Source: an uncultured Bacilli bacterium (lineage in GTDB: Bacteria; Bacillota_I; Bacilli_A; RF39; UBA660). Taken from it: a DNA stretch of 63,531 bases. The DNA is taken from the NCBI GenBank assembly GCA_947581835.1, contig CANPVV010000004.1, positions 1 through 63,531 on the forward strand. Reading direction: 5' to 3'. Under the pieces are notes generated by a model. That model saw only the letters and a list, made by a program, of their open reading frames with translations, ran no database searches and was not told the DNA's origin. The translations under genes and the position numbers were made by a program. Positions within the stretch are counted from its first letter, which is position 1. Every line of letters starts with the position of its first letter. Positions 1 through 63,531 of this stretch are shown in pieces.

Positions 1-4
1 TCGG

Positions 5-19
5 GAATTTATCAGTTTT
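5..19. repeat. IS left terminal inverted repeat
   Basis: GAATTTATCAGTTTT is the exact reverse complement of 1946-1960. Confidence 0.75.
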
Positions 20-85
20 AAAATATAAAAATTGTGCAAGCCATTATAAAATGGTTATTTTTTTGTCAAATTTTTGATTTTTATC

Positions 86-115
86 TTGCGTACGTTTTCA
101 TACGTGTGATATAAT
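86..115 (+). promoter_or_regulatory. Putative transposase promoter (TTGCGT-N18-TATAAT with TG extension)
   Basis: TTGCGT lies at 86-91 and TGaTATAAT ends at 115. An RBS-like AAAGGTAGTGA precedes the ATG at 139. Confidence 0.45.
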
Positions 116-138
116 ATTTTTGTAAAGGTAGTGATTTT

Positions 139-1866
139 ATGCATATCAAAAAAACTAAGTCTAAAAATTCTGAACATTATTCTATTATTTATGATATTAA
201 TATTAATGGCAAAAGAACTTCTAAAGTTTATGAAAATATTGGAAATTATGAGAAATTAAAATCACGGGCTGGTACTCAAGACCCTATCCTTTGGCTAAAC
301 AATTATGTTAATGATTTAAATAAAAAAATCAAAGAAGAAAGTTTGCCTTTTGTTTTAAAAAAATATCCCAACAAAAAAATCGATAAAAATATTAAACAAT
401 CATTTAATGCAGGATATTTATTCTTACAAAAAATATATTATGATTTAGGTATTAATAATATTTGTAATGAAATTACTAATAAATATCAATTTCATTATGA
501 TTTAAATAATATTTTATCTAATCTTATTTATTCCAGAATTATATATCCATCCTCTAAACTAAAAACATTAGAAGTATCTAAAAACTTTTTAGAACAGCCA
601 GAGTTTACTTATAATGATATATTAAGAAGTTTAGAAGTATTATCTAAAGAAAGCGATTATATTCAATCTGAACTTTACAAAAATAGTTTAAAATATTCTA
701 AAAGAAATGATAAAATCTTATTTTATGATTGTACTAATTATTATTTTGAAATTGAAGAGGAAGACGATTTTAGAAAATATGGTAAAAGCAAAGAACATAG
801 ACCTAATCCAATTATAGGTATGGGACTTTTTCTTGATGGAGATGGTATTCCCCTTTCATTTGATACTTTTGAAGGAAATAAAAATGAACAAGTAACTTTA
901 AAACCTTTGGAAGAAAAAATAATAAATGATTTTAATAATCCTATGTTTGTTGTTTGTACAGATGCTGGTTTATCAAGTACTGCCAATCGTAAATTTAACA
1001 ATAAAGATAATCGCAAATTTGTTACTACCCAATCTTTAAAAAAACTAAAACAATTTTTGAAAGATTGGTCATTAGATTTATCTAAAGGTTGGCATTTACC
1101 AGGGATAGATAAAACATTTGATATTTCTAAATTAAGAGAAAATGAAGAATTAATTAATAAATTTTATGACAAGATATTTTATAAAGAAAGATGGATAAAA
1201 GAAGACGGAATTGAACAAAGATTAATTATTACCTACTCCCCAAAATATCAAGAATATCAAAGACATATTAGAGAAAAACAAATACAAAGAGCAATTAATA
1301 TTATTTCTAAAAATCCTAAAAAAATTAAAATTAACAATGAAAATGATCCCAAAAGATTTATTGAAATTATACCAACAACCAAAGATGGTGAAGTTGCTGA
1401 AAACAATAATTATATGTTAAATCAAGAAAAAATAAATGAAGAAACTTTATATGATGGATTATATGGAGTATGTACAAACTTAGAAGATGATGCATCTGAA
1501 ATTATCAAAATAAACAAAAGAAGATGGGAAATAGAAGAATCATTTAGAATAATGAAAAGTGAATTTAAAGCAAGACCTGTTTATTTATCAAGAGAAGATA
1601 GAATAAAAGCTCATTTTCTTACTTGTTTCTTATCTTTAGTTATATTTAGATATTTAGAAAAGAAATTAGATGAAAAATATACAGTTACACAAATTATTGA
1701 TACCTTAAAAAATTACGAATTAAAAAATGAACATATTGGTTACTCTCCAATTTATATGAGAAACGATTTAACTGATTTATTACATGAAGTATTTGGATTT
1801 TGTACCGATTATGAAATAATCGATAATAAAAATATGAAAAAAATTTGTAAACAAACAAAAAATTAA
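139..1866 (+). CDS. DDE transposase, IS4/IS1634 group
   Basis: 575 aa. Candidate catalytic blocks are LFYDCTNYYFE and VVCTDAGL. An R-x3-E-x6-K block (RRWEIEESFRIMK) is typical of IS4-superfamily transposases. Confidence 0.8.
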   Translation: MHIKKTKSKNSEHYSIIYDININGKRTSKVYENIGNYEKLKSRAGTQDPILWLNNYVNDLNKKIKEESLPFVLKKYPNKKIDKNIKQSFNAGYLFLQKIYYDLGINNICNEITNKYQFHYDLNNILSNLIYSRIIYPSSKLKTLEVSKNFLEQPEFTYNDILRSLEVLSKESDYIQSELYKNSLKYSKRNDKILFYDCTNYYFEIEEEDDFRKYGKSKEHRPNPIIGMGLFLDGDGIPLSFDTFEGNKNEQVTLKPLEEKIINDFNNPMFVVCTDAGLSSTANRKFNNKDNRKFVTTQSLKKLKQFLKDWSLDLSKGWHLPGIDKTFDISKLRENEELINKFYDKIFYKERWIKEDGIEQRLIITYSPKYQEYQRHIREKQIQRAINIISKNPKKIKINNENDPKRFIEIIPTTKDGEVAENNNYMLNQEKINEETLYDGLYGVCTNLEDDASEIIKINKRRWEIEESFRIMKSEFKARPVYLSREDRIKAHFLTCFLSLVIFRYLEKKLDEKYTVTQIIDTLKNYELKNEHIGYSPIYMRNDLTDLLHEVFGFCTDYEIIDNKNMKKICKQTKN

Positions 1867-1945
1867 AAAACGTACGCATTTTTTTAATAATTTAAAAATC
1901 TCTCAATTCCTTATAAATAAAGGGTTTGGGAGATTTTACTTTTTA

Positions 1946-1960
1946 AAAACTGATAAATTC
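1946..1960. repeat. IS right terminal inverted repeat
   Basis: AAAACTGATAAATTC is the reverse complement of 5-19. Confidence 0.75.
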
Positions 1961-2041
1961 AGGATTATAGCATAAAAATGTAAAAAATAAATATTTTTTT
2001 GTAAATTATTTAAAAAAATGTAAAGATATGATATTATATAG

Positions 2042-3721
2042 ATGGTGGCTAATGTGAAAAAGATTTTAATAAGTATTGATAACAATGAAATAACATTTTC
2101 CTATAAAACTAGTAATAGTACAATTAGTAATGATTTAATTAATACAAATATTATTAGTGATAATGAACTTATTTTTAGTGATATATATATAAAAGAAAAT
2201 ACTAAGATTCTAGCTAGTTTTATTAAAGAATTAGCTATCCAGTATAATGTAAATAAAGTTAATGTTACCAAAATGGATTTAGCTCCTTTGATTCTTAATT
2301 TACTTAGTAAGAGTACTAATATTTTATATTTATATATAAAAGAAGATGAGGCTTTAACTTATACTATTTGTGAAGAATTAATTAAACTTAAGAATATAAA
2401 AACTGTTAATTGTTATACTATTCAACCTTTTATGATTGAATTATTAGATAAAAATCATATCACGTGTGAAACTCGTTCAGAGATACTTTATATGAGTAAT
2501 TTTATGGAAAATAATAATTTAGTTAGATTTTCTAATATATATTATAAGACTAATATTAGAATTACTCTTCCCCTTTCTTTGGAAGATTTTAATGATTTAA
2601 AAGACTTTTGTAAAATAAATAATTATCTTAAAGTAGTTCATATTAATAAACTTATTCCTAATGAACTTGATAATATAGTTAAAGTTTTAACTAGTTTTAA
2701 TAAATATAATTTAAAAGTTATAATACATGAAAATATTAGTGATGAGAAATTAGTTAATCATTTAAAAGAACTTAATAAAAATTATAAGAAGAAATATAAT
2801 ATTGTTTTATCTTTACAATATACTGATGAATATTTAGATAATAATATTTTTAAACAAACTATTATAAATACTCTTAAAGTTTGTGGGTTAATTATTTCAA
2901 GTTTAGTTATTTTGGTAGTTACTTATATTGGGGTTTCTAATTATGTGGCTTTAAAACAAGTAGATGCGATTAAAGATGATTTGGCAAAAGTGGTAGAAGA
3001 TACAGATGTTACAGATATTATTGAAAAAATAAATGAAGAAAATGAGAGAAAAGCACAAGAACAAGAAGTACCGGAGGAAAATCCTAGTGAAGATGAAAAT
3101 AATGAAGAAGGAAATAATCCAGAAGAACCAATTGATGAGGTTAAAAAGGTTACTAATAATGATTTAGCTGCCCTTCTTACAGTTAATAATGACGTTATTG
3201 GTGAACTTAAGGTTAATAATACAAATGTAGATTATCCAGTAGTTCAAGCTGATGATAATGATTATTATTTAGATCATAATATTAATAGACAGAAAAATGC
3301 AAATGGTTGGATATTTATGGATTACCGGAATAATCCAATGAATTTAGATAAAAATAATATTATTTATGGACATAATATGTATTATAGTGGTGTAATGTTT
3401 GGAACACTACATAAAACAGCAAATAAAGGATGGTATACAAATCCAGATAATCAGATTATTACTTATAATACTTTGTATGAAAAAATGAAGTTTCAAATAT
3501 TTTCAATATATAGAGTACCAAAAACAAATGATTATTTAAAAGTTTATTTTAGTGATGATGAAGACTTTATGGCTTTTGTAGAGATGATTACAACAAGAAG
3601 TATATATAATTTTAATGTTCCTTTAAATGCTGATGATACTATACTTACCCTTTCTACTTGTTCTAATAATGGAACTAAAAGATTGGTAATTCATGCAAAA
3701 TTAATAAAAGATGAAGAATAA
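2042..3721 (+). CDS. Class B sortase domain protein with a long N-terminal extension
   Basis: The C-terminal ~200 aa match SrtB hallmarks (NVDYPVVQADDNDYYLDHN, IIYGHNM, catalytic LTLSTCS, RLVIHAKL). They are preceded by a TM helix (LIISSLVILVVTYIGV), an acidic linker and ~280 aa of unknown N-terminal domain. A GTG at 2054 with a GGTGG RBS is an alternative start. Confidence 0.75.
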   Translation: MVANVKKILISIDNNEITFSYKTSNSTISNDLINTNIISDNELIFSDIYIKENTKILASFIKELAIQYNVNKVNVTKMDLAPLILNLLSKSTNILYLYIKEDEALTYTICEELIKLKNIKTVNCYTIQPFMIELLDKNHITCETRSEILYMSNFMENNNLVRFSNIYYKTNIRITLPLSLEDFNDLKDFCKINNYLKVVHINKLIPNELDNIVKVLTSFNKYNLKVIIHENISDEKLVNHLKELNKNYKKKYNIVLSLQYTDEYLDNNIFKQTIINTLKVCGLIISSLVILVVTYIGVSNYVALKQVDAIKDDLAKVVEDTDVTDIIEKINEENERKAQEQEVPEENPSEDENNEEGNNPEEPIDEVKKVTNNDLAALLTVNNDVIGELKVNNTNVDYPVVQADDNDYYLDHNINRQKNANGWIFMDYRNNPMNLDKNNIIYGHNMYYSGVMFGTLHKTANKGWYTNPDNQIITYNTLYEKMKFQIFSIYRVPKTNDYLKVYFSDDEDFMAFVEMITTRSIYNFNVPLNADDTILTLSTCSNNGTKRLVIHAKLIKDEE

Positions 3722-4342
3722 TTAATCTTTGGTTGCGACTAAATAATTGATTTTAATACCTTTATTTATGAATTTAGCTTCATATTCAGTTATTACATTA
3801 GGTATGGGATAGTTAGCTAAATCAAGGTTTACATCAACAAATTTATAGCCATAATTGCTTAAAGTTATAAGAGATGAGGCAAACAAACCTAAATTGTCAG
3901 TTTTTAAAATTATTTTCTTAGTATTTTTAAAGAGATTATCATAGATACTTAAAAATGTAGGACTAGTTAATCTTCTTTCGGCATGTCTCTTTTTAGGCCA
4001 TGGGTCAGAAAAGTTTAGATAAATAGTATCTATTTCATGATTAAAAATTTGGGGTAAGTTTTTAGCATCACAATTTATAATTCGTAAATTTGGTAAAGGT
4101 TCTGGATATTTTTTAATAGATTTTGCTATAACACCAGTATATTTTTCTATACCTATAAAATTGATTTGAGGATATTTTAAAGCCATATTATAGATAAAGT
4201 TTCCTTTTCCCATACCTATTTCTAAATGAAGAGGATTATTATTGTTAAATACTTTTCGCCAATTAATAGATTCTAAATTAGTTAAAAGATAGGAACAATT
4301 ATTTATTAAAATCTCTTTATCTTTAGTATTTCTTAGACGCAT
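3722..4342 (-). CDS. trmB: tRNA (guanine-N7)-methyltransferase
   Basis: The protein is collinear with Bacillus TrmB. Motifs seen: EIGMGKGNF (SAM site), YLNFSDPWPKKRHAERRL, TEYEAKF. Confidence 0.9.
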   Translation of the reverse strand: MRLRNTKDKEILINNCSYLLTNLESINWRKVFNNNNPLHLEIGMGKGNFIYNMALKYPQINFIGIEKYTGVIAKSIKKYPEPLPNLRIINCDAKNLPQIFNHEIDTIYLNFSDPWPKKRHAERRLTSPTFLSIYDNLFKNTKKIILKTDNLGLFASSLITLSNYGYKFVDVNLDLANYPIPNVITEYEAKFINKGIKINYLVATKD

Positions 4343-4397
4343 TAAAAATCACTACTTTCTATTAAATGCATATAATAAGTTGAAAGGAAAAAAGAAA

Positions 4398-4730
4398 ATG
4401 AAAAAAGACCGAAATACTTTTTTTCAAGAATCTTCATATATGAATATGATGGGTGTTCCTAATCAAAATATTATTAGTAATCCTATGGCAACACAAGCTT
4501 ATGCGAATCAAGGATTTTATGCAGGTCCAATGAATGCCCAAATGAATTATAACACAGGTATGGAGCAAAATCAAAATTATTATAATGATTATAGTGAGAT
4601 GGAAGCAAGATTATCAAAATTAGAAAGACAACTTAATCGTTTAGATTTAAGAGTTAATAAGTTAGAACAAAATAGTTTTTATACAACTGATGATATTGAT
4701 AGTAGTACAACTAATGTTTATATGGTTTAG
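4398..4730 (+). CDS. Small Q/N/M-rich protein with C-terminal coiled coil (function unknown, spore-coat-like composition)
   Basis: The ATG at 4398 follows AAAGGAAAAAAG. The sequence is low-complexity N/Q/M/Y-rich, followed by the heptad-like EARLSKLERQLNRLDLRVNKLEQ. Confidence 0.5.
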   Translation: MKKDRNTFFQESSYMNMMGVPNQNIISNPMATQAYANQGFYAGPMNAQMNYNTGMEQNQNYYNDYSEMEARLSKLERQLNRLDLRVNKLEQNSFYTTDDIDSSTTNVYMV

Positions 4731-4734
4731 AGGC

Positions 4735-6384
4735 TTAGGCTTCTTTTTTAGTTTTTAAGAATTTATTTTTTATTTTAGTTAAGAAATCTTCACCTAAGAC
4801 GTCGGTTAATAAGCCCATTTTATACGAGATTAAAAAATAAGTTAAAGCACCAATTAAAGAGGTTATGGCAATATATATTAGGCAAGAGAATGTTTTAGTA
4901 TAATCAATTTTAATAAAAGTATTCATAAGAGTTACTACAATTATCATAACAGTTAGAGGAAGAAGAATCTTTTTTAGGGTATTTAATATTTCTTGATAAT
5001 TAAATTTATATTCTTTTTTAAGAAAACGCATAGCAACTATTAAAGTTACGGAAAATCCAATTATAGAGGCAAAAGTTGCACCAAAATAAGCAGGAAGATG
5101 AATATAATCTAAGATAAGCATTAGAGGTACGTCTAATAAAGCATTAATTAAAATACCTGTTATAGCACTTATATATACGAGTTTAAAACGATTCATACTT
5201 TGAAGAGTGTAATTAGAAACAGTATATAAATTTGTAAATAAAGGTGAGAAAATACAGATGGCTAAGATAGATGCACCTAGTTCAAGATTGTCTAAACCAT
5301 AAAAGATACGCCATAAAGGAATACTTAAAAGAGAAATGCCAAAACACATAGGAATACAGACAAATAGAATTATAGAAACAGCTTTATTGAATTTATGATT
5401 GACATCATCATTTTTTTTTAAAGTAAAAGATTCAACCATATGAGGAATGAGGCTAGCTGATAGGCCTAGACCTACAGAGGTTATAATAATACTTATTTTA
5501 GATGCCCAAGTACTAATACCAGTGGCAATAAATTCAACGTCTAAAGCATTGTAACCTAGATGATCCATAGTTCTTAAAATTAGAATCATATCAACATTGT
5601 TATATAAAGAAAAAGCAAGACTAATAACAATAGTTGGGATAGCATATACAACTATTTTTTTTAGAATTTCACGATTAGTTATATTATCTTGTTTAGCAAA
5701 GGTTGTATCTAAGTGAAGTTCAGTTTTATTGTTAACCATTTTTCTATGAACGTATATGAATGCACATAAACCTCCAATAAAAGCACCAAAGACAGCAATA
5801 CCAATCGCATAAGTTAAGTCTAAGTGTAACCATTTAAGGGCAATATAACTGCCGCATATTATGACTAGGACTCTTGCTAGTTGTTCTATTACTTGAGAAA
5901 AACTGGAAACAGATATGATATTATGGCCTTGAAAGAAACCACGAGATACACTTAAAAATGGGAAAATTAATATTGCAAAAGAAACAGCTCGAATTACAAA
6001 AGCAACTTCTTCAATAGTATTACCACCATTTAAATCACCAATGATAAGGCTTGCTATGGATGGGGCAAAAACAAACATGATTACAAAAGCAATAATGGCA
6101 ATAAAACTTAGAATTTTGCGACCTAATTTAAAAGTTCTTACTTTCGCCTCTTGCATATTTAAAGTATTAAATTCATTTACAAGTTTACCAACAGCATTAG
6201 GAAGACCAGCGGTAGAAATTTCCAAAAATAGACCATAGATATTGTAAGCATAGGCATATAAAGCAGCACCTTTAACTCCTACAGTAGCATAAAAAGGTAT
6301 AACATAAAGCATACCTAAAATTTTAGTTATAACTATAGCTAATGTCGCAATAATGGTTCCTTCGATAAAAGAATTTTTTTTCAT
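4735..6384 (-). CDS. MOP-superfamily flippase (polysaccharide biosynthesis / MurJ-SpoVB-YtgP-like)
   Basis: 549 aa with about 14 predicted TM helices. Its size and N-terminal pattern (FIEGTIIATLAIVITKILGMLYVIPF) are typical of Firmicute YtgP/SpoVB-type proteins. Confidence 0.75.
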   Translation of the reverse strand: MKKNSFIEGTIIATLAIVITKILGMLYVIPFYATVGVKGAALYAYAYNIYGLFLEISTAGLPNAVGKLVNEFNTLNMQEAKVRTFKLGRKILSFIAIIAFVIMFVFAPSIASLIIGDLNGGNTIEEVAFVIRAVSFAILIFPFLSVSRGFFQGHNIISVSSFSQVIEQLARVLVIICGSYIALKWLHLDLTYAIGIAVFGAFIGGLCAFIYVHRKMVNNKTELHLDTTFAKQDNITNREILKKIVVYAIPTIVISLAFSLYNNVDMILILRTMDHLGYNALDVEFIATGISTWASKISIIITSVGLGLSASLIPHMVESFTLKKNDDVNHKFNKAVSIILFVCIPMCFGISLLSIPLWRIFYGLDNLELGASILAICIFSPLFTNLYTVSNYTLQSMNRFKLVYISAITGILINALLDVPLMLILDYIHLPAYFGATFASIIGFSVTLIVAMRFLKKEYKFNYQEILNTLKKILLPLTVMIIVVTLMNTFIKIDYTKTFSCLIYIAITSLIGALTYFLISYKMGLLTDVLGEDFLTKIKNKFLKTKKEA

Positions 6385-6399
6385 ACTTCACCTTCTTTT

Positions 6400-6570
6400 T
6401 TAGATATAAATAATCATAGCACTGAAACAATAGATTTGTTCATCACCCATAGGCATGATAGCAGTACTAAATTTAATATCTATTACTTCCCCTTCTAATT
6501 TAGTTAAAAATTCATTGATTTTAGTTTCTAAATCTTTTTCGTGACTTTCATCAAATAGTTTAACTTTCAT
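6400..6570 (-). CDS. cse60: Sporulation protein Cse60
   Basis: MKVKLFDESHEKDLETKINEFL...EQIYCFSAMIIY matches the Cse60 family pattern as I remember it. The start at 6570 follows a GGTGA RBS. Confidence 0.65.
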   Translation of the reverse strand: MKVKLFDESHEKDLETKINEFLTKLEGEVIDIKFSTAIMPMGDEQIYCFSAMIIYI

Positions 6571-6598
6571 AATATTCACCAAAAAGATTGTAACATAT

Positions 6599-7063
6599 TT
6601 AAATATTTTTTATTGTCGAATTAAATAATTTGATGAAGATTTCTATGACTTCAAGTTTATTATCATGACGATTTTCTTTTTGAAGTTTTTGATGGGCATG
6701 ATAGTATTTATTAGTTCGGCTATCATAGATACATAGGTCTACACTTTTTTCTTCGGGAGTGTTACTGGTTAATCTTCCGGTTATTCCGACGCCTAAGTTA
6801 CTATTAGTAAATTTAGAAATATTATAAGCCATTTCCTCAGCAGTTTGTTTACTGTAAACGGTATATTTTTCAAGAGTTTGGGGGTTTACTCCCATTTTAA
6901 TTTTAAATTCGTTACAATAGGTTACGGCACTAAATTTTAGAATATTGCTGGCACCAGGGGTATCGGTTATAAGGCTAGCAAGCAAGCCGCCGGTACAAGA
7001 CTCCATCGTTGAAATACTAATTTTATGAGATATTAAATAATTAACAAATTCTGTTAAATCCAT
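6599..7063 (-). CDS. pncC: CinA-family nicotinamide-nucleotide amidohydrolase (stand-alone PncC-type domain)
   Basis: ESCTGGLLAS motif and ~150 aa length match the CinA C-terminal domain. Confidence 0.75.
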   Translation of the reverse strand: MDLTEFVNYLISHKISISTMESCTGGLLASLITDTPGASNILKFSAVTYCNEFKIKMGVNPQTLEKYTVYSKQTAEEMAYNISKFTNSNLGVGITGRLTSNTPEEKSVDLCIYDSRTNKYYHAHQKLQKENRHDNKLEVIEIFIKLFNSTIKNI

Positions 7064-7325
7064 AAAACATCACCCATATTTTAAATTTTAACATAAATAA
7101 ATTAGTTTGTACACTTTTTTAAAAGAAAAAGCGTGCTTTTAAAGATTATTTTTAAAGATATTTTAAAATTTTTAGAAAAGAAAAAGAATAATGAGATTTT
7201 ATTTGGCTCGCCAATATTTGGTTGGTGGGTCTTTAATTCATTACTCCTTAATATTTAAAATTAGAATAATCTTTATATTATCTAATACCCAAAAATATAA
7301 TTATTATATCTTATAATAAAATATC

Positions 7326-7934
7326 TTATAAATTTTGAATATCTTTAGATAATTCTGTAAATGTTTCGTTGTTATTATAATATCTTCTATCAAATAATAT
7401 CCAACCATCACTAGCTTTTTTAACTTGAGGTAAGATTTCTTTAGATAATTCTTCGGGATAATTTTTGACATCTTCAAGAGCGTTTTCTAATTTGAAATCA
7501 CCATTTAATTCATAAATTTTAGCTTGTAAATCAGATTCTAGTTTACTTACATATAAAGCAAATTTAGCTTCTTCAGTTTCTTGAGCATCAAATTCATTAT
7601 AGATATTTACAAATTCATTTTGATTAATTAAATCAGCGGTAACTTCTTCGATTAATTTTTTACCATCAATATTTTCTGAAGAATTAATTGATGCCTCAGA
7701 CATTGATACAGCTTTTTTTAATTCTTTGATAACTAGCATTTGATATACTTTTTCCATATCTAAATTTAAATTTTTTTCGGAAGATATGGCAAGTGATAAA
7801 ACAAAACAGCCATATACATGGTCAGCAACTGACTCAATTTTTTCGTTAGGTATGTTTACTTCTTTCCATCCGGTACGGATAATATTTTTTAATTTGTTAG
7901 CTGTGATATAAAAATTTATAATATTTTTATTCAT
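7326..7934 (-). CDS. HD-domain hydrolase (YfbR-like 5'-nucleotidase family)
   Basis: RTGWKEVNIP...ESVADHVYG (HD motif region). The start at 7934 follows AAAGGAGA. Confidence 0.65.
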   Translation of the reverse strand: MNKNIINFYITANKLKNIIRTGWKEVNIPNEKIESVADHVYGCFVLSLAISSEKNLNLDMEKVYQMLVIKELKKAVSMSEASINSSENIDGKKLIEEVTADLINQNEFVNIYNEFDAQETEEAKFALYVSKLESDLQAKIYELNGDFKLENALEDVKNYPEELSKEILPQVKKASDGWILFDRRYYNNNETFTELSKDIQNL

Positions 7935-8037
7935 AAATTCATCTCCTTTTATATATTCTAACATGAATTTTGCTTAATTACTATAAAATTTTTTAAAAAA
8001 GTTTAGAGAAAAAGAAAAAGTTAATATAACAATTAAC

Positions 8038-8298
8038 TCATCTTGGAATATAACCACCGTAGGAATTGTAATAGTATGGATATCCTGGATTATATGGTGG
8101 TCGTGGCCCTGGTCCATAGCCTGGACCTCCTCCATTTGGAGCAACATTATAGATTGGTCGTGGTCTTGTTAAACCTACAGCAGCTCCCCCTACTAAAGCT
8201 CCAGTTAAAAATGGAAAGAAAAATTGACGTTCACCACCTTGAACACCAAATGCGCGATAATAAGGATTATTGTTAGGATAAATATTTTGATAGTTCAT
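8038..8298 (-). CDS. Small Gly/Pro/Tyr/Asn-rich protein with central hydrophobic stretch
   Basis: The ATG follows an AGAGGTGA RBS. Composition includes NGGGPGYGPGPRPPYNPGYPYYYNSYGGY. The overlapping + strand ORF 8043-8276 is judged spurious. Confidence 0.5.
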   Translation of the reverse strand: MNYQNIYPNNNPYYRAFGVQGGERQFFFPFLTGALVGGAAVGLTRPRPIYNVAPNGGGPGYGPGPRPPYNPGYPYYYNSYGGYIPR

Positions 8299-8391
8299 TA
8301 AAATCACCTCTTAGTAGTAAGATATGCAATTAAAGGAAGTGATTATGGACTACTGCCTAATTTGATAAGTTTTATGATTAAGTATTTAGCT

Positions 8392-9462
8392 TTAATTATT
8401 AATTAGATCATTATCAGTAGGTTCAGAGCTATACCAGTACCAGTTATTACCTATTTTTTTAAAGGTATGTTTATAAGTTGGTAAATTAGCAATTAAATTT
8501 TGAAGACTATAATTAGCCATATCTGATAAATTAGTACTGTTTACAGGACATTCTCCAGTAATATTTCCATTATTATCATAGCTACAATAGATGCCGACGT
8601 CATTATTAATATTTGGAGTTATACTAGTATGACATACACTTAAAGAACCATCTGATTCACAGAATGCAACTTTATCATAGATATGCATTTCATTATCATT
8701 GTATTCATAAAAAACTAATTTATTTTTTAGATAGACATTGCTTCCGCTTTTAGGGATATCTTTTAATACCCAGTTATTATTGTCACTAAATAATTCTATA
8801 GTGTTTTCAAAATTGTAGCCTTGATTGGTGTTTATAGGTAAATCATATTTATTAGAGGTATTATATTTTTGTTTCATGTAATTATTAAAAGTGGTTTTAT
8901 TTATTTCATATAATAAAGTGGTGGTTTCACCCATAATATCGATATTTTTCTTATAATTTATATTGTTTTCAGTTAAATATTTATGGATATTATAGATAAT
9001 TAAATCTTTGTTGTTGGTATCATTGATAGTTACTTTTTTAGTAAAGTATGGTCCTATAATATTTTTTACTATTAAACTATTATGAAGTTGGGTGATTGTT
9101 CCAGTAGTGATACCTTCATCGATTGTGTTACCATCGGTTGATGGGTTGGTAAATCCATCAGTTGAGGGATTAGTAAATCCGTCTGTTGAAGGATTGGTAA
9201 TTCCATCGGTTGAAGGATTGGTGAAACCATCAGTTGAAGGATTGGTGAAACCATCAGTTGAAGGATTGGTAACTCCGTCTGTTGAAGGATTGGTAACTCC
9301 ATCTGTTGAAGGATTAGTAATTCCATCGGTTGATGGGTTGATAACTCCATCAACTGCAGGATTAGCTGGTTTTTGATTATTTAAAATGACATAAGATGCT
9401 GTACCACTGGTGGCGGTTATAATAGAAATAACTCCTATAATATATGGTAAATATTTTTTCAT
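8392..9462 (-). CDS. Membrane-anchored surface protein with NPSTDGxT tandem repeats
   Basis: It has an N-terminal TM/signal anchor and 10-11 copies of an 8-aa repeat. The C-terminal motif YKHTFKK..NWYWYS is shared with the next gene. Confidence 0.7.
   Translation of the reverse strand: MKKYLPYIIGVISIITATSGTASYVILNNQKPANPAVDGVINPSTDGITNPSTDGVTNPSTDGVTNPSTDGFTNPSTDGFTNPSTDGITNPSTDGFTNPSTDGFTNPSTDGNTIDEGITTGTITQLHNSLIVKNIIGPYFTKKVTINDTNNKDLIIYNIHKYLTENNINYKKNIDIMGETTTLLYEINKTTFNNYMKQKYNTSNKYDLPINTNQGYNFENTIELFSDNNNWVLKDIPKSGSNVYLKNKLVFYEYNDNEMHIYDKVAFCESDGSLSVCHTSITPNINNDVGIYCSYDNNGNITGECPVNSTNLSDMANYSLQNLIANLPTYKHTFKKIGNNWYWYSSEPTDNDLINN
9100..9363. repeat. 24-bp in-frame tandem repeat array (about 11 copies)
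   Basis: Repeated ggttgaaggattggtaa-type units encode NPSTDG[VIF]T on the minus strand. Confidence 0.85.
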
Positions 9463-9533
9463 AAAATTTCCTCTTTTCGACGCTTATTTTAACACAAGTT
9501 TGGATATTTTGCAAATTTTGGATTTTTTCATTT

Positions 9534-10391
9534 TTAATTAGCAAGTTCGGTACTATACCAGTAATAACTTTGATTATTCTTTTTAAAGGTGTGCTTATAG
9601 GTTGTGAAGTTAGATTTATTTTCTTTAAAATAAGTTTTTTCATTAAAATTTTCTTCATATTTACAAAAGCCATCTTCATCAATTTCATGAGGGACTTCGA
9701 TTTTATAGTTTTTAATATAATCATTGATTGTATTAGGGTCAGTGCAGTTATTTGAACCCATTTCCCCATAGTAATAGTAAGCTGATTTTTCATAGATTAT
9801 TAGCTCGTCTTCTGTAGTTTCGTATTTTTCAATGGAACTCAAATGATTATGGATACATTCTAAACAGATGGTGGTACCATAAAAGTAGTTGTTATAATAA
9901 ACAAAATCAAAAGTTCCATTGGTATATTGAGTTTTTGGGGAACCATTTTCAAGAGTAAAGTTTTTTAAAGAAATATTATCAAGATTATACATTTCTTTTA
10001 ACAATTTTTTGATATCACTTAAAGAATATTTTATATCAAATTTTAAATCTGGATATTCAGGAATTGTATAGGTATTTTGAAATAAGTCTTCTAAAGAATC
10101 TGTGCTTCCTATAACATATAGAGCATAATTTATTAAAGATGCGATAGGAATATTATTTAGATTGTTAGCTTTTTTGTAAACATTATATTCATCTGGAGAT
10201 AAAGGAACATACCTTAAATATTTGGTTAATTCTTCTTCACTTAAAGTAATAGATGGAGTTGGATTAGGATTAGAATCATCGGGAGTAATATCCTTTTTAT
10301 CATTATTTTTTGAAATGTATGCATAAGTGGTAAAGCCGATTCCCCCTATAAGTAGGAGAGTAATTAAAATATAAGGTATAATCTTTTTCAT
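9534..10391 (-). CDS. Membrane-anchored surface protein, paralogue of 8392-9462 without the repeat array
   Basis: It has an N-terminal TM anchor. The shared C-terminal signature is TYKHTFKKNNQSYYWYSTE versus TYKHTFKKIGNNWYWYSSE. Confidence 0.7.
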   Translation of the reverse strand: MKKIIPYILITLLLIGGIGFTTYAYISKNNDKKDITPDDSNPNPTPSITLSEEELTKYLRYVPLSPDEYNVYKKANNLNNIPIASLINYALYVIGSTDSLEDLFQNTYTIPEYPDLKFDIKYSLSDIKKLLKEMYNLDNISLKNFTLENGSPKTQYTNGTFDFVYYNNYFYGTTICLECIHNHLSSIEKYETTEDELIIYEKSAYYYYGEMGSNNCTDPNTINDYIKNYKIEVPHEIDEDGFCKYEENFNEKTYFKENKSNFTTYKHTFKKNNQSYYWYSTELAN

Positions 10392-10487
10392 ATTTAGTTT
10401 CCTCTTTCTATAATTATTAAAACATTTTATTTTTGATTATTCAATAATAAATATTTGGTTTACATTATAGTTTACAGGCTGTTGGCA

Positions 10488-10533
10488 TAAAAAGAAAAAA
10501 GAACTATTTTATTAGTCCTAAATAATAGTTCTT
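10488..10533 (-). terminator. Rho-independent terminator after tyrS
   Basis: A 10-bp stem AAGAACTATT/AATAGTTCTT (10499-10508 with 10524-10533) is followed on the minus strand by a T-run (A-run 10488-10498 on plus). Confidence 0.6.
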
Positions 10534-11730
10534 CTTACCCTTTTTGATAATCATTACTTTATTATCAATGGTGTCTTTATTATCAATGATATATTCTAAA
10601 TCAGTTATTTTGTGATTATTTATATTTATGGCCCCTGCGGTTACAAATTCTCTTGCTTCTCTTTTACTACTGCAAATATGATTGTTTACTAAAAAATCAA
10701 GAATAGAAATATTTAAAGTTACTTCAATATTAGGTACACCTTTTAAGGAATTTATTATATCAGTACTTGATAATTCGGTTACTTTTTCACTGAAGAGACT
10801 TTCACTTATTTTTAAAGCTTTTTCGTATTCTGCATGGCCATGTAAGAAACTGATTACTTCTTCAGCAAGTTTTTTTTGAGCAATTCGTAGTTCGGGAGTT
10901 TTAGTATGACTTTCTTCTATTTTTTCAATTTCTTCTTTAGATAAGAAAGTTAGTTTTTTTAAGTAATCTATAACCATTTCGTCTTCGGTATTAATAAAAA
11001 ATTGATACATTTCATAACTGCTTGTTTTATTTATATCAAGCCAGATAGCATTTCCTTCACTTTTGCCAAATTTGGTACCATCTTTTTTGGTTATTAAAGG
11101 CATTGTAAAACCATAGGCTTCTTTACCAGTTTTTTTACGGATTAAATCAATACCTGCAGTTATATTGCCCCATTGGTCTTGGCCAGCGACTTGCATTAGA
11201 CAATTTTTATGTTCAAAAAGCCATAAAAAGTCTAAGGATTGCATAATCATGTAACTAAATTCAGTATAGGTTATACCAGCATCTAAGCGACGTCTAATAA
11301 TATCTTTATCAAGCATATAATTGATACTGAAAAATTTACCATAATCTCTTAGAAAATCTATAAAATTAATATTTTTACTCCAATCATAGTTATTGACTAC
11401 TTCAAGATTAAAAACTTTTTTTACTTGATTAGTTAAAGCATTTACATTGTGTTCAACTTCTTCTTTTGTAATCATAGCTCGTTCGGCAGTTGGTTTGGGG
11501 TCACCAATTAACCCTGTTGCTCCACCTATTAAAAGTATAGCATGGTGGCCATATCTGGCAAGTCTTTCGGCCATTAAAAATGATGAAAAATGACCAATGT
11601 GAAGTGAATCTCCAGTGGGGTCAGTTCCTATATAAAAGGTTATTTTTTCATTATTTATTAAATCCTCGATTTTAGGGTCAGAAATGTCTTTGATTAAGCC
11701 ACGCCATTTAAGTTCTTCAAAAAATGTCAT
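10504..11730 (-). CDS. tyrS: Tyrosine--tRNA ligase
   Basis: HIGH-type motif (SLHIGHF), KMSKS-type motif (KFGKS) and a C-terminal S4-like domain. The likely start MTFFEELKWRG at 11730 lies 1 nt after the upstream stop. Confidence 0.93.
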   Translation of the reverse strand: MTFFEELKWRGLIKDISDPKIEDLINNEKITFYIGTDPTGDSLHIGHFSSFLMAERLARYGHHAILLIGGATGLIGDPKPTAERAMITKEEVEHNVNALTNQVKKVFNLEVVNNYDWSKNINFIDFLRDYGKFFSINYMLDKDIIRRRLDAGITYTEFSYMIMQSLDFLWLFEHKNCLMQVAGQDQWGNITAGIDLIRKKTGKEAYGFTMPLITKKDGTKFGKSEGNAIWLDINKTSSYEMYQFFINTEDEMVIDYLKKLTFLSKEEIEKIEESHTKTPELRIAQKKLAEEVISFLHGHAEYEKALKISESLFSEKVTELSSTDIINSLKGVPNIEVTLNISILDFLVNNHICSSKREAREFVTAGAININNHKITDLEYIIDNKDTIDNKVMIIKKGKKNYYLGLIK

Positions 11731-11731
11731 A

Positions 11732-12925
11732 TTATCCCTCCACAAAATTTCCATTTTCCATTATAACTACTTCTTGGCCATTTTGCAAGTGGGCAATTAC
11801 GGATAAATCAGAGGTTCCTATAAAGAAATCGACGTGTTCACTAGAATAGTTTAGGCCTAAGTCTAATAGTTCTTCCGTAGTTTTTTCTAAACCATCTTGG
11901 ATACACTCAGCAAAACTGGCTCCTATAGCTAAATGGCAAGAGGCATTTTCATCATAAAGGGTATTTTTAAATAAAACATTGGTATTTGATATAGGTGATG
12001 AAAAATCCACCAAGGCGACTTCACCAAGATAGTGAGATCCTTCATCAGTTTCAATTATACCTTTTAGGATATCCTTCCCCTTTTTAGCATCATAATTAAT
12101 TATACGACCATCTTTAAATTCTAAATAAAAATCTTCAATTACATTATCGTTATGGATAAGAACTTTGGAAGAATAAACTATACCATTTATTTTTAGACGA
12201 TCTGGAGAGGTAAAAACTTCTTCCGTTGGCATATTAACTAAATTTTGGCTTTCAGCACTAGCAAAAAGATAGTTTGGAGGTAAGCCTATTTCTAAATTGG
12301 TTCCTAAATTATTTTTATAGATTAATTTAGTAATGTGTAATTCATTTAAATACTTAGCTCTTTTACTTAGTTTAGATATTTTTTGGTCCCAAGCAAGACG
12401 AGGATTTGGAGTATTAATTAAACAAATATCAAAAATTAAATCCCAAAGTTTATCAATTGTTATATTATCTAAGCTTTCTGCCCAAAAAGGATTGGGAACG
12501 GCACTGATATTCCATTTTATTAAACCTTTATTTTGGTAATGACGGTATTCTTTTATACTTTCCATTTGTTTTTGCGCAACGGCATTTAAAATTTCTGGGC
12601 TAACCTCATTAAAATAGCCAGGAAGTGGACTAGAAAGCATTAAAAAGGCATAACCTTCTTTGGCTAAATCATTATACATAGTTTTAGAAATTAAAGGACT
12701 TTCTAAGATTATATCAAGAGAATTATTTAAATATAATTCTTTTTGTTTTTCGGGACTACTTATTAAAGTTTTTATTTCGGTTATCCCTAAGGCATGAGCT
12801 TCGTCTATAACAAGATCGATAAAATCTGTGATTAAATCAATGCCAATGATAAATAGTTTCGAGTTTTTGGTTAGATTAAGACAGCCCTCTAATAAAAATT
12901 TAGCATATTTTCTTTTTTGGTTCAT
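11732..12925 (-). CDS. M29-family aminopeptidase (AmpS/PepS-like)
   Basis: 397 aa. The overall pattern (KYAKFLLE..., NMPTEEVFTSP, GEVALV, DENASCHLAIG) fits thermophilic metalloprotease M29. Confidence 0.8.
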   Translation of the reverse strand: MNQKRKYAKFLLEGCLNLTKNSKLFIIGIDLITDFIDLVIDEAHALGITEIKTLISSPEKQKELYLNNSLDIILESPLISKTMYNDLAKEGYAFLMLSSPLPGYFNEVSPEILNAVAQKQMESIKEYRHYQNKGLIKWNISAVPNPFWAESLDNITIDKLWDLIFDICLINTPNPRLAWDQKISKLSKRAKYLNELHITKLIYKNNLGTNLEIGLPPNYLFASAESQNLVNMPTEEVFTSPDRLKINGIVYSSKVLIHNDNVIEDFYLEFKDGRIINYDAKKGKDILKGIIETDEGSHYLGEVALVDFSSPISNTNVLFKNTLYDENASCHLAIGASFAECIQDGLEKTTEELLDLGLNYSSEHVDFFIGTSDLSVIAHLQNGQEVVIMENGNFVEG

Positions 12926-12950
12926 AATATTTTCCTCTTTCTTAACAGTA

Positions 12951-12991
12951 AAAAGTTCATAAGGAAAGCTAAACTTTGGTTATGAACTTTT
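12951..12991 (-). terminator. Hairpin terminator after the large repeat-protein gene
   Basis: A perfect 12-bp stem AAAAGTTCATAA/TTATGAACTTTT (12951-62 with 12980-91) starts 5 nt beyond the stop at 12996. Confidence 0.6.
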
Positions 12992-12995
12992 AATT

Positions 12996-15776
12996 TTATT
13001 TATAAAATGATTCAACAATTTCATAGTTGGAGTATTTATAACTATTAGAAGCTAAATCGGTAATACAATTATTTAAATCAGTATAAGATATATCAAAGTA
13101 GAATGGAACAAAGTTAATATTGGCTTTGATATTTGAAGCATAATATGGAGTTACTCCATTAGTATTATACTTATAGTATGCTCTAAGATACCAGGTACTT
13201 CCAGTTTTATAAGGAGTATATACAACTGGGGTGAAATTACTTGATTTTAAAGAATAATTTTTTAGAGTAGCACCATTTACAAAATCAACATAATAACCAT
13301 TATTGCTTCCAGCTTTAGCTATTTCTTTGTTGCGATAATAAGTGGCAGCTAATTCATAATCATTACTACTTGATAAATATCCATAATTAGTTACTTTAAG
13401 ATTATTGGTATTGTAATTTTTAGTAAATTGAATGGTCCAGTCTACACTTGAATTAGTGTTTGCTTGTACCCAAGAAATAGAATAATGTCTTTCTTGTTCT
13501 TTTTTACAATATTTAGAATATAAAACTTGTTCTTTTTCCCATTTAGCAACTAAAGTATAGTCTTGGTAAATACGAGTATTAAAGTTAAATTCACTATTAT
13601 TATAATACCAGCCTAAGAAACGGTAACCACTACGGGTTGGATTAGATGGCCTTGAAACATAATTTCCTTCATCAACAGTTTGTGAGGCTACATAAGAACC
13701 ACCATTACTGTTAAAGGTTACTTTATAGGTCTTATGGCAGCTGCCATCATCGGTCCATTCAGCAACTAAGTGTTTATCACTGTAGACTTTGGTATTGAAG
13801 TTGTAGACTGCACCACTTAAAGAGTTAAGATGCCATGCGACAAATTTATAACAAGCTCGGGTTGGGGTACTTGGTTTTGAGACATAACCGCCTTCATTGA
13901 TGGTTTGTGGTGAGATATAGCTACCACCATTACTATCAAAGGTTGCTTGATAGGTTTTATGACAGCTACCATCGTCAGCCCACTCAGCAACTAAATGTTT
14001 ATCACTGTAAACTTTGGTATTAAAGTTGTAGACTGCTCCACTTAAAGAGTTGAGATGCCATGCGACAAATTTATAACAAGCTCTAGTTGGTGTACTTGGT
14101 TTTGAGACATAACCACCTTCATTGATGGTTTGTGGTGAAACATAGCTACCACCATTACTATCGAAGGTTGCTTGATAGCTCTTATGGCAACTGCCATCAT
14201 CTACCCATTCGGCAACTAAGTGTTTATCGCCATATACTGGAGTATTGAAGTTGTAAACTGCACCACTTAAGGAATTGAGGTGCCATGCAACAAATTGATA
14301 GCAAGATTTGGTTGGGTTACTTGGTCTTGAGACATAGCCACCTTCATTGATTGTTTGTGGTGAAATATAGTTTCCACCATTACTATCAAAGGTTGCTTGA
14401 TAGGTTTTATGACAGCTGCCATCGTCAGCCCACTCAGCAACTAAATGAATATCACCATAAACTGGAGTATTAAAGTTATAGATACTGCCACTTAAAGAAT
14501 TTAGATGCCATGCGACAAATTGATAACATGGACGAGTTGGATTAGCAGGTCTTTTAGCCCAATTTCCTTCTTCAACCGTATCTGGGGCAACTGAAGAGCC
14601 ACCATTTGAATCATAAGTTATATTATAATTAGTTTTAGTATGACAACTACCGTCATCTTCCCATTTAGCAACAAGGGTAATATTTCCTTTTACAGGGTTA
14701 CTAAAATCATATTTGATACCATTTAAATACCAGCCTAAAAAGCGATAACATTTACGAGTTGGGTCACTTGGCCTTGTAACTTCATTTCCATCTAAAACTT
14801 CTTGAGAATCAACTGAGGAACCACCATTACTATCAAAGTCAACAACATATTCTAAGCGAGTATTTATTTTACGCCATTTAGCATAAAGAGTTGTTGGAGC
14901 AGTAATTGGAGTATTAAAATCAAATTTAGTGGTTAGACTGCTATCCTTATACCAACCTAAAAATTCATAACCATCTTTATAAGTTGTAGCATATAAAGCA
15001 ACGTCACCTTGTCTTACTACTTGACGAGGAACATAGCTACCACCATTGGTTTCAAAATATACAGAATATAAGACATTACTTGTACAAGAATTACAGTTTG
15101 GGGTATTGTTAGGGCAACCACAATTGTTTACATAGTTGATATTGTAGTTGGTTATATAGGTGCCTCCCCTATTATTGTTTGATGGATAGGTTTCAGTAGT
15201 GGATGGACTAGTATAATTGTTAGTGGTATTGTTATAACTGTTATTGATACTGTTATCATTAGTTGAAGGTGTGATATAATCACCAGAATAGGTTCCATCT
15301 TTAGTATTGTTGGAATTATCTGTTTGATTAGTGGTATTAGTTGTTGTTCCACAATCAAGACAAGCGATTAAATCATTGCTAATAGTAGTTACAATGTAGT
15401 CTTCTTTATCATCACAGCTTAAATAAACTTTCATAGCATATTCATTATCTAATTGTTTAGTTGTTTTAATATAACTGTTTTTAGTATCACAAACTTTATT
15501 GTTTTCATCATAAAATTCAACTAAAAGTTTGGAATCAATCATTTCTTGTAAAGTTATTTCTTTAGATGTCCCTATTTTTTCAGGAAGATTGGTTCCTTGA
15601 AAATACTCAAAACCCGCTTCTTTCATAAGATTGATATTATTTATATAATTTGATAAATAACCATTACTAGTGTTAGATTTTTTAGGGATTAATACCCATA
15701 TGATACTTACAATAACAAAAACTATTACGATAAATAACATTACTTTAATAAAACTTATTTTATATTCTTTTTCCAT
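12996..15776 (-). CDS. Large surface protein with seven Listeria-Bacteroides (InlB B-repeat-like) repeats
   Basis: It has an N-terminal TM helix and an N/T-rich, Cys-containing linker. Seven repeats follow the pattern Y-x-[VA]-x-F-[DN]-SNGGS...P-T-[RK]-x-[CG]-Y-x-F-[LV]-[GA]-W. A distinct ~177-aa C-terminal domain follows. Confidence 0.85.
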   Translation of the reverse strand: MEKEYKISFIKVMLFIVIVFVIVSIIWVLIPKKSNTSNGYLSNYINNINLMKEAGFEYFQGTNLPEKIGTSKEITLQEMIDSKLLVEFYDENNKVCDTKNSYIKTTKQLDNEYAMKVYLSCDDKEDYIVTTISNDLIACLDCGTTTNTTNQTDNSNNTKDGTYSGDYITPSTNDNSINNSYNNTTNNYTSPSTTETYPSNNNRGGTYITNYNINYVNNCGCPNNTPNCNSCTSNVLYSVYFETNGGSYVPRQVVRQGDVALYATTYKDGYEFLGWYKDSSLTTKFDFNTPITAPTTLYAKWRKINTRLEYVVDFDSNGGSSVDSQEVLDGNEVTRPSDPTRKCYRFLGWYLNGIKYDFSNPVKGNITLVAKWEDDGSCHTKTNYNITYDSNGGSSVAPDTVEEGNWAKRPANPTRPCYQFVAWHLNSLSGSIYNFNTPVYGDIHLVAEWADDGSCHKTYQATFDSNGGNYISPQTINEGGYVSRPSNPTKSCYQFVAWHLNSLSGAVYNFNTPVYGDKHLVAEWVDDGSCHKSYQATFDSNGGSYVSPQTINEGGYVSKPSTPTRACYKFVAWHLNSLSGAVYNFNTKVYSDKHLVAEWADDGSCHKTYQATFDSNGGSYISPQTINEGGYVSKPSTPTRACYKFVAWHLNSLSGAVYNFNTKVYSDKHLVAEWTDDGSCHKTYKVTFNSNGGSYVASQTVDEGNYVSRPSNPTRSGYRFLGWYYNNSEFNFNTRIYQDYTLVAKWEKEQVLYSKYCKKEQERHYSISWVQANTNSSVDWTIQFTKNYNTNNLKVTNYGYLSSSNDYELAATYYRNKEIAKAGSNNGYYVDFVNGATLKNYSLKSSNFTPVVYTPYKTGSTWYLRAYYKYNTNGVTPYYASNIKANINFVPFYFDISYTDLNNCITDLASNSYKYSNYEIVESFYK
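13530..15071. repeat. Coding tandem repeat region (7 domain repeats; four nearly identical 225-bp units at about 13728-14627)
   Basis: Repeats 5 and 6 differ at only 3 of 75 aa. The 225-bp periodicity is visible in the nucleotide sequence. Confidence 0.8.
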
Positions 15777-15871
15777 TTAGACCACCCTTACTAATTTTCT
15801 TTATATGTTTAGTATAGCTTTTATATTCTTTAATGTCAAGCTTTTCTTATTTTTTCAAGTAAAAAACAAGC

Positions 15872-16342
15872 TTATTTGCTTGCTTTAGGACTTTGTTTCT
15901 TAGGTAAATCTTTTTTATTATCTGGTTTTTCTTCATCCTTTAATTTAGAAGTAATATTTTCTAAAGTTTTGATGGTTGATTCTTTTACTTCTCTGGCTGC
16001 AGCTTCAATTACTGGAGTTCCTTTTTTAACAGCAATATCAACTAATTCATCAGCTTTGCGTTTGATTTCTTTAGCACCATCTTTAATTTTTTCAGCAACT
16101 TGTTCTTTATCTAAGTTTTTTAAATCCTCTTTTATTTCGGCAACTTTGGTTTCAATAGCTTCTTTTACTTCATCCATTTTGACATTTTTAGCTTTTTTAA
16201 CTAAATCATCCATTTTAACTTTTAATTCTTTACGAGTTTCTTCACCACTTTTTGGAGCAAATAATAAGCCAAGAGTTACACCAATACCAGCACCCGCTAA
16301 AAATTTACCTAACCCCATCTTTTTATTTTTTTGTTCAGACAT
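15872..16342 (-). CDS. YtxH-domain general-stress-type protein
   Basis: The N-terminus GLGKFLAGAGIGVTLGLLFAPKSGEETRKELK is the YtxH signature. The rest is K/E-rich helical sequence. Confidence 0.8.
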   Translation of the reverse strand: MSEQKNKKMGLGKFLAGAGIGVTLGLLFAPKSGEETRKELKVKMDDLVKKAKNVKMDEVKEAIETKVAEIKEDLKNLDKEQVAEKIKDGAKEIKRKADELVDIAVKKGTPVIEAAAREVKESTIKTLENITSKLKDEEKPDNKKDLPKKQSPKASK

Positions 16343-16634
16343 TTTCTTTTTCCTCCTTTATTTTCTTTGTTTTTTTATGTAAAAATAGTTTTGATGCAAG
16401 CGATGAGACGCCTTCTACTATTTTATCAGTCATTGTTACTAGTTTATCGGTTGTAAAATCTACAATTTGGAAAAATCCATTTAAAGATTCTACTTTCTCA
16501 TTTACATCATCAACTACTTTTTCCACCTTATTAACTGTAATAATTGACTTGATACCTAATATTATGCCAATAACTAATAATATTATTAATAAAATATAGA
16601 TAATTATGGGCAAAAAAGATAACCAAAAATCCAT
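16335..16634 (-). CDS. DUF948 (YtxG-like) membrane protein
   Basis: A single N-terminal TM helix is followed by a coiled segment. It sits immediately upstream of the ytxH-like gene, as in the Bacillus ytxGH arrangement. Confidence 0.65.
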   Translation of the reverse strand: MDFWLSFLPIIIYILLIILLVIGIILGIKSIITVNKVEKVVDDVNEKVESLNGFFQIVDFTTDKLVTMTDKIVEGVSSLASKLFLHKKTKKIKEEKENV

Positions 16635-17575
16635 TATTCACCTTCCTCTCTATTTTCATACATAGAATCAATTAAATCAAATAAATCGCTTTCTAAACTA
16701 TCATCAGGTTCTTCTTTTTTATCTAAGTGTTCTAAAGAAATGACTGCATCTTCTTCTGAGGCATCAGGAGTCATGTCTAATTCTTTGGAATAATCGATAG
16801 CCTCTTCTACTTCAAAATTATCTGAAGGCTCATCTTTAAGATTTAAATCAATAACGTCATCACTGCTATCTTTTAATAACTCATCGATTGTACGGGCTTT
16901 TTCTAATTTTTCTTCTAGTATTAAATCATCACTGGTTTTTTCAATAGAAATTTCAGGAGTTTTAGATTTAGAAGTTTCTTTTTCAGGTTCTTTTTTCTCA
17001 CCAAAAGCTTTTTTACGAACACTATCAACGTCAAGTTTACGAGATAAACCAGAATCAGGACGACTAGTTATTTCATCAGGAGTATAATTTTTATCTAAGA
17101 TGCCATAGACTGGACTAATTATTGGTGATGGTTTAAATTTAACTTTCTCCTCTTTAGGTTTTTCTTCAACTCTTTTATATTCAACTTTTTCTTTTTTAGA
17201 GAGAGTTTTTTCTTTTTCTAAAATGTTTTGAGGACGACGAGGAGCAATATTTTCAAATTCTTCTTCATCAAAATCGGGAAAGTTAAAAGTTTTTTCACTT
17301 GTAAATAGTTCTCTTTCACTTATTTTTTCGCTTCTACTTCTAAGCTCTTGATTTTGGTCTTCTAATTTTTTTTCTTCTTTAATAACTGGCTCTAAATCGT
17401 CATAAAAAGAGGTTTTAATTTCTTTTTGAGGAGACACAGCTGGAGGGACTTCTTTTTTGGGCATTTCTTTATAAATTGGTTCTTCTTTTTTTTCTTTTTT
17501 CTTTTTGTCAATAATAGGAATTTCAACTTCTTCTTCTTCAAAAAGAATATTTTTTAGTTTATTCATTAATCCCAT
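16634..17575 (-). CDS. Highly charged K/E/D-rich protein, function unknown
   Basis: The start MGLMNKLKNILFEEEE follows an AAGGTGA RBS. The N-terminal amphipathic motif recalls SepF, but no SepF core domain is visible. Confidence 0.55.
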   Translation of the reverse strand: MGLMNKLKNILFEEEEVEIPIIDKKKKEKKEEPIYKEMPKKEVPPAVSPQKEIKTSFYDDLEPVIKEEKKLEDQNQELRSRSEKISERELFTSEKTFNFPDFDEEEFENIAPRRPQNILEKEKTLSKKEKVEYKRVEEKPKEEKVKFKPSPIISPVYGILDKNYTPDEITSRPDSGLSRKLDVDSVRKKAFGEKKEPEKETSKSKTPEISIEKTSDDLILEEKLEKARTIDELLKDSSDDVIDLNLKDEPSDNFEVEEAIDYSKELDMTPDASEEDAVISLEHLDKKEEPDDSLESDLFDLIDSMYENREEGE

Positions 17576-17588
17576 TATTATCACCTTC

Positions 17589-18221
17589 CTAATTTATGTA
17601 ATCTGGGTCTTTTGGCCCTTCTTCGGTATCGTAATCTTCAGTAAATTCCAGATAATTATCACTACCAACAATTTCAAATATATTAAAATGTTCTTCATGC
17701 ATATCATAATCAGTACTACTTAAATAATTTTTTATTATATTATCATTATACGTGATTGATGAAATTATGCTCATAGAATTTGCTATAGCATTGTTTAAAT
17801 CTTTTTCTAATACTATCACTTCTATTTTAGCATAATTATACATAATTTCAACTAAATATTGGTCGTTTTTGTAATTATTTATTTCAATATAACCTTTTTT
17901 ATTATTCCTCATTAATTTTTTAGAATAGTAACTGGTTGTATTTTCTTGATAATTAAAATTGGTTTTATGGTAGTAACTAACAATATCAACGTATAAATAA
18001 TAGGTATATTTATCACTAGTTAAAATTTCATTATAATTATCACTGTTTAAAAGTTTTAGACCACGGGGTTTGTAGTACTTATAACCTTTACGATAGGTAT
18101 TATAAATTTGGGCTTCACTTAATAAAGCATCGTTTATAATACTTTCTTTTAGATTTTTTTCAATACTAGTACAACCTGTTAGAAAAAACATAATTATACT
18201 TAGTAGGATTATTCTTTTCAT
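17589..18221 (-). CDS. Lipoprotein, function unknown
   Basis: Signal peptide with lipobox FFLTGC. Confidence 0.7.
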   Translation of the reverse strand: MKRIILLSIIMFFLTGCTSIEKNLKESIINDALLSEAQIYNTYRKGYKYYKPRGLKLLNSDNYNEILTSDKYTYYLYVDIVSYYHKTNFNYQENTTSYYSKKLMRNNKKGYIEINNYKNDQYLVEIMYNYAKIEVIVLEKDLNNAIANSMSIISSITYNDNIIKNYLSSTDYDMHEEHFNIFEIVGSDNYLEFTEDYDTEEGPKDPDYIN

Positions 18222-18324
18222 TTAATATCCTCCTACAATTAATAATTATAATAAAAATTGAGGAAAATTGCAATAAATTTGTTTAACTTGATGGGAATCT
18301 AAAGAAATATAAAAAGAAAAAGAG

Positions 18325-18792
18325 TTATAAGTAAGACTCAAACTCTTCTCGATTATGTTCTTCTGTTGCGTATAATCTATTAGCTAAATCAATAATTTCG
18401 GAATCTATTCCTTCTTTTTTTTCGTACATATTTAGTTTTTCTTTGATAGCGATAACACCTTTTTCGTTTCCTTCCATCATAAGTTTAACAATATTTTTAT
18501 CTTCTTTATTAATACTCATGAGCTCAGACATAACTTTACTAGATAATTTTTGGATAGCACTGATCTCTTCTTCTTTAGCACCATATTTAGATAATAATTT
18601 TTTTGCATCATTACAAAATTCTTCATATTCTTCTCTTTGTTCTTTGATTAGATGGCTAATTTCTTCATCTTCTACTTTTTTCATAACACAGTCAATTCCA
18701 ATTAAACCCATTTCAGCATTTTGATAGATTAAATTTAAAAATTCAATGTTTTCTTCTTTTGATACTTTTTTTGTTTCGTTTTCTTTTTCCAT
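18325..18792 (-). CDS. Helical E/K-rich protein, function unknown
   Basis: Clean 155-aa ORF. No motif recognised. Confidence 0.55.
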   Translation of the reverse strand: MEKENETKKVSKEENIEFLNLIYQNAEMGLIGIDCVMKKVEDEEISHLIKEQREEYEEFCNDAKKLLSKYGAKEEEISAIQKLSSKVMSELMSINKEDKNIVKLMMEGNEKGVIAIKEKLNMYEKKEGIDSEIIDLANRLYATEEHNREEFESYL

Positions 18793-18845
18793 AAAAATTC
18801 ACCCATTTTTATTATGAGTGATTTTTTTATTTTTATACTTGTTAT

Positions 18846-20480
18846 TTAAACTTCTTGAACAACAGCAATAATCATTGGTTTACATTCAGTTTCGCCATAT
18901 AGATAGTTACTTAATTCGTCTCTTATTTCAGTTTTTATTTTATTATAATCAACATAATTTGGAGTTATATTTCTTTCAATAATAGTAGTACTTATCTTTT
19001 TTATTTCACTAATCATGTCTAAGCTATCTTTAATATAGATAAAGCCACGAGTAGTTACTTCGGGTCCTACTAATAAAATTTTATCTTGTTTGGAGATAGT
19101 AGCACTAATTAAGACTATACCATTTTCGCTTAACATTTCACGGTCTTTGATAACTAATTCACCAACGTCATCTGAGGAATTTCCATCAATTAGGCAATCA
19201 TTTACTTTTATTTTATTGGTAGTATTTTGAAGTTCTCCATTTAGGAATTCGACTACTTCACCATTTTGTTTTAAAATAATATTTTCACTAGGCATACCAA
19301 GAGAACTAGCTAAATCAGCATTACCAACCATGTAACGATACTCACCTTTTACTGGCATATAATATTTAGGACGCATAAGTTTAATCATTTGCATTAAATC
19401 TTCACTTGAGGCATGGTGAAGTATCATTTTATCATTAGGAATATTAACTATTTCACAACCAAATTCGGCTAAATCATTTTCGAGTTTAACTAAAACTTTT
19501 TCATTGCTGTCATAACGTGGTTCAGAGAATACTATAGTATCATTGTTTTTAAGTTTGATAAATTTGTCATAACCATTGTAGATTTTAGATAAAGAAGAAT
19601 AAGGACTGGCTTTATCATCACAGATTAGCAAAATAGCATTGTTATCGTTGATATTAGTTAAATCGCCTAGCATATCATCATTGATATGAAGGTATCCATT
19701 GTTTAGACCAAAATTAATCATATTTTGAAGTCTTTTTCCCATAATAATAATTTTACGATGAGAGTTAGTGGCTGCTTCAAATATTTCTTCGATAGTATAA
19801 AGGTGAGTTGGTAAAACCATAAACATGATTCGACCTTCAGCTTTTTTGATAGCTTTTTTAAATACTTCAATTAATTTATGATTAGGAGAAGTGTGTCCAA
19901 TATTTTCACTGTAAACTGATTCAGATAATAAACATAAAACTCCTAATTTACCAATATAGGCAATTTTACCTAAATCCATATCATAAGCACCCATCATAGA
20001 AGGATCAAAAATAAAATCTCCAGTATAACAGATGGCTCCATCTTTAGTGTTTATAACATACATGACGGCATCAGGAGCACTATGGGATACGGATATTGGG
20101 AAAATACTTACATGGCCAAAATTTAATTTTTTATGAGCTTGGATTTCAATAATATTATCAGCACTTACACCCATTTCCATTAAAACGTATTTAGTAAATT
20201 TGGTCGCGTATACTTTTAAATTAGGGATTACGGATAATAAATCAGCAGTTGCTCCCATATTTTCATAGTGGCCATGAGTTATAAATAAGCCTTTTATTCT
20301 TTTTCGATTTTTAACTAAATAAGAAAAATCGGGAATAATATAGTCTATACCTAACATATTACCACTGGCGTATTTTAATCCACAGTCAAAGATAAATAAA
20401 TCTTTATCAATTTCAATTATATACATATTTTTGCCATTTTCGTCTAGTCCACCCAAACTAAAAATCTTTATTTTACTCAT
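18846..20480 (-). CDS. rnjB: RNase J paralogue with degenerate metal-binding motifs (RNase J2-like)
   Basis: The protein is collinear with the canonical copy at 44268. However, HGHEDH is replaced by HGHYEN, HTSGH by HHASS and MHGEY by VKGEY. The start at 20480 follows GGAGTGA. Confidence 0.8.
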   Translation of the reverse strand: MSKIKIFSLGGLDENGKNMYIIEIDKDLFIFDCGLKYASGNMLGIDYIIPDFSYLVKNRKRIKGLFITHGHYENMGATADLLSVIPNLKVYATKFTKYVLMEMGVSADNIIEIQAHKKLNFGHVSIFPISVSHSAPDAVMYVINTKDGAICYTGDFIFDPSMMGAYDMDLGKIAYIGKLGVLCLLSESVYSENIGHTSPNHKLIEVFKKAIKKAEGRIMFMVLPTHLYTIEEIFEAATNSHRKIIIMGKRLQNMINFGLNNGYLHINDDMLGDLTNINDNNAILLICDDKASPYSSLSKIYNGYDKFIKLKNNDTIVFSEPRYDSNEKVLVKLENDLAEFGCEIVNIPNDKMILHHASSEDLMQMIKLMRPKYYMPVKGEYRYMVGNADLASSLGMPSENIILKQNGEVVEFLNGELQNTTNKIKVNDCLIDGNSSDDVGELVIKDREMLSENGIVLISATISKQDKILLVGPEVTTRGFIYIKDSLDMISEIKKISTTIIERNITPNYVDYNKIKTEIRDELSNYLYGETECKPMIIAVVQEV

Positions 20481-20610
20481 ACTAATCACTCCATTTCAAA
20501 ATATAGATAAATAAAAAAAGTTCTAAGGCTTTTTTAATTATATCAAAAAACGGGAATAGTTGCAAGTACTCTAAAAAAGTATAATAAAAAGAAAATGAGA
20601 AAGGAGTTTT

Positions 20611-20856
20611 TTAATCATATAATCCTCCATATTTTGCTAATAATTTTTTATATAAAGATTCAGACATAGTACCATTTATAACATATTTTTTAGCATTCAT
20701 TTCAAGCTCATCAAATTTTAAATCATAAAAGAACCAGTCTCTTGCAGCATGAAATTTTTCTAATTCTTCAATTTCTTCTAAAACACTTTTGGGAAGTTTA
20801 GATAAATCTATCTCTATACTTCTGTCTATCATTTCATGAAATAAGTCTTTGTCCAT
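20611..20856 (-). CDS. Small acidic protein, function unknown
   Basis: 81-aa ORF with a GGAGGTGA RBS, directly upstream of the RNase J2-like gene. Confidence 0.5.
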   Translation of the reverse strand: MDKDLFHEMIDRSIEIDLSKLPKSVLEEIEELEKFHAARDWFFYDLKFDELEMNAKKYVINGTMSESLYKKLLAKYGGLYD

Positions 20857-20939
20857 AATGTCACCTCCTTAATAGTTATTTTTATATTATCAAAAATGAG
20901 CAAAGATTTATTTAATCTTTACTCACGTAATATATTAAA

Positions 20940-20992
20940 AGGCCGTAAAGGGTTGGCCTCTTGCCCATATATGATATAGCAATATGGGCAAG
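20940..20992 (-). terminator. Tandem hairpins terminating the 653-aa secreted-protein gene
   Basis: An 11-bp perfect stem CTTGCCCATAT/ATATGGGCAAG (20960-70 with 20982-92) is followed on the minus strand by GGCC-loop-GGCC plus TTTT (20940-59). Confidence 0.55.
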
Positions 20993-21020
20993 AATTACTA
21001 AAAAGCAAATAATAATTCTA

Positions 21021-22982
21021 TTAAGTTTTTATCATATAAGGATTTTCTATTGTACCATCTCCAGTAAATCTAGTATTAGATTTTAAATTAATTACCGGTC
21101 TAACACCATCACCTCTCCCTCGTATACTTGAACTATAATCTAAATATCCAGCATTTATAATGTAAAAAATATGGCATTCTGAAACTTTACCTCCTAAAAC
21201 TGGTGTCATAGTCCAAAAGCCAGAATTAGTCCAAAGCCAATAACTATAATTAGTTCCATAATTAGCACCTCCAGCAAATACTACTTCATCGGCTGTAATT
21301 AAGCCCACTGGTAAAGACAAGCTTTCATTACCATTTCCTTGATCATTGCTCATAGTAAATAAATCATTTTCTTTCAACTCACACCTAAACGTTGGCTGTT
21401 TCATCAAAGTTATTCTTTTATAAGCACCATAATATGTATTAACTGTACCAAATCCGTATTTTGACTTATCCATCAATGAACTATTTGAAATATTATCATA
21501 TTGATAAGGGGTTCTATCATTACAAAAGCCTGTCGCTCCATCAATATATTTTCTATATTCCTCTTTTATTCCATTATTTCCATTATACCAAGTCTCTAGC
21601 ATTGTTTTTATCTTACTATTATTTTTATTTTTATGAGTTTCATTATAAGGAATATCATTACCAGTAAAAGTTTCACCTTTTGCTCCATACATAAATCCTA
21701 CATTAGCATTATCTTCGCCGGATTCACCGTAGTTACTTTTTTCTGATAATTGTCCAACTGTTGAATTTTTTGTCCAATAGCCATACCCACTTAAGCCTTC
21801 AGAAGTAGTATTTATTATTGAAGCGTTAGCTACCGATATTGGTTCCCCTTCACCAGCATAAATTAAACGTATAGTTCCATTTCCATTTATTCGAATTATC
21901 CGCCATGTTTTTCCAGCAAAGCTTACCCAATTGTTATTAACTGTCCCTCGATAATAATAAGTAGTACCGTAATCATCTTCTCCTTTAAATACTCCATTTT
22001 CGTCAAATGTACAATCTCCAGTACTATGAGCTTCATTTCCACCAGTTCCTTTAGCGCAAGCTGTCCCGGCAAAAGAAGCAGGAGCATTTTTAACGTCAGT
22101 TATTCCTAAATCAGCCAATACTTCTTCTGGTGTTTGAACTTCTAATTTATCAAAATATAAATAGCAACTTGTACCACTTTTTGTTAAATTAGTTACTCTT
22201 AACTCTCCATTTGCCCACTTTAGACTTGCTCCACTACTACAACTACTTTGTTCGTTCAAATAATATCCAGCTTGAGGTATTTCACTTACCTCTTTATAAT
22301 CGTCATCGTCTCTCACATATACTGCCATTACATTTATATCAGGTGTCTTATTTGCTTCCTCTACTGTAACTTCTCCTTCAAATCCTTTGCCAATATCTTC
22401 ATTTTGTATTTCATTTAAATTTGGATATTCTAATACTACATAATAATATACTATTTCTCCTGGCTTAGCCTTTGATTGTATTCGCTCATCATTAACAAGC
22501 ACAACAGTTTGTTCTAAACTATTTGCCTCTATTTCACCACTTCCAATAACTTCACCTAATTTACTTTCATTATTTATAGTACACTTTTCACTTAATGCTT
22601 TCCCTCCGGCTACTGTTTCCCAAACTTTATTACAACTTATACTTACACCTTCTTGCATTTCTTTTACTTTATATACTGTATAATTTATTTTTGTATTTAA
22701 TGTGTTATCACCTTTCCAAACTAAATTATAATATATTAATTCATTACCTACAGCACTCACTTTCAAAGCACTTATATCTTTATGTCCTGGAAGCATATTA
22801 TTATAATTAAATTCTAATGTTCCTTCTATCGTTAACTCAGTATTTTTTATACTCGCCGTTACAACCGTTGTAAATGCACCTTCACCACTACCTATTATTT
22901 TACCTGTAAAATAAGCAAATGTAATTCCAATTACTGGCATTAATATTCCCATTAATACCATTAGTCTTTTATTCTTTTTCAT
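21021..22982 (-). CDS. Secreted protein with TasA/SipW-type signal peptide and a conserved C-terminal domain shared with 60138-61448
   Basis: The N-terminus MKKNKRLMVLMGILMPVIGITFAYFTG carries the (T)FAYF(T/S) motif of SipW-dependent TasA/camelysin-like proteins, followed by LPGH(D)-type beta-rich sequence. The C-terminal blocks WRIIRINGNGTIRLIY, GFCNDRTPY, GLITADEV and VRPVINLK recur in the paralogue. Confidence 0.75.
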   Translation of the reverse strand: MKKNKRLMVLMGILMPVIGITFAYFTGKIIGSGEGAFTTVVTASIKNTELTIEGTLEFNYNNMLPGHKDISALKVSAVGNELIYYNLVWKGDNTLNTKINYTVYKVKEMQEGVSISCNKVWETVAGGKALSEKCTINNESKLGEVIGSGEIEANSLEQTVVLVNDERIQSKAKPGEIVYYYVVLEYPNLNEIQNEDIGKGFEGEVTVEEANKTPDINVMAVYVRDDDDYKEVSEIPQAGYYLNEQSSCSSGASLKWANGELRVTNLTKSGTSCYLYFDKLEVQTPEEVLADLGITDVKNAPASFAGTACAKGTGGNEAHSTGDCTFDENGVFKGEDDYGTTYYYRGTVNNNWVSFAGKTWRIIRINGNGTIRLIYAGEGEPISVANASIINTTSEGLSGYGYWTKNSTVGQLSEKSNYGESGEDNANVGFMYGAKGETFTGNDIPYNETHKNKNNSKIKTMLETWYNGNNGIKEEYRKYIDGATGFCNDRTPYQYDNISNSSLMDKSKYGFGTVNTYYGAYKRITLMKQPTFRCELKENDLFTMSNDQGNGNESLSLPVGLITADEVVFAGGANYGTNYSYWLWTNSGFWTMTPVLGGKVSECHIFYIINAGYLDYSSSIRGRGDGVRPVINLKSNTRFTGDGTIENPYMIKT

Positions 22983-23046
22983 CTAACTTTCTTACCCTTC
23001 TATCATAGAAATTTCTAGTTTATAAATAAATTATAGTACATGATAT

Positions 23047-23072
23047 GTCAAAAGTCAATAAAAAAGTCAATA
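23047..23072. promoter_or_regulatory. GTCAA direct repeats in the divergent promoter region
   Basis: GTCAA occurs at 23047, 23054 and 23066. The 10-mer AAAGTCAATA is repeated at 23051-60 and 23063-72. These resemble the GTCGAA repeats downstream of both regulator genes. Confidence 0.3.
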
Positions 23073-23132
23073 TTTCGGCAATATTATTTTTAAAAATAAA
23101 AATCATGAGAAAATGAATTTTAGGTGATTACT

Positions 23133-23588
23133 ATGTATTATAAGAAAAGACTAAATGAAATAAGAACTTTAAATGATATAAGTCAAAAAAAACTAGCTCA
23201 AATGTTAAATATTTCACCTTACACTTATAGTCATTATGAAACTGAAGATACCATTATACCTTTAAAACATTTAGTTACTCTTTGCAATTACTTTAATGTA
23301 TCTTTAGATTACATTTTTAATTTTAATAATATTGAAAATTACCCTAATTCTAAAAAAGAATTGGACTTAAATCTTGCAAGTACAAGATTAAAAGAATTTA
23401 GAAAAGAAAATAATTTAACTCAAAAAGAACTCGCTAACAAATTAAATGTTGCAAGAACTATTATAACTGAATATGAAAAAGCTCATTATTTAATTTCACT
23501 TCATGCTTTATATACTATTTGTAAAACTTATAAAATATCAGCTGATTATTTATTAGGAAGAATTGATAAACCTAAGTATTTAGAGTAA
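23133..23588 (+). CDS. XRE-family regulator with two tandem HTH domains (module 1)
   Basis: Two HTH_3-like units (ISQKKLAQMLNISPYTYSHYE... and LTQKELANKLNVARTIITEYE...). The start follows AGGTGA. Confidence 0.85.
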   Translation: MYYKKRLNEIRTLNDISQKKLAQMLNISPYTYSHYETEDTIIPLKHLVTLCNYFNVSLDYIFNFNNIENYPNSKKELDLNLASTRLKEFRKENNLTQKELANKLNVARTIITEYEKAHYLISLHALYTICKTYKISADYLLGRIDKPKYLE

Positions 23589-23605
23589 TGTCGAATTTTG
23601 TCGAA
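23589..23605 (+). promoter_or_regulatory. Candidate operator: TGTCGAA-N3-TGTCGAA direct repeat (module 1)
   Basis: Two heptamers lie in 10-bp register, 16 nt upstream of the -35 box. An identical element sits at 24443-24459. Confidence 0.4.
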
Positions 23606-23614
23606 CGATTTTTC

Positions 23615-23642
23615 TTGATTATTTTTATTTATTATTTATAAT
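23615..23642 (+). promoter_or_regulatory. Sigma-A-like promoter TTGATT-N16-TATAAT (module 1 small-ORF RNA)
   Basis: The hexamers were read directly. The predicted start (~23649-23651) coincides with the 5' arm of the closing helix. Confidence 0.5.
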
Positions 23643-23650
23643 AGTTTTTC

Positions 23651-23901
23651 GAGCGTTAGGACTTGCGTCTACTAATTCTGACATATTTATTGCCTCCCTT
23701 ACAAAACTTCTTAGGGGGTTTTGGAGAAAGGAATGATATGAATTTATTAGTCTTTTTAAAAGCAATTTTATTTAAGATAATTGGTTTATTTTCGGATAAA
23801 CCAAAAAAGGCGCAAACACCAATCATTATTATTGTGAGTAACAGTAATAATGTTAGTGTAAGCGTTTCTCCAAAAGAGTAGACGTTTTGCTCCTAACGCT
23901 C
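23651..23901 (+). other. Structured ~251-nt RNA domain closed by 5'-3' pairing, containing a small ORF (module 1)
   Basis: GAGCGTTAGGA (23651-61) pairs with TCCTAACGCTC (23891-901). CGTCTAC (23666-72) pairs with GTAGACG (23878-84). Confidence 0.5.
23738..23881 (+). CDS. Small hydrophobic peptide, 47 aa (module 1)
   Basis: The SD GGAGAAAGG lies 6 nt upstream of the ATG. The peptide is MNLLVFLKAILFKIIGLFSDKPKKAQTPIIIIVSNSNNVSVSVSPKE. The 72-aa track ORF is an in-frame extension lacking an RBS. Confidence 0.4.
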   Translation: MNLLVFLKAILFKIIGLFSDKPKKAQTPIIIIVSNSNNVSVSVSPKE

Positions 23902-23989
23902 TACTAATTTGATTTTAACATAATATTTTTAAATATACAATTATTTTTTATTAATTTAAAAATATAACTTGCTTTTTGTGGTGATATAA

Positions 23990-24442
23990 ATGATTTATAA
24001 TAATTTAAGGAAAATTAGGGAAAGAATTGGTATTTTGCAACAAGAAATTGCGAATAATTTAGGAGTTACAAAATCGGCTTATTGTAGATATGAAAACGAG
24101 ATGGATATTATACCTCTTAAGCATTTAATTAAAGTTACTAAAATTTTAAATGTTTCAATTGATTATGTATTTGATTTTACAAACAATTTGCAATATAAAA
24201 ATATATCTTCAGAAGTAGATTTAGTTAATAGTGGAAAAAGGCTTAAAGATTTTAGAAAAGAAATGGGATTAACGCAAAAACAATTATCTGAAGAATTAAA
24301 TGTAGCTCGCTCTATATTTTATTTATATGAAAGTGGTAAATATTTAATATCTACACATTTATTATATGATATATGTAAAAGATACAAAATATCAGCTGAT
24401 TATTTATTAGGAAGAATCGATAAACCTAAGTATTTAGAGTAG
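23990..24442 (+). CDS. XRE-family regulator with two tandem HTH domains (module 2)
   Basis: Paralogue of 23133-23588. The last ~19 codons are nearly identical at the nucleotide level, while the rest has diverged. Confidence 0.85.
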   Translation: MIYNNLRKIRERIGILQQEIANNLGVTKSAYCRYENEMDIIPLKHLIKVTKILNVSIDYVFDFTNNLQYKNISSEVDLVNSGKRLKDFRKEMGLTQKQLSEELNVARSIFYLYESGKYLISTHLLYDICKRYKISADYLLGRIDKPKYLE

Positions 24443-24459
24443 TGTCGAATTTTGTCGAA
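24443..24459 (+). promoter_or_regulatory. Candidate operator: TGTCGAA-N3-TGTCGAA direct repeat (module 2)
   Basis: Same sequence and same 16-nt distance to the -35 box as in module 1. Confidence 0.4.
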
Positions 24460-24468
24460 CGAAATTTC

Positions 24469-24497
24469 TTGATTAAAGGTTTTTTTAATTTTAGAAT
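24469..24497 (+). promoter_or_regulatory. Sigma-A-like promoter TTGATT-N17-TAGAAT (module 2 small-ORF RNA)
   Basis: The hexamers were read directly. The predicted start lies next to the 5' arm at 24506. Confidence 0.45.
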
Positions 24498-24505
24498 AAA
24501 TACTT

Positions 24506-24759
24506 GAACATTTAAGGCGAAGTGCCTACTTTAGTGTTTTCCTTTCCAAACTATCCTTTACTGAGATTTCAGGGGGTTAGATTTTGTAAAGGAGGTACTT
24601 AAAGTTATGTTAAAAGTAATTTTAACATTATATGTTGTTACAACAAGTGTTGTAACAATAGAAAAGACACTTTTCTTTATCAACATGAATATACACATTG
24701 ACATTAAGATAAGTGTCAACAAAAAGTAATTTTTGTAGGCATTTAGTCCTTAAATGTTC
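24506..24759 (+). other. Structured ~254-nt RNA domain closed by 5'-3' pairing, containing a small ORF (module 2)
   Basis: GAACATTTAAGG (24506-17) pairs with CCTTAAATGTTC (24748-59). TGCCTAC (24523-29) pairs with GTAGGCA (24735-41). There is also an internal perfect 10-bp hairpin at 24635-44 with 24649-58. Confidence 0.5.
24607..24729 (+). CDS. Small hydrophobic peptide, 40 aa (module 2)
   Basis: The SD AAAGGAGG lies 9 nt upstream of the ATG. The peptide is MLKVILTLYVVTTSVVTIEKTLFFINMNIHIDIKISVNKK. It falls below the ORF-track size cut-off. Confidence 0.4.
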   Translation: MLKVILTLYVVTTSVVTIEKTLFFINMNIHIDIKISVNKK

Positions 24760-24809
24760 TACAATTTAAGTTTAACATAATATTTTTAAATATACAATTA
24801 TTTTTTTAG

Positions 24810-25610
24810 TTAATTTAGTTTGATATTGTTATTTTCTTCTTTAATTATTTCACTTAAATAAGATAGTTCTAAACCTTTATAATTTATTTCTTTGATTAAC
24901 ATTTTGACATCTATTAAATTAGCATTTTTAGATATTAAAATAATACTACCGCTGTTTAATTCTTTTTTGATATCAATATAGTTAGTGCTAGTTAATATAA
25001 GAGGTTCTACTAAGTAATTATGATATTTTTGACATATATTAAATAAAGAAGGATTTAAAACACAGATATTTTTATTTTCTTTATTTATATTTAGATCATT
25101 TTCTAATTCTTTAAAGTTTTTTAAATCATTGTTTAAGGGTTCAAAATAGTTATTTTTGTGATATGTATTTTTGGTTACTAATAAAGAGGATTTTAGATTG
25201 TTATCTTTTAAATAGGTACTTATTGTATTTTCTTCTTCTAATATAAGACTTACTTTATTTAGTTTGGGATTACCTTTTATGATTATTTTATCTTTATTAT
25301 TTTCTAAAGAAATATCGGGTTTTACTTGATTAAAGATAAGAAAATATTTATTAAAAACGTCTAATTCATGCATTTTATAGAATGAATCTTTAAGATTTAC
25401 TTCAAGACCATTTAATCCTGGTATGATATATTCACCTTCAATTATAGCATTAACACTTTTTAATTCATATTCATCCTTCTTTTCTTTTATTTCTTGCATT
25501 AAAGGATTTTTATTTAAAACAATACTTGCGATTTGTTCAGTGTAATAAAAACTAAAAACCATAATTAAAGAGAGACCTAAATATTTATAAAACTTTTTCA
25601 AATTAGTCAC
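24810..25610 (-). CDS. Membrane-anchored protein, function unknown
   Basis: 266 aa with an N-terminal TM helix. No catalytic motif recognised. Confidence 0.55.
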   Translation of the reverse strand: MTNLKKFYKYLGLSLIMVFSFYYTEQIASIVLNKNPLMQEIKEKKDEYELKSVNAIIEGEYIIPGLNGLEVNLKDSFYKMHELDVFNKYFLIFNQVKPDISLENNKDKIIIKGNPKLNKVSLILEEENTISTYLKDNNLKSSLLVTKNTYHKNNYFEPLNNDLKNFKELENDLNINKENKNICVLNPSLFNICQKYHNYLVEPLILTSTNYIDIKKELNSGSIILISKNANLIDVKMLIKEINYKGLELSYLSEIIKEENNNIKLN

Positions 25611-25650
25611 CTAAAAAATTATATGCAAAAAAAATTAGCTAAAAACTAGT

Positions 25651-26010
25651 TTAGCCAATTTCTTTTTTAATTAGATCAGCTCCTCTTTTAGGATCTTGCA
25701 AAAGTATTTCATATACCATTCTATTTTTCTTAAGTTCATCAATAAAGATTATTTCTTCGCGAGTCATTTGAACATATTGCTCTTCTTTTTTATTATCGCT
25801 TATCTTAATCAAATAGTCGGCTCCTAAAAGATAATCCGCACTTACACCAAAGACGTGTATCATCTCGATAACTGCTTCTAAAGTTGGATTTCGTGTCTCT
25901 TTTTCATAACAGCATATAGCTGATTTACCGACACCGATTAACTCTCCTAATTCTGTCTGTGTTAAACCTTTTTGTTTCCTGACCTCTCTTAGTCTTGCAC
26001 CGTTTAACAT
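25651..26010 (-). CDS. XRE-family HTH transcriptional regulator
   Basis: LREVRKQKGLTQTELGELIGVGKSAICCYEKE is a classic HTH_3 sequence. Confidence 0.85.
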   Translation of the reverse strand: MLNGARLREVRKQKGLTQTELGELIGVGKSAICCYEKETRNPTLEAVIEMIHVFGVSADYLLGADYLIKISDNKKEEQYVQMTREEIIFIDELKKNRMVYEILLQDPKRGADLIKKEIG

Positions 26011-26135
26011 CTTCCCATCACCCTCGTTTTCATAAACAGATTATAACTTTAGTTAGCAATTATTTGTAAATTTTCCACCTATGGTAAAAAATACATAGTA
26101 TTTTTGACAAAATATCAATATTATTGAGTATTTTA

Positions 26136-26462
26136 TTAAGACTTAGGGGTTGATGATATAAATGATACTTTATCTGCGATTACTTCAATTACTTGCTTTT
26201 TTTGGTTATCTTCTGTTTCGTATGTTCTTGATTGGAGCTTGCCTTTTACACCAAGGACATCGCCTTTATGACAATAATCTTTGGTAGCACTGGCTATGCC
26301 ATTCCATAAAACACATTTGATAAAATCAGCATCATAAATACCATCAGCATTTCGGTAATCTCTTGAGACGGCAATAGTAATAATTGTTCTTTTAGTTCCA
26401 TCAGTGTTTTCTTTTACTTCCGGATCTTTAGTTAATCTACCGACTAAGGTTACATTATTCAT
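26136..26462 (-). CDS. ssb: Single-stranded DNA-binding protein, short form lacking the acidic C-terminal tail (SsbB-like)
   Basis: OB-fold signature MNNVTLVGRLTKDPEV...FIKCVLWN...VKGKLQSRTYE. At 108 aa it has no DDxPF tail. Confidence 0.8.
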   Translation of the reverse strand: MNNVTLVGRLTKDPEVKENTDGTKRTIITIAVSRDYRNADGIYDADFIKCVLWNGIASATKDYCHKGDVLGVKGKLQSRTYETEDNQKKQVIEVIADKVSFISSTPKS

Positions 26463-26652
26463 GAATATTCCTCCTTCCTTACGAAGAATATAACATGAAT
26501 ATTTTGATGGAACAAAAACAGATTTTTAGGTTTCTTTATAGCAGAAATTTATAAATCTGCTAGCAAATTTTAATAAATCTGCTAAGCTAATTTTATCATT
26601 TTGGAAAATTTTATATTTATGTGTAAACTTTACATTTCTTAACATTCCTTTT

Positions 26653-27948
26653 TTAACATTCTTTTAAAAGACGATTTAATTCTACAGCATATTCTAAAGG
26701 TAGTTCATGTTTGAAATCTTTAATAAAACCCATCACTAATAATTCTTTAGCAAGAGATTCACTTAAACCTTTACTCATTAAATAAAATAATTGTTCTGCG
26801 TTTACTTTAGAGATAGTGGCCTCATGTTCTATGGTTGATGAGCTATTACTTAGAATATTGTTGGGAATAGTATCGCTTTTACTTTTATTGTCTAAAATTA
26901 TGGTGTCACATTTAATGGTGGCTTTAGAATTAGTGGCATTTTTAGTAATTTTAGTGGTACCACGATAAGTACTTAGGCCCCCATTTACCGAAATAGATTT
27001 ACTTACAATATTACTTTTAGTATTTTTGCCTAAATGAATCATTTTTGCTCCAGCATCTAAGATTTGGTTTTCATTAGCATAAGCAATACTAATCGAATTA
27101 CCCCGTGAATTATCTCCTTTTAAGATACAGCTTGGATATTTCATAGTTATTTTAGAGCCAATATTACCATCAATCCATTCCATTAGACCGGATTCTTCAA
27201 CTATGGCTCGTTTAGTTACTAAATTATATACATCTTTGCTCCAATTTTGGATAGTGGAATATTTACATTTAGCGTGTTTTCCCACATAGATTTCAACTAC
27301 TCCGGCATGTAAGCTTGTAGAAGAATAACTTTTAGCAGTACAGCCTTCGATATATTCTAGTTCAGCATAATCATCAACAATAATTATAGTATGTTCAAAT
27401 TGACCAAGAGATGCACTTTCAATACGAAAATAACTTTGCAAAGGTCTATCTAATTTAGTATGTTTAGGTATATAGATAAAAGAACCCCCACTCCAGAAAG
27501 CACAGTTTAGGGCAGTATATTTATTTTCTGAATATTTAACTAGATTATTAAAATACTTTTTAAATAGATCAGGATATTTTTTTAAAGCTTCATCAGTACT
27601 GGTAAAAATTACTTTACTTTCTTTATCCTTAATATTATGGTAGACTACTTCACTTTCATATTGGTTGGTAACTCCATATAAATATTCTTGTTCTGCTTTT
27701 ACAACACCAAGATCACAAAAGGTATTGCGAATATTGTTATCAACTTTGTTCCAATCATCGGTTAATTTATTTTCATTGTCTTTATAGTAGGTTATAGCTT
27801 TAAAATCAATGTCTAATTTAGGACCAAAAGTAGGATTATTAAAAGTATTGAAGGTTTCTAAAGACTTTAGTCTAAAGTCTAATACCCATTTTGGTTCATT
27901 TTTTTTCTTGCTTAAATCTATAACATATTTTTTGTCTATTTCTTGCAT
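26653..27948 (-). CDS. sufB: Fe-S cluster assembly protein SufB
   Basis: SufB-type blocks include FWSGGSFIYIPK, YIEGCTA, HLGKNTKSNI, IEHEATISKV and LPLEYAVELNRLL. No sufC/D/S/U lies adjacent. Confidence 0.85.
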   Translation of the reverse strand: MQEIDKKYVIDLSKKKNEPKWVLDFRLKSLETFNTFNNPTFGPKLDIDFKAITYYKDNENKLTDDWNKVDNNIRNTFCDLGVVKAEQEYLYGVTNQYESEVVYHNIKDKESKVIFTSTDEALKKYPDLFKKYFNNLVKYSENKYTALNCAFWSGGSFIYIPKHTKLDRPLQSYFRIESASLGQFEHTIIIVDDYAELEYIEGCTAKSYSSTSLHAGVVEIYVGKHAKCKYSTIQNWSKDVYNLVTKRAIVEESGLMEWIDGNIGSKITMKYPSCILKGDNSRGNSISIAYANENQILDAGAKMIHLGKNTKSNIVSKSISVNGGLSTYRGTTKITKNATNSKATIKCDTIILDNKSKSDTIPNNILSNSSSTIEHEATISKVNAEQLFYLMSKGLSESLAKELLVMGFIKDFKHELPLEYAVELNRLLKEC

Positions 27949-28075
27949 ATTTATCCCCAAAGAGTATTATACTACATTATTTTTTATTTGTTTAGTATAT
28001 TTTTTAAATGTTTAGAGTTGTTTTTTAGATATTTTTTTGATAAAATTATAGATAGTAAATAATTGGAGGGATATT

Positions 28076-28777
28076 ATGAGTGATACAGATTTAAGTAAAA
28101 GTAAAATAATTAATATTAATGATTTTATATTTCGACAAAATTTAGAATTTTATCCGAATTTAAGTAGTTTGATATGTGAAAATAATATTTTATATCTAAA
28201 AAAAGATAATAAGATAGTTGATAATGTAGCTCTTACTTTTGATTTGAGAACTCTTCCGGGTGAATCATGGAATGTAACTCCAGAAAATTTTTTAAATATT
28301 ATTCGTTTAAATAAAGAGTGTGCGAATTTATATAAGTTTGGGGAATTTATGAGGGGTCATGCACATGAAAAATTTTTAGATAATAATGAGGCAATGCGAC
28401 AGATAATTGAGAAATTTATGCGAACTTATTTTATTGCAAAAGATAGTACAAATTTAACAGAAAATAATAAAATATTGTTAAGTCAGGCAGAATTTGTTAT
28501 TTCATCTTTACCAGATGACTCGGATATGAAAAAAATTATTAATGAAATAATTGATAAAGAGTTTGATAATACTAAAATGATGGGAAATACAAAGAGTTTG
28601 GCAGTTGCTGATTCATTAAAACAGCAAGGACAAGCCCCAGTTAGAGCACTTACTTTGGTTAAAAAAGAGGAATATCCTTTGGCAAGTAATAATAAAGCAG
28701 CTTTTATAAATATTGCAATATTACTATATGGAATTGTTAATGTCGGTTTAATTATGGCAATAGCTTTAATGAAATAG
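28076..28777 (+). CDS. Tail-anchored membrane protein, function unknown
   Basis: 233 aa with a single C-terminal TM helix (AAFINIAILLYGIVNVGLIMAIALM). Confidence 0.55.
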   Translation: MSDTDLSKSKIININDFIFRQNLEFYPNLSSLICENNILYLKKDNKIVDNVALTFDLRTLPGESWNVTPENFLNIIRLNKECANLYKFGEFMRGHAHEKFLDNNEAMRQIIEKFMRTYFIAKDSTNLTENNKILLSQAEFVISSLPDDSDMKKIINEIIDKEFDNTKMMGNTKSLAVADSLKQQGQAPVRALTLVKKEEYPLASNNKAAFINIAILLYGIVNVGLIMAIALMK

Positions 28778-28798
28778 TTACGGTTTGTAACTTTTTTC
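28776..28798 (+). terminator. Rho-independent terminator
   Basis: AGTTAC-ggttt-GTAACT followed by TTTTTT. Confidence 0.6.
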
Positions 28799-28896
28799 TT
28801 GGATAAATTTTTAGTTAGTTAAATAGTAAAAAGTAAAATGTTATTTGTAATAAATACTTTTTTTAATTAATAGCAAGATGATATGCAAATTTTTGT

Positions 28897-28925
28897 TTGC
28901 ATTAAAAGTTATTTTATGATATAAT
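28897..28925 (+). promoter_or_regulatory. tmRNA promoter TTGCAT-N17-TATAAT
   Basis: The hexamers were read directly. The mature 5' GGGG begins 10 nt downstream. Confidence 0.6.
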
Positions 28926-28935
28926 TTGAGTATAT

Positions 28936-29304
28936 GGGGTAGCCTATTGGTTTCGACATATATTACTAAATATGACGGCAAGTGGGAGTGACACCTTAAG
29001 TCTAAATTTAAAATTAAATGACAAGAATGAAAGTTCTTTTGCTTCAAATGCTTTTGCATTTGCCTAGTTTAATAAGGATATAGCAAGCTTCTATTTAATT
29101 TGCTTATAGGTTATTTAGGGGTTCATAGATATAAGATATATTATTTTATTTGATTAGGATAAAGTAATGAATTTTTACTAATCTAGTTATTTTATAGGTT
29201 GGTCCTTGAGCCAGTAGAATAATGAATTTTAAATCAGGCTAAACTTGTAGATGTTGTATTATAGGATATATTGGACAGGAGTTCGATTCTCCTCTACTCC
29301 ACCA
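28936..29304 (+). ncRNA. ssrA: Transfer-messenger RNA
   Basis: The 5' GGGGTAGC... pairs with the 3' ...CTACTCCACCA acceptor. A T-arm GGAGTTCGATTCTCC is present. The tag reading frame at 29020-29067 encodes DKNESSFASNAFAFA*. The minus-strand ORF 28841-29059 is spurious. Confidence 0.93.
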
Positions 29305-29330
29305 TTTTTGATTATCAAACTCGGACTTTT
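29304..29330. repeat. att-like direct repeat, copy 1 (tmRNA 3' end / terminator 5' half)
   Basis: The 27-nt ATTTTTGATTATCAAACTCGGACTTTT is repeated exactly at 29946-29972. Confidence 0.7.
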
Positions 29331-29460
29331 GTAGTTCGAGTTTTATAAAGTTTGAAATTTTGATATAATATTTATGATTTTAATTGATATATATGTCAAT
29401 TTAGAAACACACTAGTATATTGTCAAAAACAATATATTGCATAAAAAGAGAGGAAACAAA

Positions 29461-29901
29461 ATGATTATTAATAAATTTTTACAAATATTTTCAGAAGAAT
29501 ATATAAATTCTAAATCTATTGATAAATTACTAGGATTTACTAAAAAAACGTTACCTTCAGATGGAACTGATAAAATTTTTGTTGGATGTGTGATAATAAT
29601 GTTTGATCTAGGATTTACTGGTCCAGCATCCTGTCATGAATATCTATCTTCTATTGTTAAATCTGGAAAGGAAAAAGTAGGTAATACTAATTTATTGTAT
29701 TTTTATGTCAATCGAATTAATACAAATAAAATGGTTGCAAAATATTTAAAAAATATTAATCGAGACTTAAATTTTGAGAAACATATAGATTCAGTTATTG
29801 AATATTTAGAACAATTTTCTTTTGATTTTAGTGCAAAAATAAAAAGTGTTTATGATAAAAAATTAAATGATACAACAATTAATAAAGGTGTAATAGATTA
29901 A
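29461..29901 (+). CDS. Hypothetical protein carried between the att-like repeats
   Basis: The ATG at 29461 follows AGAGAGGA. No motif recognised. Confidence 0.5.
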   Translation: MIINKFLQIFSEEYINSKSIDKLLGFTKKTLPSDGTDKIFVGCVIIMFDLGFTGPASCHEYLSSIVKSGKEKVGNTNLLYFYVNRINTNKMVAKYLKNINRDLNFEKHIDSVIEYLEQFSFDFSAKIKSVYDKKLNDTTINKGVID

Positions 29902-29945
29902 TTTTAAGGTTATAAAGTTGTCGTACTCCTTCTTTAGGGTATACT

Positions 29946-29972
29946 ATTTTTGATTATCAAACTCGGACTTTT
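29946..29972. repeat. att-like direct repeat, copy 2
   Basis: Exact 27-nt copy of 29304-29330. It is preceded by TACTCC, a possible decayed copy of the tmRNA 3' stem. Confidence 0.7.
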
Positions 29973-30110
29973 TTATAAGTATCGAGAATAAATAGACAAT
30001 CAATTTTATATTAGGATTGATTTTTTGTTTAAAAAATGTTTTTTAAAGAAAGTCTTTCTTCAAAAAAGCTTGCATTTTAGCAATAAATAGTGTATATTAT
30101 TTATTGAGAT

Positions 30111-30202
30111 GTGCCTAGGAAACTTTTGAAGCCCTAGGTCTTTTTCATTTTATAGGAGGTAAAATGGCTAAAGAATTTAAATCAACTAATGAATTAATAG
30201 AA
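30111..30202 (+). repeat. Leader plus first 13 codons of the Abi gene (copy 1 of a direct repeat)
   Basis: GTGCCTAGGAAACTTTTGAAGCCCTAGGTCTTTTTCATTTTATAG...ATGGCTAAAGAATTTAAATCAAC...TTAATAGAA recurs at 31085-31174. Confidence 0.8.
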
Positions 30203-31051
30203 ATATTAAACTCAAAAGGTTTATTAATAAAAGATGAAAAGAATGTTAGATATTTAATTGAAAAATATTCTTATTATTCAATTATAAACTCTTATAAATG
30301 GATATTTAAAATAGGAGAAAATTATAAAGATAATGCTTCATTTGAAGAAATATTTGCAATGTATAAATTTGACAAGAATTTAAAAATAATAATGCTTAAA
30401 TATATTCTTGAGATAGAAGCAGTAATAAAAACTAAAATCGCTAATATATTTGCTCAAAAATATGGGTTAGAAGTCTATTTAAGTACTAATAACTTTGATT
30501 TAAAGGATGATGATTCTAACTTAGAGCACATAGAAAAACTAATAGAAGAGATTAAAAATGAAATTGATAAAGGAAATGGTAACCATGATGCAATAACTCA
30601 TTATATGAATAAATATGGATTTGTTCCACCTTGGGTTGTTACTAAAATATTATCTCTTGGGACTATTAGTAAGCTTTATGGTTTGATGAAGCAACAAGAT
30701 AGACAAGAAATTAGTAAGCAATTTCATATAAATGATAGAATATTAAAAAATATACTTGGTAATTTAACATCAGTTCGTAATATAGCAGCTCATGATGATA
30801 GATTATATACTTATAGAAGTACTTTCTATATCAGATTAGATAAAACAAAAAAATCTCCTGATAAAGCATTGCACACAAATATGTATATTATAATTAAATC
30901 TTTAGAATTATTATTAGAAAGTGGTCAAGCAATTGAAATGAAGAATTTAATTATAAATGAATTAGATATGTTAAAAGATAGTTTGACATCAATTACTATT
31001 GAAGAAGTATTAAAAGTAATGGGTTTTGATAAGGATTATTATATTGTATAA
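30164..31051 (+). CDS. Abi_2 (AbiD/AbiF-like) abortive-infection family protein
   Basis: The family pattern as I remember it: STNELIEILNSKGL, FDKNLKIIMLKYILEIE, PPWVVTKILSLGTISKLY, LTSVRNIAAHDDRLY. Confidence 0.8.
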   Translation: MAKEFKSTNELIEILNSKGLLIKDEKNVRYLIEKYSYYSIINSYKWIFKIGENYKDNASFEEIFAMYKFDKNLKIIMLKYILEIEAVIKTKIANIFAQKYGLEVYLSTNNFDLKDDDSNLEHIEKLIEEIKNEIDKGNGNHDAITHYMNKYGFVPPWVVTKILSLGTISKLYGLMKQQDRQEISKQFHINDRILKNILGNLTSVRNIAAHDDRLYTYRSTFYIRLDKTKKSPDKALHTNMYIIIKSLELLLESGQAIEMKNLIINELDMLKDSLTSITIEEVLKVMGFDKDYYIV

Positions 31052-31084
31052 ATATCAATCTATTACATATAATATTATTGAAAA

Positions 31085-31189
31085 GTGCCTAGGAAACTTT
31101 TGAAGCCCTAGGTCTTTTTCATTTTATAGATAAAAATGGCGAAAGAATTTAAATCAACGAATGAATTAATAGAATTAGAAATAAAATGA
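31085..31189 (+). pseudogene. Truncated 5' remnant of a second Abi_2 gene
   Basis: This is a ~90-nt copy of the Abi leader and start. The SD is destroyed (TATAGATAAAAATG) and only 17 codons remain (MAKEFKSTNELIELEIK*). Confidence 0.65.
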
Positions 31190-31326
31190 TAAATTTTCAA
31201 AAAAAATTAATATGATAGACACTTATATAAAGATAGTGCTAGTTAACATTAAAAAATCATTTCATCTAGTTTACAATTATTAAAGTTTATTTTCTTATAA
31301 CACATCATAAATAGTTAATACACAGC

Positions 31327-31356
31327 TTGACAAGTATAATATCAAAAAGATATAAT
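31327..31356 (+). promoter_or_regulatory. Promoter TTGACA-N18-TATAAT
   Basis: Consensus hexamers lie ~60 nt upstream of the UDG-like gene. Confidence 0.55.
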
Positions 31357-31414
31357 ACAATTAGTTTTTATTGTACTAAATGGAATTAGATATGTATTTT
31401 AGAGGAGGGATAAT

Positions 31415-32056
31415 ATGTGTAGTAAACACCCAAAATGGGGAAAAAATGGGGAATTGTATTATATACCTAATAATGCAACTAAATTGATTATTGGCACAAT
31501 GCCTCCTTCTAAGTTATGTAATGGAAAAATAGATGATGAAAAATTTATTGATTTCTTTTATGGCTCTCCTGATAATTATTTTTGGAATATTATGAAATTT
31601 CTTGAAGATAATAAAGAAAAAAAATTGAAATATAAAGAATTAAATAAAGATAATAAATTTGATGATATAGCTAGTTGTAAAGATTTCTTAGAAAGCCATA
31701 ACATTGGTATTTTAGATATTGTTGAAAGTTGTATACATAATAATAATTCTGCAGCCGATAGTGATTTACTAAGTATCAAAGAAATTGATCTAGTGAAAAT
31801 TTTAAAAGAAAATAATAGTATAAAAGAAATATTTTGTACTAGTGAATATGCTAAAACTCTATTATGTGTTTATTATGCTAAATCTATTATTAAAGAAAAA
31901 GAAGATAAACATTATAAGATAAGTTTTAGTGAAAAAGATAAATCTTTGTATTATGATTTATTTATATTATATTCTCCTACTAGAAGAATATTTAATAGAT
32001 ATCAAGATAATAAAGAAGTATACTTAAAAAATTATCTTAAACTTATTGAAAAATAA
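31415..32056 (+). CDS. Uracil-DNA glycosylase superfamily protein (deoxyinosine/hypoxanthine glycosylase-like)
   Basis: LIIGTMPPS...FFYGSPDNYFWNIM and GILDIVESC...AADSDL resemble the family-6 HDG pattern (LILGSFPS...YY.HP.N.FW; D...C.R.GS.DS). Confidence 0.55.
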   Translation: MCSKHPKWGKNGELYYIPNNATKLIIGTMPPSKLCNGKIDDEKFIDFFYGSPDNYFWNIMKFLEDNKEKKLKYKELNKDNKFDDIASCKDFLESHNIGILDIVESCIHNNNSAADSDLLSIKEIDLVKILKENNSIKEIFCTSEYAKTLLCVYYAKSIIKEKEDKHYKISFSEKDKSLYYDLFILYSPTRRIFNRYQDNKEVYLKNYLKLIEK

Positions 32057-32199
32057 AGTATAATTATTTTAGGCATTTTTAAGTGCCTTTTTTATTATTT
32101 TAGTTATATTGATTTATTAGAGAGTAGTATAATGTCTATAATCGTTAAAAATTATTGAAAAAATATAAAGTATTATAAGTATGAAAGTAGGTATTAATA

Positions 32200-33237
32200 A
32201 TGTATGATGAATTAAATTTAGAGGCAAAAAATTATTTATTAAAAGAAGTAAATGATATTTTCTGTAAAAAATATGATGATGAAAAATTATTAGAAAGATG
32301 TTACAAAGAATTAGATTTACTATATGAGAAAGATTTACTTTTTATTATTGAATACTTATATAAATTTAAAAAGGTAAATAAAGATATTAAGTATTATTTT
32401 AGAGGTATGATAAACAATTTATTAATATTATATGTATTAGATATAAGTGTAGTAAATCCTTTAGAATATAATTTACCTTATGAGTTATTTACTGATAAAA
32501 CTATTACTGTTGATGTAACTAATAATTCAGATTTACAACTTGTTAGTTATTTAGATAAACAAAATGATAAATTTAAAATAGTTTATGGCTTTTTTATAAA
32601 AGATGAGATAGAAGATGTTAATTATTTGTTAGATAAACATTATTTATTATTACCATGTGGTTTTATCGATGAATTTATGTTATTAAGATTTAATGATTTA
32701 AATTTATTACAGACTATTAACGATTATAGGGAATATAAAAATACATATATGACTATAAGAATTGATAATAAACCTTATAATAAAAACAAGGAAATATGTC
32801 TCGATAATATTTTTTATAATAAAATAGAAAAAGAAGTAGCTAAAATTTTAAAACCTAAAACTATAAATGATTATATAAAAACTAAGAATATAGTCCATGG
32901 TGTTGATGTTTGGAATAATAACCAAGATATTTTATTTAAAGATAAAAAGATAAATTTAGATAATTTAATCGCTAGTCGTGAAGATATATTAGAGTATTTA
33001 TTGGATCATAAAATAGAAAGAAATATAGCCATAGAAATTACAATTTTTATTAGTTTAGGAAAAAGGAAGAAAGAACCTGATAAATGGAATGAATATGTTA
33101 GAGTGATGAAAAAATATAAATGTGAAGAAACATTTATAGATATTTTTTCTAAAATATTATTTGTTTTTGGAAGAGGTCAAGCAGTAAGTGAGTGTTTATA
33201 TGTTTTAGATAAAGATAATTATTTAAATATCAATTAG
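32200..33237 (+). CDS. Miniaturised, probably non-catalytic PolC (C-family DNA polymerase alpha)-like protein
   Basis: Two segments align by eye to PolC. [32 protein letters not shown] matches [35 protein letters not shown]...[10 protein letters not shown]...[14 protein letters not shown] matches HGTDVWLGNAQ.LI...CRDDIMVYL...KIKYMFPKAHAAAY. The protein is only 345 aa. Confidence 0.5.
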   Translation: [345 protein letters not shown]

Positions 33238-33378
33238 GTAAATTAAAATGAATTATATAAAAGAGCAGAAAAAATTTAGTTAGTTTTAATTATAAATTAA
33301 AAATAAATTTCTATATTGGCAAATAATCTTGATTTAATTAAATATTATAGTAAAATAATTATATTAAGAGGTTTAGTT

Positions 33379-36075
33379 ATGAAAAGAAATATTAAGTGTG
33401 ATAATTTAAAAGGTATATTGATTTTTTTAGTTGTTTTGGCGCATTTACTTTATTCTTTTAAATATTATAATAATAGTTTTAATGTTTTTATAACTTATTT
33501 TATTTATACTTTTCATATGCCTTTATTTTTAATAATATCAGGTATGTTTTCTCAAACAAAAGATAAAAAATCTCTTTTAAATATTTTATTATTGTTTATT
33601 TTGTTAAATTTAAGTTATATTTTGTTTGATTATCTTTTAACTGATAATTTAGAGTTTTTAGTTATTAAATATTCGGCTTGGTATTTAATTGCCCTTTTTA
33701 TTTATCGTTTAATTGTGTATTTTGATAAAAAAGATATTATAAAAAAGTATAGAATACCTTTTTTGGTTAGTTTATTTATTGTAACAAATTTAATTAGTTT
33801 GTTTAATTTAGATTATTTTAACCGGATAATTAGTTATTCTTTCTTTTTCTTTTTTGGGTATTTGATTAATCCGCAGGAGTTAAAATTATCAAAAAAAGTT
33901 AGTATAGTTGCTTTAATTGGTTGTTTTTTACTTCTCTTTAAAATTGCTAGTTTTAAGTTAGGTCTTAATTTTTTTATGGCTTATCCAGTATTAAATTGGG
34001 GATATTTAATTTTAAGAATTATTATTTATTTAATTGATATTGTTTTATTTGTTTCTATGTATAATCTTATTAGTGATAAAAAAATTCCTTTAATTAGTAC
34101 ATGGGGAGAAAATTCTTTAGGAATATATATATTTCACCGAATTATTACAATTATTATTACAGATACATTTATTAATAGTGTTTATTTTTATCCAGTTATA
34201 ATTATAGGAGCTATTTTAATTTGTTTCTTGTTTGGGAATAAGAAAATTAAAAGTTATTTAAAAAATACTAAATATATTATAATTACGATTACTACCCTTC
34301 TCTTTTTAATTGGCGTTAATTATTTTTATCATAATTATAGGTCTTTTATGAAGCCTAAATATATTAGTAGTGAAGAATATAAGGAAATAAGTAATAGTGT
34401 TTCATTAGGTTTTGTGGGAGATTTAATATTGTTAGAAAATCAGGTTAAAGATTCTTATAGGGAGGGAGAATATAATTTTGATTATATGTTTTCTTTAGTT
34501 AAAGATTATTTTAATGAGGTAGATTATATGATGGGTGTTTTAGAGGGGCCAGTAAGTGATAATAAACCTTATTCGGTGGGTAATTTTTCAGATAATAAAG
34601 TATTAAAGTTAAATTATCCTAGTAGTTTTATTGAAAGTATTAAAAATAGTGGGATTGATTTAGTTACTATTGCTAATAATCATATATTAGACCAAGATAT
34701 AGAAGGATTTAGAGATACAATAAATAATTTAGATAAATATAATTTGGAATATGTAGGAAGTAGAAATGAAAGAACAAAAATAATTAAGGTAAAAAATTTA
34801 AAAATTGGAGTACTTGCTTATACTTATGGTTTAAATTATCAAACAGAAGATAGTTTATTTAAAGATTTAAAAGTTACTAATTATATTGTACCTTCACAAA
34901 GTAAGTATTTTAAAGAAGTAAAGGAAGAAGTTACACAAGATTTTTTAGATTTAAAAAAAGAAAATGTAGATTTAATTGTGGTTTTACCGCATTATGGAAC
35001 ACAGTTTTTAACAAAAGCTGATGAAATGCAAAAGACTTGGAATAAAATATTTGCTAATTTAGGGGCAGATATTGTTTTAGGAAGTCATGCTCATTCAGTT
35101 CAACCTGTGGAATATATTGGAGATACTTTAGTATTTAATTGTGTAGGTAATTTTGTTAATTCTTATATAGAGCATGATGGCGATATTTCTTTTATTTCTA
35201 AAGTTTATATAAATCCGCAAACTAAAAAGGTTATTGGAGGTGGGATTATTCCTTTGCTTGCCGTTAAAGATAAAAATTTGGGGTATTATGCACTTCCGAT
35301 TTATAAAAATTATAATATTTTAGAGGAATATAAAGATAAAATGGCTTATGCGAATAGTTTAGTAACTAAAGTGGGATTAGGACAGAATATTGGAATTAAT
35401 GAGATGGAAGAAGAGTATTATATTTTTAAAGATGGATATAAAAAACATTTAAAAAATGATTTAACTTTAACAAGTAAAGATAAGATAAGTAATATGTATC
35501 AAACTATAGATAAAGGGCAAAATATTTGTTTTATTGGAGATAGTATTACAGAAGGAACTAAAAATGGATATGTTCCTTGGTACAAACCTTTAATGGAATT
35601 ATTTAAAGATAAACAGGTTTATAATTATTCTAAAGGTGGTTATACGTCTAAGGATATTATAGATAATTTTCAGGATAAATTAGCAAATTCTTTATGTGAT
35701 GTGGCAATTATTAATATTGGAACTAATGATATTCGTTATAGTGAGATAAAAAAAGAAGAATATATAGAGAATATAAATAAAATAATAGATTTTTTAAATA
35801 ATAAAGAGATAGTTCTTTTAGCTCCTTTTAGGACTACTGAGCAAGATAGGTATTTAAAAGTTGATGCTGAAAATAAAAGATTTTTGTATGAGGAATATGA
35901 CGAAGAGTTAAAAAAGATAGCTTTAAGTAAGAGTAATGTTTCTTTTATTGATATTAATAGTTATATAGCAAAAGTATTAAAGGAAGATGGAGAAGATTTA
36001 TTTTTATTAGATGGAGTTCATCCGAATAATGGTTATGGAGTTTTATTATATTCTTATGCTTCAATGCGAGAATAA
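33379..36075 (+). CDS. Three-domain fusion: acyltransferase-3 membrane domain + CapA/PGA_cap metallophosphatase-like domain + SGNH/GDSL hydrolase
   Basis: The N-terminus has KCDNLKGILIFLVVLAHLL plus ~10 TM helices. The middle has GFVGDLIL, IANNHILDQ, LPHYGTQF, GSHAHSVQPVE. The C-terminus has FIGDSITEGT, GTNDIR, DGVHPN. Confidence 0.75.
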   Translation: MKRNIKCDNLKGILIFLVVLAHLLYSFKYYNNSFNVFITYFIYTFHMPLFLIISGMFSQTKDKKSLLNILLLFILLNLSYILFDYLLTDNLEFLVIKYSAWYLIALFIYRLIVYFDKKDIIKKYRIPFLVSLFIVTNLISLFNLDYFNRIISYSFFFFFGYLINPQELKLSKKVSIVALIGCFLLLFKIASFKLGLNFFMAYPVLNWGYLILRIIIYLIDIVLFVSMYNLISDKKIPLISTWGENSLGIYIFHRIITIIITDTFINSVYFYPVIIIGAILICFLFGNKKIKSYLKNTKYIIITITTLLFLIGVNYFYHNYRSFMKPKYISSEEYKEISNSVSLGFVGDLILLENQVKDSYREGEYNFDYMFSLVKDYFNEVDYMMGVLEGPVSDNKPYSVGNFSDNKVLKLNYPSSFIESIKNSGIDLVTIANNHILDQDIEGFRDTINNLDKYNLEYVGSRNERTKIIKVKNLKIGVLAYTYGLNYQTEDSLFKDLKVTNYIVPSQSKYFKEVKEEVTQDFLDLKKENVDLIVVLPHYGTQFLTKADEMQKTWNKIFANLGADIVLGSHAHSVQPVEYIGDTLVFNCVGNFVNSYIEHDGDISFISKVYINPQTKKVIGGGIIPLLAVKDKNLGYYALPIYKNYNILEEYKDKMAYANSLVTKVGLGQNIGINEMEEEYYIFKDGYKKHLKNDLTLTSKDKISNMYQTIDKGQNICFIGDSITEGTKNGYVPWYKPLMELFKDKQVYNYSKGGYTSKDIIDNFQDKLANSLCDVAIINIGTNDIRYSEIKKEEYIENINKIIDFLNNKEIVLLAPFRTTEQDRYLKVDAENKRFLYEEYDEELKKIALSKSNVSFIDINSYIAKVLKEDGEDLFLLDGVHPNNGYGVLLYSYASMRE

Positions 36076-36112
36076 AAAAGATAGTAATTTATATTACTAT
36101 CAAATTTTAGAT

Positions 36113-36772
36113 TTAATTGGAATTTAGAGAGTCTTGGAAATCGCTTTGAAGCTTAGATATTTTATTTATATAATCCTCAGTATTTTTATAATAGATTAAT
36201 TTACAGGTGGCACCTTTTTGTTCATATATGCTTTTAACATATTCGGCTTGGTCTTCTACTTTTTTAAAGTCCCCTATTTTGATTTTATTAACAATTTTGG
36301 TAGCTTCTCTCATCGCTTCAGTTTGGCCAACGGTTCCTCCTCCCCCGATAGGTCGGTTACTAATTTTATAATATCTAATTGAGTAATCAATAAAATCATG
36401 GTCATAAGTACAGACTACACCTAACTCAGGAAGTTTAAAAAAATAGTATAGGCGATCACGATAGATAAAATAAAATATTAAAATACTAGAAATTATTAAG
36501 AGAAAGAAAGCGATTAGTATTTTTATTAAAATCTTACTTTTTTTTACTTGATTATCGATGGTTTTAACCATTTTTTCATCACCTTTTATTAAAATGTCTA
36601 AAGAAATTTGAAATTTATTACTTATTTTTATAAGAGTTTCAATATCTGGATAACTTTTGGAATTTTCCCAACTTGAAATAGTTTGTCTACTTACATTAAA
36701 AATTTCGGCAAATTCTTCTTGAGACATTTTATTATCCTTTCTTATTTTTAATATTTGTTTACCCAGATTCAC
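36113..36772 (-). CDS. Membrane-anchored XRE-family HTH protein
   Basis: The GTG start at 36772 lies 7 nt after AAAGGAGG. An HTH (MSQEEFAEIFNVSRQTISSWE) is followed by one TM helix and an extracytoplasmic domain. Confidence 0.75.
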   Translation of the reverse strand: MNLGKQILKIRKDNKMSQEEFAEIFNVSRQTISSWENSKSYPDIETLIKISNKFQISLDILIKGDEKMVKTIDNQVKKSKILIKILIAFFLLIISSILIFYFIYRDRLYYFFKLPELGVVCTYDHDFIDYSIRYYKISNRPIGGGGTVGQTEAMREATKIVNKIKIGDFKKVEDQAEYVKSIYEQKGATCKLIYYKNTEDYINKISKLQSDFQDSLNSN

Positions 36773-36932
36773 AGATATTCCTCCTTTCATGGACATTTTA
36801 CTATTAGTTATTTTTTATTTCTATCAAAATATCTTTACATGGTTAAAATTTTTAGCAAAGATTCTTGGCATTTAATAAATATAATTGTTTTTCATTATAA
36901 CACTTATATTTTATTTTGACAAATTTTATTAT

Positions 36933-36960
36933 AAATTGTATTTTACTATTTAATTAACTT
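36933..36960 (+). repeat. 28-nt intergenic motif, copy A
   Basis: AAATTGTATTTTACTATTTAATTAACTT matches 40446-40473 at 25/28 positions and 40505-40532 at 24/28. Confidence 0.6.
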
Positions 36961-37032
36961 TATTTTGGGATGATAAAAATAATTAGAAAATAAATAGAAA
37001 TTAAAATAAATATAGTTTATAATATTAGAGAG

Positions 37033-37416
37033 GTGAAAAGAGTGAGAGAATTAATTTTAAGAAAATGTAATAATTGTGGGGCTTTGGTTAAAGTGATAAG
37101 TGATTGTAAGTGTACTTGTGGTATTAATTGTTGTGATAAAGAAATGAAGATAGTAAAAGCTAATAGTGAGGAAGCTAGTTTTGAAAAACATATTCCTAGT
37201 TATGAAATAAGGAATGATAAAATTATAGTTAATGTTAATCATGTGATGGAAGAAGAACATTTTATAAATTGGATTATGTTTGTTGGAGAAAATAGTGAAG
37301 AAATTATTTATTTTAACCCAATGGAAGATGCTAAAGCAGAATTTAAAAAGCAAAAAGGAATTTTGTATGCTTATTGTAATAAACATGGCTTATGGAGTTG
37401 TGAGGTTACTTATTAA
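37033..37416 (+). CDS. dfx: Desulfoferrodoxin-type superoxide reductase
   Basis: The N-terminal Cys cluster is CNNCG...CC. Centre II ligands are visible in EKHIP, NHVMEEEH and YCNKHGLW. Confidence 0.8.
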   Translation: MKRVRELILRKCNNCGALVKVISDCKCTCGINCCDKEMKIVKANSEEASFEKHIPSYEIRNDKIIVNVNHVMEEEHFINWIMFVGENSEEIIYFNPMEDAKAEFKKQKGILYAYCNKHGLWSCEVTY

Positions 37417-37603
37417 GTTATCCCCTTTTTGGGGTTTTTATTTTGGAAAAAAATTTAAAAAGCAGAAAAAAAGTTGCACGAATACTAGATAAATAGTTAT
37501 TTAAAAAAATTTTTAAGAAAACATTTAGAAAATAAAAAGCCCCTATTTTAAAGAAAATACGGGTTTAGATAAAAGTCTAATTTTTAGACTAAATTTTAAT
37601 AAA

Positions 37604-37679
37604 TGGCTGCCCCAGTAGGATTCGAACCTACGGAATCGAAGGGTCAGAGCCTTCTGCCTTACCGCTTGGCTATGGGGCA
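37604..37679 (-). tRNA. tRNA-Gln (anticodon CUG)
   Basis: The reverse complement is TGCCCCATAGCCAAGCGGTAAGGCAGAAGGCTCTGACCCTTCGATTCCGTAGGTTCGAATCCTACTGGGGCAGCCA. It has a U1-A72 pair, anticodon loop CTCTGAC and an encoded CCA, and closely parallels E. coli tRNA-Gln. Confidence 0.9.
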
Positions 37680-37772
37680 ATGTAAATATATTATAGCACT
37701 TTCTAATAATTTAGTAAATAAGGGTTATACTAATTTAGGTTTTATGTTATTATTAGAATAGGAAGTGATTTT

Positions 37773-38651
37773 ATGGTTTATAATATTGAGATTTTAAGTA
37801 AATTTTTTGAAATTGATTTAAAGATTAAAAAGTTATTAATGGAGTTAGCGCCTAATAGTTATGATAATAGTAGTCCTAATGCTAAAATGAAGTATATAGA
37901 TAAAGTGGTTGATTATACTAAAGCTTTTAAAAGATATTTTACAATTATTAGTGATACAATGGCATTAATAGATAAAAAGTATATAAAAAAGTTTTTTCTT
38001 AATATAGAAAATGAAATATATAAATTTGATTATCGTTATGATAATGTAAATGATATTTATAAAAATTTATTTGCAGATATGAGTCCTGCTTTGGTTAATG
38101 AGATAAATGAAACAAATGTGGGGTATACTATATTTAATGGGATTAGTACTAAAAATTGTCGGACAATAAATGAGTTACTCCATGCTTTACATTCTTTTGT
38201 TATAAATAATGATTATATATATAATATGATACCTCCAATAAAAACAAATGGTGATATTAAACTTAGAGGGTATAATTCTATTTTAGCAGAACAGTTATTT
38301 GATAGTTTACCTAATAATACTGAGGCTAGTTATATTGATATTTTAGGTTTAAGTCCAACACATTTTATAGTAATGTTTAGAGATTTAGGTCATGCGACTA
38401 CTATTGAGGTTACAGAAGAAAATGATAAAGTTTTTGTTAGTTATTTTATTCCTAAATTGTGTAATGTAGAAATGATTAAAAAATTAAAAGGAATTAATAA
38501 AATAAAAAATAGTGATAATGATGGAGTTATTGGATGGGCAACAGGAGATTATATAGTTACAAAAGAAGAATTTTTAAGGGAAACTATGAATTTAATTCAA
38601 ATGATACCAACTGATGAAGATATAGAAGCTTATAAAAAATATTATCGTTAA
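37773..38651 (+). CDS. Hypothetical protein
   Basis: Clean 292-aa ORF. No motif recognised. Confidence 0.5.
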   Translation: MVYNIEILSKFFEIDLKIKKLLMELAPNSYDNSSPNAKMKYIDKVVDYTKAFKRYFTIISDTMALIDKKYIKKFFLNIENEIYKFDYRYDNVNDIYKNLFADMSPALVNEINETNVGYTIFNGISTKNCRTINELLHALHSFVINNDYIYNMIPPIKTNGDIKLRGYNSILAEQLFDSLPNNTEASYIDILGLSPTHFIVMFRDLGHATTIEVTEENDKVFVSYFIPKLCNVEMIKKLKGINKIKNSDNDGVIGWATGDYIVTKEEFLRETMNLIQMIPTDEDIEAYKKYYR

Positions 38652-38732
38652 AAATTAGAATAAATTAACTCTTTGCTATTTTTATAAATTAACTATTATG
38701 TTACAATATGGGTGTAAGTAGTAGGAGTGTAT

Positions 38733-39827
38733 ATGGAAAAAGAAGATTTATGTTTAATTGTTATGAATAATTGTGAAGAATTAGGACTTAAAGTTAATAA
38801 GGAAATTAAAAGAATTAGGAAGACAGATAGTAATTATTTAGTACCAATAGAAATGGCAAGATTTAATGATGGTGAAGGAAAAGTTACAATTAAAGAGTCA
38901 ATTAGAGGAAAAGATTGCTATATCATAAGTGATACACATAATTATAGTATTACTTATAAAATGTATGATTTTGAGCATCATATGAGCCCAGATGAGCATT
39001 TTCAGGATATTAAAAGAACTATTTTAGCAATAATGGGTCATGCGAAAAGTATCAAAGTAGTAATGCCAATGCTTTATTCAGCAAGACAGCATCGAAGAAA
39101 GTCAAGAGAATCTTTAGATTGTGCAGCAGCTTTACAGGAACTTAAAAATTTAGGAATTGAGGGAATTGTTACGTTTGATGTCCATGATCCTAATGTGCAA
39201 AATGCAATACCTACCCTTTCCTTTGATAATTTTTTTACAACAAATGATATGCTTAGAACTTTTCTTAAAAATGAAGAATTTGATAATGAAAAAACTTTGG
39301 TGGTTAGTCCGGATACAGGAGCAATGGATAGAGCAAGATTTTTAGCAGATATATTAAGAGTAGATGTGGGTATGTTTTATAAAAGAAGAGATATTTCGAA
39401 AGTAGTTAATGGAAGTAATCCGATTGTTGCTCATGAATATTTAGGTCCTAATGTTAGAGGAAAATCAATTATTATAGTGGATGATATGCTTGCAAGTGGT
39501 GGTTCAATGCTTGACGTTGCTTATGAACTTAAAGAAAAAGGAGCTAAAAAAATATTTTTCTTTACAACTTTTGCATTGTTTACTCAAGGATATAAAAAGT
39601 TTGATGATGCTTATGAAAAGAAAATATTTGATGCAGTATATTCAACTAATTTAACTTATATTCCTGAAGAAATTTTAAATAAGAAATGGTTTTATGCGGC
39701 AGATTGTTCTACTTATTTAGCTAAGATTATTGATAGTTTAAATAAAGGCAATTCAATTACAGCTTTAATGAAAGATAATTCAGCGATAACTAAATATAAA
39801 CAAGAGAAAAATTTATTTAAAAATTAA
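38733..39827 (+). CDS. prs: Ribose-phosphate pyrophosphokinase family protein
   Basis: Motifs seen: RFNDGEGKV, ARQHRR, FDVHD and the PRPP loop IIVDDMLASGGS. It is longer and more divergent than classical Prs. Confidence 0.75.
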   Translation: MEKEDLCLIVMNNCEELGLKVNKEIKRIRKTDSNYLVPIEMARFNDGEGKVTIKESIRGKDCYIISDTHNYSITYKMYDFEHHMSPDEHFQDIKRTILAIMGHAKSIKVVMPMLYSARQHRRKSRESLDCAAALQELKNLGIEGIVTFDVHDPNVQNAIPTLSFDNFFTTNDMLRTFLKNEEFDNEKTLVVSPDTGAMDRARFLADILRVDVGMFYKRRDISKVVNGSNPIVAHEYLGPNVRGKSIIIVDDMLASGGSMLDVAYELKEKGAKKIFFFTTFALFTQGYKKFDDAYEKKIFDAVYSTNLTYIPEEILNKKWFYAADCSTYLAKIIDSLNKGNSITALMKDNSAITKYKQEKNLFKN

Positions 39828-39855
39828 AAATTTAAGATTTTGGTCTTAAATTTTT

Positions 39856-40392
39856 TTAACGAGATAAATTATTAGTAGTTTCATTTAGAACTTGGTAAGT
39901 ATAAGAATTGTTGATATTAACAAAATCTGATGCTTCTAAAGCAGATATTTTTTCAGGAGTTACTGGACCTAAGTTATCTAAATTCATAGTATTAATAATA
40001 CCGGTATACATATTGATATAAGTAATACTAGTTGTTATAACATTTAAGTTATTTACTATATCATAAGGGTTATATATAGCTTCTAAAATTTTATTTTCAC
40101 GACTTAGTAACATTAATTTTAATTTATTAAGAGGATTAGTTGTTACTTCTCCTAGCATTCCTAATTGAAAATCTAATCTACTAAAGTAATGACTGTCTAA
40201 AAGCATGGTTATGTATTCTTCAATATTTTCAGGATAGACAGTAGCTACATGCTCATAAGTATTGAAAGTTTTATTTTTACCAGAAACATTTTTAGTTTGA
40301 AGACGATGCTTAAAAATATCTACTGCCAATTTTTGATTTTCAAGTCTTATATCATAAACTTTTTTTATTTCGTCAATTTTCATTTTTTTCAC
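39856..40392 (-). CDS. Hypothetical protein
   Basis: 178-aa ORF with a GAGGTGA RBS and an upstream TGATATAAT extended -10. Confidence 0.5.
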   Translation of the reverse strand: MKKMKIDEIKKVYDIRLENQKLAVDIFKHRLQTKNVSGKNKTFNTYEHVATVYPENIEEYITMLLDSHYFSRLDFQLGMLGEVTTNPLNKLKLMLLSRENKILEAIYNPYDIVNNLNVITTSITYINMYTGIINTMNLDNLGPVTPEKISALEASDFVNINNSYTYQVLNETTNNLSR

Positions 40393-40445
40393 CTCATGTT
40401 TAGTTATTATATCATAACTTTTAAGACTTATAAAGAGTTTATTAC

Positions 40446-40473
40446 AAATTGCATTTTACTATTAAACTAACTT
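40446..40473 (+). repeat. 28-nt intergenic motif, copy B
   Basis: AAATTGCATTTTACTATTAAACTAACTT. Confidence 0.6.
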
Positions 40474-40504
40474 TTAAATGCAACTTTTTTAAATAAAATT
40501 TTTA

Positions 40505-40532
40505 ATATTGCATTTTATTATTTAATTAACTG
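40505..40532 (+). repeat. 28-nt intergenic motif, copy C
   Basis: ATATTGCATTTTATTATTTAATTAACTG. Confidence 0.6.
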
Positions 40533-40539
40533 TTTATTT

Positions 40540-41157
40540 TTATTGAAGACGTTTTAAAGAAACTAAAGTAGTATTATCAAAAACCATTTCAATTAGACGA
40601 ATACCTGTCCAAGTGCCATCCACGATTGATTCTTCTTGATAGTTTAAAATTAGACGATTATCAAGATTAAAACCTTTTTCACAGTATTCAGTAAGAAGAC
40701 TAGTTATAGCTACATTATGGGTAAATACTGCGATAGTTTTATCTTTGTCATTATTTAAAACTTTTTTTAAAAAATTGTGCATTCTTTTTTTAACGTCATT
40801 TAATGATTCTCCTCCACTTAAGCGATAGTTAAAATCATTTTCTTGCATTTCAGTTACCATACGGATTTTTTTATCTTGAAGATTACCAATAACACGTTCC
40901 CCTAATTCTTTAGCAATATTCATATCTATTTCTAAAGTGTGGGCGAGATATTTTGCGGTTGCAATACTCATAACATAGTTGGAAGTATAGATTTTGTTTA
41001 CTCTTTGAAGAACTTTATTAGAGGCAAGTCTTTCACTTTCTTTTTCTCCTTCGATACTTAAAATACGTTTTTCTCTTTTACTTTCTAAAGTTTCATCTTC
41101 GGGAAATACTAAATTATTTATTGTATAACCATTATTAATTAAATAAATTGTTGTCAA
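40540..41157 (-). CDS. Histidine-phosphatase (phosphoglycerate-mutase-like) fold protein with degenerate RHG motif
   Basis: The proposed TTG start at 41157 overlaps the upstream TGA (ATTGA). IYLINNGYT replaces the canonical hYLhRHGET. The downstream blocks LSGGES and VFTHNVAI are retained. Confidence 0.6.
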   Translation of the reverse strand: MTTIYLINNGYTINNLVFPEDETLESKREKRILSIEGEKESERLASNKVLQRVNKIYTSNYVMSIATAKYLAHTLEIDMNIAKELGERVIGNLQDKKIRMVTEMQENDFNYRLSGGESLNDVKKRMHNFLKKVLNNDKDKTIAVFTHNVAITSLLTEYCEKGFNLDNRLILNYQEESIVDGTWTGIRLIEMVFDNTTLVSLKRLQ

Positions 41158-41672
41158 TCGATAATCACTCCTAACAAACCATAACTTAAGATTAACATTA
41201 TTATTCCGGCCATTATAACACCTAATATAGCAGCTAAACAAGATTTTTTCTTATCCATACCTAATAAAGCAGCGATAAGGCAACCTGTCCAAGCACCAGT
41301 TCCAGGTAAAGGAATACCAACAAATAAAACTAATCCTAAATATTTTAATCTTTCAATTTGGTCTTTTTTGCTGGTGGCTCTTTTTTCTAGTTTAGTAACT
41401 AGTTTACCTATCGGGCCATTTTTACTTTTAAAATAATCAAATATTTTAGTTATAAACCATAAAATAAAAGGAATAGGTATAATATTGCCCAGAAAACAAA
41501 TGATAAAACTAGGAAGCATAGGAGCGTGCATAAGTTTTGCCGCGATTAAGCCCCCTCTTAACTCTAAAATAGGCATTAAAGAAATGATAAACATAACTAA
41601 ATATTTACCATACCAAAGACTGGTTAGACTGCCAAAAATTTTTATTACTAATTTTGTTATTTTCTCTGCCAT
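41154..41672 (-). CDS. Small membrane protein of the COG2426 / putative small multidrug export family
   Basis: ILELRGGLIAA motif and 4-5 TM helices. Confidence 0.6.
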   Translation of the reverse strand: MAEKITKLVIKIFGSLTSLWYGKYLVMFIISLMPILELRGGLIAAKLMHAPMLPSFIICFLGNIIPIPFILWFITKIFDYFKSKNGPIGKLVTKLEKRATSKKDQIERLKYLGLVLFVGIPLPGTGAWTGCLIAALLGMDKKKSCLAAILGVIMAGIIMLILSYGLLGVIID

Positions 41673-41788
41673 ATTATTACCTCTATTTAATTATATCGAA
41701 AATTTGAAATAAATCAAGTAAACTAGAAAAAAATAGTATAGTTAAAGAGGTAAAAGAAAATAAAAATATTAGTTTTTTTACTAATATT

Positions 41789-42478
41789 TTAAAGAGTTAA
41801 ATCATCTTTTTTAGTTAAATCAACGTCAAAGATATGACCAAAGTATTCAAAATCAGAAATATTAAAGATTTCATCTATAGGGCGGTGTAAGTTTTTAGTT
41901 ATTAAATAAACTCCAATTAAATCAGGATTGTAGCCATGAGATAAGAGTTCGTATTTAAATAGTTCTACTTGATGAGAGTAAGTTTTAATAAATAGATATA
42001 CTTCCCCTTTTTTACTTAAAACAATACTTTGAGAATCATCATAAATAAATTCTTTAGTCCAAATAGTGTATAAATAGCCTTCTTTTATAAGTCGTAAGCA
42101 TTCGTTTAATTCTACTTTATTTAGTTTGGTGTTAAGAGAGTTTTCAGATATACCACCTAAATGGTTGATTTTTTGTAAAACAAAGTTGGTTAAATCTAAA
42201 TTGTTTAGAAAAGTTAAAGCATTGGATTTAGCAATATTTTCTAAAATACTTTGAATAGTTAGATTTGGTTTTAATAAGGTATCAAGAGTTAGGCCTTCTT
42301 TTAGTTGGTATTTGTTGTTTTGAAATTTGGTTAGATAGTTGATTCTATTGTTTGATTTATTAGAAAAATTGTATGGTTCATTTATATTAGATATTAAAAG
42401 AGATATATCTAAAGTGTCAATTTCACCATTAAATTTTAATAAAGAGGCAGCGATTAATTCTTCAAATGTTATAGGCAT
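41789..42478 (-). CDS. Hypothetical protein
   Basis: Clean 229-aa ORF. No motif recognised. Confidence 0.5.
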   Translation of the reverse strand: MPITFEELIAASLLKFNGEIDTLDISLLISNINEPYNFSNKSNNRINYLTKFQNNKYQLKEGLTLDTLLKPNLTIQSILENIAKSNALTFLNNLDLTNFVLQKINHLGGISENSLNTKLNKVELNECLRLIKEGYLYTIWTKEFIYDDSQSIVLSKKGEVYLFIKTYSHQVELFKYELLSHGYNPDLIGVYLITKNLHRPIDEIFNISDFEYFGHIFDVDLTKKDDLTL

Positions 42479-42604
42479 ATTTTTTACCTTCTTTCTATAA
42501 GTTATTTTATTATAACTTATTTAGAGATATTTCTCAATAGAAAAATGGTTATTTACAAATTTAGAGTTTTAATTTATAATTTTTAAAGAGAAAGAGGTAA
42601 AAAT

Positions 42605-43117
42605 ATGCTTAATGTTGTTTTATTTGAACCAGAAATTCCAGGAAATACAGGAAATATTATGAGAACTTGTGTAGCAACTAATACTGTACTACATTTAATT
42701 AAACCTTTGGGGTTTAGTTTAGAAGAAAAATATATTAAAAGAAGTGGAGTTAATTATATAGATAAATGTAAATATTATGTTTATGAAAATATAGAAGAAT
42801 TTTTTCATAAAAACAAAGGAGAATATTTCTTTTTTACAAGATATGGACATAAACCACATTCATCTGTTAATTATAAGGAAATTAAAGATAATATTTATTT
42901 AATATTTGGAAAAGAATCAACAGGTATTCCAAGAGAAATATTAAAACCATATATAGAAAGATGCTTTAGAATACCAATGACGGATAATGTTAGGGCTCTT
43001 AATCTTTCAAATAGTGTTGCTATTGGAGTATATGAGGTTTTAAGACAAAAAAATTATGAAGGATTATTATTTGATGAGCCCCATAAGAGTAAAACTTTTA
43101 TTGAAGATGCAGAATAA
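42605..43117 (+). CDS. trmL: tRNA (cytidine/uridine-2'-O)-methyltransferase TrmL (SpoU/TrmH family)
   Basis: MLNVVLFEPEIPGNTGNIMRTC...LHLIKPLGF closely parallels E. coli TrmL. Confidence 0.88.
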   Translation: MLNVVLFEPEIPGNTGNIMRTCVATNTVLHLIKPLGFSLEEKYIKRSGVNYIDKCKYYVYENIEEFFHKNKGEYFFFTRYGHKPHSSVNYKEIKDNIYLIFGKESTGIPREILKPYIERCFRIPMTDNVRALNLSNSVAIGVYEVLRQKNYEGLLFDEPHKSKTFIEDAE

Positions 43118-43140
43118 AGATAAGTAAAATAAAGACGTGA

Positions 43141-43881
43141 CTAACAGCCACGTTCTTTTTCACAGGTATTATTTTTTATTTCTTTAAAAGTTTCATTAAA
43201 AATAGCTTTTAATTCTTCTTTTTCAGTTTCATTTAGACCTAAGTATGGGTCTTCTTGAGAATCTACAGTTCCTTCATGAAATCCAACTATTTTCCCCTCT
43301 TTTAGAGCGACAACTGTTGGAGCGTATAATCTTTTTTCTTTAGTGTCATAATCTTTTTTATCACTGGTTATTTTATAATCTTCTAAATATTCATTTAAAT
43401 ATTCAAGAATTTTATAATAACTTTCAGTACCTTCTTTAGTTTGAGTTAATTTTTTATTTTTTACTTCATAACTAGAACGAATATCTTTGATATCAACATA
43501 ATAAAGGTTAGTGATATTATTTTCATCAACTGCCTCTAATAGAGTTTCTACCATACTACGACACCATGGGCAAGAATTAAAACCAAAATAAATAACTCCC
43601 GTACCATTTTTTAAAATGTCTAATATTTCTATATCACTTTTAATTGTTACAGGATTATTCTCCGCGATAGATACTTCTAAATAATCTTGGTCATTACTAT
43701 TTTTAGTACCATTTAAAACTTCGTATTGCTTTTTAAATTCTTTAGAAGAGACAGTCGAAGGTCTTTCATTAGTTTTTACTTCTTCTTTTGATTCTTCTTT
43801 GTTAGCTAAATAGAATTTTAAACCAACAGCTAGAATTAGAGCAACACCTAAAATTATTCCTATTATTCTTTTTTTATCCAT
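43141..43881 (-). CDS. Membrane-anchored thioredoxin-fold protein
   Basis: The start MDKKR follows AAGGTGG. It has a TM anchor and the CxxC motif FNSCPWCRS. Confidence 0.75.
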   Translation of the reverse strand: MDKKRIIGIILGVALILAVGLKFYLANKEESKEEVKTNERPSTVSSKEFKKQYEVLNGTKNSNDQDYLEVSIAENNPVTIKSDIEILDILKNGTGVIYFGFNSCPWCRSMVETLLEAVDENNITNLYYVDIKDIRSSYEVKNKKLTQTKEGTESYYKILEYLNEYLEDYKITSDKKDYDTKEKRLYAPTVVALKEGKIVGFHEGTVDSQEDPYLGLNETEKEELKAIFNETFKEIKNNTCEKERGC

Positions 43882-43924
43882 AAAAACCACCTTAGATGTA
43901 TTATATCTCATTATAAGTAAATAA

Positions 43925-44083
43925 TCAACCTAAAAATCGGACATAAACACATATAACACAGACAAAAAGTAGCATACCTAAAAGAACTATGATGATGCCA
44001 CTGTTGCGATTATTAATTTTTTTGTATTTTAAAAGTTGGTTATTTAAATTTTTTTTATTATCATTATCTTTTTCATTATTCAT
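43925..44083 (-). CDS. Small membrane protein, 52 aa (not in the ORF track)
   Basis: An AAGGTGA RBS lies 6 nt upstream of the ATG. The peptide is MNNEKDNDNKKNLNNQLLKYKKINNRNSGIIIVLLGMLLFVCVICVYVRFLG. It sits directly upstream of the thioredoxin-like gene. Confidence 0.4.
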   Translation of the reverse strand: MNNEKDNDNKKNLNNQLLKYKKINNRNSGIIIVLLGMLLFVCVICVYVRFLG

Positions 44084-44267
44084 TAAAATCACCTTCTATT
44101 TTCTAATATTATTATAAAATATATTTTAGGTTTTATGTAGTCTTTATTGATATTTTATTGTAAAAATTATGTAAAGATAAACTTAATATAGACAAATTAG
44201 GCCTTTTATAGTATAATTATTGTTAGTTATGAACTTTATTTTTTAGATTTGAAGGGAATGAATATTA

Positions 44268-45944
44268 ATGAAAAATAATAATATGACTACGTCTATTGTT
44301 GCTTTAGGTGGTTTAGGCGAAGTTGGAAAAAATATGTATGTTGTAACTCATAATAATGAAATAATAATCATTGATGCAGGTGTTATGTTTCCTCAAGATG
44401 ATTTACTTGGAATTGATTATGTTATACAAGATGTTAGTTATTTAAAACAGAATGAAGATAAAATAAAAGCTTTAGTTATTACTCATGGACATGAGGACCA
44501 TATTGGGGGAATTTCTTTTTTACTTAATACTGTAAATATTCCTAAGATTTATGCTTCAAAGATTGCAACTGATTTAATTAATAAGAAGTTAGTTGATAGA
44601 AATATTAATTTTAATAATATTGAAATTGTAACAGAGGATTCAGTTATTAAAACAAAATATTTTACAATTGAGTTTGTGGGAACTACCCATTCGATACCTG
44701 GTTCTTATGCGATTGCTATTCATACACCTAATGGAACTATTTTTGAAACTGGAGATTTTAAGTTTGATTTAACACCAATTGGGCCAATGGCTAATATTCA
44801 TAAGATGGCTGAGTTAGGAAAAAAAGGAGTTACTCTTTTATTAAGTGATTCGACTAATGCTTTATCGGAAGGATTTTCTAAAAGTGAATCAAGTGTAGAT
44901 GAGGCTTTAAATGATATTGTATCAAAACATTTTGGAAGAGTTATTATTGCAACTTTTGCCTCAAATATATTTAGAATAAAACATATTGTTGAGACTTGTC
45001 GAAAGAATAATCGTAAAATTATTATTTTTGGAAGATCAATGGAAACAAGTATTGAACTAGCGGTTAATAATGGTTTAATTGAAGATAAGTCAATTTTTAT
45101 TGATAATAATCAAGCTAAGGGATTAAAGAAAAAAGAGATTTGTATTTTATGTACTGGAACACAAGGAGAACCTTTGGCGGCATTATCAAGAATTGCAAGT
45201 GGACAACATAAACAAATTACTTTAATGCCTGATGATTTAGTAGTTTTCTCTTCTTCCCCTATTCCTGGGAATGCAGCAGCGATTAACCGAGTTATTAATA
45301 AACTTTATTTAAAAGGAGTTAAAGTTTATACTAATAAAACTTTTAATGATGTTCATACTTCAGGACACGCGAAAGAAGAAGAACTTAAATGGATGCTACG
45401 AATAATTAATCCAAAATATTTTATGCCAATGCATGGTGAATATCGGATGCTTAAAGCGCATGGAGAAATTGCCGAGGCTTGTGGGATTTCAAAAGAAAAT
45501 ATATTTATATGTAAAAATGGGGACGTATTAAATATTAATAAAGGAGTAGTTAGCCGAGGAGAAGTTGTTAAAAGTGGAGATGTTTATGTTGATGGTTCAA
45601 GAATTGGAGATATTGGTTCACAAGTTATTAAAGATAGAAAGTTAATGTCGAGTGATGGTATTTTAGTAACTATTTTAAATATTAATACAATTAGTAAAGA
45701 GTTATTAATTAAGCCTAATGTTACAACTAGAGGATTTATTATGGTTAATGAAAATCCAGAGTTAATTAGTAAAATTGAACATAAGATAACAGATATTGTA
45801 AATAAATTTTTTAGAACAACTCCTTATAGTTATACTGATTTAAAAAATCAAATTATTTTAGAATTATATCCTTTTATTAATGAACTTACCGGAAGAAGAC
45901 CTATTATATTACCGGTTATTATGGAAGTTAATAAAGCTAATTAA
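44268..45944 (+). CDS. rnjA: Ribonuclease J, canonical (RNase J1-like)
   Basis: Intact beta-CASP/MBL motifs: ITHGHEDHIGG, GTTHSIPG, TGDFKFD, HTSGHA, PMHGEY. Confidence 0.9.
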   Translation: MKNNNMTTSIVALGGLGEVGKNMYVVTHNNEIIIIDAGVMFPQDDLLGIDYVIQDVSYLKQNEDKIKALVITHGHEDHIGGISFLLNTVNIPKIYASKIATDLINKKLVDRNINFNNIEIVTEDSVIKTKYFTIEFVGTTHSIPGSYAIAIHTPNGTIFETGDFKFDLTPIGPMANIHKMAELGKKGVTLLLSDSTNALSEGFSKSESSVDEALNDIVSKHFGRVIIATFASNIFRIKHIVETCRKNNRKIIIFGRSMETSIELAVNNGLIEDKSIFIDNNQAKGLKKKEICILCTGTQGEPLAALSRIASGQHKQITLMPDDLVVFSSSPIPGNAAAINRVINKLYLKGVKVYTNKTFNDVHTSGHAKEEELKWMLRIINPKYFMPMHGEYRMLKAHGEIAEACGISKENIFICKNGDVLNINKGVVSRGEVVKSGDVYVDGSRIGDIGSQVIKDRKLMSSDGILVTILNINTISKELLIKPNVTTRGFIMVNENPELISKIEHKITDIVNKFFRTTPYSYTDLKNQIILELYPFINELTGRRPIILPVIMEVNKAN

Positions 45945-45983
45945 AAATTTTTAAAAAATAAATAGAAAGTGAACTATTTATTT

Positions 45984-46844
45984 TTATTTTAATGAGGCAT
46001 GACGAAGTTTTCCATCTTTAGTTTTTTCTAAATAGTTTACTACTACTTTGATTTTAGGAGGAATAAAGGTGGCTTCTTCTTTAAAGTTTAGAAATTTATT
46101 GGAAGTTTTAGAAGATTTTAAGACTTGGTTTATTATGGGATTACTTGAAGTTAGACTTACTTTACCAACATAGTATAAATCTTTGTTGTGATATTCCCCT
46201 AGTAATAAGCTGTATTTTTCTTTATTAAAGATATAGCCACAGATATAATATTCGCCATCTTTGATATTTTTAATCTTAAGCCAAGAATCTGCTCTTTTAC
46301 CTGGATAATAGAGACTTTCTTTTTCTTTGGCAACAATTCCCTCTAAACCTAATTTTTGGATTTTTTGAAATAATTTAAGACCATCAGAATAATATTCGGA
46401 TTTAATAAATTCAGAGGTATCAGGATAGGTATTTAATATCTCTTTTCTTTTTATTAGAGGAAGTTTAGTTAAATCTTTGTTTTCATAGATAATATCAAAA
46501 CAGATAAAATAGATAGGTATTTCATAGATAGTATTTTCTGTAATGTTTTTTAGTTTACTTCGAACTTCAAGATTATGAAAATTGGGAAGACCATTTTGAA
46601 CGGCGATTAGTTCTCCATCAAAGATAACTGATTTATCTTTAACAATTTTTTTAATGCTTTGAAGTTCAGGATAAGTGTTAGTTAAGTCTTTACCATTTCG
46701 ACTTATAATAGTTACTTTGTTTTTATTGGCATAGACAAATACGCGATAGCCATCATATTTTATTTCGTATAAATAATTGGAATCCGTGAATGGTTTAGAT
46801 ATTTCTTTTAAAAGCATGGGTTTTAAAGTATGGTTATTAAACAT
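45984..46844 (-). CDS. ligD: ATP-dependent DNA ligase, ligase-domain-only LigD type
   Basis: Adenylation motif YEIKYDGYR. At 286 aa it has no polymerase or nuclease domains. It overlaps ku by 8 nt. Confidence 0.8.
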   Translation of the reverse strand: MFNNHTLKPMLLKEISKPFTDSNYLYEIKYDGYRVFVYANKNKVTIISRNGKDLTNTYPELQSIKKIVKDKSVIFDGELIAVQNGLPNFHNLEVRSKLKNITENTIYEIPIYFICFDIIYENKDLTKLPLIKRKEILNTYPDTSEFIKSEYYSDGLKLFQKIQKLGLEGIVAKEKESLYYPGKRADSWLKIKNIKDGEYYICGYIFNKEKYSLLLGEYHNKDLYYVGKVSLTSSNPIINQVLKSSKTSNKFLNFKEEATFIPPKIKVVVNYLEKTKDGKLRHASLK

Positions 46845-47577
46845 TTTTTAAACTCATTTCTAGTGCTGTCATTAAATCTTTGATGGTTCTTTCTTGTTTT
46901 ACTTGAGGTTTTTTTATTTTTTTACCATCTAATTTAGCATTAAGGGCTGTTTTTATTTTTTCTTGATATTCATCTATTAATATATCCGGATTAAATTTTA
47001 TACTTAAAGATTTTATTAAATTTAGAGCTAAGTCTTCTTCTTTTTTAGTAAATTTAGCTTCACTTACTAATTCGGGGATTATTATTTCTTCTGGGAAATA
47101 TAGAGTATTTAGGATTAAACCATCAGGATTAACTCGAATAATACAGTAATAAAACTTGGTACCAATTATTGTTTTAGAAAGAGCTATTTTACCACTTTTG
47201 GCTAAAGCTGTTTTAAATAAACTGTAGGCTTTACTTTTGGTGGGTGGACTTATAAGATAGCTTTTTTCAAAGTAAATTGGGTCTATTTCTTTTAGATTTA
47301 TAAAGCCAATAATATCAATAGTTTTTTCATCTTCACTTTTTAAATTGTTAAACTCTTCATCGGTTAAAGTTATATAGTTATCTTTTTTTACTTGATAACC
47401 TTTAATAATATCAGGTTGTTTAACTTCTTTTTTACAGTGAGGACAGTATTTTATATATTTGATACGAGATAAACATTTTTTATGAAGTTGATTAAAAGAT
47501 ATATCATTGTTTTTAATTATAGGACGCATTTCTACTGGAATAGAAACTAGCCCAAAGGATATTGTTGTTTTTTTCAA
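46837..47577 (-). CDS. ku: Ku protein (non-homologous end joining)
   Basis: ISFGLVSIPVEM...FNQLHK pattern and size. Confidence 0.85.
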   Translation of the reverse strand: MKKTTISFGLVSIPVEMRPIIKNNDISFNQLHKKCLSRIKYIKYCPHCKKEVKQPDIIKGYQVKKDNYITLTDEEFNNLKSEDEKTIDIIGFINLKEIDPIYFEKSYLISPPTKSKAYSLFKTALAKSGKIALSKTIIGTKFYYCIIRVNPDGLILNTLYFPEEIIIPELVSEAKFTKKEEDLALNLIKSLSIKFNPDILIDEYQEKIKTALNAKLDGKKIKKPQVKQERTIKDLMTALEMSLKNV

Positions 47578-47648
47578 ATATTATCACCTAATATATTGTG
47601 AATTGTTTTTAAGAAAAATATTCAAAATATAAAAATTAGGGATTTTTT

Positions 47649-48275
47649 TTAGTCTTTTGTTCTTTTTAAAATTAAATTTTGAGCAGAATTTATTTTGGTT
47701 AAAGCAATATCTTTTTTGGATAGATTGCAAGTTTTTAGAAAAGGGAGTTGAATTAAAGTATTGTTAAGATATTCTAATTCTTTGATATTTCCTTTTTTTA
47801 GTTCACTTTCAATCATGAAAAATGGTTCTAAAGGGATATTTTCATAATAAGGATTTACTTCATCAAAACAGATTTCAATTAATGTATCTTTTGAGTTATA
47901 ATGGTAGAGTTTGCGAGTAGTTATTAATTTTAAATTTTCAGAAAGATGGTGAATGGGTAGCTTAAGATTATCTTGAATAAATTTAAGCATTTCTTCAAGG
48001 CTAGTAAAATTGAGTTCTTTTCGTTTATCTATACTTTGAGTATCTAATTTTATTTTTAAAGTATATTCAGTTTCTTTTCCGACTTTTCTTTGTCTAGCAT
48101 TTAAGCCAAGATTTTTTAAAAGATTACATTTATCATAATAAATATCATGATTGATTAAAATGGGAGTTGGTGATTTAGTTAAACTGAGCTTAGATATTAA
48201 AAAGTTAGTTGCAAATTCTTTAGTAGTATTTTCTTTTAAAAGATATTTTTTTTCGATTTCTAAATTATTTTCCAT
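47649..48275 (-). CDS. CYTH-domain protein
   Basis: The N-terminal LEIEKKYLL matches the ExExK signature of CYTH/triphosphate tunnel enzymes. Confidence 0.55.
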   Translation of the reverse strand: MENNLEIEKKYLLKENTTKEFATNFLISKLSLTKSPTPILINHDIYYDKCNLLKNLGLNARQRKVGKETEYTLKIKLDTQSIDKRKELNFTSLEEMLKFIQDNLKLPIHHLSENLKLITTRKLYHYNSKDTLIEICFDEVNPYYENIPLEPFFMIESELKKGNIKELEYLNNTLIQLPFLKTCNLSKKDIALTKINSAQNLILKRTKD

Positions 48276-48314
48276 TGGTTAGTCCTTTCTTTTTTAGAGA
48301 ATTTTAAAAGAAGC

Positions 48315-49868
48315 TTATCTTGCTTCTTCAATAGCTCTTGTTTCTCTAATTACATTTATTTTAATAGTTCCAGGATATTGCATTTCTGATTCAATTCTTT
48401 CTTTGATATCGCGAGCCATTTTATAACTTTTAGCATCGTCTACTTCATCAGGTTTTACTATAACACGAATTTCGCGACCAGCTTGAACGGCAAAAGTTTT
48501 TTCTACGCCTTCAAAAGAATTACCTATTTCTTCAAGTTGACTTAGACGTTTCATATAATTATCCATTGTATCATTACGAGCACCTGGACGAGCAGCAGAA
48601 AGAGTATCGGCAATTTCAACTAAAACGGAAATAACACTGGTAGCATCTTTATCGCCATGATGAGATTCAATAGCATTTATGACAACTTCATCTTCATGGT
48701 ATTTGCGAGCTAAATCGGCACCTATTTCAACATGACTTCCTTCAATTTCAAAATCAATTGATTTACCTATATCATGTAAGAGCCCTGCCCTTTTAGCTAA
48801 AGCAACATTTTCACCTAGTTCTTGAGCCATAAGCCCAGTTAAGTGAGCAACTTCCATAGAATGTTTTAAAGCATTTTGACCATAACTAGAACGATATTTT
48901 AATTTTCCAACTAAATTAATTAATTCAGGGTCCATTTTTACTATACCTAAATCATATAAGGCTTCATTACCAATTTCCATAATTTTGGTATTAATATCTT
49001 TAGAAACTTTATCATATACTTCTTCAATGCGAGCTGGATGGATTCGGCCATCTTTTATTAAAGTTTCAATGGTAACTTTGGCTATTTCACGACGAAGAGG
49101 ATCAAAGGAAGATATTACTATAGCCTCAGGAGTATCATCAATTATTAAATCAACTCCAGTTATAGATTCAATTGTTCTAATATTTCGGCCTTCACGACCT
49201 ATTAGACGTCCTTTCATTTCATCGTTTGGTAAGTCAATAGTACTTACAGTTTGTTCACTAGCAACGTCTTCGGCATAACGCTCCATACTAGTAACTATTA
49301 TTTGTTTTGCTTTTTCATGAGCTTCTACTTTGGCTTTTCTTTCTTCTTCTTGGATATATTCTACTATTTCAGTAGCCATATCGGCTTCAACGCGTTTCAT
49401 AATTAAATCATGTGCTTTTTCTTTAGAAAATTTAGCTATTTTTTCTAGTTCTTCAAGTTCTTGTTTTAAGAGTTCATCCATTTTTAACTCTTTTTCTTGT
49501 ATTTCTTTTTGTTTTGCTAATAAAATATTTTCTTTTTCTTCTAAGTTGTTATCTCTTTTTTGAAGCATCTCTTCTCTTTTGTCTAAAGAGGCTTCTCTTT
49601 GTAAAAGTCTATTTTCATTTTCTTTTAATTCGGCTTTTTTTTCTTTAATTTCTTTATCTGTTTCTTGTTTTAAACGGTATGATTCTTCTTTTAATTCCAT
49701 CAAGGAATCACGTTTATGTTTATCTGCTTCTTTTTTAGCATCTTCAATTATTTTATTAGCTTTATTTTCATTTTGATTATTCTTAATTGCGTTGATAATA
49801 AGAATAACTCCAAACCCAACAAAAAATCCAATTACAAGAGTTAAAATGGACATTAAATTAAAATCCAT
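48315..49868 (-). CDS. rny: Ribonuclease Y
   Basis: N-terminal TM helix, long coiled coil, KH domain (GRLIGREGRNIR) and HD domain (LLHDIGK). Confidence 0.93.
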   Translation of the reverse strand: MDFNLMSILTLVIGFFVGFGVILIINAIKNNQNENKANKIIEDAKKEADKHKRDSLMELKEESYRLKQETDKEIKEKKAELKENENRLLQREASLDKREEMLQKRDNNLEEKENILLAKQKEIQEKELKMDELLKQELEELEKIAKFSKEKAHDLIMKRVEADMATEIVEYIQEEERKAKVEAHEKAKQIIVTSMERYAEDVASEQTVSTIDLPNDEMKGRLIGREGRNIRTIESITGVDLIIDDTPEAIVISSFDPLRREIAKVTIETLIKDGRIHPARIEEVYDKVSKDINTKIMEIGNEALYDLGIVKMDPELINLVGKLKYRSSYGQNALKHSMEVAHLTGLMAQELGENVALAKRAGLLHDIGKSIDFEIEGSHVEIGADLARKYHEDEVVINAIESHHGDKDATSVISVLVEIADTLSAARPGARNDTMDNYMKRLSQLEEIGNSFEGVEKTFAVQAGREIRVIVKPDEVDDAKSYKMARDIKERIESEMQYPGTIKINVIRETRAIEEAR

Positions 49869-49958
49869 TTTAAAATCTCCTCACTATAGATTAATATCTA
49901 TATATTAATTATAATGGTTATTTAAGATTATGGCAAGAAAAAATTGAAGATTTTTTAG

Positions 49959-51014
49959 TTATTCTGCATTTTCTTTATCTTTTTCAGAAGATTTTTTCTT
50001 ATTTTTATCTTGATTAAAACCATAGTGATTTCTTACTTTAGTTTCGATTTCATTACATAAAGTAGGATTTTCTTTTAAATATATTTTAACATTTTCCTTA
50101 CCTTGACCAATTTTTTCGCCATTATAAGCATACCAGGCTCCACTTTTATCAAGGATACCTAAGGAAGAGGCAATATCAATTAATTCGCCTTCTTTAGAGA
50201 TACCTTCTCCATACATTATATCAACAGTGGCAGTTTTAAAAGGAGGTGCAACTTTATTTTTAACTACTTTAATATTAGTTTTATTACCAATTATTTGTTC
50301 ACCCATTTTAATTTGCTCAGAACGTCTGATATCAAGACGGATAGTCGCATAAAATTTTAATGCTCGACCACCAGGAGTAGTCTCAGGATTCCCAAACATA
50401 ACACCAACTTTTTCTCTTAATTGGTTGATAAATATGGCAGTTGTTTTGGTTTTATTAATAGTTCCAGATAGTTTGCGAAGGGCTTGAGACATAAGACGGG
50501 CTTGTAAACCTACATGAGAATCCCCCATTTCGCCATCAATTTCAGCTTGAGGAACTAAAGCCGCGACAGAGTCAATAACTATAATATTTACAGCTTCACT
50601 GCGAACTAAGGCTTCGCATATTTCTAAGGCTTGTTCTCCAGTATCAGGTTGAGATAATAATAATTCATTTATATCGACACCTAAGGCTTTGGCATATACA
50701 GGGTCTAGCGCGTGTTCGGCATCAATAAAGGCTGCCCGGCCTCCTAATTTTTGAACTTCAGCAATGGCTTGGAGAGCAATGGTTGTTTTACCTGATGATT
50801 CTGGTCCATAAATTTCAATAATACGACCTTTAGGAAAACCTCCAACACCTAAAGCAATATCTAAAGCGAGAGAACCACTTGAGGTTACGTCTATTTTAGT
50901 ATGTTCTTCACTTCCTAATTTCATAATAGCCCCAGCACCAAATTGTTTTTCAATATCCGCTAAAACTTGTTCGAGTGCTTTATCTTTATTCTTTTCTTCT
51001 TTGACTTGTTTCAT
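49959..51014 (-). CDS. recA: Recombinase A
   Basis: Walker [10 protein letters not shown], plus [12 protein letters not shown] and [22 protein letters not shown]. Confidence 0.95.
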
Positions 51015-51078
51015 AATATAATCCTTTCTTAGTGCACTTTCAATTTATCATAAAAAAATGGGTTTGTCAATAGATATT

Positions 51079-51092
51079 CGAACAAATGTGTG
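51079..51092. promoter_or_regulatory. Possible degenerate LexA (Cheo) box upstream of recA
   Basis: CGAACAAATGTGTG compares with the consensus CGAAC-N4-GTTCG. One half-site is perfect and the other has 2 mismatches. It lies 65 nt upstream of the recA start. Confidence 0.3.
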
Positions 51093-51249
51093 TAAATTCT
51101 AAAAACTTAGAAAAAAAATTTAAAATTGGGAGACTTCCCCTTTTATAACATTTAAAAAATTGGAGGGAAAATAGAAAAAACATCTCTAACAAGATGCTTT
51201 AAAAAGTTTCTTAAAGTAAGCGTTTATATTAATTTTTTAATTTTTATGG

Positions 51250-52155
51250 CTAAAAAATATCACTTAAGCCTAAGCCTTTACTTTTAATTGTTCCTCCCCC
51301 GATATCATAACAATCATTGATTATAAAGAAAGCATTTTTATCTATGGCTCTAATAACTTCTTTAAAGTAGTAATAATCTTTAGTAGGAACGGCACACATT
51401 AATATTTTTTTAGATTTCTTAGAATAACCACCTTTACCATCTAAAACAGTTACTCCAACTTTTAAATCATTGATTATTACTTTTTCTATTTTATCTATCA
51501 TATCACTTTGGATAAAAAATAGTTTTTGTTTGGATATGCCAATAATCATTCGGTCAACAATTATACTAAAAATATAGGTAATAATAATTGCATAAACAAC
51601 TTTATTAACACCCATTACTAAACCAGCGAATAAAATAATAACTAAACTACTTATAAAGTTGGCTCTTCCCTCAGGCATATGAAGATACTTACACATGATA
51701 TGCATAATTATATCGGAACCACCAGTATTATAGCCCATTTTATAGACTAGACCATTAGAAAAACCATAGATAATTGATGATAAAACTAAAACAATAAAGA
51801 AATCATCAAATTTAAAATAAGGTATAAGCATTTTACTTAAAGGATATGTAAAAGTTATCATAATCGGATACAAAATACTTCCAAAGGCAGCTTTTTTAGT
51901 TTTGTTATAGCCTAAAGTAAAATAACTTAATACTAAAAGTAATATATTAGTAAAATAAATAAAAACCTCATTATTCCAACCCCATAAATGATTAAAAACA
52001 ATTGATAGACCACTTACTCCTCCCGTAACTAGGCCATATTCAACAAAAAACATATTATAGTTAAGAGCCATTAAAAATACTCCAATTAGTACATATAAAA
52101 CTCTAATCATACGATCTTTATTTGTAACTACTTCAATTATTTTTTTTATATCCAT
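51250..52155 (-). CDS. YitT-family membrane protein (DUF2179 C-terminal domain)
   Basis: Five or six TM helices with GGVSGLSIV, and a soluble C-terminal domain. Confidence 0.75.
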   Translation of the reverse strand: MDIKKIIEVVTNKDRMIRVLYVLIGVFLMALNYNMFFVEYGLVTGGVSGLSIVFNHLWGWNNEVFIYFTNILLLVLSYFTLGYNKTKKAAFGSILYPIMITFTYPLSKMLIPYFKFDDFFIVLVLSSIIYGFSNGLVYKMGYNTGGSDIIMHIMCKYLHMPEGRANFISSLVIILFAGLVMGVNKVVYAIIITYIFSIIVDRMIIGISKQKLFFIQSDMIDKIEKVIINDLKVGVTVLDGKGGYSKKSKKILMCAVPTKDYYYFKEVIRAIDKNAFFIINDCYDIGGGTIKSKGLGLSDIF

Positions 52156-52252
52156 AATTATCTATCCTCTATTAAATAATAAAATTAAATTCTTAAATTG
52201 TCAACATAAAATATTCTTTTTGGCATATTCTTTAAAGAGGTGAAGATAAAAA

Positions 52253-52612
52253 ATGAATGGTAATTTTTTTAGTACTCCTACCTTTCCTACTAATAACAAA
52301 GAAGCTTTAGAAAGTCCTCCAGGTAATATTAATTTTAGTAATACTTTTGCCCCAATGGAACAGAGTTATATAGAAAATATTTTAAGATTAAATAAGGGTA
52401 AAAAAGTAAAAGTATATTATTCTTATCCTGATTCTAATGAGTGGAAAGATAAAATATATGAAGGAATAATTGAAGAAGCAGGAAGAGATCATTTAATAAT
52501 AAGTGATCCGAAAACTGGGGATTGGTATTTACTTAGAATGATTTATTTAAATTATGTTACTTTTGAAGAAAGAATAAATTATAGTCATAATTATTCTGAA
52601 AAAACGTATTAA
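52253..52612 (+). CDS. gerQ: Spore coat protein GerQ
   Basis: EQSYIENILRLNKGKKVKVYY...AGRDHLIISDPKTGDWYLLRMIYLNYVTFEE parallels Bacillus GerQ. Confidence 0.8.
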   Translation: MNGNFFSTPTFPTNNKEALESPPGNINFSNTFAPMEQSYIENILRLNKGKKVKVYYSYPDSNEWKDKIYEGIIEEAGRDHLIISDPKTGDWYLLRMIYLNYVTFEERINYSHNYSEKTY

Positions 52613-53565
52613 GTTTCGATATTAATACGTCTTTTTAATTCTATATTAGTAGTTTTAGAGAGATTAAAATAGTTATAGATATCTTTGATATAAGTTTTAA
52701 CTTTTTTATGGTACATTTGATAAGTAATAAAGCCATTTTCATATCTTAAATATATTTTTTTGGCATAAGAGATAACTAAAAAATTGATTATTTTATAAAT
52801 TAGGCTGGGCATAACAGTTTCAATATTAAAAGTTTCAGCATCAAATATATCCCATTTTAAGAATAAATCCATATTATGAATAAAATTTAGAATTTCAGTT
52901 TCAGTATTATACTTTTTTAAAATATCTACTAAGCCATATAAACTGCCTTTAGAATAGAGATATTCCATTTCATTTTTACCGACAATTAATTCTAATTTAC
53001 TTACTAAAAAAACGAGATTTTTATAGCACCACTCATCAAGTAAGAGATATCTTTTGGTAAGTAATTCGGTATAGCCTTCATTAATTCCATTTCCTATTTC
53101 AAATTTTTTAGAGTGAAGACCAATACTAAAGCCAGAATAATCAGCATCTTCAGTGATATGAGTACTAAGACAGTGAAAAAGCTCATGAAAAATACTGGAT
53201 AATTCTGTATTAAAACGAGTTGCTATTTCATTGGGTCCTAACCAATAACTGGCATTATTACCACTTAAGTAATTTTCTAAAGAAACTCTTATATTTAAAG
53301 TTTTAAGATTGCGTTTTAAGTAGCCTAAATCAAAATTATGGTTGGTTTCTACTTGTTTAATAAATAAATTTAGATATTTCAAATAAATTCCTTCTATTTT
53401 AGAATTGATTTTTAGATCTTTTAGGTAAGGTAAATCAGTGGGTTTTAAAATATATTCCATGATATAACTTTTTTTAGAGGTTAGACTTTTATCAAAGGCG
53501 ATAAATACAGGATTTAATAATTTAGTTAGAATAGCTTTTTGATTTAATTTAGCTTTATTAGGCAT
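52609..53565 (-). CDS. Hypothetical protein with HExxH motif (possible zinc metalloprotease)
   Basis: FHELFHC is the only recognisable motif. Confidence 0.45.
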   Translation of the reverse strand: MPNKAKLNQKAILTKLLNPVFIAFDKSLTSKKSYIMEYILKPTDLPYLKDLKINSKIEGIYLKYLNLFIKQVETNHNFDLGYLKRNLKTLNIRVSLENYLSGNNASYWLGPNEIATRFNTELSSIFHELFHCLSTHITEDADYSGFSIGLHSKKFEIGNGINEGYTELLTKRYLLLDEWCYKNLVFLVSKLELIVGKNEMEYLYSKGSLYGLVDILKKYNTETEILNFIHNMDLFLKWDIFDAETFNIETVMPSLIYKIINFLVISYAKKIYLRYENGFITYQMYHKKVKTYIKDIYNYFNLSKTTNIELKRRINIET

Positions 53566-53682
53566 ACTTAAAACCCCTTACTAATTTTTTTATTATAGCA
53601 CTATAAAGCTGATATGTCAAAAAAGTTTAAATAGAATTTAATTTTTAATTAAACTATGATATACTTATAATGGTGATAGAAT

Positions 53683-54225
53683 ATGAATTTCTTTTCAATG
53701 GTTTTAATTATAGTAATTATTTTAGCTTTAGGAGGTATCTTTTATATTCAGGCTTTTAATAAACTAAATGATTTAAAAACTAAATTAGAAGAAGCTGAAA
53801 ATATTATTGATGAGAATCTGCGACTTAAATATGATGCTTTAATTAGACTAAGTAATTCACTTAAAAAATTAATGAAAGATAATAAAAATTATTTTAAAGA
53901 ATATGAAAAATTAAAGGATATGAATATATCAAACTTTGATATGGATCGTAAATTAAATGAAGGATTAACGCTTATTTTAAAAGTTCAGGAAGATTTAAAT
54001 TTAGAAGATGATGAAGATATTAATAAAGAGTTAGAAAATATAAAACGTTTAGATGAAAAATTAACCGCGACTAAAAATTATTATAATAAAAATACTAGTT
54101 TAGAAAATGCAATTGTAAGGAAGTTTCCAACTAATATAATTGCTAAAATTCATAAATTCAAAGTTAAATTATTCTTTGATGGAAAAGATATGGATGATGA
54201 AATAATAGACGACTTTAAAATGTAG
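53683..54225 (+). CDS. LemA-family protein
   Basis: An N-terminal TM helix followed by the FNKLNDLKTKLEEAENIID pattern. Confidence 0.7.
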   Translation: MNFFSMVLIIVIILALGGIFYIQAFNKLNDLKTKLEEAENIIDENLRLKYDALIRLSNSLKKLMKDNKNYFKEYEKLKDMNISNFDMDRKLNEGLTLILKVQEDLNLEDDEDINKELENIKRLDEKLTATKNYYNKNTSLENAIVRKFPTNIIAKIHKFKVKLFFDGKDMDDEIIDDFKM

Positions 54226-54258
54226 TCGTCTATTTTATTTAAAAAAAAATTGAAGTAA

Positions 54259-54915
54259 TTAACTCCAATCGATTTCTTTTAGGCCATTTTTTCTTAAAAA
54301 TTCATTAGTTTTACTAAAAGGCTTTGAGCCAAAAAAGCCATATCTTGCCGCGAAAGGACTTGGATGAGGACTCATTAAGACTAAATGGCGAGGATTAGTT
54401 ATGAGACTAGCTTTTTCTTTAGCAAAATTACCCCATAAAATAAAGACTACAGGTTCTTCTTTTTCATTTAATAATCTAATAATATAATTAGTTAAGCGTT
54501 CCCAACCTAATTTTCGGTGAGAGGCCGGAGTATCTTTTACAACAGTTAAAACAGCATTAAGCATTAATACTCCATTTTTAGCCCAATTAGTTAAATCACC
54601 ATCATTTTTGGGTGGTATGCCTAAATCATCATATAATTCTTTATAAATATTTTGTAAGCTAGGAGGAACTTTTACTCCCTTTTGAACCGAGAAAGACAAG
54701 CCATGAGCCTCCCCTTCCCCATGATAAGGGTCTTGGCCTACTATTACGACTTTTGTATCTTTGTAACTGGTTAATTTTAAAGCCTCAAAAATATGATCTT
54801 TAGGAGGATAAATTGTTTTAGTTGCATATTCCTGTTCAACTATTTTGTAAAACTTTTTAAAGCCTTCACTTTCCCAGATTATTTTTAATTTTTCATCCCA
54901 ATCATTTCCAATCAT
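54259..54915 (-). CDS. ung: Uracil-DNA glycosylase, family 1
   Basis: Motifs VVIVGQDPYH, GVLMLNAVLTV and SPHPSPF. Confidence 0.93.
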   Translation of the reverse strand: MIGNDWDEKLKIIWESEGFKKFYKIVEQEYATKTIYPPKDHIFEALKLTSYKDTKVVIVGQDPYHGEGEAHGLSFSVQKGVKVPPSLQNIYKELYDDLGIPPKNDGDLTNWAKNGVLMLNAVLTVVKDTPASHRKLGWERLTNYIIRLLNEKEEPVVFILWGNFAKEKASLITNPRHLVLMSPHPSPFAARYGFFGSKPFSKTNEFLRKNGLKEIDWS

Positions 54916-54931
54916 TTTACTACACCTTTCT

Positions 54932-55369
54932 TTATTTATGATATGACTCGTGATTATTTATTTTAAAAGCCCGATAAATTTGTTCTAATAATACTCCTCT
55001 AAATAAACCATGAGGAAAAGTTAGTTTAGAAAAAGAGAGTTTATAATTACTCATTTCTTTTATACTTTTATCTAAACCAGTTGATGAACCAATAATAAAA
55101 GTAATTGTGCCATAATTATTAAAAGTTTTATCTATTAAATTAGCAAATTCTAGGCTGTCTAGTTCTTTTCCATCAATTTCTAAAGTAATTATATAATCAT
55201 TAGAATTAAGATATTTTTTAATATTTTTAGCCTCTATTTCTAAGTTTTCTTCATCTTTTAGTTCAATTAATAAACATTTATGATACTTATTAATTCGTTT
55301 TAAATAATCAGTGGTTAACTCTTTTAGATATTCTTCTTTTAATTTTCCTAAAACTATAATCTTAATCAT
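54932..55369 (-). CDS. rlmH: 23S rRNA (pseudouridine1915-N3)-methyltransferase
   Basis: SPOUT RlmH pattern (FIIGSSTGL, LSFSKLTFPH). Confidence 0.85.
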   Translation of the reverse strand: MIKIIVLGKLKEEYLKELTTDYLKRINKYHKCLLIELKDEENLEIEAKNIKKYLNSNDYIITLEIDGKELDSLEFANLIDKTFNNYGTITFIIGSSTGLDKSIKEMSNYKLSFSKLTFPHGLFRGVLLEQIYRAFKINNHESYHK

Positions 55370-56130
55370 ATTTCTACAACTTCACTTGCGACATCAGCTT
55401 TAGCGCATTTTATATCATCGAATAAAATATTGTAATCTTCAAAAACTTTTTTGATTTCATTTAAAGCAAGTTCTTCGGTATTGTTTTCTTTAGATAGATG
55501 CATTAAATATATTTTCTTTGTTTTATCGCCAATAAGTTTAGAAAGATAAACACCACAAGCATTATTACTTAAATGACCATAGTCGGATAGTACTCTTTTT
55601 TTAAGCCAATCAGGATAGGAACCATGTTCCAACTTTTCAATGTCATGATTACTTTCAAAAAGATAGATATCTTTATTTTCTAAGTATTTAAAATTTTTAT
55701 AATTAACATAACCGGTATCGGTAACGTATACGACTGATTTATTGTTACTTTCAAAAATGAAGTTTCGGGAATCGGTGGCATCATGAGAAGAGTGAATGCA
55801 TTTAACGCGGAGATTATCTAATATTACTTCATCCTCATAGATTAAGATATGCTCATAATCATGAATATCATTTAATTCTTGAAACATAGGATTACTTATA
55901 ACAATTGTGGGGTGATACTTTTTTAGAAATGTTTTGAGGGCTGATATATGGTCATCATGAAGATGACTGATAAAAATATAGTTTATTTCTTCGGCAGAAA
56001 CTCCGATTTCTTTTAGTTTATCAACGATATATTTTCGATTTTTTCCAATATCAATTAATATTTTATATTTATCAGTTTCAATATAAGTTGAATTACCCCC
56101 TGAACCACTGGCTAAAACGCAGACTTTCAT
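55366..56130 (-). CDS. MBL-fold metallo-hydrolase, YycJ/WalJ-like
   Basis: Motifs MKVCVLASGSGGNSTYIE and SHLHDDH. The yycJ-rlmH neighbourhood is conserved, as in Bacillus. Confidence 0.8.
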   Translation of the reverse strand: MKVCVLASGSGGNSTYIETDKYKILIDIGKNRKYIVDKLKEIGVSAEEINYIFISHLHDDHISALKTFLKKYHPTIVISNPMFQELNDIHDYEHILIYEDEVILDNLRVKCIHSSHDATDSRNFIFESNNKSVVYVTDTGYVNYKNFKYLENKDIYLFESNHDIEKLEHGSYPDWLKKRVLSDYGHLSNNACGVYLSKLIGDKTKKIYLMHLSKENNTEELALNEIKKVFEDYNILFDDIKCAKADVASEVVEI

Positions 56131-56131
56131 G

Positions 56132-57634
56132 TTAACCTCGATAAAGTCGCATTGGGTCAAAATAGTTGGTTTGACTACCTTGCGCAACAGCAAAGTGAAG
56201 ATGAACACCAGTAGAAGAACCCGAATTACCCATTGTACTTATTTTTTGACCTCTTGTAACTGTATCCCCTACTTTGACATACATAGTTTGAGTTAGATGG
56301 GCATATCTGGTATAATAACCATTTTCATGTTCAATAAGTATAGAATTACCCATTCCCCCACCACATGGATCTCCATAACCTTTACCACGACTTGGGCAAC
56401 TGTTAGAGACTAAGACTACTTTACCATCGCCAACGGCATAAATTGGAGAGTTAAAGTTACCAGCACCAGAAATATCCATACCTTGATGCATTTTTCCCCA
56501 ACGCCAACCATAGTTACTAGTAATAACGTATCCTTTATTGGTAGGCCAACCCCAGTCACCAGTTACAACAACTGGATTATTTGGAATATAAGGATTATCA
56601 TTTCTTGTTCCAATAGTTGTAACTTGATTGATAGTTTCTCTAATTACCTCGGTAGATATAATTTCAACACCTTGGTCTTGAACACCATTGGTTACGGCAT
56701 ATCTTTCAGTTACACGGTTAATACCATTTTGACCAGGAGTAGTGATTTCTTTATAAGTGGTGGGTTTAGAACTATCTTTTTTAGTTTCAGGAACATAGTA
56801 ATCCCACTCATCAGATATTTTATATACGTCATAAACAAAAGTAAGTTGAGGGTCAATTAAGGTAACATTTACAGTATCCCCTACTCTAAGTAGGGAATCT
56901 TTACTTTTATATTTAGTATTGGCTGTTAAAAATTCTTCAGGATTAAGTTTATTATCATTAGAAACAGATTCAATAGTATCTCCAAGTTTTACAGTATAAG
57001 TTTTAGTTTCAGGATTATCTCCAAATAATAAAAATTGGGTTAATTCTAATTCGTCAGTAAATATTTTATCTTGAACACTGATAAAATCTTCTTTAATTTC
57101 AATATCTTCAAGAAATTGCATATCTTCAATAATTCTTCCTGTTTCAATTATTTCACTTTGATTATTATTTATATATTTTTCATATTCGTCTTCATCAAGA
57201 AAAGCACGAACAAATCTTTTGGCAGCATTATAAAAAACTTCTTTATCTATGACATTTACACCATAAGAATTATCTTCACCTCTAATAATTACTCGGTAAC
57301 CTTTAATTGTAAAATCATCTTTTTCTTCAATTTTTTTATATACTTCTTCCTCATTATCAACTTTACTATTAAAAGTATTGGTTTTAACTATTCTTAAATT
57401 GGTTGGTGGATAAACATTTTTAACATTATATTCATTTTTGATAGAACTTTGATTATCATCTATTAAACTGTATAATTTATCTTCATCTTTAATAACTCCA
57501 ATAATATTACCATTTAAATAGACTTGATAAAAAGAATTAACCTCTTCATAGACTTTATCTCCTAAATGACATACTATTAAGATTAAACCAATTATTAATG
57601 TAATCAAAATTGTTAATATATTTCTTCTATTCAT
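56132..57634 (-). CDS. M23-family peptidoglycan metalloendopeptidase
   Basis: N-terminal TM anchor, a LysM-like segment, and the C-terminal HQGMDISG...GNSGSSTGVHLHF. Confidence 0.85.
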   Translation of the reverse strand: MNRRNILTILITLIIGLILIVCHLGDKVYEEVNSFYQVYLNGNIIGVIKDEDKLYSLIDDNQSSIKNEYNVKNVYPPTNLRIVKTNTFNSKVDNEEEVYKKIEEKDDFTIKGYRVIIRGEDNSYGVNVIDKEVFYNAAKRFVRAFLDEDEYEKYINNNQSEIIETGRIIEDMQFLEDIEIKEDFISVQDKIFTDELELTQFLLFGDNPETKTYTVKLGDTIESVSNDNKLNPEEFLTANTKYKSKDSLLRVGDTVNVTLIDPQLTFVYDVYKISDEWDYYVPETKKDSSKPTTYKEITTPGQNGINRVTERYAVTNGVQDQGVEIISTEVIRETINQVTTIGTRNDNPYIPNNPVVVTGDWGWPTNKGYVITSNYGWRWGKMHQGMDISGAGNFNSPIYAVGDGKVVLVSNSCPSRGKGYGDPCGGGMGNSILIEHENGYYTRYAHLTQTMYVKVGDTVTRGQKISTMGNSGSSTGVHLHFAVAQGSQTNYFDPMRLYRG

Positions 57635-58985
57635 AACTTATATCACCCATATTTTCTGTATTTAAATAATTTTTAAAATTACTCATATTAAGTTCAAATA
57701 ATAATTTATATAAGCCGGTTGCTCCTTTTCTATGTTTTGCAATAATAACGTCGATAGGAACAATATTTTCTTTTTTTTCACTTTTAGCCTCATAGTAATC
57801 TTTCCTATTTAAAAATATTACTAAATCGGCATCTTGTTCCAAAGAACCTGATTCTCTTAAATCTACTAAAGCTGGTTCTTTATTTTCTCTTTTATCGACA
57901 CTACGAGAAAGTTGGGCTAAAGCAATTACTGGAACGTCAAGTTCTAAAGCCATAGTTTTTAAACTACGAGATATTTCAGCAACCTCAACTTGTCTTGATT
58001 CAATACGTGTAGAACCAGTGGTTACAAGTTGTAAATAATCTATTACAACTAAACCTAAACCTTTACCCTCATTTGCTAGCCGACGACATTTAGCTTTAAT
58101 CTCCGGAGAAGTGATACTGGCATTGTCTTCAATATAGATATTGGTAGAGGCAAGTTTACTCATAGCCTCATTGTATCTTTTCCAATCATTGTGTTCCATT
58201 TTACCAGTGTTAAGTTTGTAGGAGTCTATTCCTCCAATACTAGAAATCATACGATTTACAAGCATTTCGGCCGACATTTCAAGATTAAATATAGCAACAG
58301 CTTTATCAGTAGAAAAAGCCGCATTAGTAGCAATATTAAGAGCAAAAGCAGTTTTTCCCATACCTGGACGAGCAGCTAAAATAATAAGTTCGCCACCATG
58401 AAGACCGGCGGTTACACGATCTAAATCATAAAAACCAGTCCTAATACCTGTGATATCACTTTTGTTTTTAGCAAGTTCCTCTAATCTTTCTTGAGCTCGT
58501 CTTAAGATTTCATGAATTGGGACAAATTCAGTAGTTTGTCTTGCTTTAACTACATTTAAAATATTTCTTTCGGCGCCATCAAGTAGGCCTGTTACGTCTT
58601 CCTCATTATAAGAGTTAGTTATAATATCAGTGGCGGTATTAATTAATCTTCTTCTGATAGCTAATTCTTTTAATATTTTAATATAATAATTTAAATTAGC
58701 AGTGGTAACAACACTATCAATAACCTCTGTTAAATAAGATATACCCCCTACTTCATTTAAAACTTTCTTTTTATCTAATTCAGCTTTAACAGTCATTAAA
58801 TCAATAGGACTATTCTCTTTATATAAATCAATAATTGCTTTAAATATAGTTCTATTTTTTTCATTATAAAACATATCTTCTGTTACAGTATCATTAATAA
58901 TTTCTAATTTTTCTTGGTCTAAAAAGGCAACCCCTAAAACACTCATCTCTGCTTCTAAATCATGAGGTAATGTTCTACTAGCCAT
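57627..58985 (-). CDS. dnaB: Replicative DNA helicase (DnaB family; DnaC in Bacillus nomenclature)
   Basis: Motifs LPHDLEAEMSVLG, Walker A ARPGMGKTAF, and IDYLQL. Confidence 0.95.
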   Translation of the reverse strand: MASRTLPHDLEAEMSVLGVAFLDQEKLEIINDTVTEDMFYNEKNRTIFKAIIDLYKENSPIDLMTVKAELDKKKVLNEVGGISYLTEVIDSVVTTANLNYYIKILKELAIRRRLINTATDIITNSYNEEDVTGLLDGAERNILNVVKARQTTEFVPIHEILRRAQERLEELAKNKSDITGIRTGFYDLDRVTAGLHGGELIILAARPGMGKTAFALNIATNAAFSTDKAVAIFNLEMSAEMLVNRMISSIGGIDSYKLNTGKMEHNDWKRYNEAMSKLASTNIYIEDNASITSPEIKAKCRRLANEGKGLGLVVIDYLQLVTTGSTRIESRQVEVAEISRSLKTMALELDVPVIALAQLSRSVDKRENKEPALVDLRESGSLEQDADLVIFLNRKDYYEAKSEKKENIVPIDVIIAKHRKGATGLYKLLFELNMSNFKNYLNTENMGDISYE

Positions 58986-58993
58986 AATTCCTC

Positions 58994-59434
58994 CTACTTA
59001 CTTAAATTTACTTTAATTTTAAATGTAACCTCTTTATGAAGGGCTATTTCTACTTCATGAACTCCTAAAGTATCAATATCTCTGTTTAGTTTGATACACT
59101 TTTTATCGATATTAAAACCTTTATTTTTAAGTTCTTCTTGAATTTGTTTACTGGATATTTTACCAAATATTTTATCCTCTTTACCAGCTTTAACTTTAAA
59201 ATTAAGCATAGTATTTTCTAAAGAGTTTCTAATACTCTTAAATTCTTTTATTTTAAGTTGTTCTAAAGTATTTCTTTCATCTATTTGTTCATCTAATACT
59301 TCTTTACTTTTTTTAGTATATAAAACTGCTAATTTATTTTTAAATAAATAATTATTTGCATAACCATCACTAACTTCAATAACTTGGTCTTTTTTACCTA
59401 GTTTTTTAATATCACTTAATAAGATAACTTTCAT
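58994..59434 (-). CDS. rplI: 50S ribosomal protein L9
   Basis: MKVILLSDIKKLGKKDQVIEVSDGYANNYL, in the conserved rplI-dnaB arrangement. Confidence 0.93.
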   Translation of the reverse strand: MKVILLSDIKKLGKKDQVIEVSDGYANNYLFKNKLAVLYTKKSKEVLDEQIDERNTLEQLKIKEFKSIRNSLENTMLNFKVKAGKEDKIFGKISSKQIQEELKNKGFNIDKKCIKLNRDIDTLGVHEVEIALHKEVTFKIKVNLSK

Positions 59435-59475
59435 AAAAACTATCCTTTCTAGTTTAAAAAACTACTTAATAGTAG

Positions 59476-60045
59476 TTAATTTTTTCGAGAAAATACAATT
59501 AAACAGACAAAACCTATAACAAGTACTCCAAAGACACCAAAAACTATATAGGTTGCAACAGGATTGTTTCCATATAATTGGTCGATAGTTAAAGCTTTAA
59601 ACTTTAAATCTCTATTTTCTTTTTTTAGTTTAGCGGCTTGTTCACTTACAATATCTGTATATTCTTCTTCACCATTTAAGTATTTATTAGCCATACTTAT
59701 AACAGAGTTTAAATCTTCTAAAGTGGGATTCATACCTATTTTATAATCAGTTCCAACAACTATAAATGGAACACTATCTAAACTATTATCTGGTACACCT
59801 ACAGCTTTAGCAACAGCTTGGTGTAATCTTTCATTATGAGTATTTTTCCATACTTCATAAGTTACTATTTTAATTTTAGCATCTATTTTATCTTTATTAT
59901 TATTAATAAAATCTAATGATTCTTCACAGTGTGGACAGGTATTTCCTCTAAAAAAGTAAACAGTAACCTCATCAAGAGCATAGACATTATTTATACCTAG
60001 TACCATTACTAAAAGCATAGTTATTAATAATAAATATTTTTTCAT
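59476..60045 (-). CDS. Secreted thioredoxin-fold protein with C-terminal TM anchor
   Basis: Signal peptide, CxxC motif TCPHCEES and a C-terminal hydrophobic helix. Confidence 0.7.
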   Translation of the reverse strand: MKKYLLLITMLLVMVLGINNVYALDEVTVYFFRGNTCPHCEESLDFINNNKDKIDAKIKIVTYEVWKNTHNERLHQAVAKAVGVPDNSLDSVPFIVVGTDYKIGMNPTLEDLNSVISMANKYLNGEEEYTDIVSEQAAKLKKENRDLKFKALTIDQLYGNNPVATYIVFGVFGVLVIGFVCLIVFSRKN

Positions 60046-60137
60046 ATTACTTCACCTTCATAAAAAATTATAACAAATCTTAAACTTATAGTAAAGGGTT
60101 TTAATAAAAAAAGCCTTTGAAAATCAAAGACTATATA

Positions 60138-61448
60138 TTAAGGAGTAAGTGATACTTCAAATGGATTATCTGCTGAACCATCTCCAGTTTCAGTAAATGG
60201 AGTGTTAGCTTTTAGGTTTATTACTGGACGGATACCCCAAGTGCCATTCATGTTGTTGAGGCTACCATCACTATTCACACGGAACACGAAAGCATTACCG
60301 TTGCCAAAGCTATATGGAGACATTGTCCAGTAATAACTACCATTATGTAGCCAATAATATGTATTTGAAGTACTATATACTGCTCCAGCATACATTACTT
60401 CATCGGCTGTGATTAGTCCTATTGGATTTGTTAATGCCTTATTTCCTTTTTCACTTCCATTTTTTGTAAATAAATCATTATCCTGTGGACACTTAAATGT
60501 TGGTTTTTTATTTGTTATTCTTATATATGCTCCATAATATGTTGTTCCACTACTTCCAAAACCATGACCGCTTGTATCCGGACTTCCATCAGTAGTACTT
60601 GCATATGGTGTTCTATCATTACAAAATCCTGCATTTTCATCTAATAAATCTTTATATTGCGCTGGAAAACTATTACCTTCATACCATGCATTTAATCTTG
60701 TAAGTATGTTGCTTTTATTTGTATTTGTAGTAGCATCTGCATAATTGTTAGAAGCATCTCCATACATAAATCCTACATATTTATTATCAGTCCTAGTTGT
60801 ATTATACGCCACACTAGATTCAGCTATTCCTGTATCTTCTACACTTGTTCCATTATATATTAATCTTATTGTTCCATCTCCATTTATTCGAATTATTCGC
60901 CAATATGAACTTCCCATTTTTACCCAATTGTTTACCGAATTTTTACCACCCCTAAAATAATAGGTTTTCCCATCATTATCTACTCCCTCACATAAATAAG
61001 CTACTTCAGAAATTTCATTTGTTAATTCTTCTGTTGGTAATCCGTCTTCTCCTATTGCTGGACAGCCTTCATCTGTTGTATTTACTGTTAAATTAAATTT
61101 ATCAAGTGTTTGTTCTGATTCTGTTAGCTTTTTAAAATATAAATAACACTTTAAATCTTTTTTGGTTATGTTGGTTAGTTCTACTTCCCAATTCTTACTA
61201 TCCCAACTTATTGTTGTATCTCCATCACATACACTTGAAGTAGTATCTAGGGTGTAGCCTGTTCCTTTGTCTGGTATTTTTTCAGAGTATATGTAGGCTC
61301 CATTATCCTGCTCTAAATAAACACCTATTTTATTACCTTTGATAATATCATTAGTTATATATATATTTTCTTCTAAAGAATTATTATATATATTTATAGT
61401 TATTATACTTAATACTCCTATTAAACTTAAAACAATCCATTTTTTCAT
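60138..61448 (-). CDS. Secreted/anchored protein, paralogue of the C-terminal region of 21021-22982
   Basis: Shared blocks: YYFRGG..NNWV, YWRIIRINGDGTIRLIY, GFCNDRTPY, GLITADEVMYAG, YWTMSP, IRPVINLKANTPF, GDGSADNPF. Confidence 0.75.
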   Translation of the reverse strand: MKKWIVLSLIGVLSIITINIYNNSLEENIYITNDIIKGNKIGVYLEQDNGAYIYSEKIPDKGTGYTLDTTSSVCDGDTTISWDSKNWEVELTNITKKDLKCYLYFKKLTESEQTLDKFNLTVNTTDEGCPAIGEDGLPTEELTNEISEVAYLCEGVDNDGKTYYFRGGKNSVNNWVKMGSSYWRIIRINGDGTIRLIYNGTSVEDTGIAESSVAYNTTRTDNKYVGFMYGDASNNYADATTNTNKSNILTRLNAWYEGNSFPAQYKDLLDENAGFCNDRTPYASTTDGSPDTSGHGFGSSGTTYYGAYIRITNKKPTFKCPQDNDLFTKNGSEKGNKALTNPIGLITADEVMYAGAVYSTSNTYYWLHNGSYYWTMSPYSFGNGNAFVFRVNSDGSLNNMNGTWGIRPVINLKANTPFTETGDGSADNPFEVSLTP

Positions 61449-61647
61449 ATACTATCCCTTACTTTTTTAATATATTACAACATTTTAGTAAATTTTTCAT
61501 TATATTCGACAAAACAAGTCAAAATGTTATATATTTTGTTATATATTTATATTACAATAATTATTAAAAAAATTCAATATCTTTATAGTTATATTTTTAT
61601 AGAAATAAACATATTGTTAAGTAGAAAGTTTGAAAGATGGTGAATTT

Positions 61648-63126
61648 ATGGAAAAAAAAGAATTACTTAAATCCATATCAAGTCGCGGTAATGGAAGTAT
61701 ATATCTTGGGGTTGTGGGGGCTGTTCGGACAGGTAAATCAACTTTTATTAAAAGATTTATTGAGAATTTAGTAGTACCTAATATTACTGATGAATATGAA
61801 AGAAAACATTGTTTAGATGAAATTCCTCAGAGTGCACAGGGAAAAGCAATTATGACTACAGAACCTAAATTTGTTCCTTCTAATGGGGCAATTGTGCAAG
61901 TAGATGAGTTTAAAACTAATATTAAATTAGTTGATTGTGTAGGATTTATTGTACCTGGAGCTACTGGTTATGAAGATGAAGATGGAAATCCCAGAATGGT
62001 TAAGACACCTTGGTTTGAAGATTCCATTCCTTTTATTGAGGCTGCCGAAATTGGAACAGAAAAAGTAATAAAAGATCACGCAACAATTGGTATCGTTATA
62101 ACCTCTGATGGTTCTTTTGGGGAAATATCACGGAATAATTATATGGAAGCTGAGGCTAAAGTAATTACAGAATTAAAAGAAATTGGAAAACCATTTATTG
62201 TTATTTTAAATAGTATTCACCCTACTAACACGGAGACTATTAGACTGGCAAGAGAACTTGAAGAAACTTATGAGGTTCCGGTTTTACCTATTAGCGCAGA
62301 AAAAATGAATGAAATTGAAATCATGGAAATATTAAAAAAAGCATTATATGAATTTCCAGTTATTGATATCGAAATTAAAATACCAGAATGGATAGATGCT
62401 TTACCTAAAACTCATGAAATAAAAGTACATTATTTAGAAAAAATTAAAGAAAGTGTTATAAGTGTAGAGAAAATTAAAGATATTGATTATATTTTAGAAC
62501 ATTTTCAAGATAGTCCTTATATAGCTAAATCTTATATTAGTAATTTAGATACCGCGACTGGAACTGTAACTATTAATTTAGAAGCAACTGAGGAATTATA
62601 TAATGAGACTTTAAAAGATATTATGGGAGAAAGTGCAACTTCAAAGGCTGGTTTAATTAGAATATTTGCTAATTATAAAGAATCAAAAGAAGAAATGGAT
62701 GCGATTAAAACAGCTTTAAATGTAGCAAGACAATCAGGTTATGGAATAGTTTATCCAACTATTAAGGATATGAAATTAGAAACACCAGAAGTAGTTAAAC
62801 AAGGCTCGAGATTTGGGGTTAAACTAAAAGCAACGGCATCTTCTGTTCATCTTATGAAAGTTGAAGTTCAATCAACTTTTGAGCCTATTATAGGTTCAGA
62901 ACAACAAAGTAAAGAATTAATTAATTATTTAATGAAAGATTATGAAAAAGATCCTAATTCTATTTGGCAAAGTGAAATATTTGGAAGAAGTTTAGAGGCA
63001 ATAGTGCAAGAAGGAATACAAGCAAAACTTTCAATGATGCCGGATGCTACTAGATATAAATTAAGTCAAACCGTAACTAAGATTGTTAATAAAGGAGCTA
63101 ATAACTTAATTGCAATAGTTTTATAG
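61648..63126 (+). CDS. spoIVA: Stage IV sporulation protein A
   Basis: IYLGVVGAVRTGKSTFIKRF (Walker A) and full-length collinearity with SpoIVA. The start follows GATGGTGA. Confidence 0.92.
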   Translation: MEKKELLKSISSRGNGSIYLGVVGAVRTGKSTFIKRFIENLVVPNITDEYERKHCLDEIPQSAQGKAIMTTEPKFVPSNGAIVQVDEFKTNIKLVDCVGFIVPGATGYEDEDGNPRMVKTPWFEDSIPFIEAAEIGTEKVIKDHATIGIVITSDGSFGEISRNNYMEAEAKVITELKEIGKPFIVILNSIHPTNTETIRLARELEETYEVPVLPISAEKMNEIEIMEILKKALYEFPVIDIEIKIPEWIDALPKTHEIKVHYLEKIKESVISVEKIKDIDYILEHFQDSPYIAKSYISNLDTATGTVTINLEATEELYNETLKDIMGESATSKAGLIRIFANYKESKEEMDAIKTALNVARQSGYGIVYPTIKDMKLETPEVVKQGSRFGVKLKATASSVHLMKVEVQSTFEPIIGSEQQSKELINYLMKDYEKDPNSIWQSEIFGRSLEAIVQEGIQAKLSMMPDATRYKLSQTVTKIVNKGANNLIAIVL

Positions 63127-63173
63127 GAAACTAAAAGTACTAAATTTTTGTTTAGTACTTTTTACTTTTCTTA

Positions 63174-63377
63174 TTATCTTGTTTTTGATGCTTCTTCTAT
63201 AGCTAGTTTTTTATTTATACTTCCTAGCTCAGCATTTAATCTTTGTAAATAATTATAAGCATTACCATCATTTAGAGAGGCACTTAATTCATTTACCATG
63301 TTAGCTTTTTTTAGTTCAATTAATAGTTCAAGTTCTTCTTTAATAGTTAATAGTCTTATTCTTTCAGAATTATCCAT
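63174..63377 (-). CDS. Small coiled-coil protein, function unknown
   Basis: 67-aa ORF with a GAAAGGGG RBS and an upstream promoter. Confidence 0.5.
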   Translation of the reverse strand: MDNSERIRLLTIKEELELLIELKKANMVNELSASLNDGNAYNYLQRLNAELGSINKKLAIEEASKTR

Positions 63378-63408
63378 TTTAAATATTCCCCTTTCAAATA
63401 TGGGTTTT

Positions 63409-63437
63409 ATAATAACATAAAATGGTTATTTTGTCAA
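63409..63437 (-). promoter_or_regulatory. Promoter TTGACA-N17-TATTAT (minus strand)
   Basis: The plus strand reads tgtcaa at 63432-37 and ataata at 63409-14, ~30 nt upstream of the 63377 start. Confidence 0.5.
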
Positions 63438-63531
63438 ATTTAGGTATTTACAAGGATGGTGTTTCCAAAGTGGGGAGATATAAAAAATTATTTTTTAATA
63501 AATAAAAATGGTTAGTAACCAAAAAATACTT

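Follow-up and report, generated by a model that had tools for sequence, protein, structure and literature searches.

Two consecutive units in the genome of an uncultured Bacilli bacterium raise the question of what is made from the short segment that follows each of two related regulator genes, and what controls its expression. The units lie in a 63,531-nucleotide stretch of DNA (GCA_947581835.1 CANPVV010000004.1:1-63531), hereafter the window. A first-pass annotation of this stretch proposed a type I toxin-like mRNA in each unit, controlled through an operator private to the adjacent regulator and without a convincing antisense promoter. The toxin-like mRNA stands, on the strength of its closing helix, sequestered SD and hydrophobic ORF, and covariation across the family strengthens it; the missing antisense promoter and the regulator-private operator find no support. 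Judged from comparative sequence evidence, each double-HTH regulator gene probably has a convergent type I toxin-antitoxin-like module at its 3' end.

The two units repeat with the annotated period of ~855 bp, and each begins with a protein of about 150 aa that, as described, consists of two XRE HTH domains, both recognized as HTH_3 (Table 1). Regulator 2 is 55% identical to regulator 1. Both belong to a large family (>1771 homologues, many copies per genome), and both reach the NCBIfam RstR subfamily model only with their two domains summed (88 and 80.5 bits, cut-off 80). Over the last ~55 nt of the regulator gene, the tandem repeat behind it and the -35 element, 86 of 90 positions are identical between the units, and both sigma-A-like promoters were recovered where they had been annotated. 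On the other side of regulator 1 lies a divergent secreted-protein gene. The promoter of this gene is conserved, together with its 5' leader, in front of about 20 regulator loci, and the genes divergent from the regulators are mutually homologous (E 4e-61).

Table 1. Positions of the features of the two units and their surroundings, counted from the first letter of the window.
Feature	Coordinates	Strand	Remarks
Secreted-protein gene, divergent from regulator 1	21021-22982	-	
Divergent promoter of the secreted-protein gene, TTGACT-N17-TATAAT	23030..23058	-	upstream of regulator 1; 11/12 consensus match
Regulator 1, double-HTH (XRE), 151 aa	23133..23588	+	two HTH_3 domains, E 9.5e-27
Tandem repeat 1, TGTCGAA-TTT-TGTCGAA, two 0A-box consensus copies	23589..23605	+	about -61 to -45 of the predicted toxin promoter
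Promoter of predicted toxin mRNA 1, sigma-A-type, TTGATT-N16-TATAAT	23615..23642	+	
S1, structured segment of predicted toxin mRNA 1	23651..23901	+	fold -85.1 kcal/mol, z -8.55
S1 closing-helix 5' arms	23651-23661, 23666-23672	+	
S1 anti-SD GCCTCCCTT	23692-23700	+	
AGGGGGTT in S1 and S2	23713-23720, 24571-24578	+	
S1 SD	23723-23732	+	
Small ORF 1, 47 aa, MNLLVFLKAILFKIIGLFSDKPKKAQTPIIIIVSNSNNVSVSVSPKE	23738..23881	+	family F1
S1 closing-helix 3' arms	23878-23884, 23891-23901	+	
Predicted cis-antisense RNA 1, ~100 nt	23803..23905	-	hairpin dG -21 kcal/mol, then TTTTTT
Predicted antisense promoter 1	23912..23940	-	-35 TTGTAT (23940-23935), N17, extended -10 TGtTAAAAT (23920-23912)
Regulator 2, double-HTH (XRE), 150 aa	23990..24442	+	two HTH_3 domains, E 1.7e-22
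Tandem repeat 2, TGTCGAA-TTT-TGTCGAA	24443..24459	+	unit 2
Promoter of predicted toxin mRNA 2, sigma-A-type, TTGATT-N17-TAGAAT	24469..24497	+	
S2, structured segment of predicted toxin mRNA 2	24506..24759	+	fold -87.0 kcal/mol, z -9.86
S2 closing-helix 5' arms	24506-24517, 24522-24529	+	
S2 anti-SD UUUUCCUUU	24537-24545	+	
S2 SD	24588-24595	+	
Small ORF 2, 40 aa, MLKVILTLYVVTTSVVTIEKTLFFINMNIHIDIKISVNKK	24607..24729	+	family F2; homologue in L046
S2 closing-helix 3' arms	24735-24742, 24748-24759	+	
Predicted cis-antisense RNA 2, ~100 nt	24662..24763	-	hairpin dG -20.2 kcal/mol, then TTTTCT
Predicted antisense promoter 2, TTGTAT-N17-TGtTAAACT	24769..24797	-	

The tandem repeat TGTCGAATTTTGTCGAA was confirmed right behind both regulator stop codons; with up to 2 mismatches allowed it matches 3 times, where 0.21 matches are expected. 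The core of the 0A box is TGTCGAA (PMC3485338), and 0A boxes 3 bp apart are bound by Spo0A~P dimers (PMC2731898). The window repeats correspond in consensus, tandem arrangement, 3-bp spacing and proximity to a promoter (PMC3485338, PMC2731898). Readings of the box as a cre/CcpA, CodY or alternative-sigma site were ruled out by consensus inspection. In metagenomes the extended box motif occurs at at least 120 loci, where about 2 would arise by chance in a collection assumed to hold ~1e12 bases. The boxes precede the -35 element of >100 unrelated gut promoters, mostly without the regulator, which lies upstream of only about 10 of the 122 box-bearing promoters among the matches listed. Box promoters with the same -35 spacing also extend to high-GC Clostridia and phage contigs. 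A search of viral contigs with a 15-base box pattern returned mostly unrelated matches and no S-module, so the module is not phage-borne in IMG/VR; the box promoter itself does occur in IMG/VR viral contigs. The window encodes SpoIVA (E 2.6e-104), which marks an endospore-former lineage. Given this protein and the >100 regulator-less gut promoters, Spo0A is more likely than the adjacent double-HTH protein to bind the boxes. Neither the window nor the related-MAG loci, which cover a small part of each genome, gave a Spo0A orthologue by tblastn. The Spo0A from L290 was dismissed as evidence for the host lineage, the protein being Clostridia-type.

The first-pass assignment of the repeats to the adjacent regulator is the core of a rival explanation in which that protein acts as a dedicated repressor of the toxin promoter, one HTH per repeat, replacing or adding to RNA control. 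The geometry is suggestive, since a tandem-HTH protein suits a direct repeat of 10-bp spacing, and the boxes of the window follow the regulator stop codon without a gap, those of other loci within about 50 nt. By a hand tally of the box-pattern loci listed, the regulator is directly upstream in about 8-9 of 13 modules and in about 1 of 108 non-module box-bearing promoters; it is genuinely linked to the modules, in either orientation. A private operator is nevertheless unlikely, because the same boxes at the same -35 spacing serve the many promoters that lack the regulator, and because the proximal box is invariant beside regulators of only 50-60% mutual identity. Within one protein the HTH domains differ from each other, although the two repeats are identical. 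In L039, L047 and L073, the regulator adjoins the antisense side and the toxin promoter has a different, palindromic operator. Finally, about 60 of the 80 regulator loci examined have no boxes whatsoever by fuzzy matching on the proximal box; an exact operator search of the same 80 loci gave no match because the upstream box is degenerate. The regulator's target is more likely the conserved divergent secreted-protein gene than the toxin, and the module may act as a stabiliser of this variable, multi-copy locus.

Downstream of the promoters, both closing helices are present as annotated: in unit 1, GAGCGTTAGGA pairs with TCCTAACGCTC and CGTCTAC with GTAGACG, and in unit 2, GAACATTTAAGG pairs with CCTTAAATGTTC and TGCCTAC with GTAGGCA. 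The first paired base of each lies 8 nt past the -10 box, and none of 200 shuffles folds as well as either segment. The element AGGGGGTT reported upstream of the SD and the perfect hairpin inside ORF 2 (at least 10 bp) were found as well. Minimum-free-energy and centroid folds predict that the SD (and AUG) is paired with upstream C/U-rich anti-SD elements, analogues of which are carried by relatives. One detail changes, in that the minimum-free-energy fold of unit 2 pairs the SD with UUUUCCUUU instead of the proposed CCTTTAC. No intrinsic terminator for the sense mRNA was found in the window, only a U-rich stretch beyond the 3' arm.

The pairing of the segment ends is preserved well beyond the window. 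The arms stay complementary, with compensatory changes, in about 28 related modules from MAGs and gut metagenomes, and the closing helix persists across at least 5 unrelated arm sequences. It starts 7-8 nt past the -10 box in every box-type module. In a covariation set of 15 modules, pairing holds in 96.1% of cells, and 7 pairs carry changes in both partners. Pairing drops to 26-44% in slid registers, and 0/500 shuffles reach the observed values; these statistics are inflated, because the helix guided the manual registration of the alignment and its sequences are relatives of one another. MAFFT mis-registered 1-nt indels in the arms, and gap-free arm-only pseudo-sequences were made by hand, with L073 dropped and one A-T pair removed from four longer arms, choices that favour the helix. 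A generic inverted-repeat finder was swamped by chance 10-mers in the AT-rich DNA. Of 24 modules, 22 have a segment that as a whole folds more stably as sense than as antisense strand, and the closest relative of S2 is the segment in L046. The modules are multi-copy and patchily distributed.

Each unit is also predicted to carry an antisense RNA gene that overlaps the toxin mRNA. The first-pass annotation had seen no convincing antisense promoter, but a 36-nt block identical between units (23914-23949, 24771-24806) reads TTGTAT-N17-TGtTAAAAT on its minus strand (TAAACT in unit 2). These predicted promoters lie just outside the 3' arms and point inward, with predicted minus-strand terminators ~100 nt on, so that each antisense RNA would span the 3' arms and the 3' portion of the ORF. 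The U-run of antisense RNA 1 (23808-23803) is encoded by Lys codons of ORF 1, that of antisense RNA 2 lies at 24665-24662, and the complement of the 3' arms and of the ORF 3' end makes up the 5' part of predicted antisense RNA 1. Promoter and terminator are predicted in nearly all related modules, the promoter at the same place. Of 24 modules, 14 have a terminator hairpin that is stabler as antisense strand, among them most of the F1 type. With this conserved predicted gene, the locus agrees with the convergent layout usual for type I systems of Firmicutes.

The small ORFs, one SD-preceded frame of 47 or 40 aa per helix as annotated, are embedded in the same structures: the ORF 1 stop codon falls within the inner closing helix and the ORF 2 start codon is buried in a 9-bp hairpin. 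Both peptides have a hydrophobic N-terminus and Lys-rich parts, features that would place them, like type I toxins, in the small hydrophobic or membrane-active class (<60 aa). An HMM of 10 foreign F1 peptides detects peptide 1 (E 9e-9 among 356 window ORFs) and misses peptide 2, in line with the earlier view that the two are unrelated; their homology was rejected at the HMM level despite a shared alignment pattern. Scans of both peptides against Pfam, NCBIfam and PADLOC gave no match, an Rfam scan of positions 20000-28000 at E<=1 gave two chance-level matches only, and a peptide profile run against 5.8 billion proteins gave 7 matches, all unnamed gene calls. The pN/pS ratio is only moderately lowered, at 0.38-0.95 and below 1 in 12/12 pairs (0.54 for ORF 2, <1 for ORF 1). 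Indels among related ORFs stay in frame, and SD spacing, start codon and intact frame are retained in almost all of the about 28 divergent modules. Decayed copies also occur (L034 and L256 frameshifted, L004 deleted).

Such peptides might instead be benign membrane or sporulation-stage proteins, timed by Spo0A and tuned by the antisense RNA. Small sporulation peptides such as SpoVM and CmpA provide a precedent, the tandem 0A boxes and the spore-former host would suit this role, and the F1 and F2 peptides are amphipathic, without a long uninterrupted TM stretch and not clearly transmembrane. This explanation is improbable on balance. Multilayer silencing by 5'-3' closure, a buried SD and AUG, and an antisense RNA typifies toxic products, and sister modules of the F3 type encode classic TM-plus-KKKR peptides. 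In L023, a CdiA_C toxin-domain gene beside a regulator is driven by these same boxes and this promoter, and the decayed, multi-copy, patchy state of the modules likewise speaks against benign proteins.

It is very unlikely that the ORFs are incidental and the segments non-coding structured RNAs, whether as sense/antisense sRNA partners or as a cis-regulatory leader. Both strands are very strongly structured, perfect hairpins lie within the ORFs, and the peptide motifs KKTST and VNV overlap hairpin arms, so RNA constraint could mimic peptide conservation. Against this stand the conserved SD, start and frame, a pN/pS below 1 in every pair, the in-frame indels, and an anti-SD element that is meaningful only where translation matters. 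Also very unlikely is a DNA-level element, a MITE-like or invertible cassette with terminal inverted repeats whose folds are a by-product. Inverted repeats do mark both segment borders, the regulator can lie on either side of a module, and the near-identical flanks of the two window units (86/90, 36/36) around divergent cores suggest cassette exchange or gene conversion. But G·U pairs are allowed on the sense strand only (pairing falls to 87.4% on the reverse strand, where about 27 G·U pairs turn into A·C mismatches), the arms begin at the predicted +1 position and vary among families with no transposase-specific terminus match, and neither a recombinase gene nor a target-site duplication turned up beside the modules.

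The type I toxin-antitoxin-like reading invites comparison with known systems. Models of known type I toxin and antitoxin families (Fst, TxpA, BsrG, Hok, Ldr and others, and the Rfam antitoxin RNAs) in Pfam, NCBIfam, PADLOC and Rfam gave no significant match for the modules. The convergent Firmicute type I systems txpA/RatA and bsrG/SR4 of B. subtilis and CD2517.1-RCd8 and CD0956.2-RCd10 of C. difficile are the nearest in arrangement (PMC6563280, PMC6562991). Systems of the txpA/RatA type share with the modules a peptide that is small, hydrophobic and in part Lys-rich, a chromosomal and multi-copy setting, and a host with RNase J and RNase Y. They also share the ~100-nt convergent antisense RNA predicted here, whose overlap with the mRNA 3' end means that the antitoxin leaves the SD uncovered. 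The modules differ in lacking any sequence or model similarity to these systems, in the 5'-3' helix closure of the mRNA, in the tandem 0A boxes at the toxin promoter, and in being attached to the 3' end of a gene for a double-HTH regulator.

An inert full-length mRNA with paired ends and a sequestered SD, as predicted for the modules, is found in hok/Sok of E. coli and aapA1/IsoA1 of Helicobacter pylori, whose hosts are Proteobacteria and Campylobacterota (PMC5416894, PMC6733600). There the antisense RNA pairs near the 5' or translation-initiation region and acts after 3' processing (PMC5416894, PMC6733600), whereas the antisense RNA predicted for the modules covers the 3' arm and would compete with the mRNA 5' end. 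The conserved 5'-3' end pairing with covariation points to a fold-back mRNA, and the modules read as a new family with a fold-back mRNA of the hok/aapA1 kind. For type I toxins controlled by a protein transcription factor there are precedents too: LexA controls tisB/istR-1, symE/SymR and dinQ/agrB. These toxins similarly combine the operator of a global regulator in the toxin promoter with an antisense RNA; LexA, however, is an SOS-responsive repressor, whereas the modules have a Spo0A-box motif in an activator-type position upstream of the -35 element. The abrB promoter and the A2c promoters of phages phi29 and Nf have the identical TGTCGAA core, direct-repeat orientation and 3-bp spacing (PMC3485338, PMC2731898), while the cargo of the modules is a toxin-like small ORF.

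A mechanism consistent with these features can be proposed. The sigma-A promoter with its two 0A boxes would start a ~250-nt mRNA encoding a hydrophobic, Lys-rich peptide of 40-47 aa. The ends of this mRNA would pair as the two-part closing helix, and the SD and start codon would be buried in local helices. The closed mRNA would be translationally inert, and stable because its paired 5' end might shield it from RNase J; the window encodes two RNase J genes as well as RNase Y. The antisense RNA, which shares sequence with the mRNA 5' arms, would pair with the mRNA 3' region, displace the 5' end and mark the duplex for decay. Peptide synthesis would follow only when the antisense RNA drops or Spo0A~P boosts the promoter, the boost being timed to entry into stationary phase or sporulation.

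A more elaborate and rather doubtful extension regards the locus as a cassette platform, in which exchangeable toxin-mRNA cores are held between Spo0A-box and antisense promoters, anchored at regulator 3' ends, and gate a toxin at the sporulation decision. Joint control of toxin release by the regulator (or Spo0A with it) and the antisense RNA would serve, for instance, the elimination of cells or the stability of variable surface-protein loci. If true, this would amount to a development-tied hybrid toxin system of uncultured gut Bacilli under both protein and RNA control.

The type I toxin-antitoxin-like reading, if true, would itself define a new, unannotated superfamily of such loci in uncultured spore-forming gut Bacilli. 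It would extend the hok/aapA1-style 5'-3' locked mRNA to Firmicutes and combine it with an antisense RNA that overlaps the 3' end and imitates the 5' end of the same mRNA. The boxes also point to a portable promoter of the 0A-box type that is widespread among Firmicutes of the gut and the phages of these bacteria. All of these module features are currently missed by gene callers and RNA-family libraries, and through the perfect tandem 0A boxes they would tie type I toxins to the master regulator of sporulation.

Units 1 and 2, each pairing a double-HTH regulator gene with a small-ORF segment, are consecutive, about 855 bp long and of one common layout. The first-pass annotation had described two HTH domains per regulator, a repeat straight after the regulator stop codon, a promoter and a small ORF within a segment closed by two-part end-pairing. 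All of these elements were recovered: each regulator is 150-151 aa long and contains two HTH_3 domains, promoter-like sites follow the repeats, the first bases of each segment pair with its last, and each segment encloses a small ORF with an SD ahead of it (47 aa in unit 1, 40 aa in unit 2). Both segments are predicted to fold with SD and AUG base-paired. In unit 2 the SD had been described as able to pair with CCTTTAC; it is indeed paired in the predicted fold, with UUUUCCUUU (24537-24545) as its partner instead. The units form a mosaic: from the 3' end of the regulator gene through the boxes to the -35 (23533-23622 versus 24387-24476), 86 of 90 positions are identical, as are 36 of 36 in the antisense promoter block, whereas the intervening cores are only ~50% alike. 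Conserved flanks so alike on either side of divergent cores suggest gene conversion, or cassettes being exchanged between them.

Features of the two units and of the surrounding window, with predicted elements marked as such
Feature	Position	Strand	Detail
Divergent gene	21021-22982		secreted protein family, FAYFTG-type signal peptide
Regulator 1	23133-23588	+
Regulator 2	23990-24442	+
Box repeats	23589-23605; 24443-24459		TGTCGAATTTTGTCGAA
Promoter-like sites	23615-23642; 24469-24497
Segment 1	23651-23901		predicted fold -85.1 kcal/mol, z -8.55
Segment 2	24506-24759		predicted fold -87.0 kcal/mol, z -9.86
Predicted antisense promoter 1	in 36-nt block 23914-23949	-	TTGTAT-N17-TGtTAAAAT
Predicted antisense promoter 2	in 36-nt block 24771-24806	-	TTGTAT, spacer N17, -10 TAAACT
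Predicted antisense RNA 1	23905 to 23803	-	~100 nt
Predicted antisense RNA 2	24763 to 24662	-	~100 nt
SpoIVA gene	61630-63126	+	all three Pfam domains, E 2.6e-104
Single consensus 0A box	61505-61511		intergenic, between SpoIVA gene and divergent 436-aa gene
tmRNA gene	28936-29304	+	tag peptide DKNESSFASNAFAFA; one TTCGACA match in the window is simply its 5' end
926-aa protein gene	12996-15776	-	7 Listeria-Bacteroides repeat domains; repeats give near-identical DNA copies
Abi_2 (abortive-infection-like) protein	30164-31051	+
DDE transposase	139-1866	+
RNase J paralogues	18846-20489; 44268-45944	-; +
RNase Y	48315-49868	-

Among 80 genomic and 120 metagenome loci, at least ~28 modules are built like the two in the window. 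In each, the first paired base lies 7-8 nt after the end of the promoter's -10 box, and the closing helix has two parts (three in one group). Each also has a small ORF, preceded by an SD, a GGGGGTT element and a C/U-rich anti-SD, and a conserved 3' flank. No likeness to a known family, by sequence or model, was found for the modules in Rfam, Pfam, NCBIfam, PADLOC or a protein profile search. The peptides fall into group F1 (..KKTSTTIIIxxNxIxVNV..; unit 1 and at least 10 others), group F2 (MLKVIL...FINIxIDIxISV; unit 2 and L046), group F3 (MNEEIKYLFIIIIMLISIIRDDHKKKR; several metagenome and MAG loci) and two short singleton TM peptides (L008, L265). An HMM of F1 peptides from outside the window, searched against all 356 window ORFs, matched peptide 1 (E 9e-9) and did not match peptide 2. 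Peptide pN/pS is 0.38-0.95 (12 pairs). Three copies are decayed: L034 (3051-3264) is frameshifted, lacks 8 nt and reads TGA in place of a Trp codon; L004 (3044-3117) has an internal deletion, with only the arms kept on either side of 50 nt; and L256 (13519-13753) has an F3 ORF with a frameshift. All three retain the closing helix.

The arms are of no fewer than five types that are unrelated in sequence (GAGCRTTAGGA, GAACATTTAAGG, TGTTATCCAG...GGCGCCTGC, AGATACATTTGATAG and GATATACCTAAT). Covariation was assessed on the arms only of 15 F1/F2 modules, registered by hand on the helix, with one base pair taken out of four longer arms and L073 left out. Standard pairs fill 96.1% of cells, and 7 of 19 pairs are changed on both sides (13 cells). 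Pairing falls to 26-44% when the registers slide by 1-3 columns, and the observed values were reached by none of 500 shuffles, a significance that is overstated since the sequences are related. In the reverse-strand reading these columns pair at 87.4%, the lower value arising because ~27 wobble pairs (G·U or U·G) turn into A·C. These sense-strand wobble pairs speak against a DNA-level inverted repeat, as does stability: in 22 of 24 modules the whole segment folds more stably in the sense orientation (mean -72.8 versus -61.0 kcal/mol). The evidence argues for a selected RNA structure, predicted to form in the ORF-sense (plus-strand) transcript.

The earlier view that no convincing antisense promoter exists does not hold: a conserved candidate minus-strand promoter of the extended -10 type lies outside each 3' arm, with a predicted start 2-4 nt beyond it. 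Nearly all modules have an equivalent in this position, including the F3 group, whose version differs in sequence (TTGTTA-N17-TGaTATATT). Some 50-100 nt into the segment, a minus-strand hairpin is followed by a T-run; the hairpin is clearly stabler on the minus strand in most F1-type modules and in 14 of 24 modules overall. In F1/F3 modules generally, the T-run is the complement of peptide Lys codons (AAAAAA/AAAAAG; window 23803-23808 and 24662-24665), and KTST/VNV is encoded by the arms of the hairpin. This stretch is therefore constrained as both peptide and predicted opposite-strand terminator, each limiting the other. Complementarity of the predicted antisense RNAs extends over the 3' arms and the last ~26 codons but does not include the SD. 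The window shows no terminator for the sense transcript; L008 and L265 have a T-run 3' of the closing helix.

The window comes from the chromosome of an uncultured gut bacterium of Bacilli type; it is low in GC and has genes for TyrRS, DnaB, ribosomal protein L9, PRPP synthetase, SufB and SSB. It also encodes SpoIVA, a marker of spore-formers, so the host lineage is predicted to form, or to have recently formed, endospores. A spo0A gene was not found within the window or the retrieved loci of this lineage, which cover a small part of each genome.

The core 0A box bound by Spo0A is TGTCGAA (PMC3485338), and Spo0A~P binds boxes 3 bp apart as a dimer (PMC2731898). The window repeat is exactly two 0A boxes, 3 bp apart, with centres near -58 and -48. 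A 21-nt motif joining 0A box and -35, TTTGTCGAACGNTTTTTCTTG, occurs at 120 or more gut metagenome loci (L201-L320 among them), against a chance expectation of ~2 matches (20 specified bases, collection estimated at ~1e12 bases), and also on phage contigs (IMG/VR, L081-L200). Among the matches listed, many are preceded, at a distance of 3 bp, by another box of degenerate sequence, a double-HTH gene lies upstream of only ~10 of 122 sites, and downstream genes are heterogeneous, with HicB-like antitoxin, sortase and CdiA_C toxin domain among them. The proximal box is unchanged beside regulators of only 50-60% identity.

Several loci show further arrangements. One phage group has an inverted box, TTTTCGACA, 3' of the -35. 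In L023 (~3060-3654, minus strand) and L038 (minus strand), the same boxes and promoter precede the gene of a protein, 139-178 aa long, that carries a CdiA_C toxin domain (E 5.8e-13); this gene is convergent with the regulator 3' end, placing a protein toxin where the small-ORF module would be. L290, an AT-rich contig, encodes a full-length Spo0A (2037-2843, minus strand; 54% identical to the B. subtilis sequence), and the nearest relatives that have a name are entered as 'Clostridia bacterium'; the box motif lies 1.7 kb downstream. A second type of toxin-mRNA promoter (L047 3240-3345; also L039, L073 and L032) has TTGACA after repeated palindromes (GCAGATTTTAATAAATCTGC, GCAGATTTTGG...), which look like the operator of another regulator; in these loci the double-HTH gene borders on the predicted antisense promoter.

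The boxes might instead be bound by the adjacent regulator, one of a family of more than 1771 proteins with many copies per genome, often at contig ends. Its linkage to the module is real: it lies directly upstream in ~8-9 of 13 box-pattern modules versus ~1 of 108 other box promoters (own tally, among the matches listed). The module is absent at ~60 of 80 regulator loci, and in L039, L047 and L073 the regulator adjoins the antisense side while the toxin promoter has another, palindromic site (GCAGATTT...AAATCTGC). Common to all regulator loci is a conserved upstream region (window 22983-23132; L020, L026, L034, L047, L061 and others) with a divergent promoter, ATTTTTCTTGACT-N17-TATAAT, and a conserved leader, ..TAAGCTAGGAAA.., for secreted proteins; ATGAGAAAAT-N-GGTGA immediately precedes the regulator ATG. 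The divergent proteins are homologous (window 653 aa versus L047 435 aa, E 4e-61), and their promoter is the more obvious predicted regulator target than the module. Consensus 0A boxes, their wide spread without the regulator, the invariant box and a SpoIVA-encoding host together put Spo0A ahead as predicted binder of the window boxes: it is the probable one, and the adjacent regulator an unlikely one. LexA-controlled tisB, symE and dinQ are a precedent for a global regulator at a type I toxin promoter.

The predicted features read from sequence are convergent promoters, a closed mRNA in which SD and AUG are buried, and an antisense RNA that ends at a terminator. The window modules, as analysed computationally, match the architecture of Firmicute convergent type I systems (PMC6563280) and the mRNA logic of hok and aapA1 (PMC5416894). 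They appear to be a new form within a known type I toxin-antitoxin-like architecture. The paired 5' end would shield the mRNA from 5'-dependent decay, RNase J being encoded in the window. The antisense RNA, which has the same sequence as the mRNA 5' arms, would pair with the 3' region and release the mRNA 5' end, leading to decay. Spo0A~P, presumed to act positively, would increase transcription as cells enter stationary phase or begin to sporulate.

Follow-up and report, generated by a model that had tools for sequence, protein, structure and literature searches.

A shortened PolC homologue with a degraded polymerase active site is conserved on variable islands of gut Bacillota

The 63,531-nt stretch of DNA analysed here (the window) contains a variable island, which is bounded on the left by the tmRNA gene ssrA (28936..29304, forward strand) and on the right by a tRNA-Gln(CTG) gene (37604..37679, reverse strand). 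Both RNA genes were located with ARAGORN, and both flanks are the same in L001, the closest relative. Within the island, the ORF list places a gene at 32200..33237 on the forward strand, with an ATG start and a TAG stop, encoding a protein of 345 aa with a pI of 5.4, here termed mini-PolC. Its GC content is 19.5%, compared with 27.6% outside the island. The genes flanking it are unrelated to polC; a neighbour at 30164..31051 was assigned to AbiD (PADLOC-DB v2, E=4e-58), and comparison with L001 showed that AbiD is not conserved alongside mini-PolC. The reading frame is closed 9 nt upstream of the ATG by an in-frame TAG at 32188, which rules out a fragment of a longer gene. Both the intact ORF and its location in an accessory island had been anticipated by the original prediction, which was made from the sequence alone.

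Upstream of mini-PolC, a pattern scan detected a terminator-like hairpin (32071..32088, forward strand) between the gene and a preceding UDG-like gene, which suggests that mini-PolC forms its own transcription unit. By eye, a TATAAT (32129-32134) and an RBS-like GAAAGTAGG can be recognised ahead of the ATG. In this AT-rich DNA, a promoter scan (64 sites versus 69 expected) was uninformative apart from one perfect consensus promoter situated before the UDG-like gene. The UDG-like gene was considered as a partner and rejected in view of the intervening hairpin and the lack of a UDG-like gene in L001. UDG-type genes recur within a few genes of mini-PolC in the homologous loci L003 and L084. The sole stretch common to the islands of the window and L001 comprises the mini-PolC gene with 48 nt upstream and 23 nt downstream (32152..33260, forward strand; blastn), at 89.8% nucleotide identity. 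Since the two islands have nothing but the mini-PolC gene in common, its product must be capable of functioning by itself. At this locus mini-PolC is a single-gene cassette in an AT-rich ssrA/tRNA-Gln variable island.

Both ends of mini-PolC match PolC significantly, in line with the original alignment by eye. Residues 22-100 correspond to positions 12-96 of the 260 in Pfam PF07733 (DNA_pol3_alpha; E=2e-5, 24.8 bits, gathering cut-off 23.9), and residues ~214-330 match positions 1167-1278 of 1445 in NCBIfam PolC equivalog models (E=3e-17 to 5e-17). The finger region also matches PolC chains in the PDB (3f2b, 9qpc; E~4e-10), and a comparison of the mini-PolC family profile with the PolC profile in hhalign gave a probability of 99.8% (E=6e-28), confined to PolC positions 1173-1299. 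The AlphaFold model of the protein (pLDDT 94.9, pTM 0.91) superposes over its entire length on PolC structures in Foldseek (E=2.5e-12, TMq 0.71-0.76), and the Foldseek matches comprise PolC and DnaE only, with E-values from 2.5e-12 to 8e-4. PolC is nearer than DnaE both by sequence (E~1e-17 for the PolC equivalog versus 0.18 for a DnaE2 model) and by structure (E~1e-12 versus ~1e-7). Mini-PolC is a member of the C-family polymerase superfamily and belongs to the PolC rather than the DnaE branch.

All segments of the protein lie on the forward strand. The N-terminal palm segment (residues 22-100; 32263..32499), delineated by the PF07733 match, is built of three helices, the first palm strand and a helix-loop. 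It is followed by the strand equivalent to the catalytic PDIDLNF of PolC, which reads TITVDVTNN (residues 101-109; 32500..32526) according to a bridging alignment and is modelled as a strand at residues 102-107. The remaining, reduced palm (residues 110-205; 32527..32814) contributes more palm strands and is devoid of a thumb, as seen from the AlphaFold secondary structure and the whole-chain superposition. The finger segment (residues 207-337; 32818..33210) is homologous to PolC ~1170-1304 by hhalign and the NCBIfam PolC models, and carries motifs including KPKT. The PF07733 match ends at profile position 96, and the C-terminus lies about 10 residues past the FPKAH-equivalent motif. Absent from mini-PolC are the N-terminal, OB, PHP, exonuclease and thumb domains and the C-terminal clamp/duplex-binding (HhH) domains; a Pfam search found no PHP domain, the chain beginning at the palm N-terminal helices.

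The profile, hhalign and Foldseek results thereby support the initial assignment to a PolC-like C-family protein without PHP or exonuclease domains. The accompanying view that most of the palm had been lost, and that about 130 residues between the two matching regions replace the catalytic region, has to be revised. A multi-stranded sheet spans residues 61-190 of the model and superposes on PolC, so that the palm fold is kept and what is missing inside are the thumb and the catalytic residues. Comparison with the PolC structures of Geobacillus kaustophilus (3F2B/3F2C) and Enterococcus faecium (9QPC/9QRN/9QRL) shows that palm N-terminal helices, Pol-beta-like palm sheet and finger helices are common to both proteins and provide the best sequence and structure matches. 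Shared motifs are a PxxFERF-like 'LPYELF', 'KPKT', 'HGxDVW' and 'RDD/RED-I-x-x-YL'. However, PolC is an essential protein of ~1,440 aa with a clamp-binding motif, an HhH duplex-binding domain, a DnaQ exonuclease, OB, PHP and thumb, whereas mini-PolC, of ~345 aa, has none of these and is accessory and island-borne. Mini-PolC is a miniaturised PolC core, reduced to the palm, with its N-terminal helices and Pol-beta-like sheet, and to part of the fingers.

Motifs were scored on the bridging alignment of 42 members of the mini-PolC family with PolC, in which the catalytic carboxylates are the DxD of PDIDLNF and the Asp of KLDILGHD. In E. faecium PolC, the catalytic residues include D972 and D974, and H1280 and Y1284 belong to the nucleobase pocket (PMC12592400). 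In the window protein, Thr occupies both Asp positions of the DxD, which goes beyond the loss of at least one catalytic Asp expected at the outset. Across the family, the two columns are unconserved, with T19/S5/K5/E4 among the residues at the one and N10/D6/S5/C4 at the other. The motif of the third Asp, KLDILGHD, is absent from the window protein, which reads 'MLLRFN', and its columns are gapped in 41 of the 42 members. Further changes affect GSRGSVGSS, which appears as F-R-G-M-I-N-N, and the FPKAHAxAY pocket, where H1280 is replaced by Gln and Y1284 by Glu; the Arg of the basic finger motif VRKG is retained in just 10 of the 42 members. Near-invariant in the family are Asn72, Asn73, Pro87, Tyr90, Tyr94 and Glu95 as well as Arg325-Gly326-Gln327 and Glu331, and 26 of the 42 members possess an Asp or Glu two positions beyond the lost second Asp and facing the same side of the strand. 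With catalytic carboxylates and dNTP-contacting motifs replaced by family-specific conserved residues, mini-PolC is predicted to be unable to polymerise DNA. Net charge and pI are uninformative on DNA binding, because the palm-fingers region of PolC itself is equally acidic.

Homologues of 330-370 aa form 111 clusters on independent contigs, with identities of 34-90%. Within the family, dN/dS ranges from 0.08 to 0.2, and is 0.14 between the genes of the window and L001. The family is length-stable and under strong purifying selection, which is at odds with the term 'relic' used for the protein beforehand. The family is described by none of the models in PADLOC, PHROGs, Pfam or NCBIfam, and PADLOC-DB v2 yielded no match for mini-PolC or for its partners c7, c16, c17, c23, c24 and c29. 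In the viral databases, neither a PHROG match nor a confirmed relative among IMG/VR viral contigs was found, and matches in phage records are limited to the finger region, covering at most 42% of the query, in full or short PolC genes. A phage origin, one half of the origin first proposed, is not borne out by these searches, while the other half, a plasmid origin, agrees with ties to mobile elements of the plasmid and island type.

C-family polymerases are seen as large enzymes that are essential and always carry a PHP domain. A literature search retrieved no description of mini, truncated or inactivated PolC homologues. Two systematic surveys of the C-family describe no inactivated member; both left out truncated and active-site-less sequences, and this layer of C-family diversity has therefore gone unseen. 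Judged by their active-site residues, the mini-PolC proteins constitute a previously undescribed, conserved family of shrunken and apparently catalytically dead PolC copies.

The neighbourhoods of the homologues most commonly follow the layout SSB–HTH–miniPolC–R-M cargo–resolvase or integrase. In at least 10 contexts, this takes the form SSB–c16–XRE HTH–miniPolC, followed by a Type I R-M system, or a methylase and DUF262, and then a serine resolvase. The most abundant cluster is arranged as SSB–PcfK–PcfJ–HTH–miniPolC–DnaA-like AAA+–tyrosine integrase. Counted over contexts, a recombinase lies two to five genes downstream in 7, an SSB gene upstream in 12 and an XRE HTH gene directly upstream in 11. 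Mini-PolC often adjoins DnaB_C-only ATPases or DnaA-like AAA+ proteins; some of these partner ATPase genes appear split or truncated. On the Butyrivibrio proteoclasticus megaplasmid pCY186, a distant member is flanked by genes for an AAA ATPase and a DnaA/Hda-family protein, within a dnaX…polC cluster, and no annotated plasmid beyond pCY186 was found to carry a full-length mini-PolC. Defence genes among the neighbours comprise AbiD, Gabija, McrBC, GmrSD-like genes and R-M, and Fic and Macro genes also lie beside family members. A two-gene cassette between housekeeping genes pairs mini-PolC with a 196-aa protein in which a PD-(D/E)xK-like motif can be recognised by eye. T4SS, relaxase or other conjugation genes were not found within ~8 kb of the SSB–HTH–miniPolC modules. 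The recurrent partner c17 (~220 aa) was modelled with a pLDDT of 72 and gave no Foldseek match below E=0.1; PDB sequence searches with c7 and c17 returned no matches. Mini-PolC is an accessory gene on variable, recombinase-associated islands of gut Bacillota. Recurrent linkage to recombinase and SSB genes, tmRNA/tRNA flanks and atypical GC content are those of a backbone gene of mobile elements, and its conservation beside variable defence cargo likewise suggests backbone rather than cargo.

Two further groups of proteins resemble mini-PolC. The 'short PolC' proteins of mobile elements, ~650-810 aa in length (P0135, P0136, P0150, P0160; locus L065), are likewise PolC-like, immediately follow an HTH gene, have a recombinase nearby and are devoid of OB, exonuclease and C-terminal domains. 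Most of them retain PHP, thumb, PDIDLNF/KxDILGH and FPKAH, all of which mini-PolC has lost, and are probably active polymerases as judged from these motifs; in P0150, the DxD is degraded. Active-site-intact short PolC of ~760 aa fill the same slot downstream of the HTH gene, in an integrative mobilisable element that also encodes a MobL relaxase and an integrase. No description of short PolC proteins was found in the literature. Finger-region distances from the mini-PolC family to mobile-element short PolC (1.48) and to cellular PolC (1.61) are about equal, the branch being long and the distances saturated. The second group consists of proteins of 330-420 aa restricted to palm and fingers (P0129, P0138, P0146, P0148, P0162, P0164, P0165 and WP_013283140 of pCY186). 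Like mini-PolC, they are without PHP and thumb and mostly have a degraded DxD, and the pCY186 member also adjoins a DnaA/Hda-like AAA+ gene. However, they are only 24-33% identical to the window protein and keep more PolC-like motifs (FPKAH, WYKxHYP), and they appear to represent separate clades, which possibly arose by independent inactivations.

Retention of a polymerase fold after loss of catalytic residues has counterparts in other polymerase families. The C-terminal half of Pol2 in eukaryotic Pol epsilon is a dead polymerase that serves as a scaffold. ImuB and the inactivated PolY of DnaE2 mutasomes are dead polymerase paralogues with such a scaffolding role (PMC12926913). The analogy is functional only, as ImuB and Pol2 have Y- and B-family folds and known partners, whereas mini-PolC belongs to the C-family. 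Selection on the fold after catalytic loss suggests a binding or scaffolding role in a replication or repair assembly. From the gene context and this analogy we infer, with a probability of about 0.45, that mini-PolC mimics the structure of the PolC core, without being catalytic, at the interface between mobile elements and replication. As a binding module, it would work together with element-encoded SSB and with initiator- or helicase-type ATPases, candidates for which are DnaA/DnaC-like AAA+ proteins or a DnaB C-terminal RecA-like domain, and its task could be to bring in, couple or hold back the host replisome while the element replicates or becomes established. The window, the L009 type, L082 and L084 have no SSB, AAA+ or helicase-like partner nearby; in the window, tblastn searches for the DnaB_C-like, DnaA-like and c17 partners matched solely the chromosomal dnaB at ~57.6-59.0 kb. 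These loci speak against a replication-interface role, as do the fact that L001 has only the gene itself in common with the window, the split or truncated partner ATPase genes and the lack of T4SS or relaxase genes close to the SSB–HTH–miniPolC modules, and the defence neighbours would fit a defence role equally well.

In conflicts involving mobile elements, phages and hosts, mini-PolC may instead imitate the replicative polymerase core as a decoy. Such a role, which the original prediction had raised for phage proteins, appears less probable than the replication-interface role, though it is the strongest of the alternatives. In an anti-phage version, mini-PolC may capture phage proteins that hijack or inhibit PolC; as decoy or sensor against phages or plasmids, it would titrate a factor aimed at PolC, for instance a phage helicase, a replisome organiser or a PolC inhibitor, or trigger neighbouring effectors. 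In the converse version, it may help transferable islands to establish themselves or to counter defence by plugging into or shielding the host replisome. Together with the neighbouring mini-ATPases, either DnaA-like or reduced to the DnaB C-terminal domain, mini-PolC would then belong to a set of pared-down replisome mimics, a type of system without a published description so far. The position beside AbiD in a variable, ssrA-adjacent island, the other defence genes near family members, the pairing with the PD-(D/E)xK-like protein and the movement as a stand-alone cassette in the manner of single-gene defence genes are all consistent with a decoy. However, neither mini-PolC nor its recurrent partners match PADLOC, no effector is consistently linked, the most constant neighbours being mobile-element backbone and replication-type genes, and the strong purifying selection shows no arms-race divergence. 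Moreover, mini-PolC lacks the domains through which PolC contacts, or is presumed to contact, clamp and tau, and a conserved element beside variable defence cargo points to the backbone.

The XRE-family HTH gene directly upstream in 11 independent contexts (50-130 aa) and the location on mobile islands, typical of TA modules, would also suit a replication-blocking toxin of a toxin-antitoxin or abortive-infection pair, in which the HTH protein neutralises or represses a dominant-negative PolC fragment that would stall the replisome once set free. This is improbable, since the window and many other loci lack an HTH partner, a situation that an unneutralised toxin would not tolerate, and the gap of ~60-140 nt between the two genes differs from the usual TA overlap. 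Similarly doubtful is an enzyme or small-molecule sensor. Such a nucleotidyltransferase or nucleotide-binding protein would use the Pol-beta-like palm, with the active site moved to a new place. The retained palm sheet and cleft-lining finger helices, where Asn72-Asn73, Arg325-Gly326-Gln327 and Glu331 are near-invariant, and the acidic residue past the lost second Asp in the 26 members mentioned above are compatible with such a function. However, an acidic triad is not conserved, the conserved acidic residues Glu37, Glu95, Glu261 and Asp262 also occur in PolC outside the active site, and neither the GS motif, which binds phosphate, nor the basic VRKG residues of the fingers have been kept. Finally, a decaying polC pseudogene fragment or an assembly artefact would account for the short length relative to PolC, the lost catalytic residues and the few frameshifted or shortened members (L059, L038). 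This explanation is highly improbable and was rejected on the closed frame, the constant length of more than 100 clusters from independent contigs and a dN/dS far below 1; the gene's own start and RBS-like site, the compact model (pLDDT 95) and flanking genes unrelated to polC also oppose it.

PolC derivatives of ~345 aa, apparently dead and maintained by purifying selection, are thus widespread on mobile elements of gut and rumen Bacillota, and related clades include apparently active short PolC of ~700 aa on integrative mobilisable elements. If mini-PolC binds parts of the replisome, structural studies would gain a naturally minimal PolC core, and the contacts of islands or phages with the Gram-positive replisome would become more accessible to study. 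Under the same condition, polymerase mimicry could represent a new principle of defence or anti-defence. PolC is the target of antibiotics of the ibezapolstat class. Residues of the inhibitor pocket are partly kept in mini-PolC, namely His in HGxDVW and, at the positions of Y1274 and F1276, an aromatic residue.

The gene for mini-PolC, the PolC-like protein of the window, lies at 32200..33237 on the + strand and encodes 345 aa in the ORF listing, exactly the coordinates and length of the original prediction. An in-frame TAG at 32188, 9 nt 5' of the ATG, closes the frame, and an RBS-like GAAAGTAGG stands ahead of the start. The upstream neighbour encodes a UDG-superfamily-like protein unrelated to polC (31415..32056), the downstream neighbour a 919-aa acyltransferase/PGA_cap/GDSL protein. 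Given the upstream stop, the RBS-like site and the unrelated flanking genes, the ORF is not, as had been considered, a piece of a longer polC. Mini-PolC is the sole PolC-profile match across the whole 63.5-kb window.

Residues 22–100 match positions 12–96 of 260 in the Pfam profile DNA_pol3_alpha (PF07733; E=2e-5, a score barely over the gathering score). Residues ~214–330 match two NCBIfam PolC equivalog models over PolC ~1167–1278 (E=3e-17 to 5e-17) as well as the PDB PolC chains 3f2b and 9qpc, so that both similarities proposed by eye are statistically real. An AlphaFold2 model built from 42 members of the family of same-length homologues is very confident (pLDDT 94.9, pTM 0.91). Structure searches with this model bear out the assignment: Foldseek against the PDB retrieves C-family polymerases only, with PolC first (3f2b, E=2.5e-12; 9qrl, TMq 0.76) and DnaE-type enzymes next (2hpi, E=4e-7), and against viral models only phage PolIII-alpha-like proteins. 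Since the TM-scores of 71–76% are query-normalised, the match to the palm and fingers of PolC extends over the entire chain and takes in the middle ~130 residues. Three N-terminal helices are followed by a sheet (strands 64–68, 102–107, 125–129, 147–152, 162–172 and 184–190), and the finger helices span residues 208 to 336. The sheet and the whole-chain superposition contradict the earlier notion that most of the palm is missing. What is absent are the N-terminal, OB, PHP and exonuclease domains ahead of the palm, the thumb within it, and the clamp-binding and duplex-binding domains past the FPKAH motif.

Catalytic residues were compared in an alignment of 42 family members, intermediate relatives and seven cellular PolCs; the mini-PolC/PolC alignment is robust only at the DxD strand and the finger region and uncertain in the middle palm. 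The PolC motif PDIDLNF reads TITVDV in the window protein, where Thr replaces both Asp; across the family, the two columns hold T/S/K/E/N… and N/D/S/C/K…. The third carboxylate of PolC sits on the KLDILGHD strand, a deletion of which is shared by 41/42 members. The phosphate-binding GSRGSVGSS loop has become F-R-G-M-I-N-N, with its Asn residues conserved in 39/42 and 42/42, and the Arg of the finger motif VRKG is present in 10/42 only. E. faecium PolC has its catalytic residues at D972/D974 and a nucleobase/inhibitor pocket of H1185, Y1274, F1276, H1280 and Y1284 (PMC12592400). Pocket positions were mapped with an offset of +22 between PDB chain numbering and the published residues. The equivalent of H1185 (HGxDVW) is kept in 29/42 members, while H1280 is changed to Gln and Y1284 to Glu (GRGQAVSE). 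E37, E95, E261 and D262, the acidic residues conserved within the family, also occur in PolC, outside its active site. Judged from these residues, the changes in the DxD motif, third carboxylate, GS loop and pocket make it very unlikely that mini-PolC would act as a polymerase. The cleft is remodelled and then frozen, not merely degraded.

A search of 5.8 billion proteins yielded 111 clusters, nearly all of 330–370 aa, with 34–90% full-length identity. Among family genes, dN/dS (Nei-Gojobori) is 0.08–0.2 at dS 0.35–1.4, and 0.144 between the window gene and its closest relative (locus L001). This near-constant length and these ratios do not fit the description as a relic; with the intact closed frame they also exclude a pseudogene. 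Some genomes (L002, L014) carry two paralogues per operon. Mini-PolC matched no dedicated Pfam or NCBIfam model and nothing in PHROGs or PADLOC, the sources searched give the family no name, and text searches of the literature for mini, truncated or PolC-like proteins brought up no relevant paper. Two surveys list DnaE1-3 and PolC as the only bacterial C-family polymerases, and one of them describes the PHP domain as universal; both dropped truncated sequences or fragments without an intact active site (PMC3919608, PMC12926913), a filter that accounts for the family having gone undescribed. With a probability of about 0.9, mini-PolC is a PolC homologue reduced in size, functional yet without catalytic activity, and belongs to an undescribed family on mobile or variable islands.

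The island in the window is an 8.3-kb AT-rich stretch (22% GC; gene 19.5%; outside 27.6%) bordered by ssrA (tmRNA, 28936..29304) and tRNA-Gln (37604..37679). L001, a rabbit-gut MAG labelled 'uncultured Bacilli bacterium', encodes a 90% identical protein in an island with the same flanks (SufB side, tmRNA, tRNA-Gln, prs). That island contains three genes only: the recurrent partner c17 (219 aa), mini-PolC and a 215-aa DnaB-C-terminal-domain-only ATPase. All that the two islands have in common is the mini-PolC gene with 48 nt on its 5' side and 23 nt on its 3' side (89.8% nucleotide identity); within the hot-spot island of the window, mini-PolC thus acts like an independent cassette.

Next to ssrA, a 154-aa ORF of unassigned function (29437..29901) is bracketed by 33-nt direct repeats (29301-29333 and 29943-29975, 94% identical), the first beginning at the tmRNA ACCA 3' end, which looks like an att-type duplication from small-cassette insertion at ssrA. 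On either side of an AbiD gene (30164..31051; PADLOC E=4e-58) are ~100-nt direct repeats (30101-30205 and 31075-31177, 93–96%). The opening ~15 codons of a further AbiD-like gene (MAKEFKSTNELIEL…) lie within the second copy; this truncated remnant suggests cassette replacement through recombination. The UDG-like protein (213 aa, 31415-32056, +) weakly matches the hypoxanthine-DNA glycosylase model TIGR04274 (E=1e-7, under the cut-off); its gene has a perfect sigma-70 consensus promoter, TTGACA-18-TATAAT (31327-31356), and is followed by a terminator-like hairpin (32071-32088). In L003, a homologue stands four genes ahead of mini-PolC, and in L084 a PF03167 UDG is encoded three genes downstream of it. 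The 919-aa acyltransferase fusion (33316-36075, +; likely true start ATG 33380) combines a membrane Acyl_transf_3 domain, PGA_cap (capsule-synthesis/metallophosphatase-like) and a GDSL/SGNH hydrolase, and may be a cell-envelope-modifying enzyme inside the variable island. The remaining island genes are an XRE regulator and some small ORFs. A Cys-rich 127-aa ORF between this regulator and tRNA-Gln (37033-37416, +) appears by eye to be a putative desulfoferrodoxin/superoxide-reductase-type protein.

Elsewhere, 49 genes of the core family, spread over 38 different contexts, were surveyed in genome, metagenome and assembly collections; save for plasmid records, the contexts are metagenome contigs and MAGs with mechanical ORF calls. 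The commonest order (at least 10 contexts) is ~100-aa ORF – SSB – c16 (140–168 aa) – XRE HTH – mini-PolC – cargo – serine resolvase, with variable cargo (Type I R-M, or a methylase and DUF262/GmrSD-like genes). The most abundant protein cluster, P0043, occurs as SSB – PcfK – PcfJ – ORF – HTH – mini-PolC – DnaA-like AAA+ (234 aa) – tyrosine integrase, inserted next to a truncated PBP gene. The PcfJ/PcfK genes in this order may reflect a 'leading-region' association. Leading regions are generally enriched in SSB, methylases and anti-defence genes (PMC11541004). DnaA-like AAA+ genes adjoin mini-PolC in L007/8, L041 and L081.

A second operon type reads (HTH) – mini-PolC – DnaB_C-only ATPase – c17 – c23 – (second mini-PolC) – c24. 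Its two-paralogue versions (L002 7992-10073; L014 5146-9481; L019 639-6091) encode the DnaB-C-terminal-only ATPase and conserved c17 (~220 aa), c23 (~160 aa) and c24 (~154 aa), and may form a multi-gene system made of pared-down replication proteins. L019 also encodes a 403-aa DnaB_C protein whose tail is, by eye, DnaA-domain-IV-like. In L009 (7337-7927), L010, L011, L028 and L030, a 196-aa protein (c7) always lies directly upstream of mini-PolC, and the pair forms a two-gene insertion between frr/GGDEF and YibE_F housekeeping genes. This partner has no match in Pfam, PADLOC or PDB; by eye, its 'PD…(14)…EIK' pattern resembles a PD-(D/E)xK nuclease motif. Further contexts are Fic…Macro, methylase-McrBC, GmrSD/DUF1810/DUF1848 and a NUDIX/NT5C/NERD/UDG island. 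In L059 (4486-8908), a frameshifted mini-PolC (243 + 59 aa) stands directly downstream of a Gabija pair (GajA, AAA_15 + OLD-TOPRIM; GajB, UvrD-like), and a methylase and two DUF262-type genes come next; this locus shows that mini-PolC occasionally decays inside defence islands. No relative was confirmed in IMG/VR. L035 and L040 lie on the same contig, OLNW01000134.1, at mirror-image coordinates (14526-31542 and 63460-80476 of 95001) with identical gene content, and probably represent either a single locus listed twice or a palindromic assembly, not a true duplication.

Scanned exhaustively with HMMER, the cluster representatives yielded 731 relatives (E<=1e-3) that form a continuum from the core family through other 'palm+fingers only' proteins (320–450 aa, DxD mostly degraded) and 'short PolC' (650–810 aa; PHP+palm+thumb+fingers, PDIDLNF/KxDILGH intact in most) to cellular PolC. 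Distant mini-PolC clades reside on large element-like rumen/gut contigs (L060, L061, L062, L074; L016), where their neighbours encode short housekeeping paralogues (FtsH-like AAA+/M41 of ~440–465 aa, SRP54-type GTPase, MraZ-like, SpoVK-like AAA+) and RtcB, ADP-ribosylglycohydrolase, a WYL protein and SAM lyase. Among cultured, annotated sources, the sole example comes from the Butyrivibrio proteoclasticus megaplasmid pCY186, which encodes a distant member (332 aa, ~26% identical); its gene has an AAA ATPase on one side and a DnaA/Hda-family gene on the other, within a cluster that extends from dnaX to a plasmid-borne full-length polC.

As to function, mini-PolC could act as a non-catalytic mimic of the PolC core at the replication interface of mobile elements, a role we favour tentatively, at somewhat below even odds. 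It is suggested by the backbone-like position beside variable cargo, by recurrent SSB and initiator/helicase-type ATPase neighbours, reaching the pCY186 replication cluster at ~25% identity, and by the precedent of dead polymerase paralogues serving as scaffolds. The main rival is the decoy or sensor in phage defence put forward in the original prediction; the number of defence genes nearby and the gene's behaviour as a stand-alone cassette speak for it, but it appears the less probable of the two. A TA-type toxin, or a repurposed enzyme or nucleotide sensor, is in either case improbable.

Apart from a proposed mimic at the replication interface, mobile elements also encode the larger short PolC. 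Proteins of ~760 aa that appear to be active are found on human-gut integrative mobilisable elements (L065 6204-8483; L066; L075) in the order HTH – short PolC – … – MobL relaxase – tyrosine integrase, and thus in the same slot downstream of HTH as mini-PolC. In contrast to mini-PolC, they comprise PHP, palm, thumb and fingers with PDIDLNF intact, and without OB, exonuclease and C-terminal domains they may represent a minimal element-encoded replicase.
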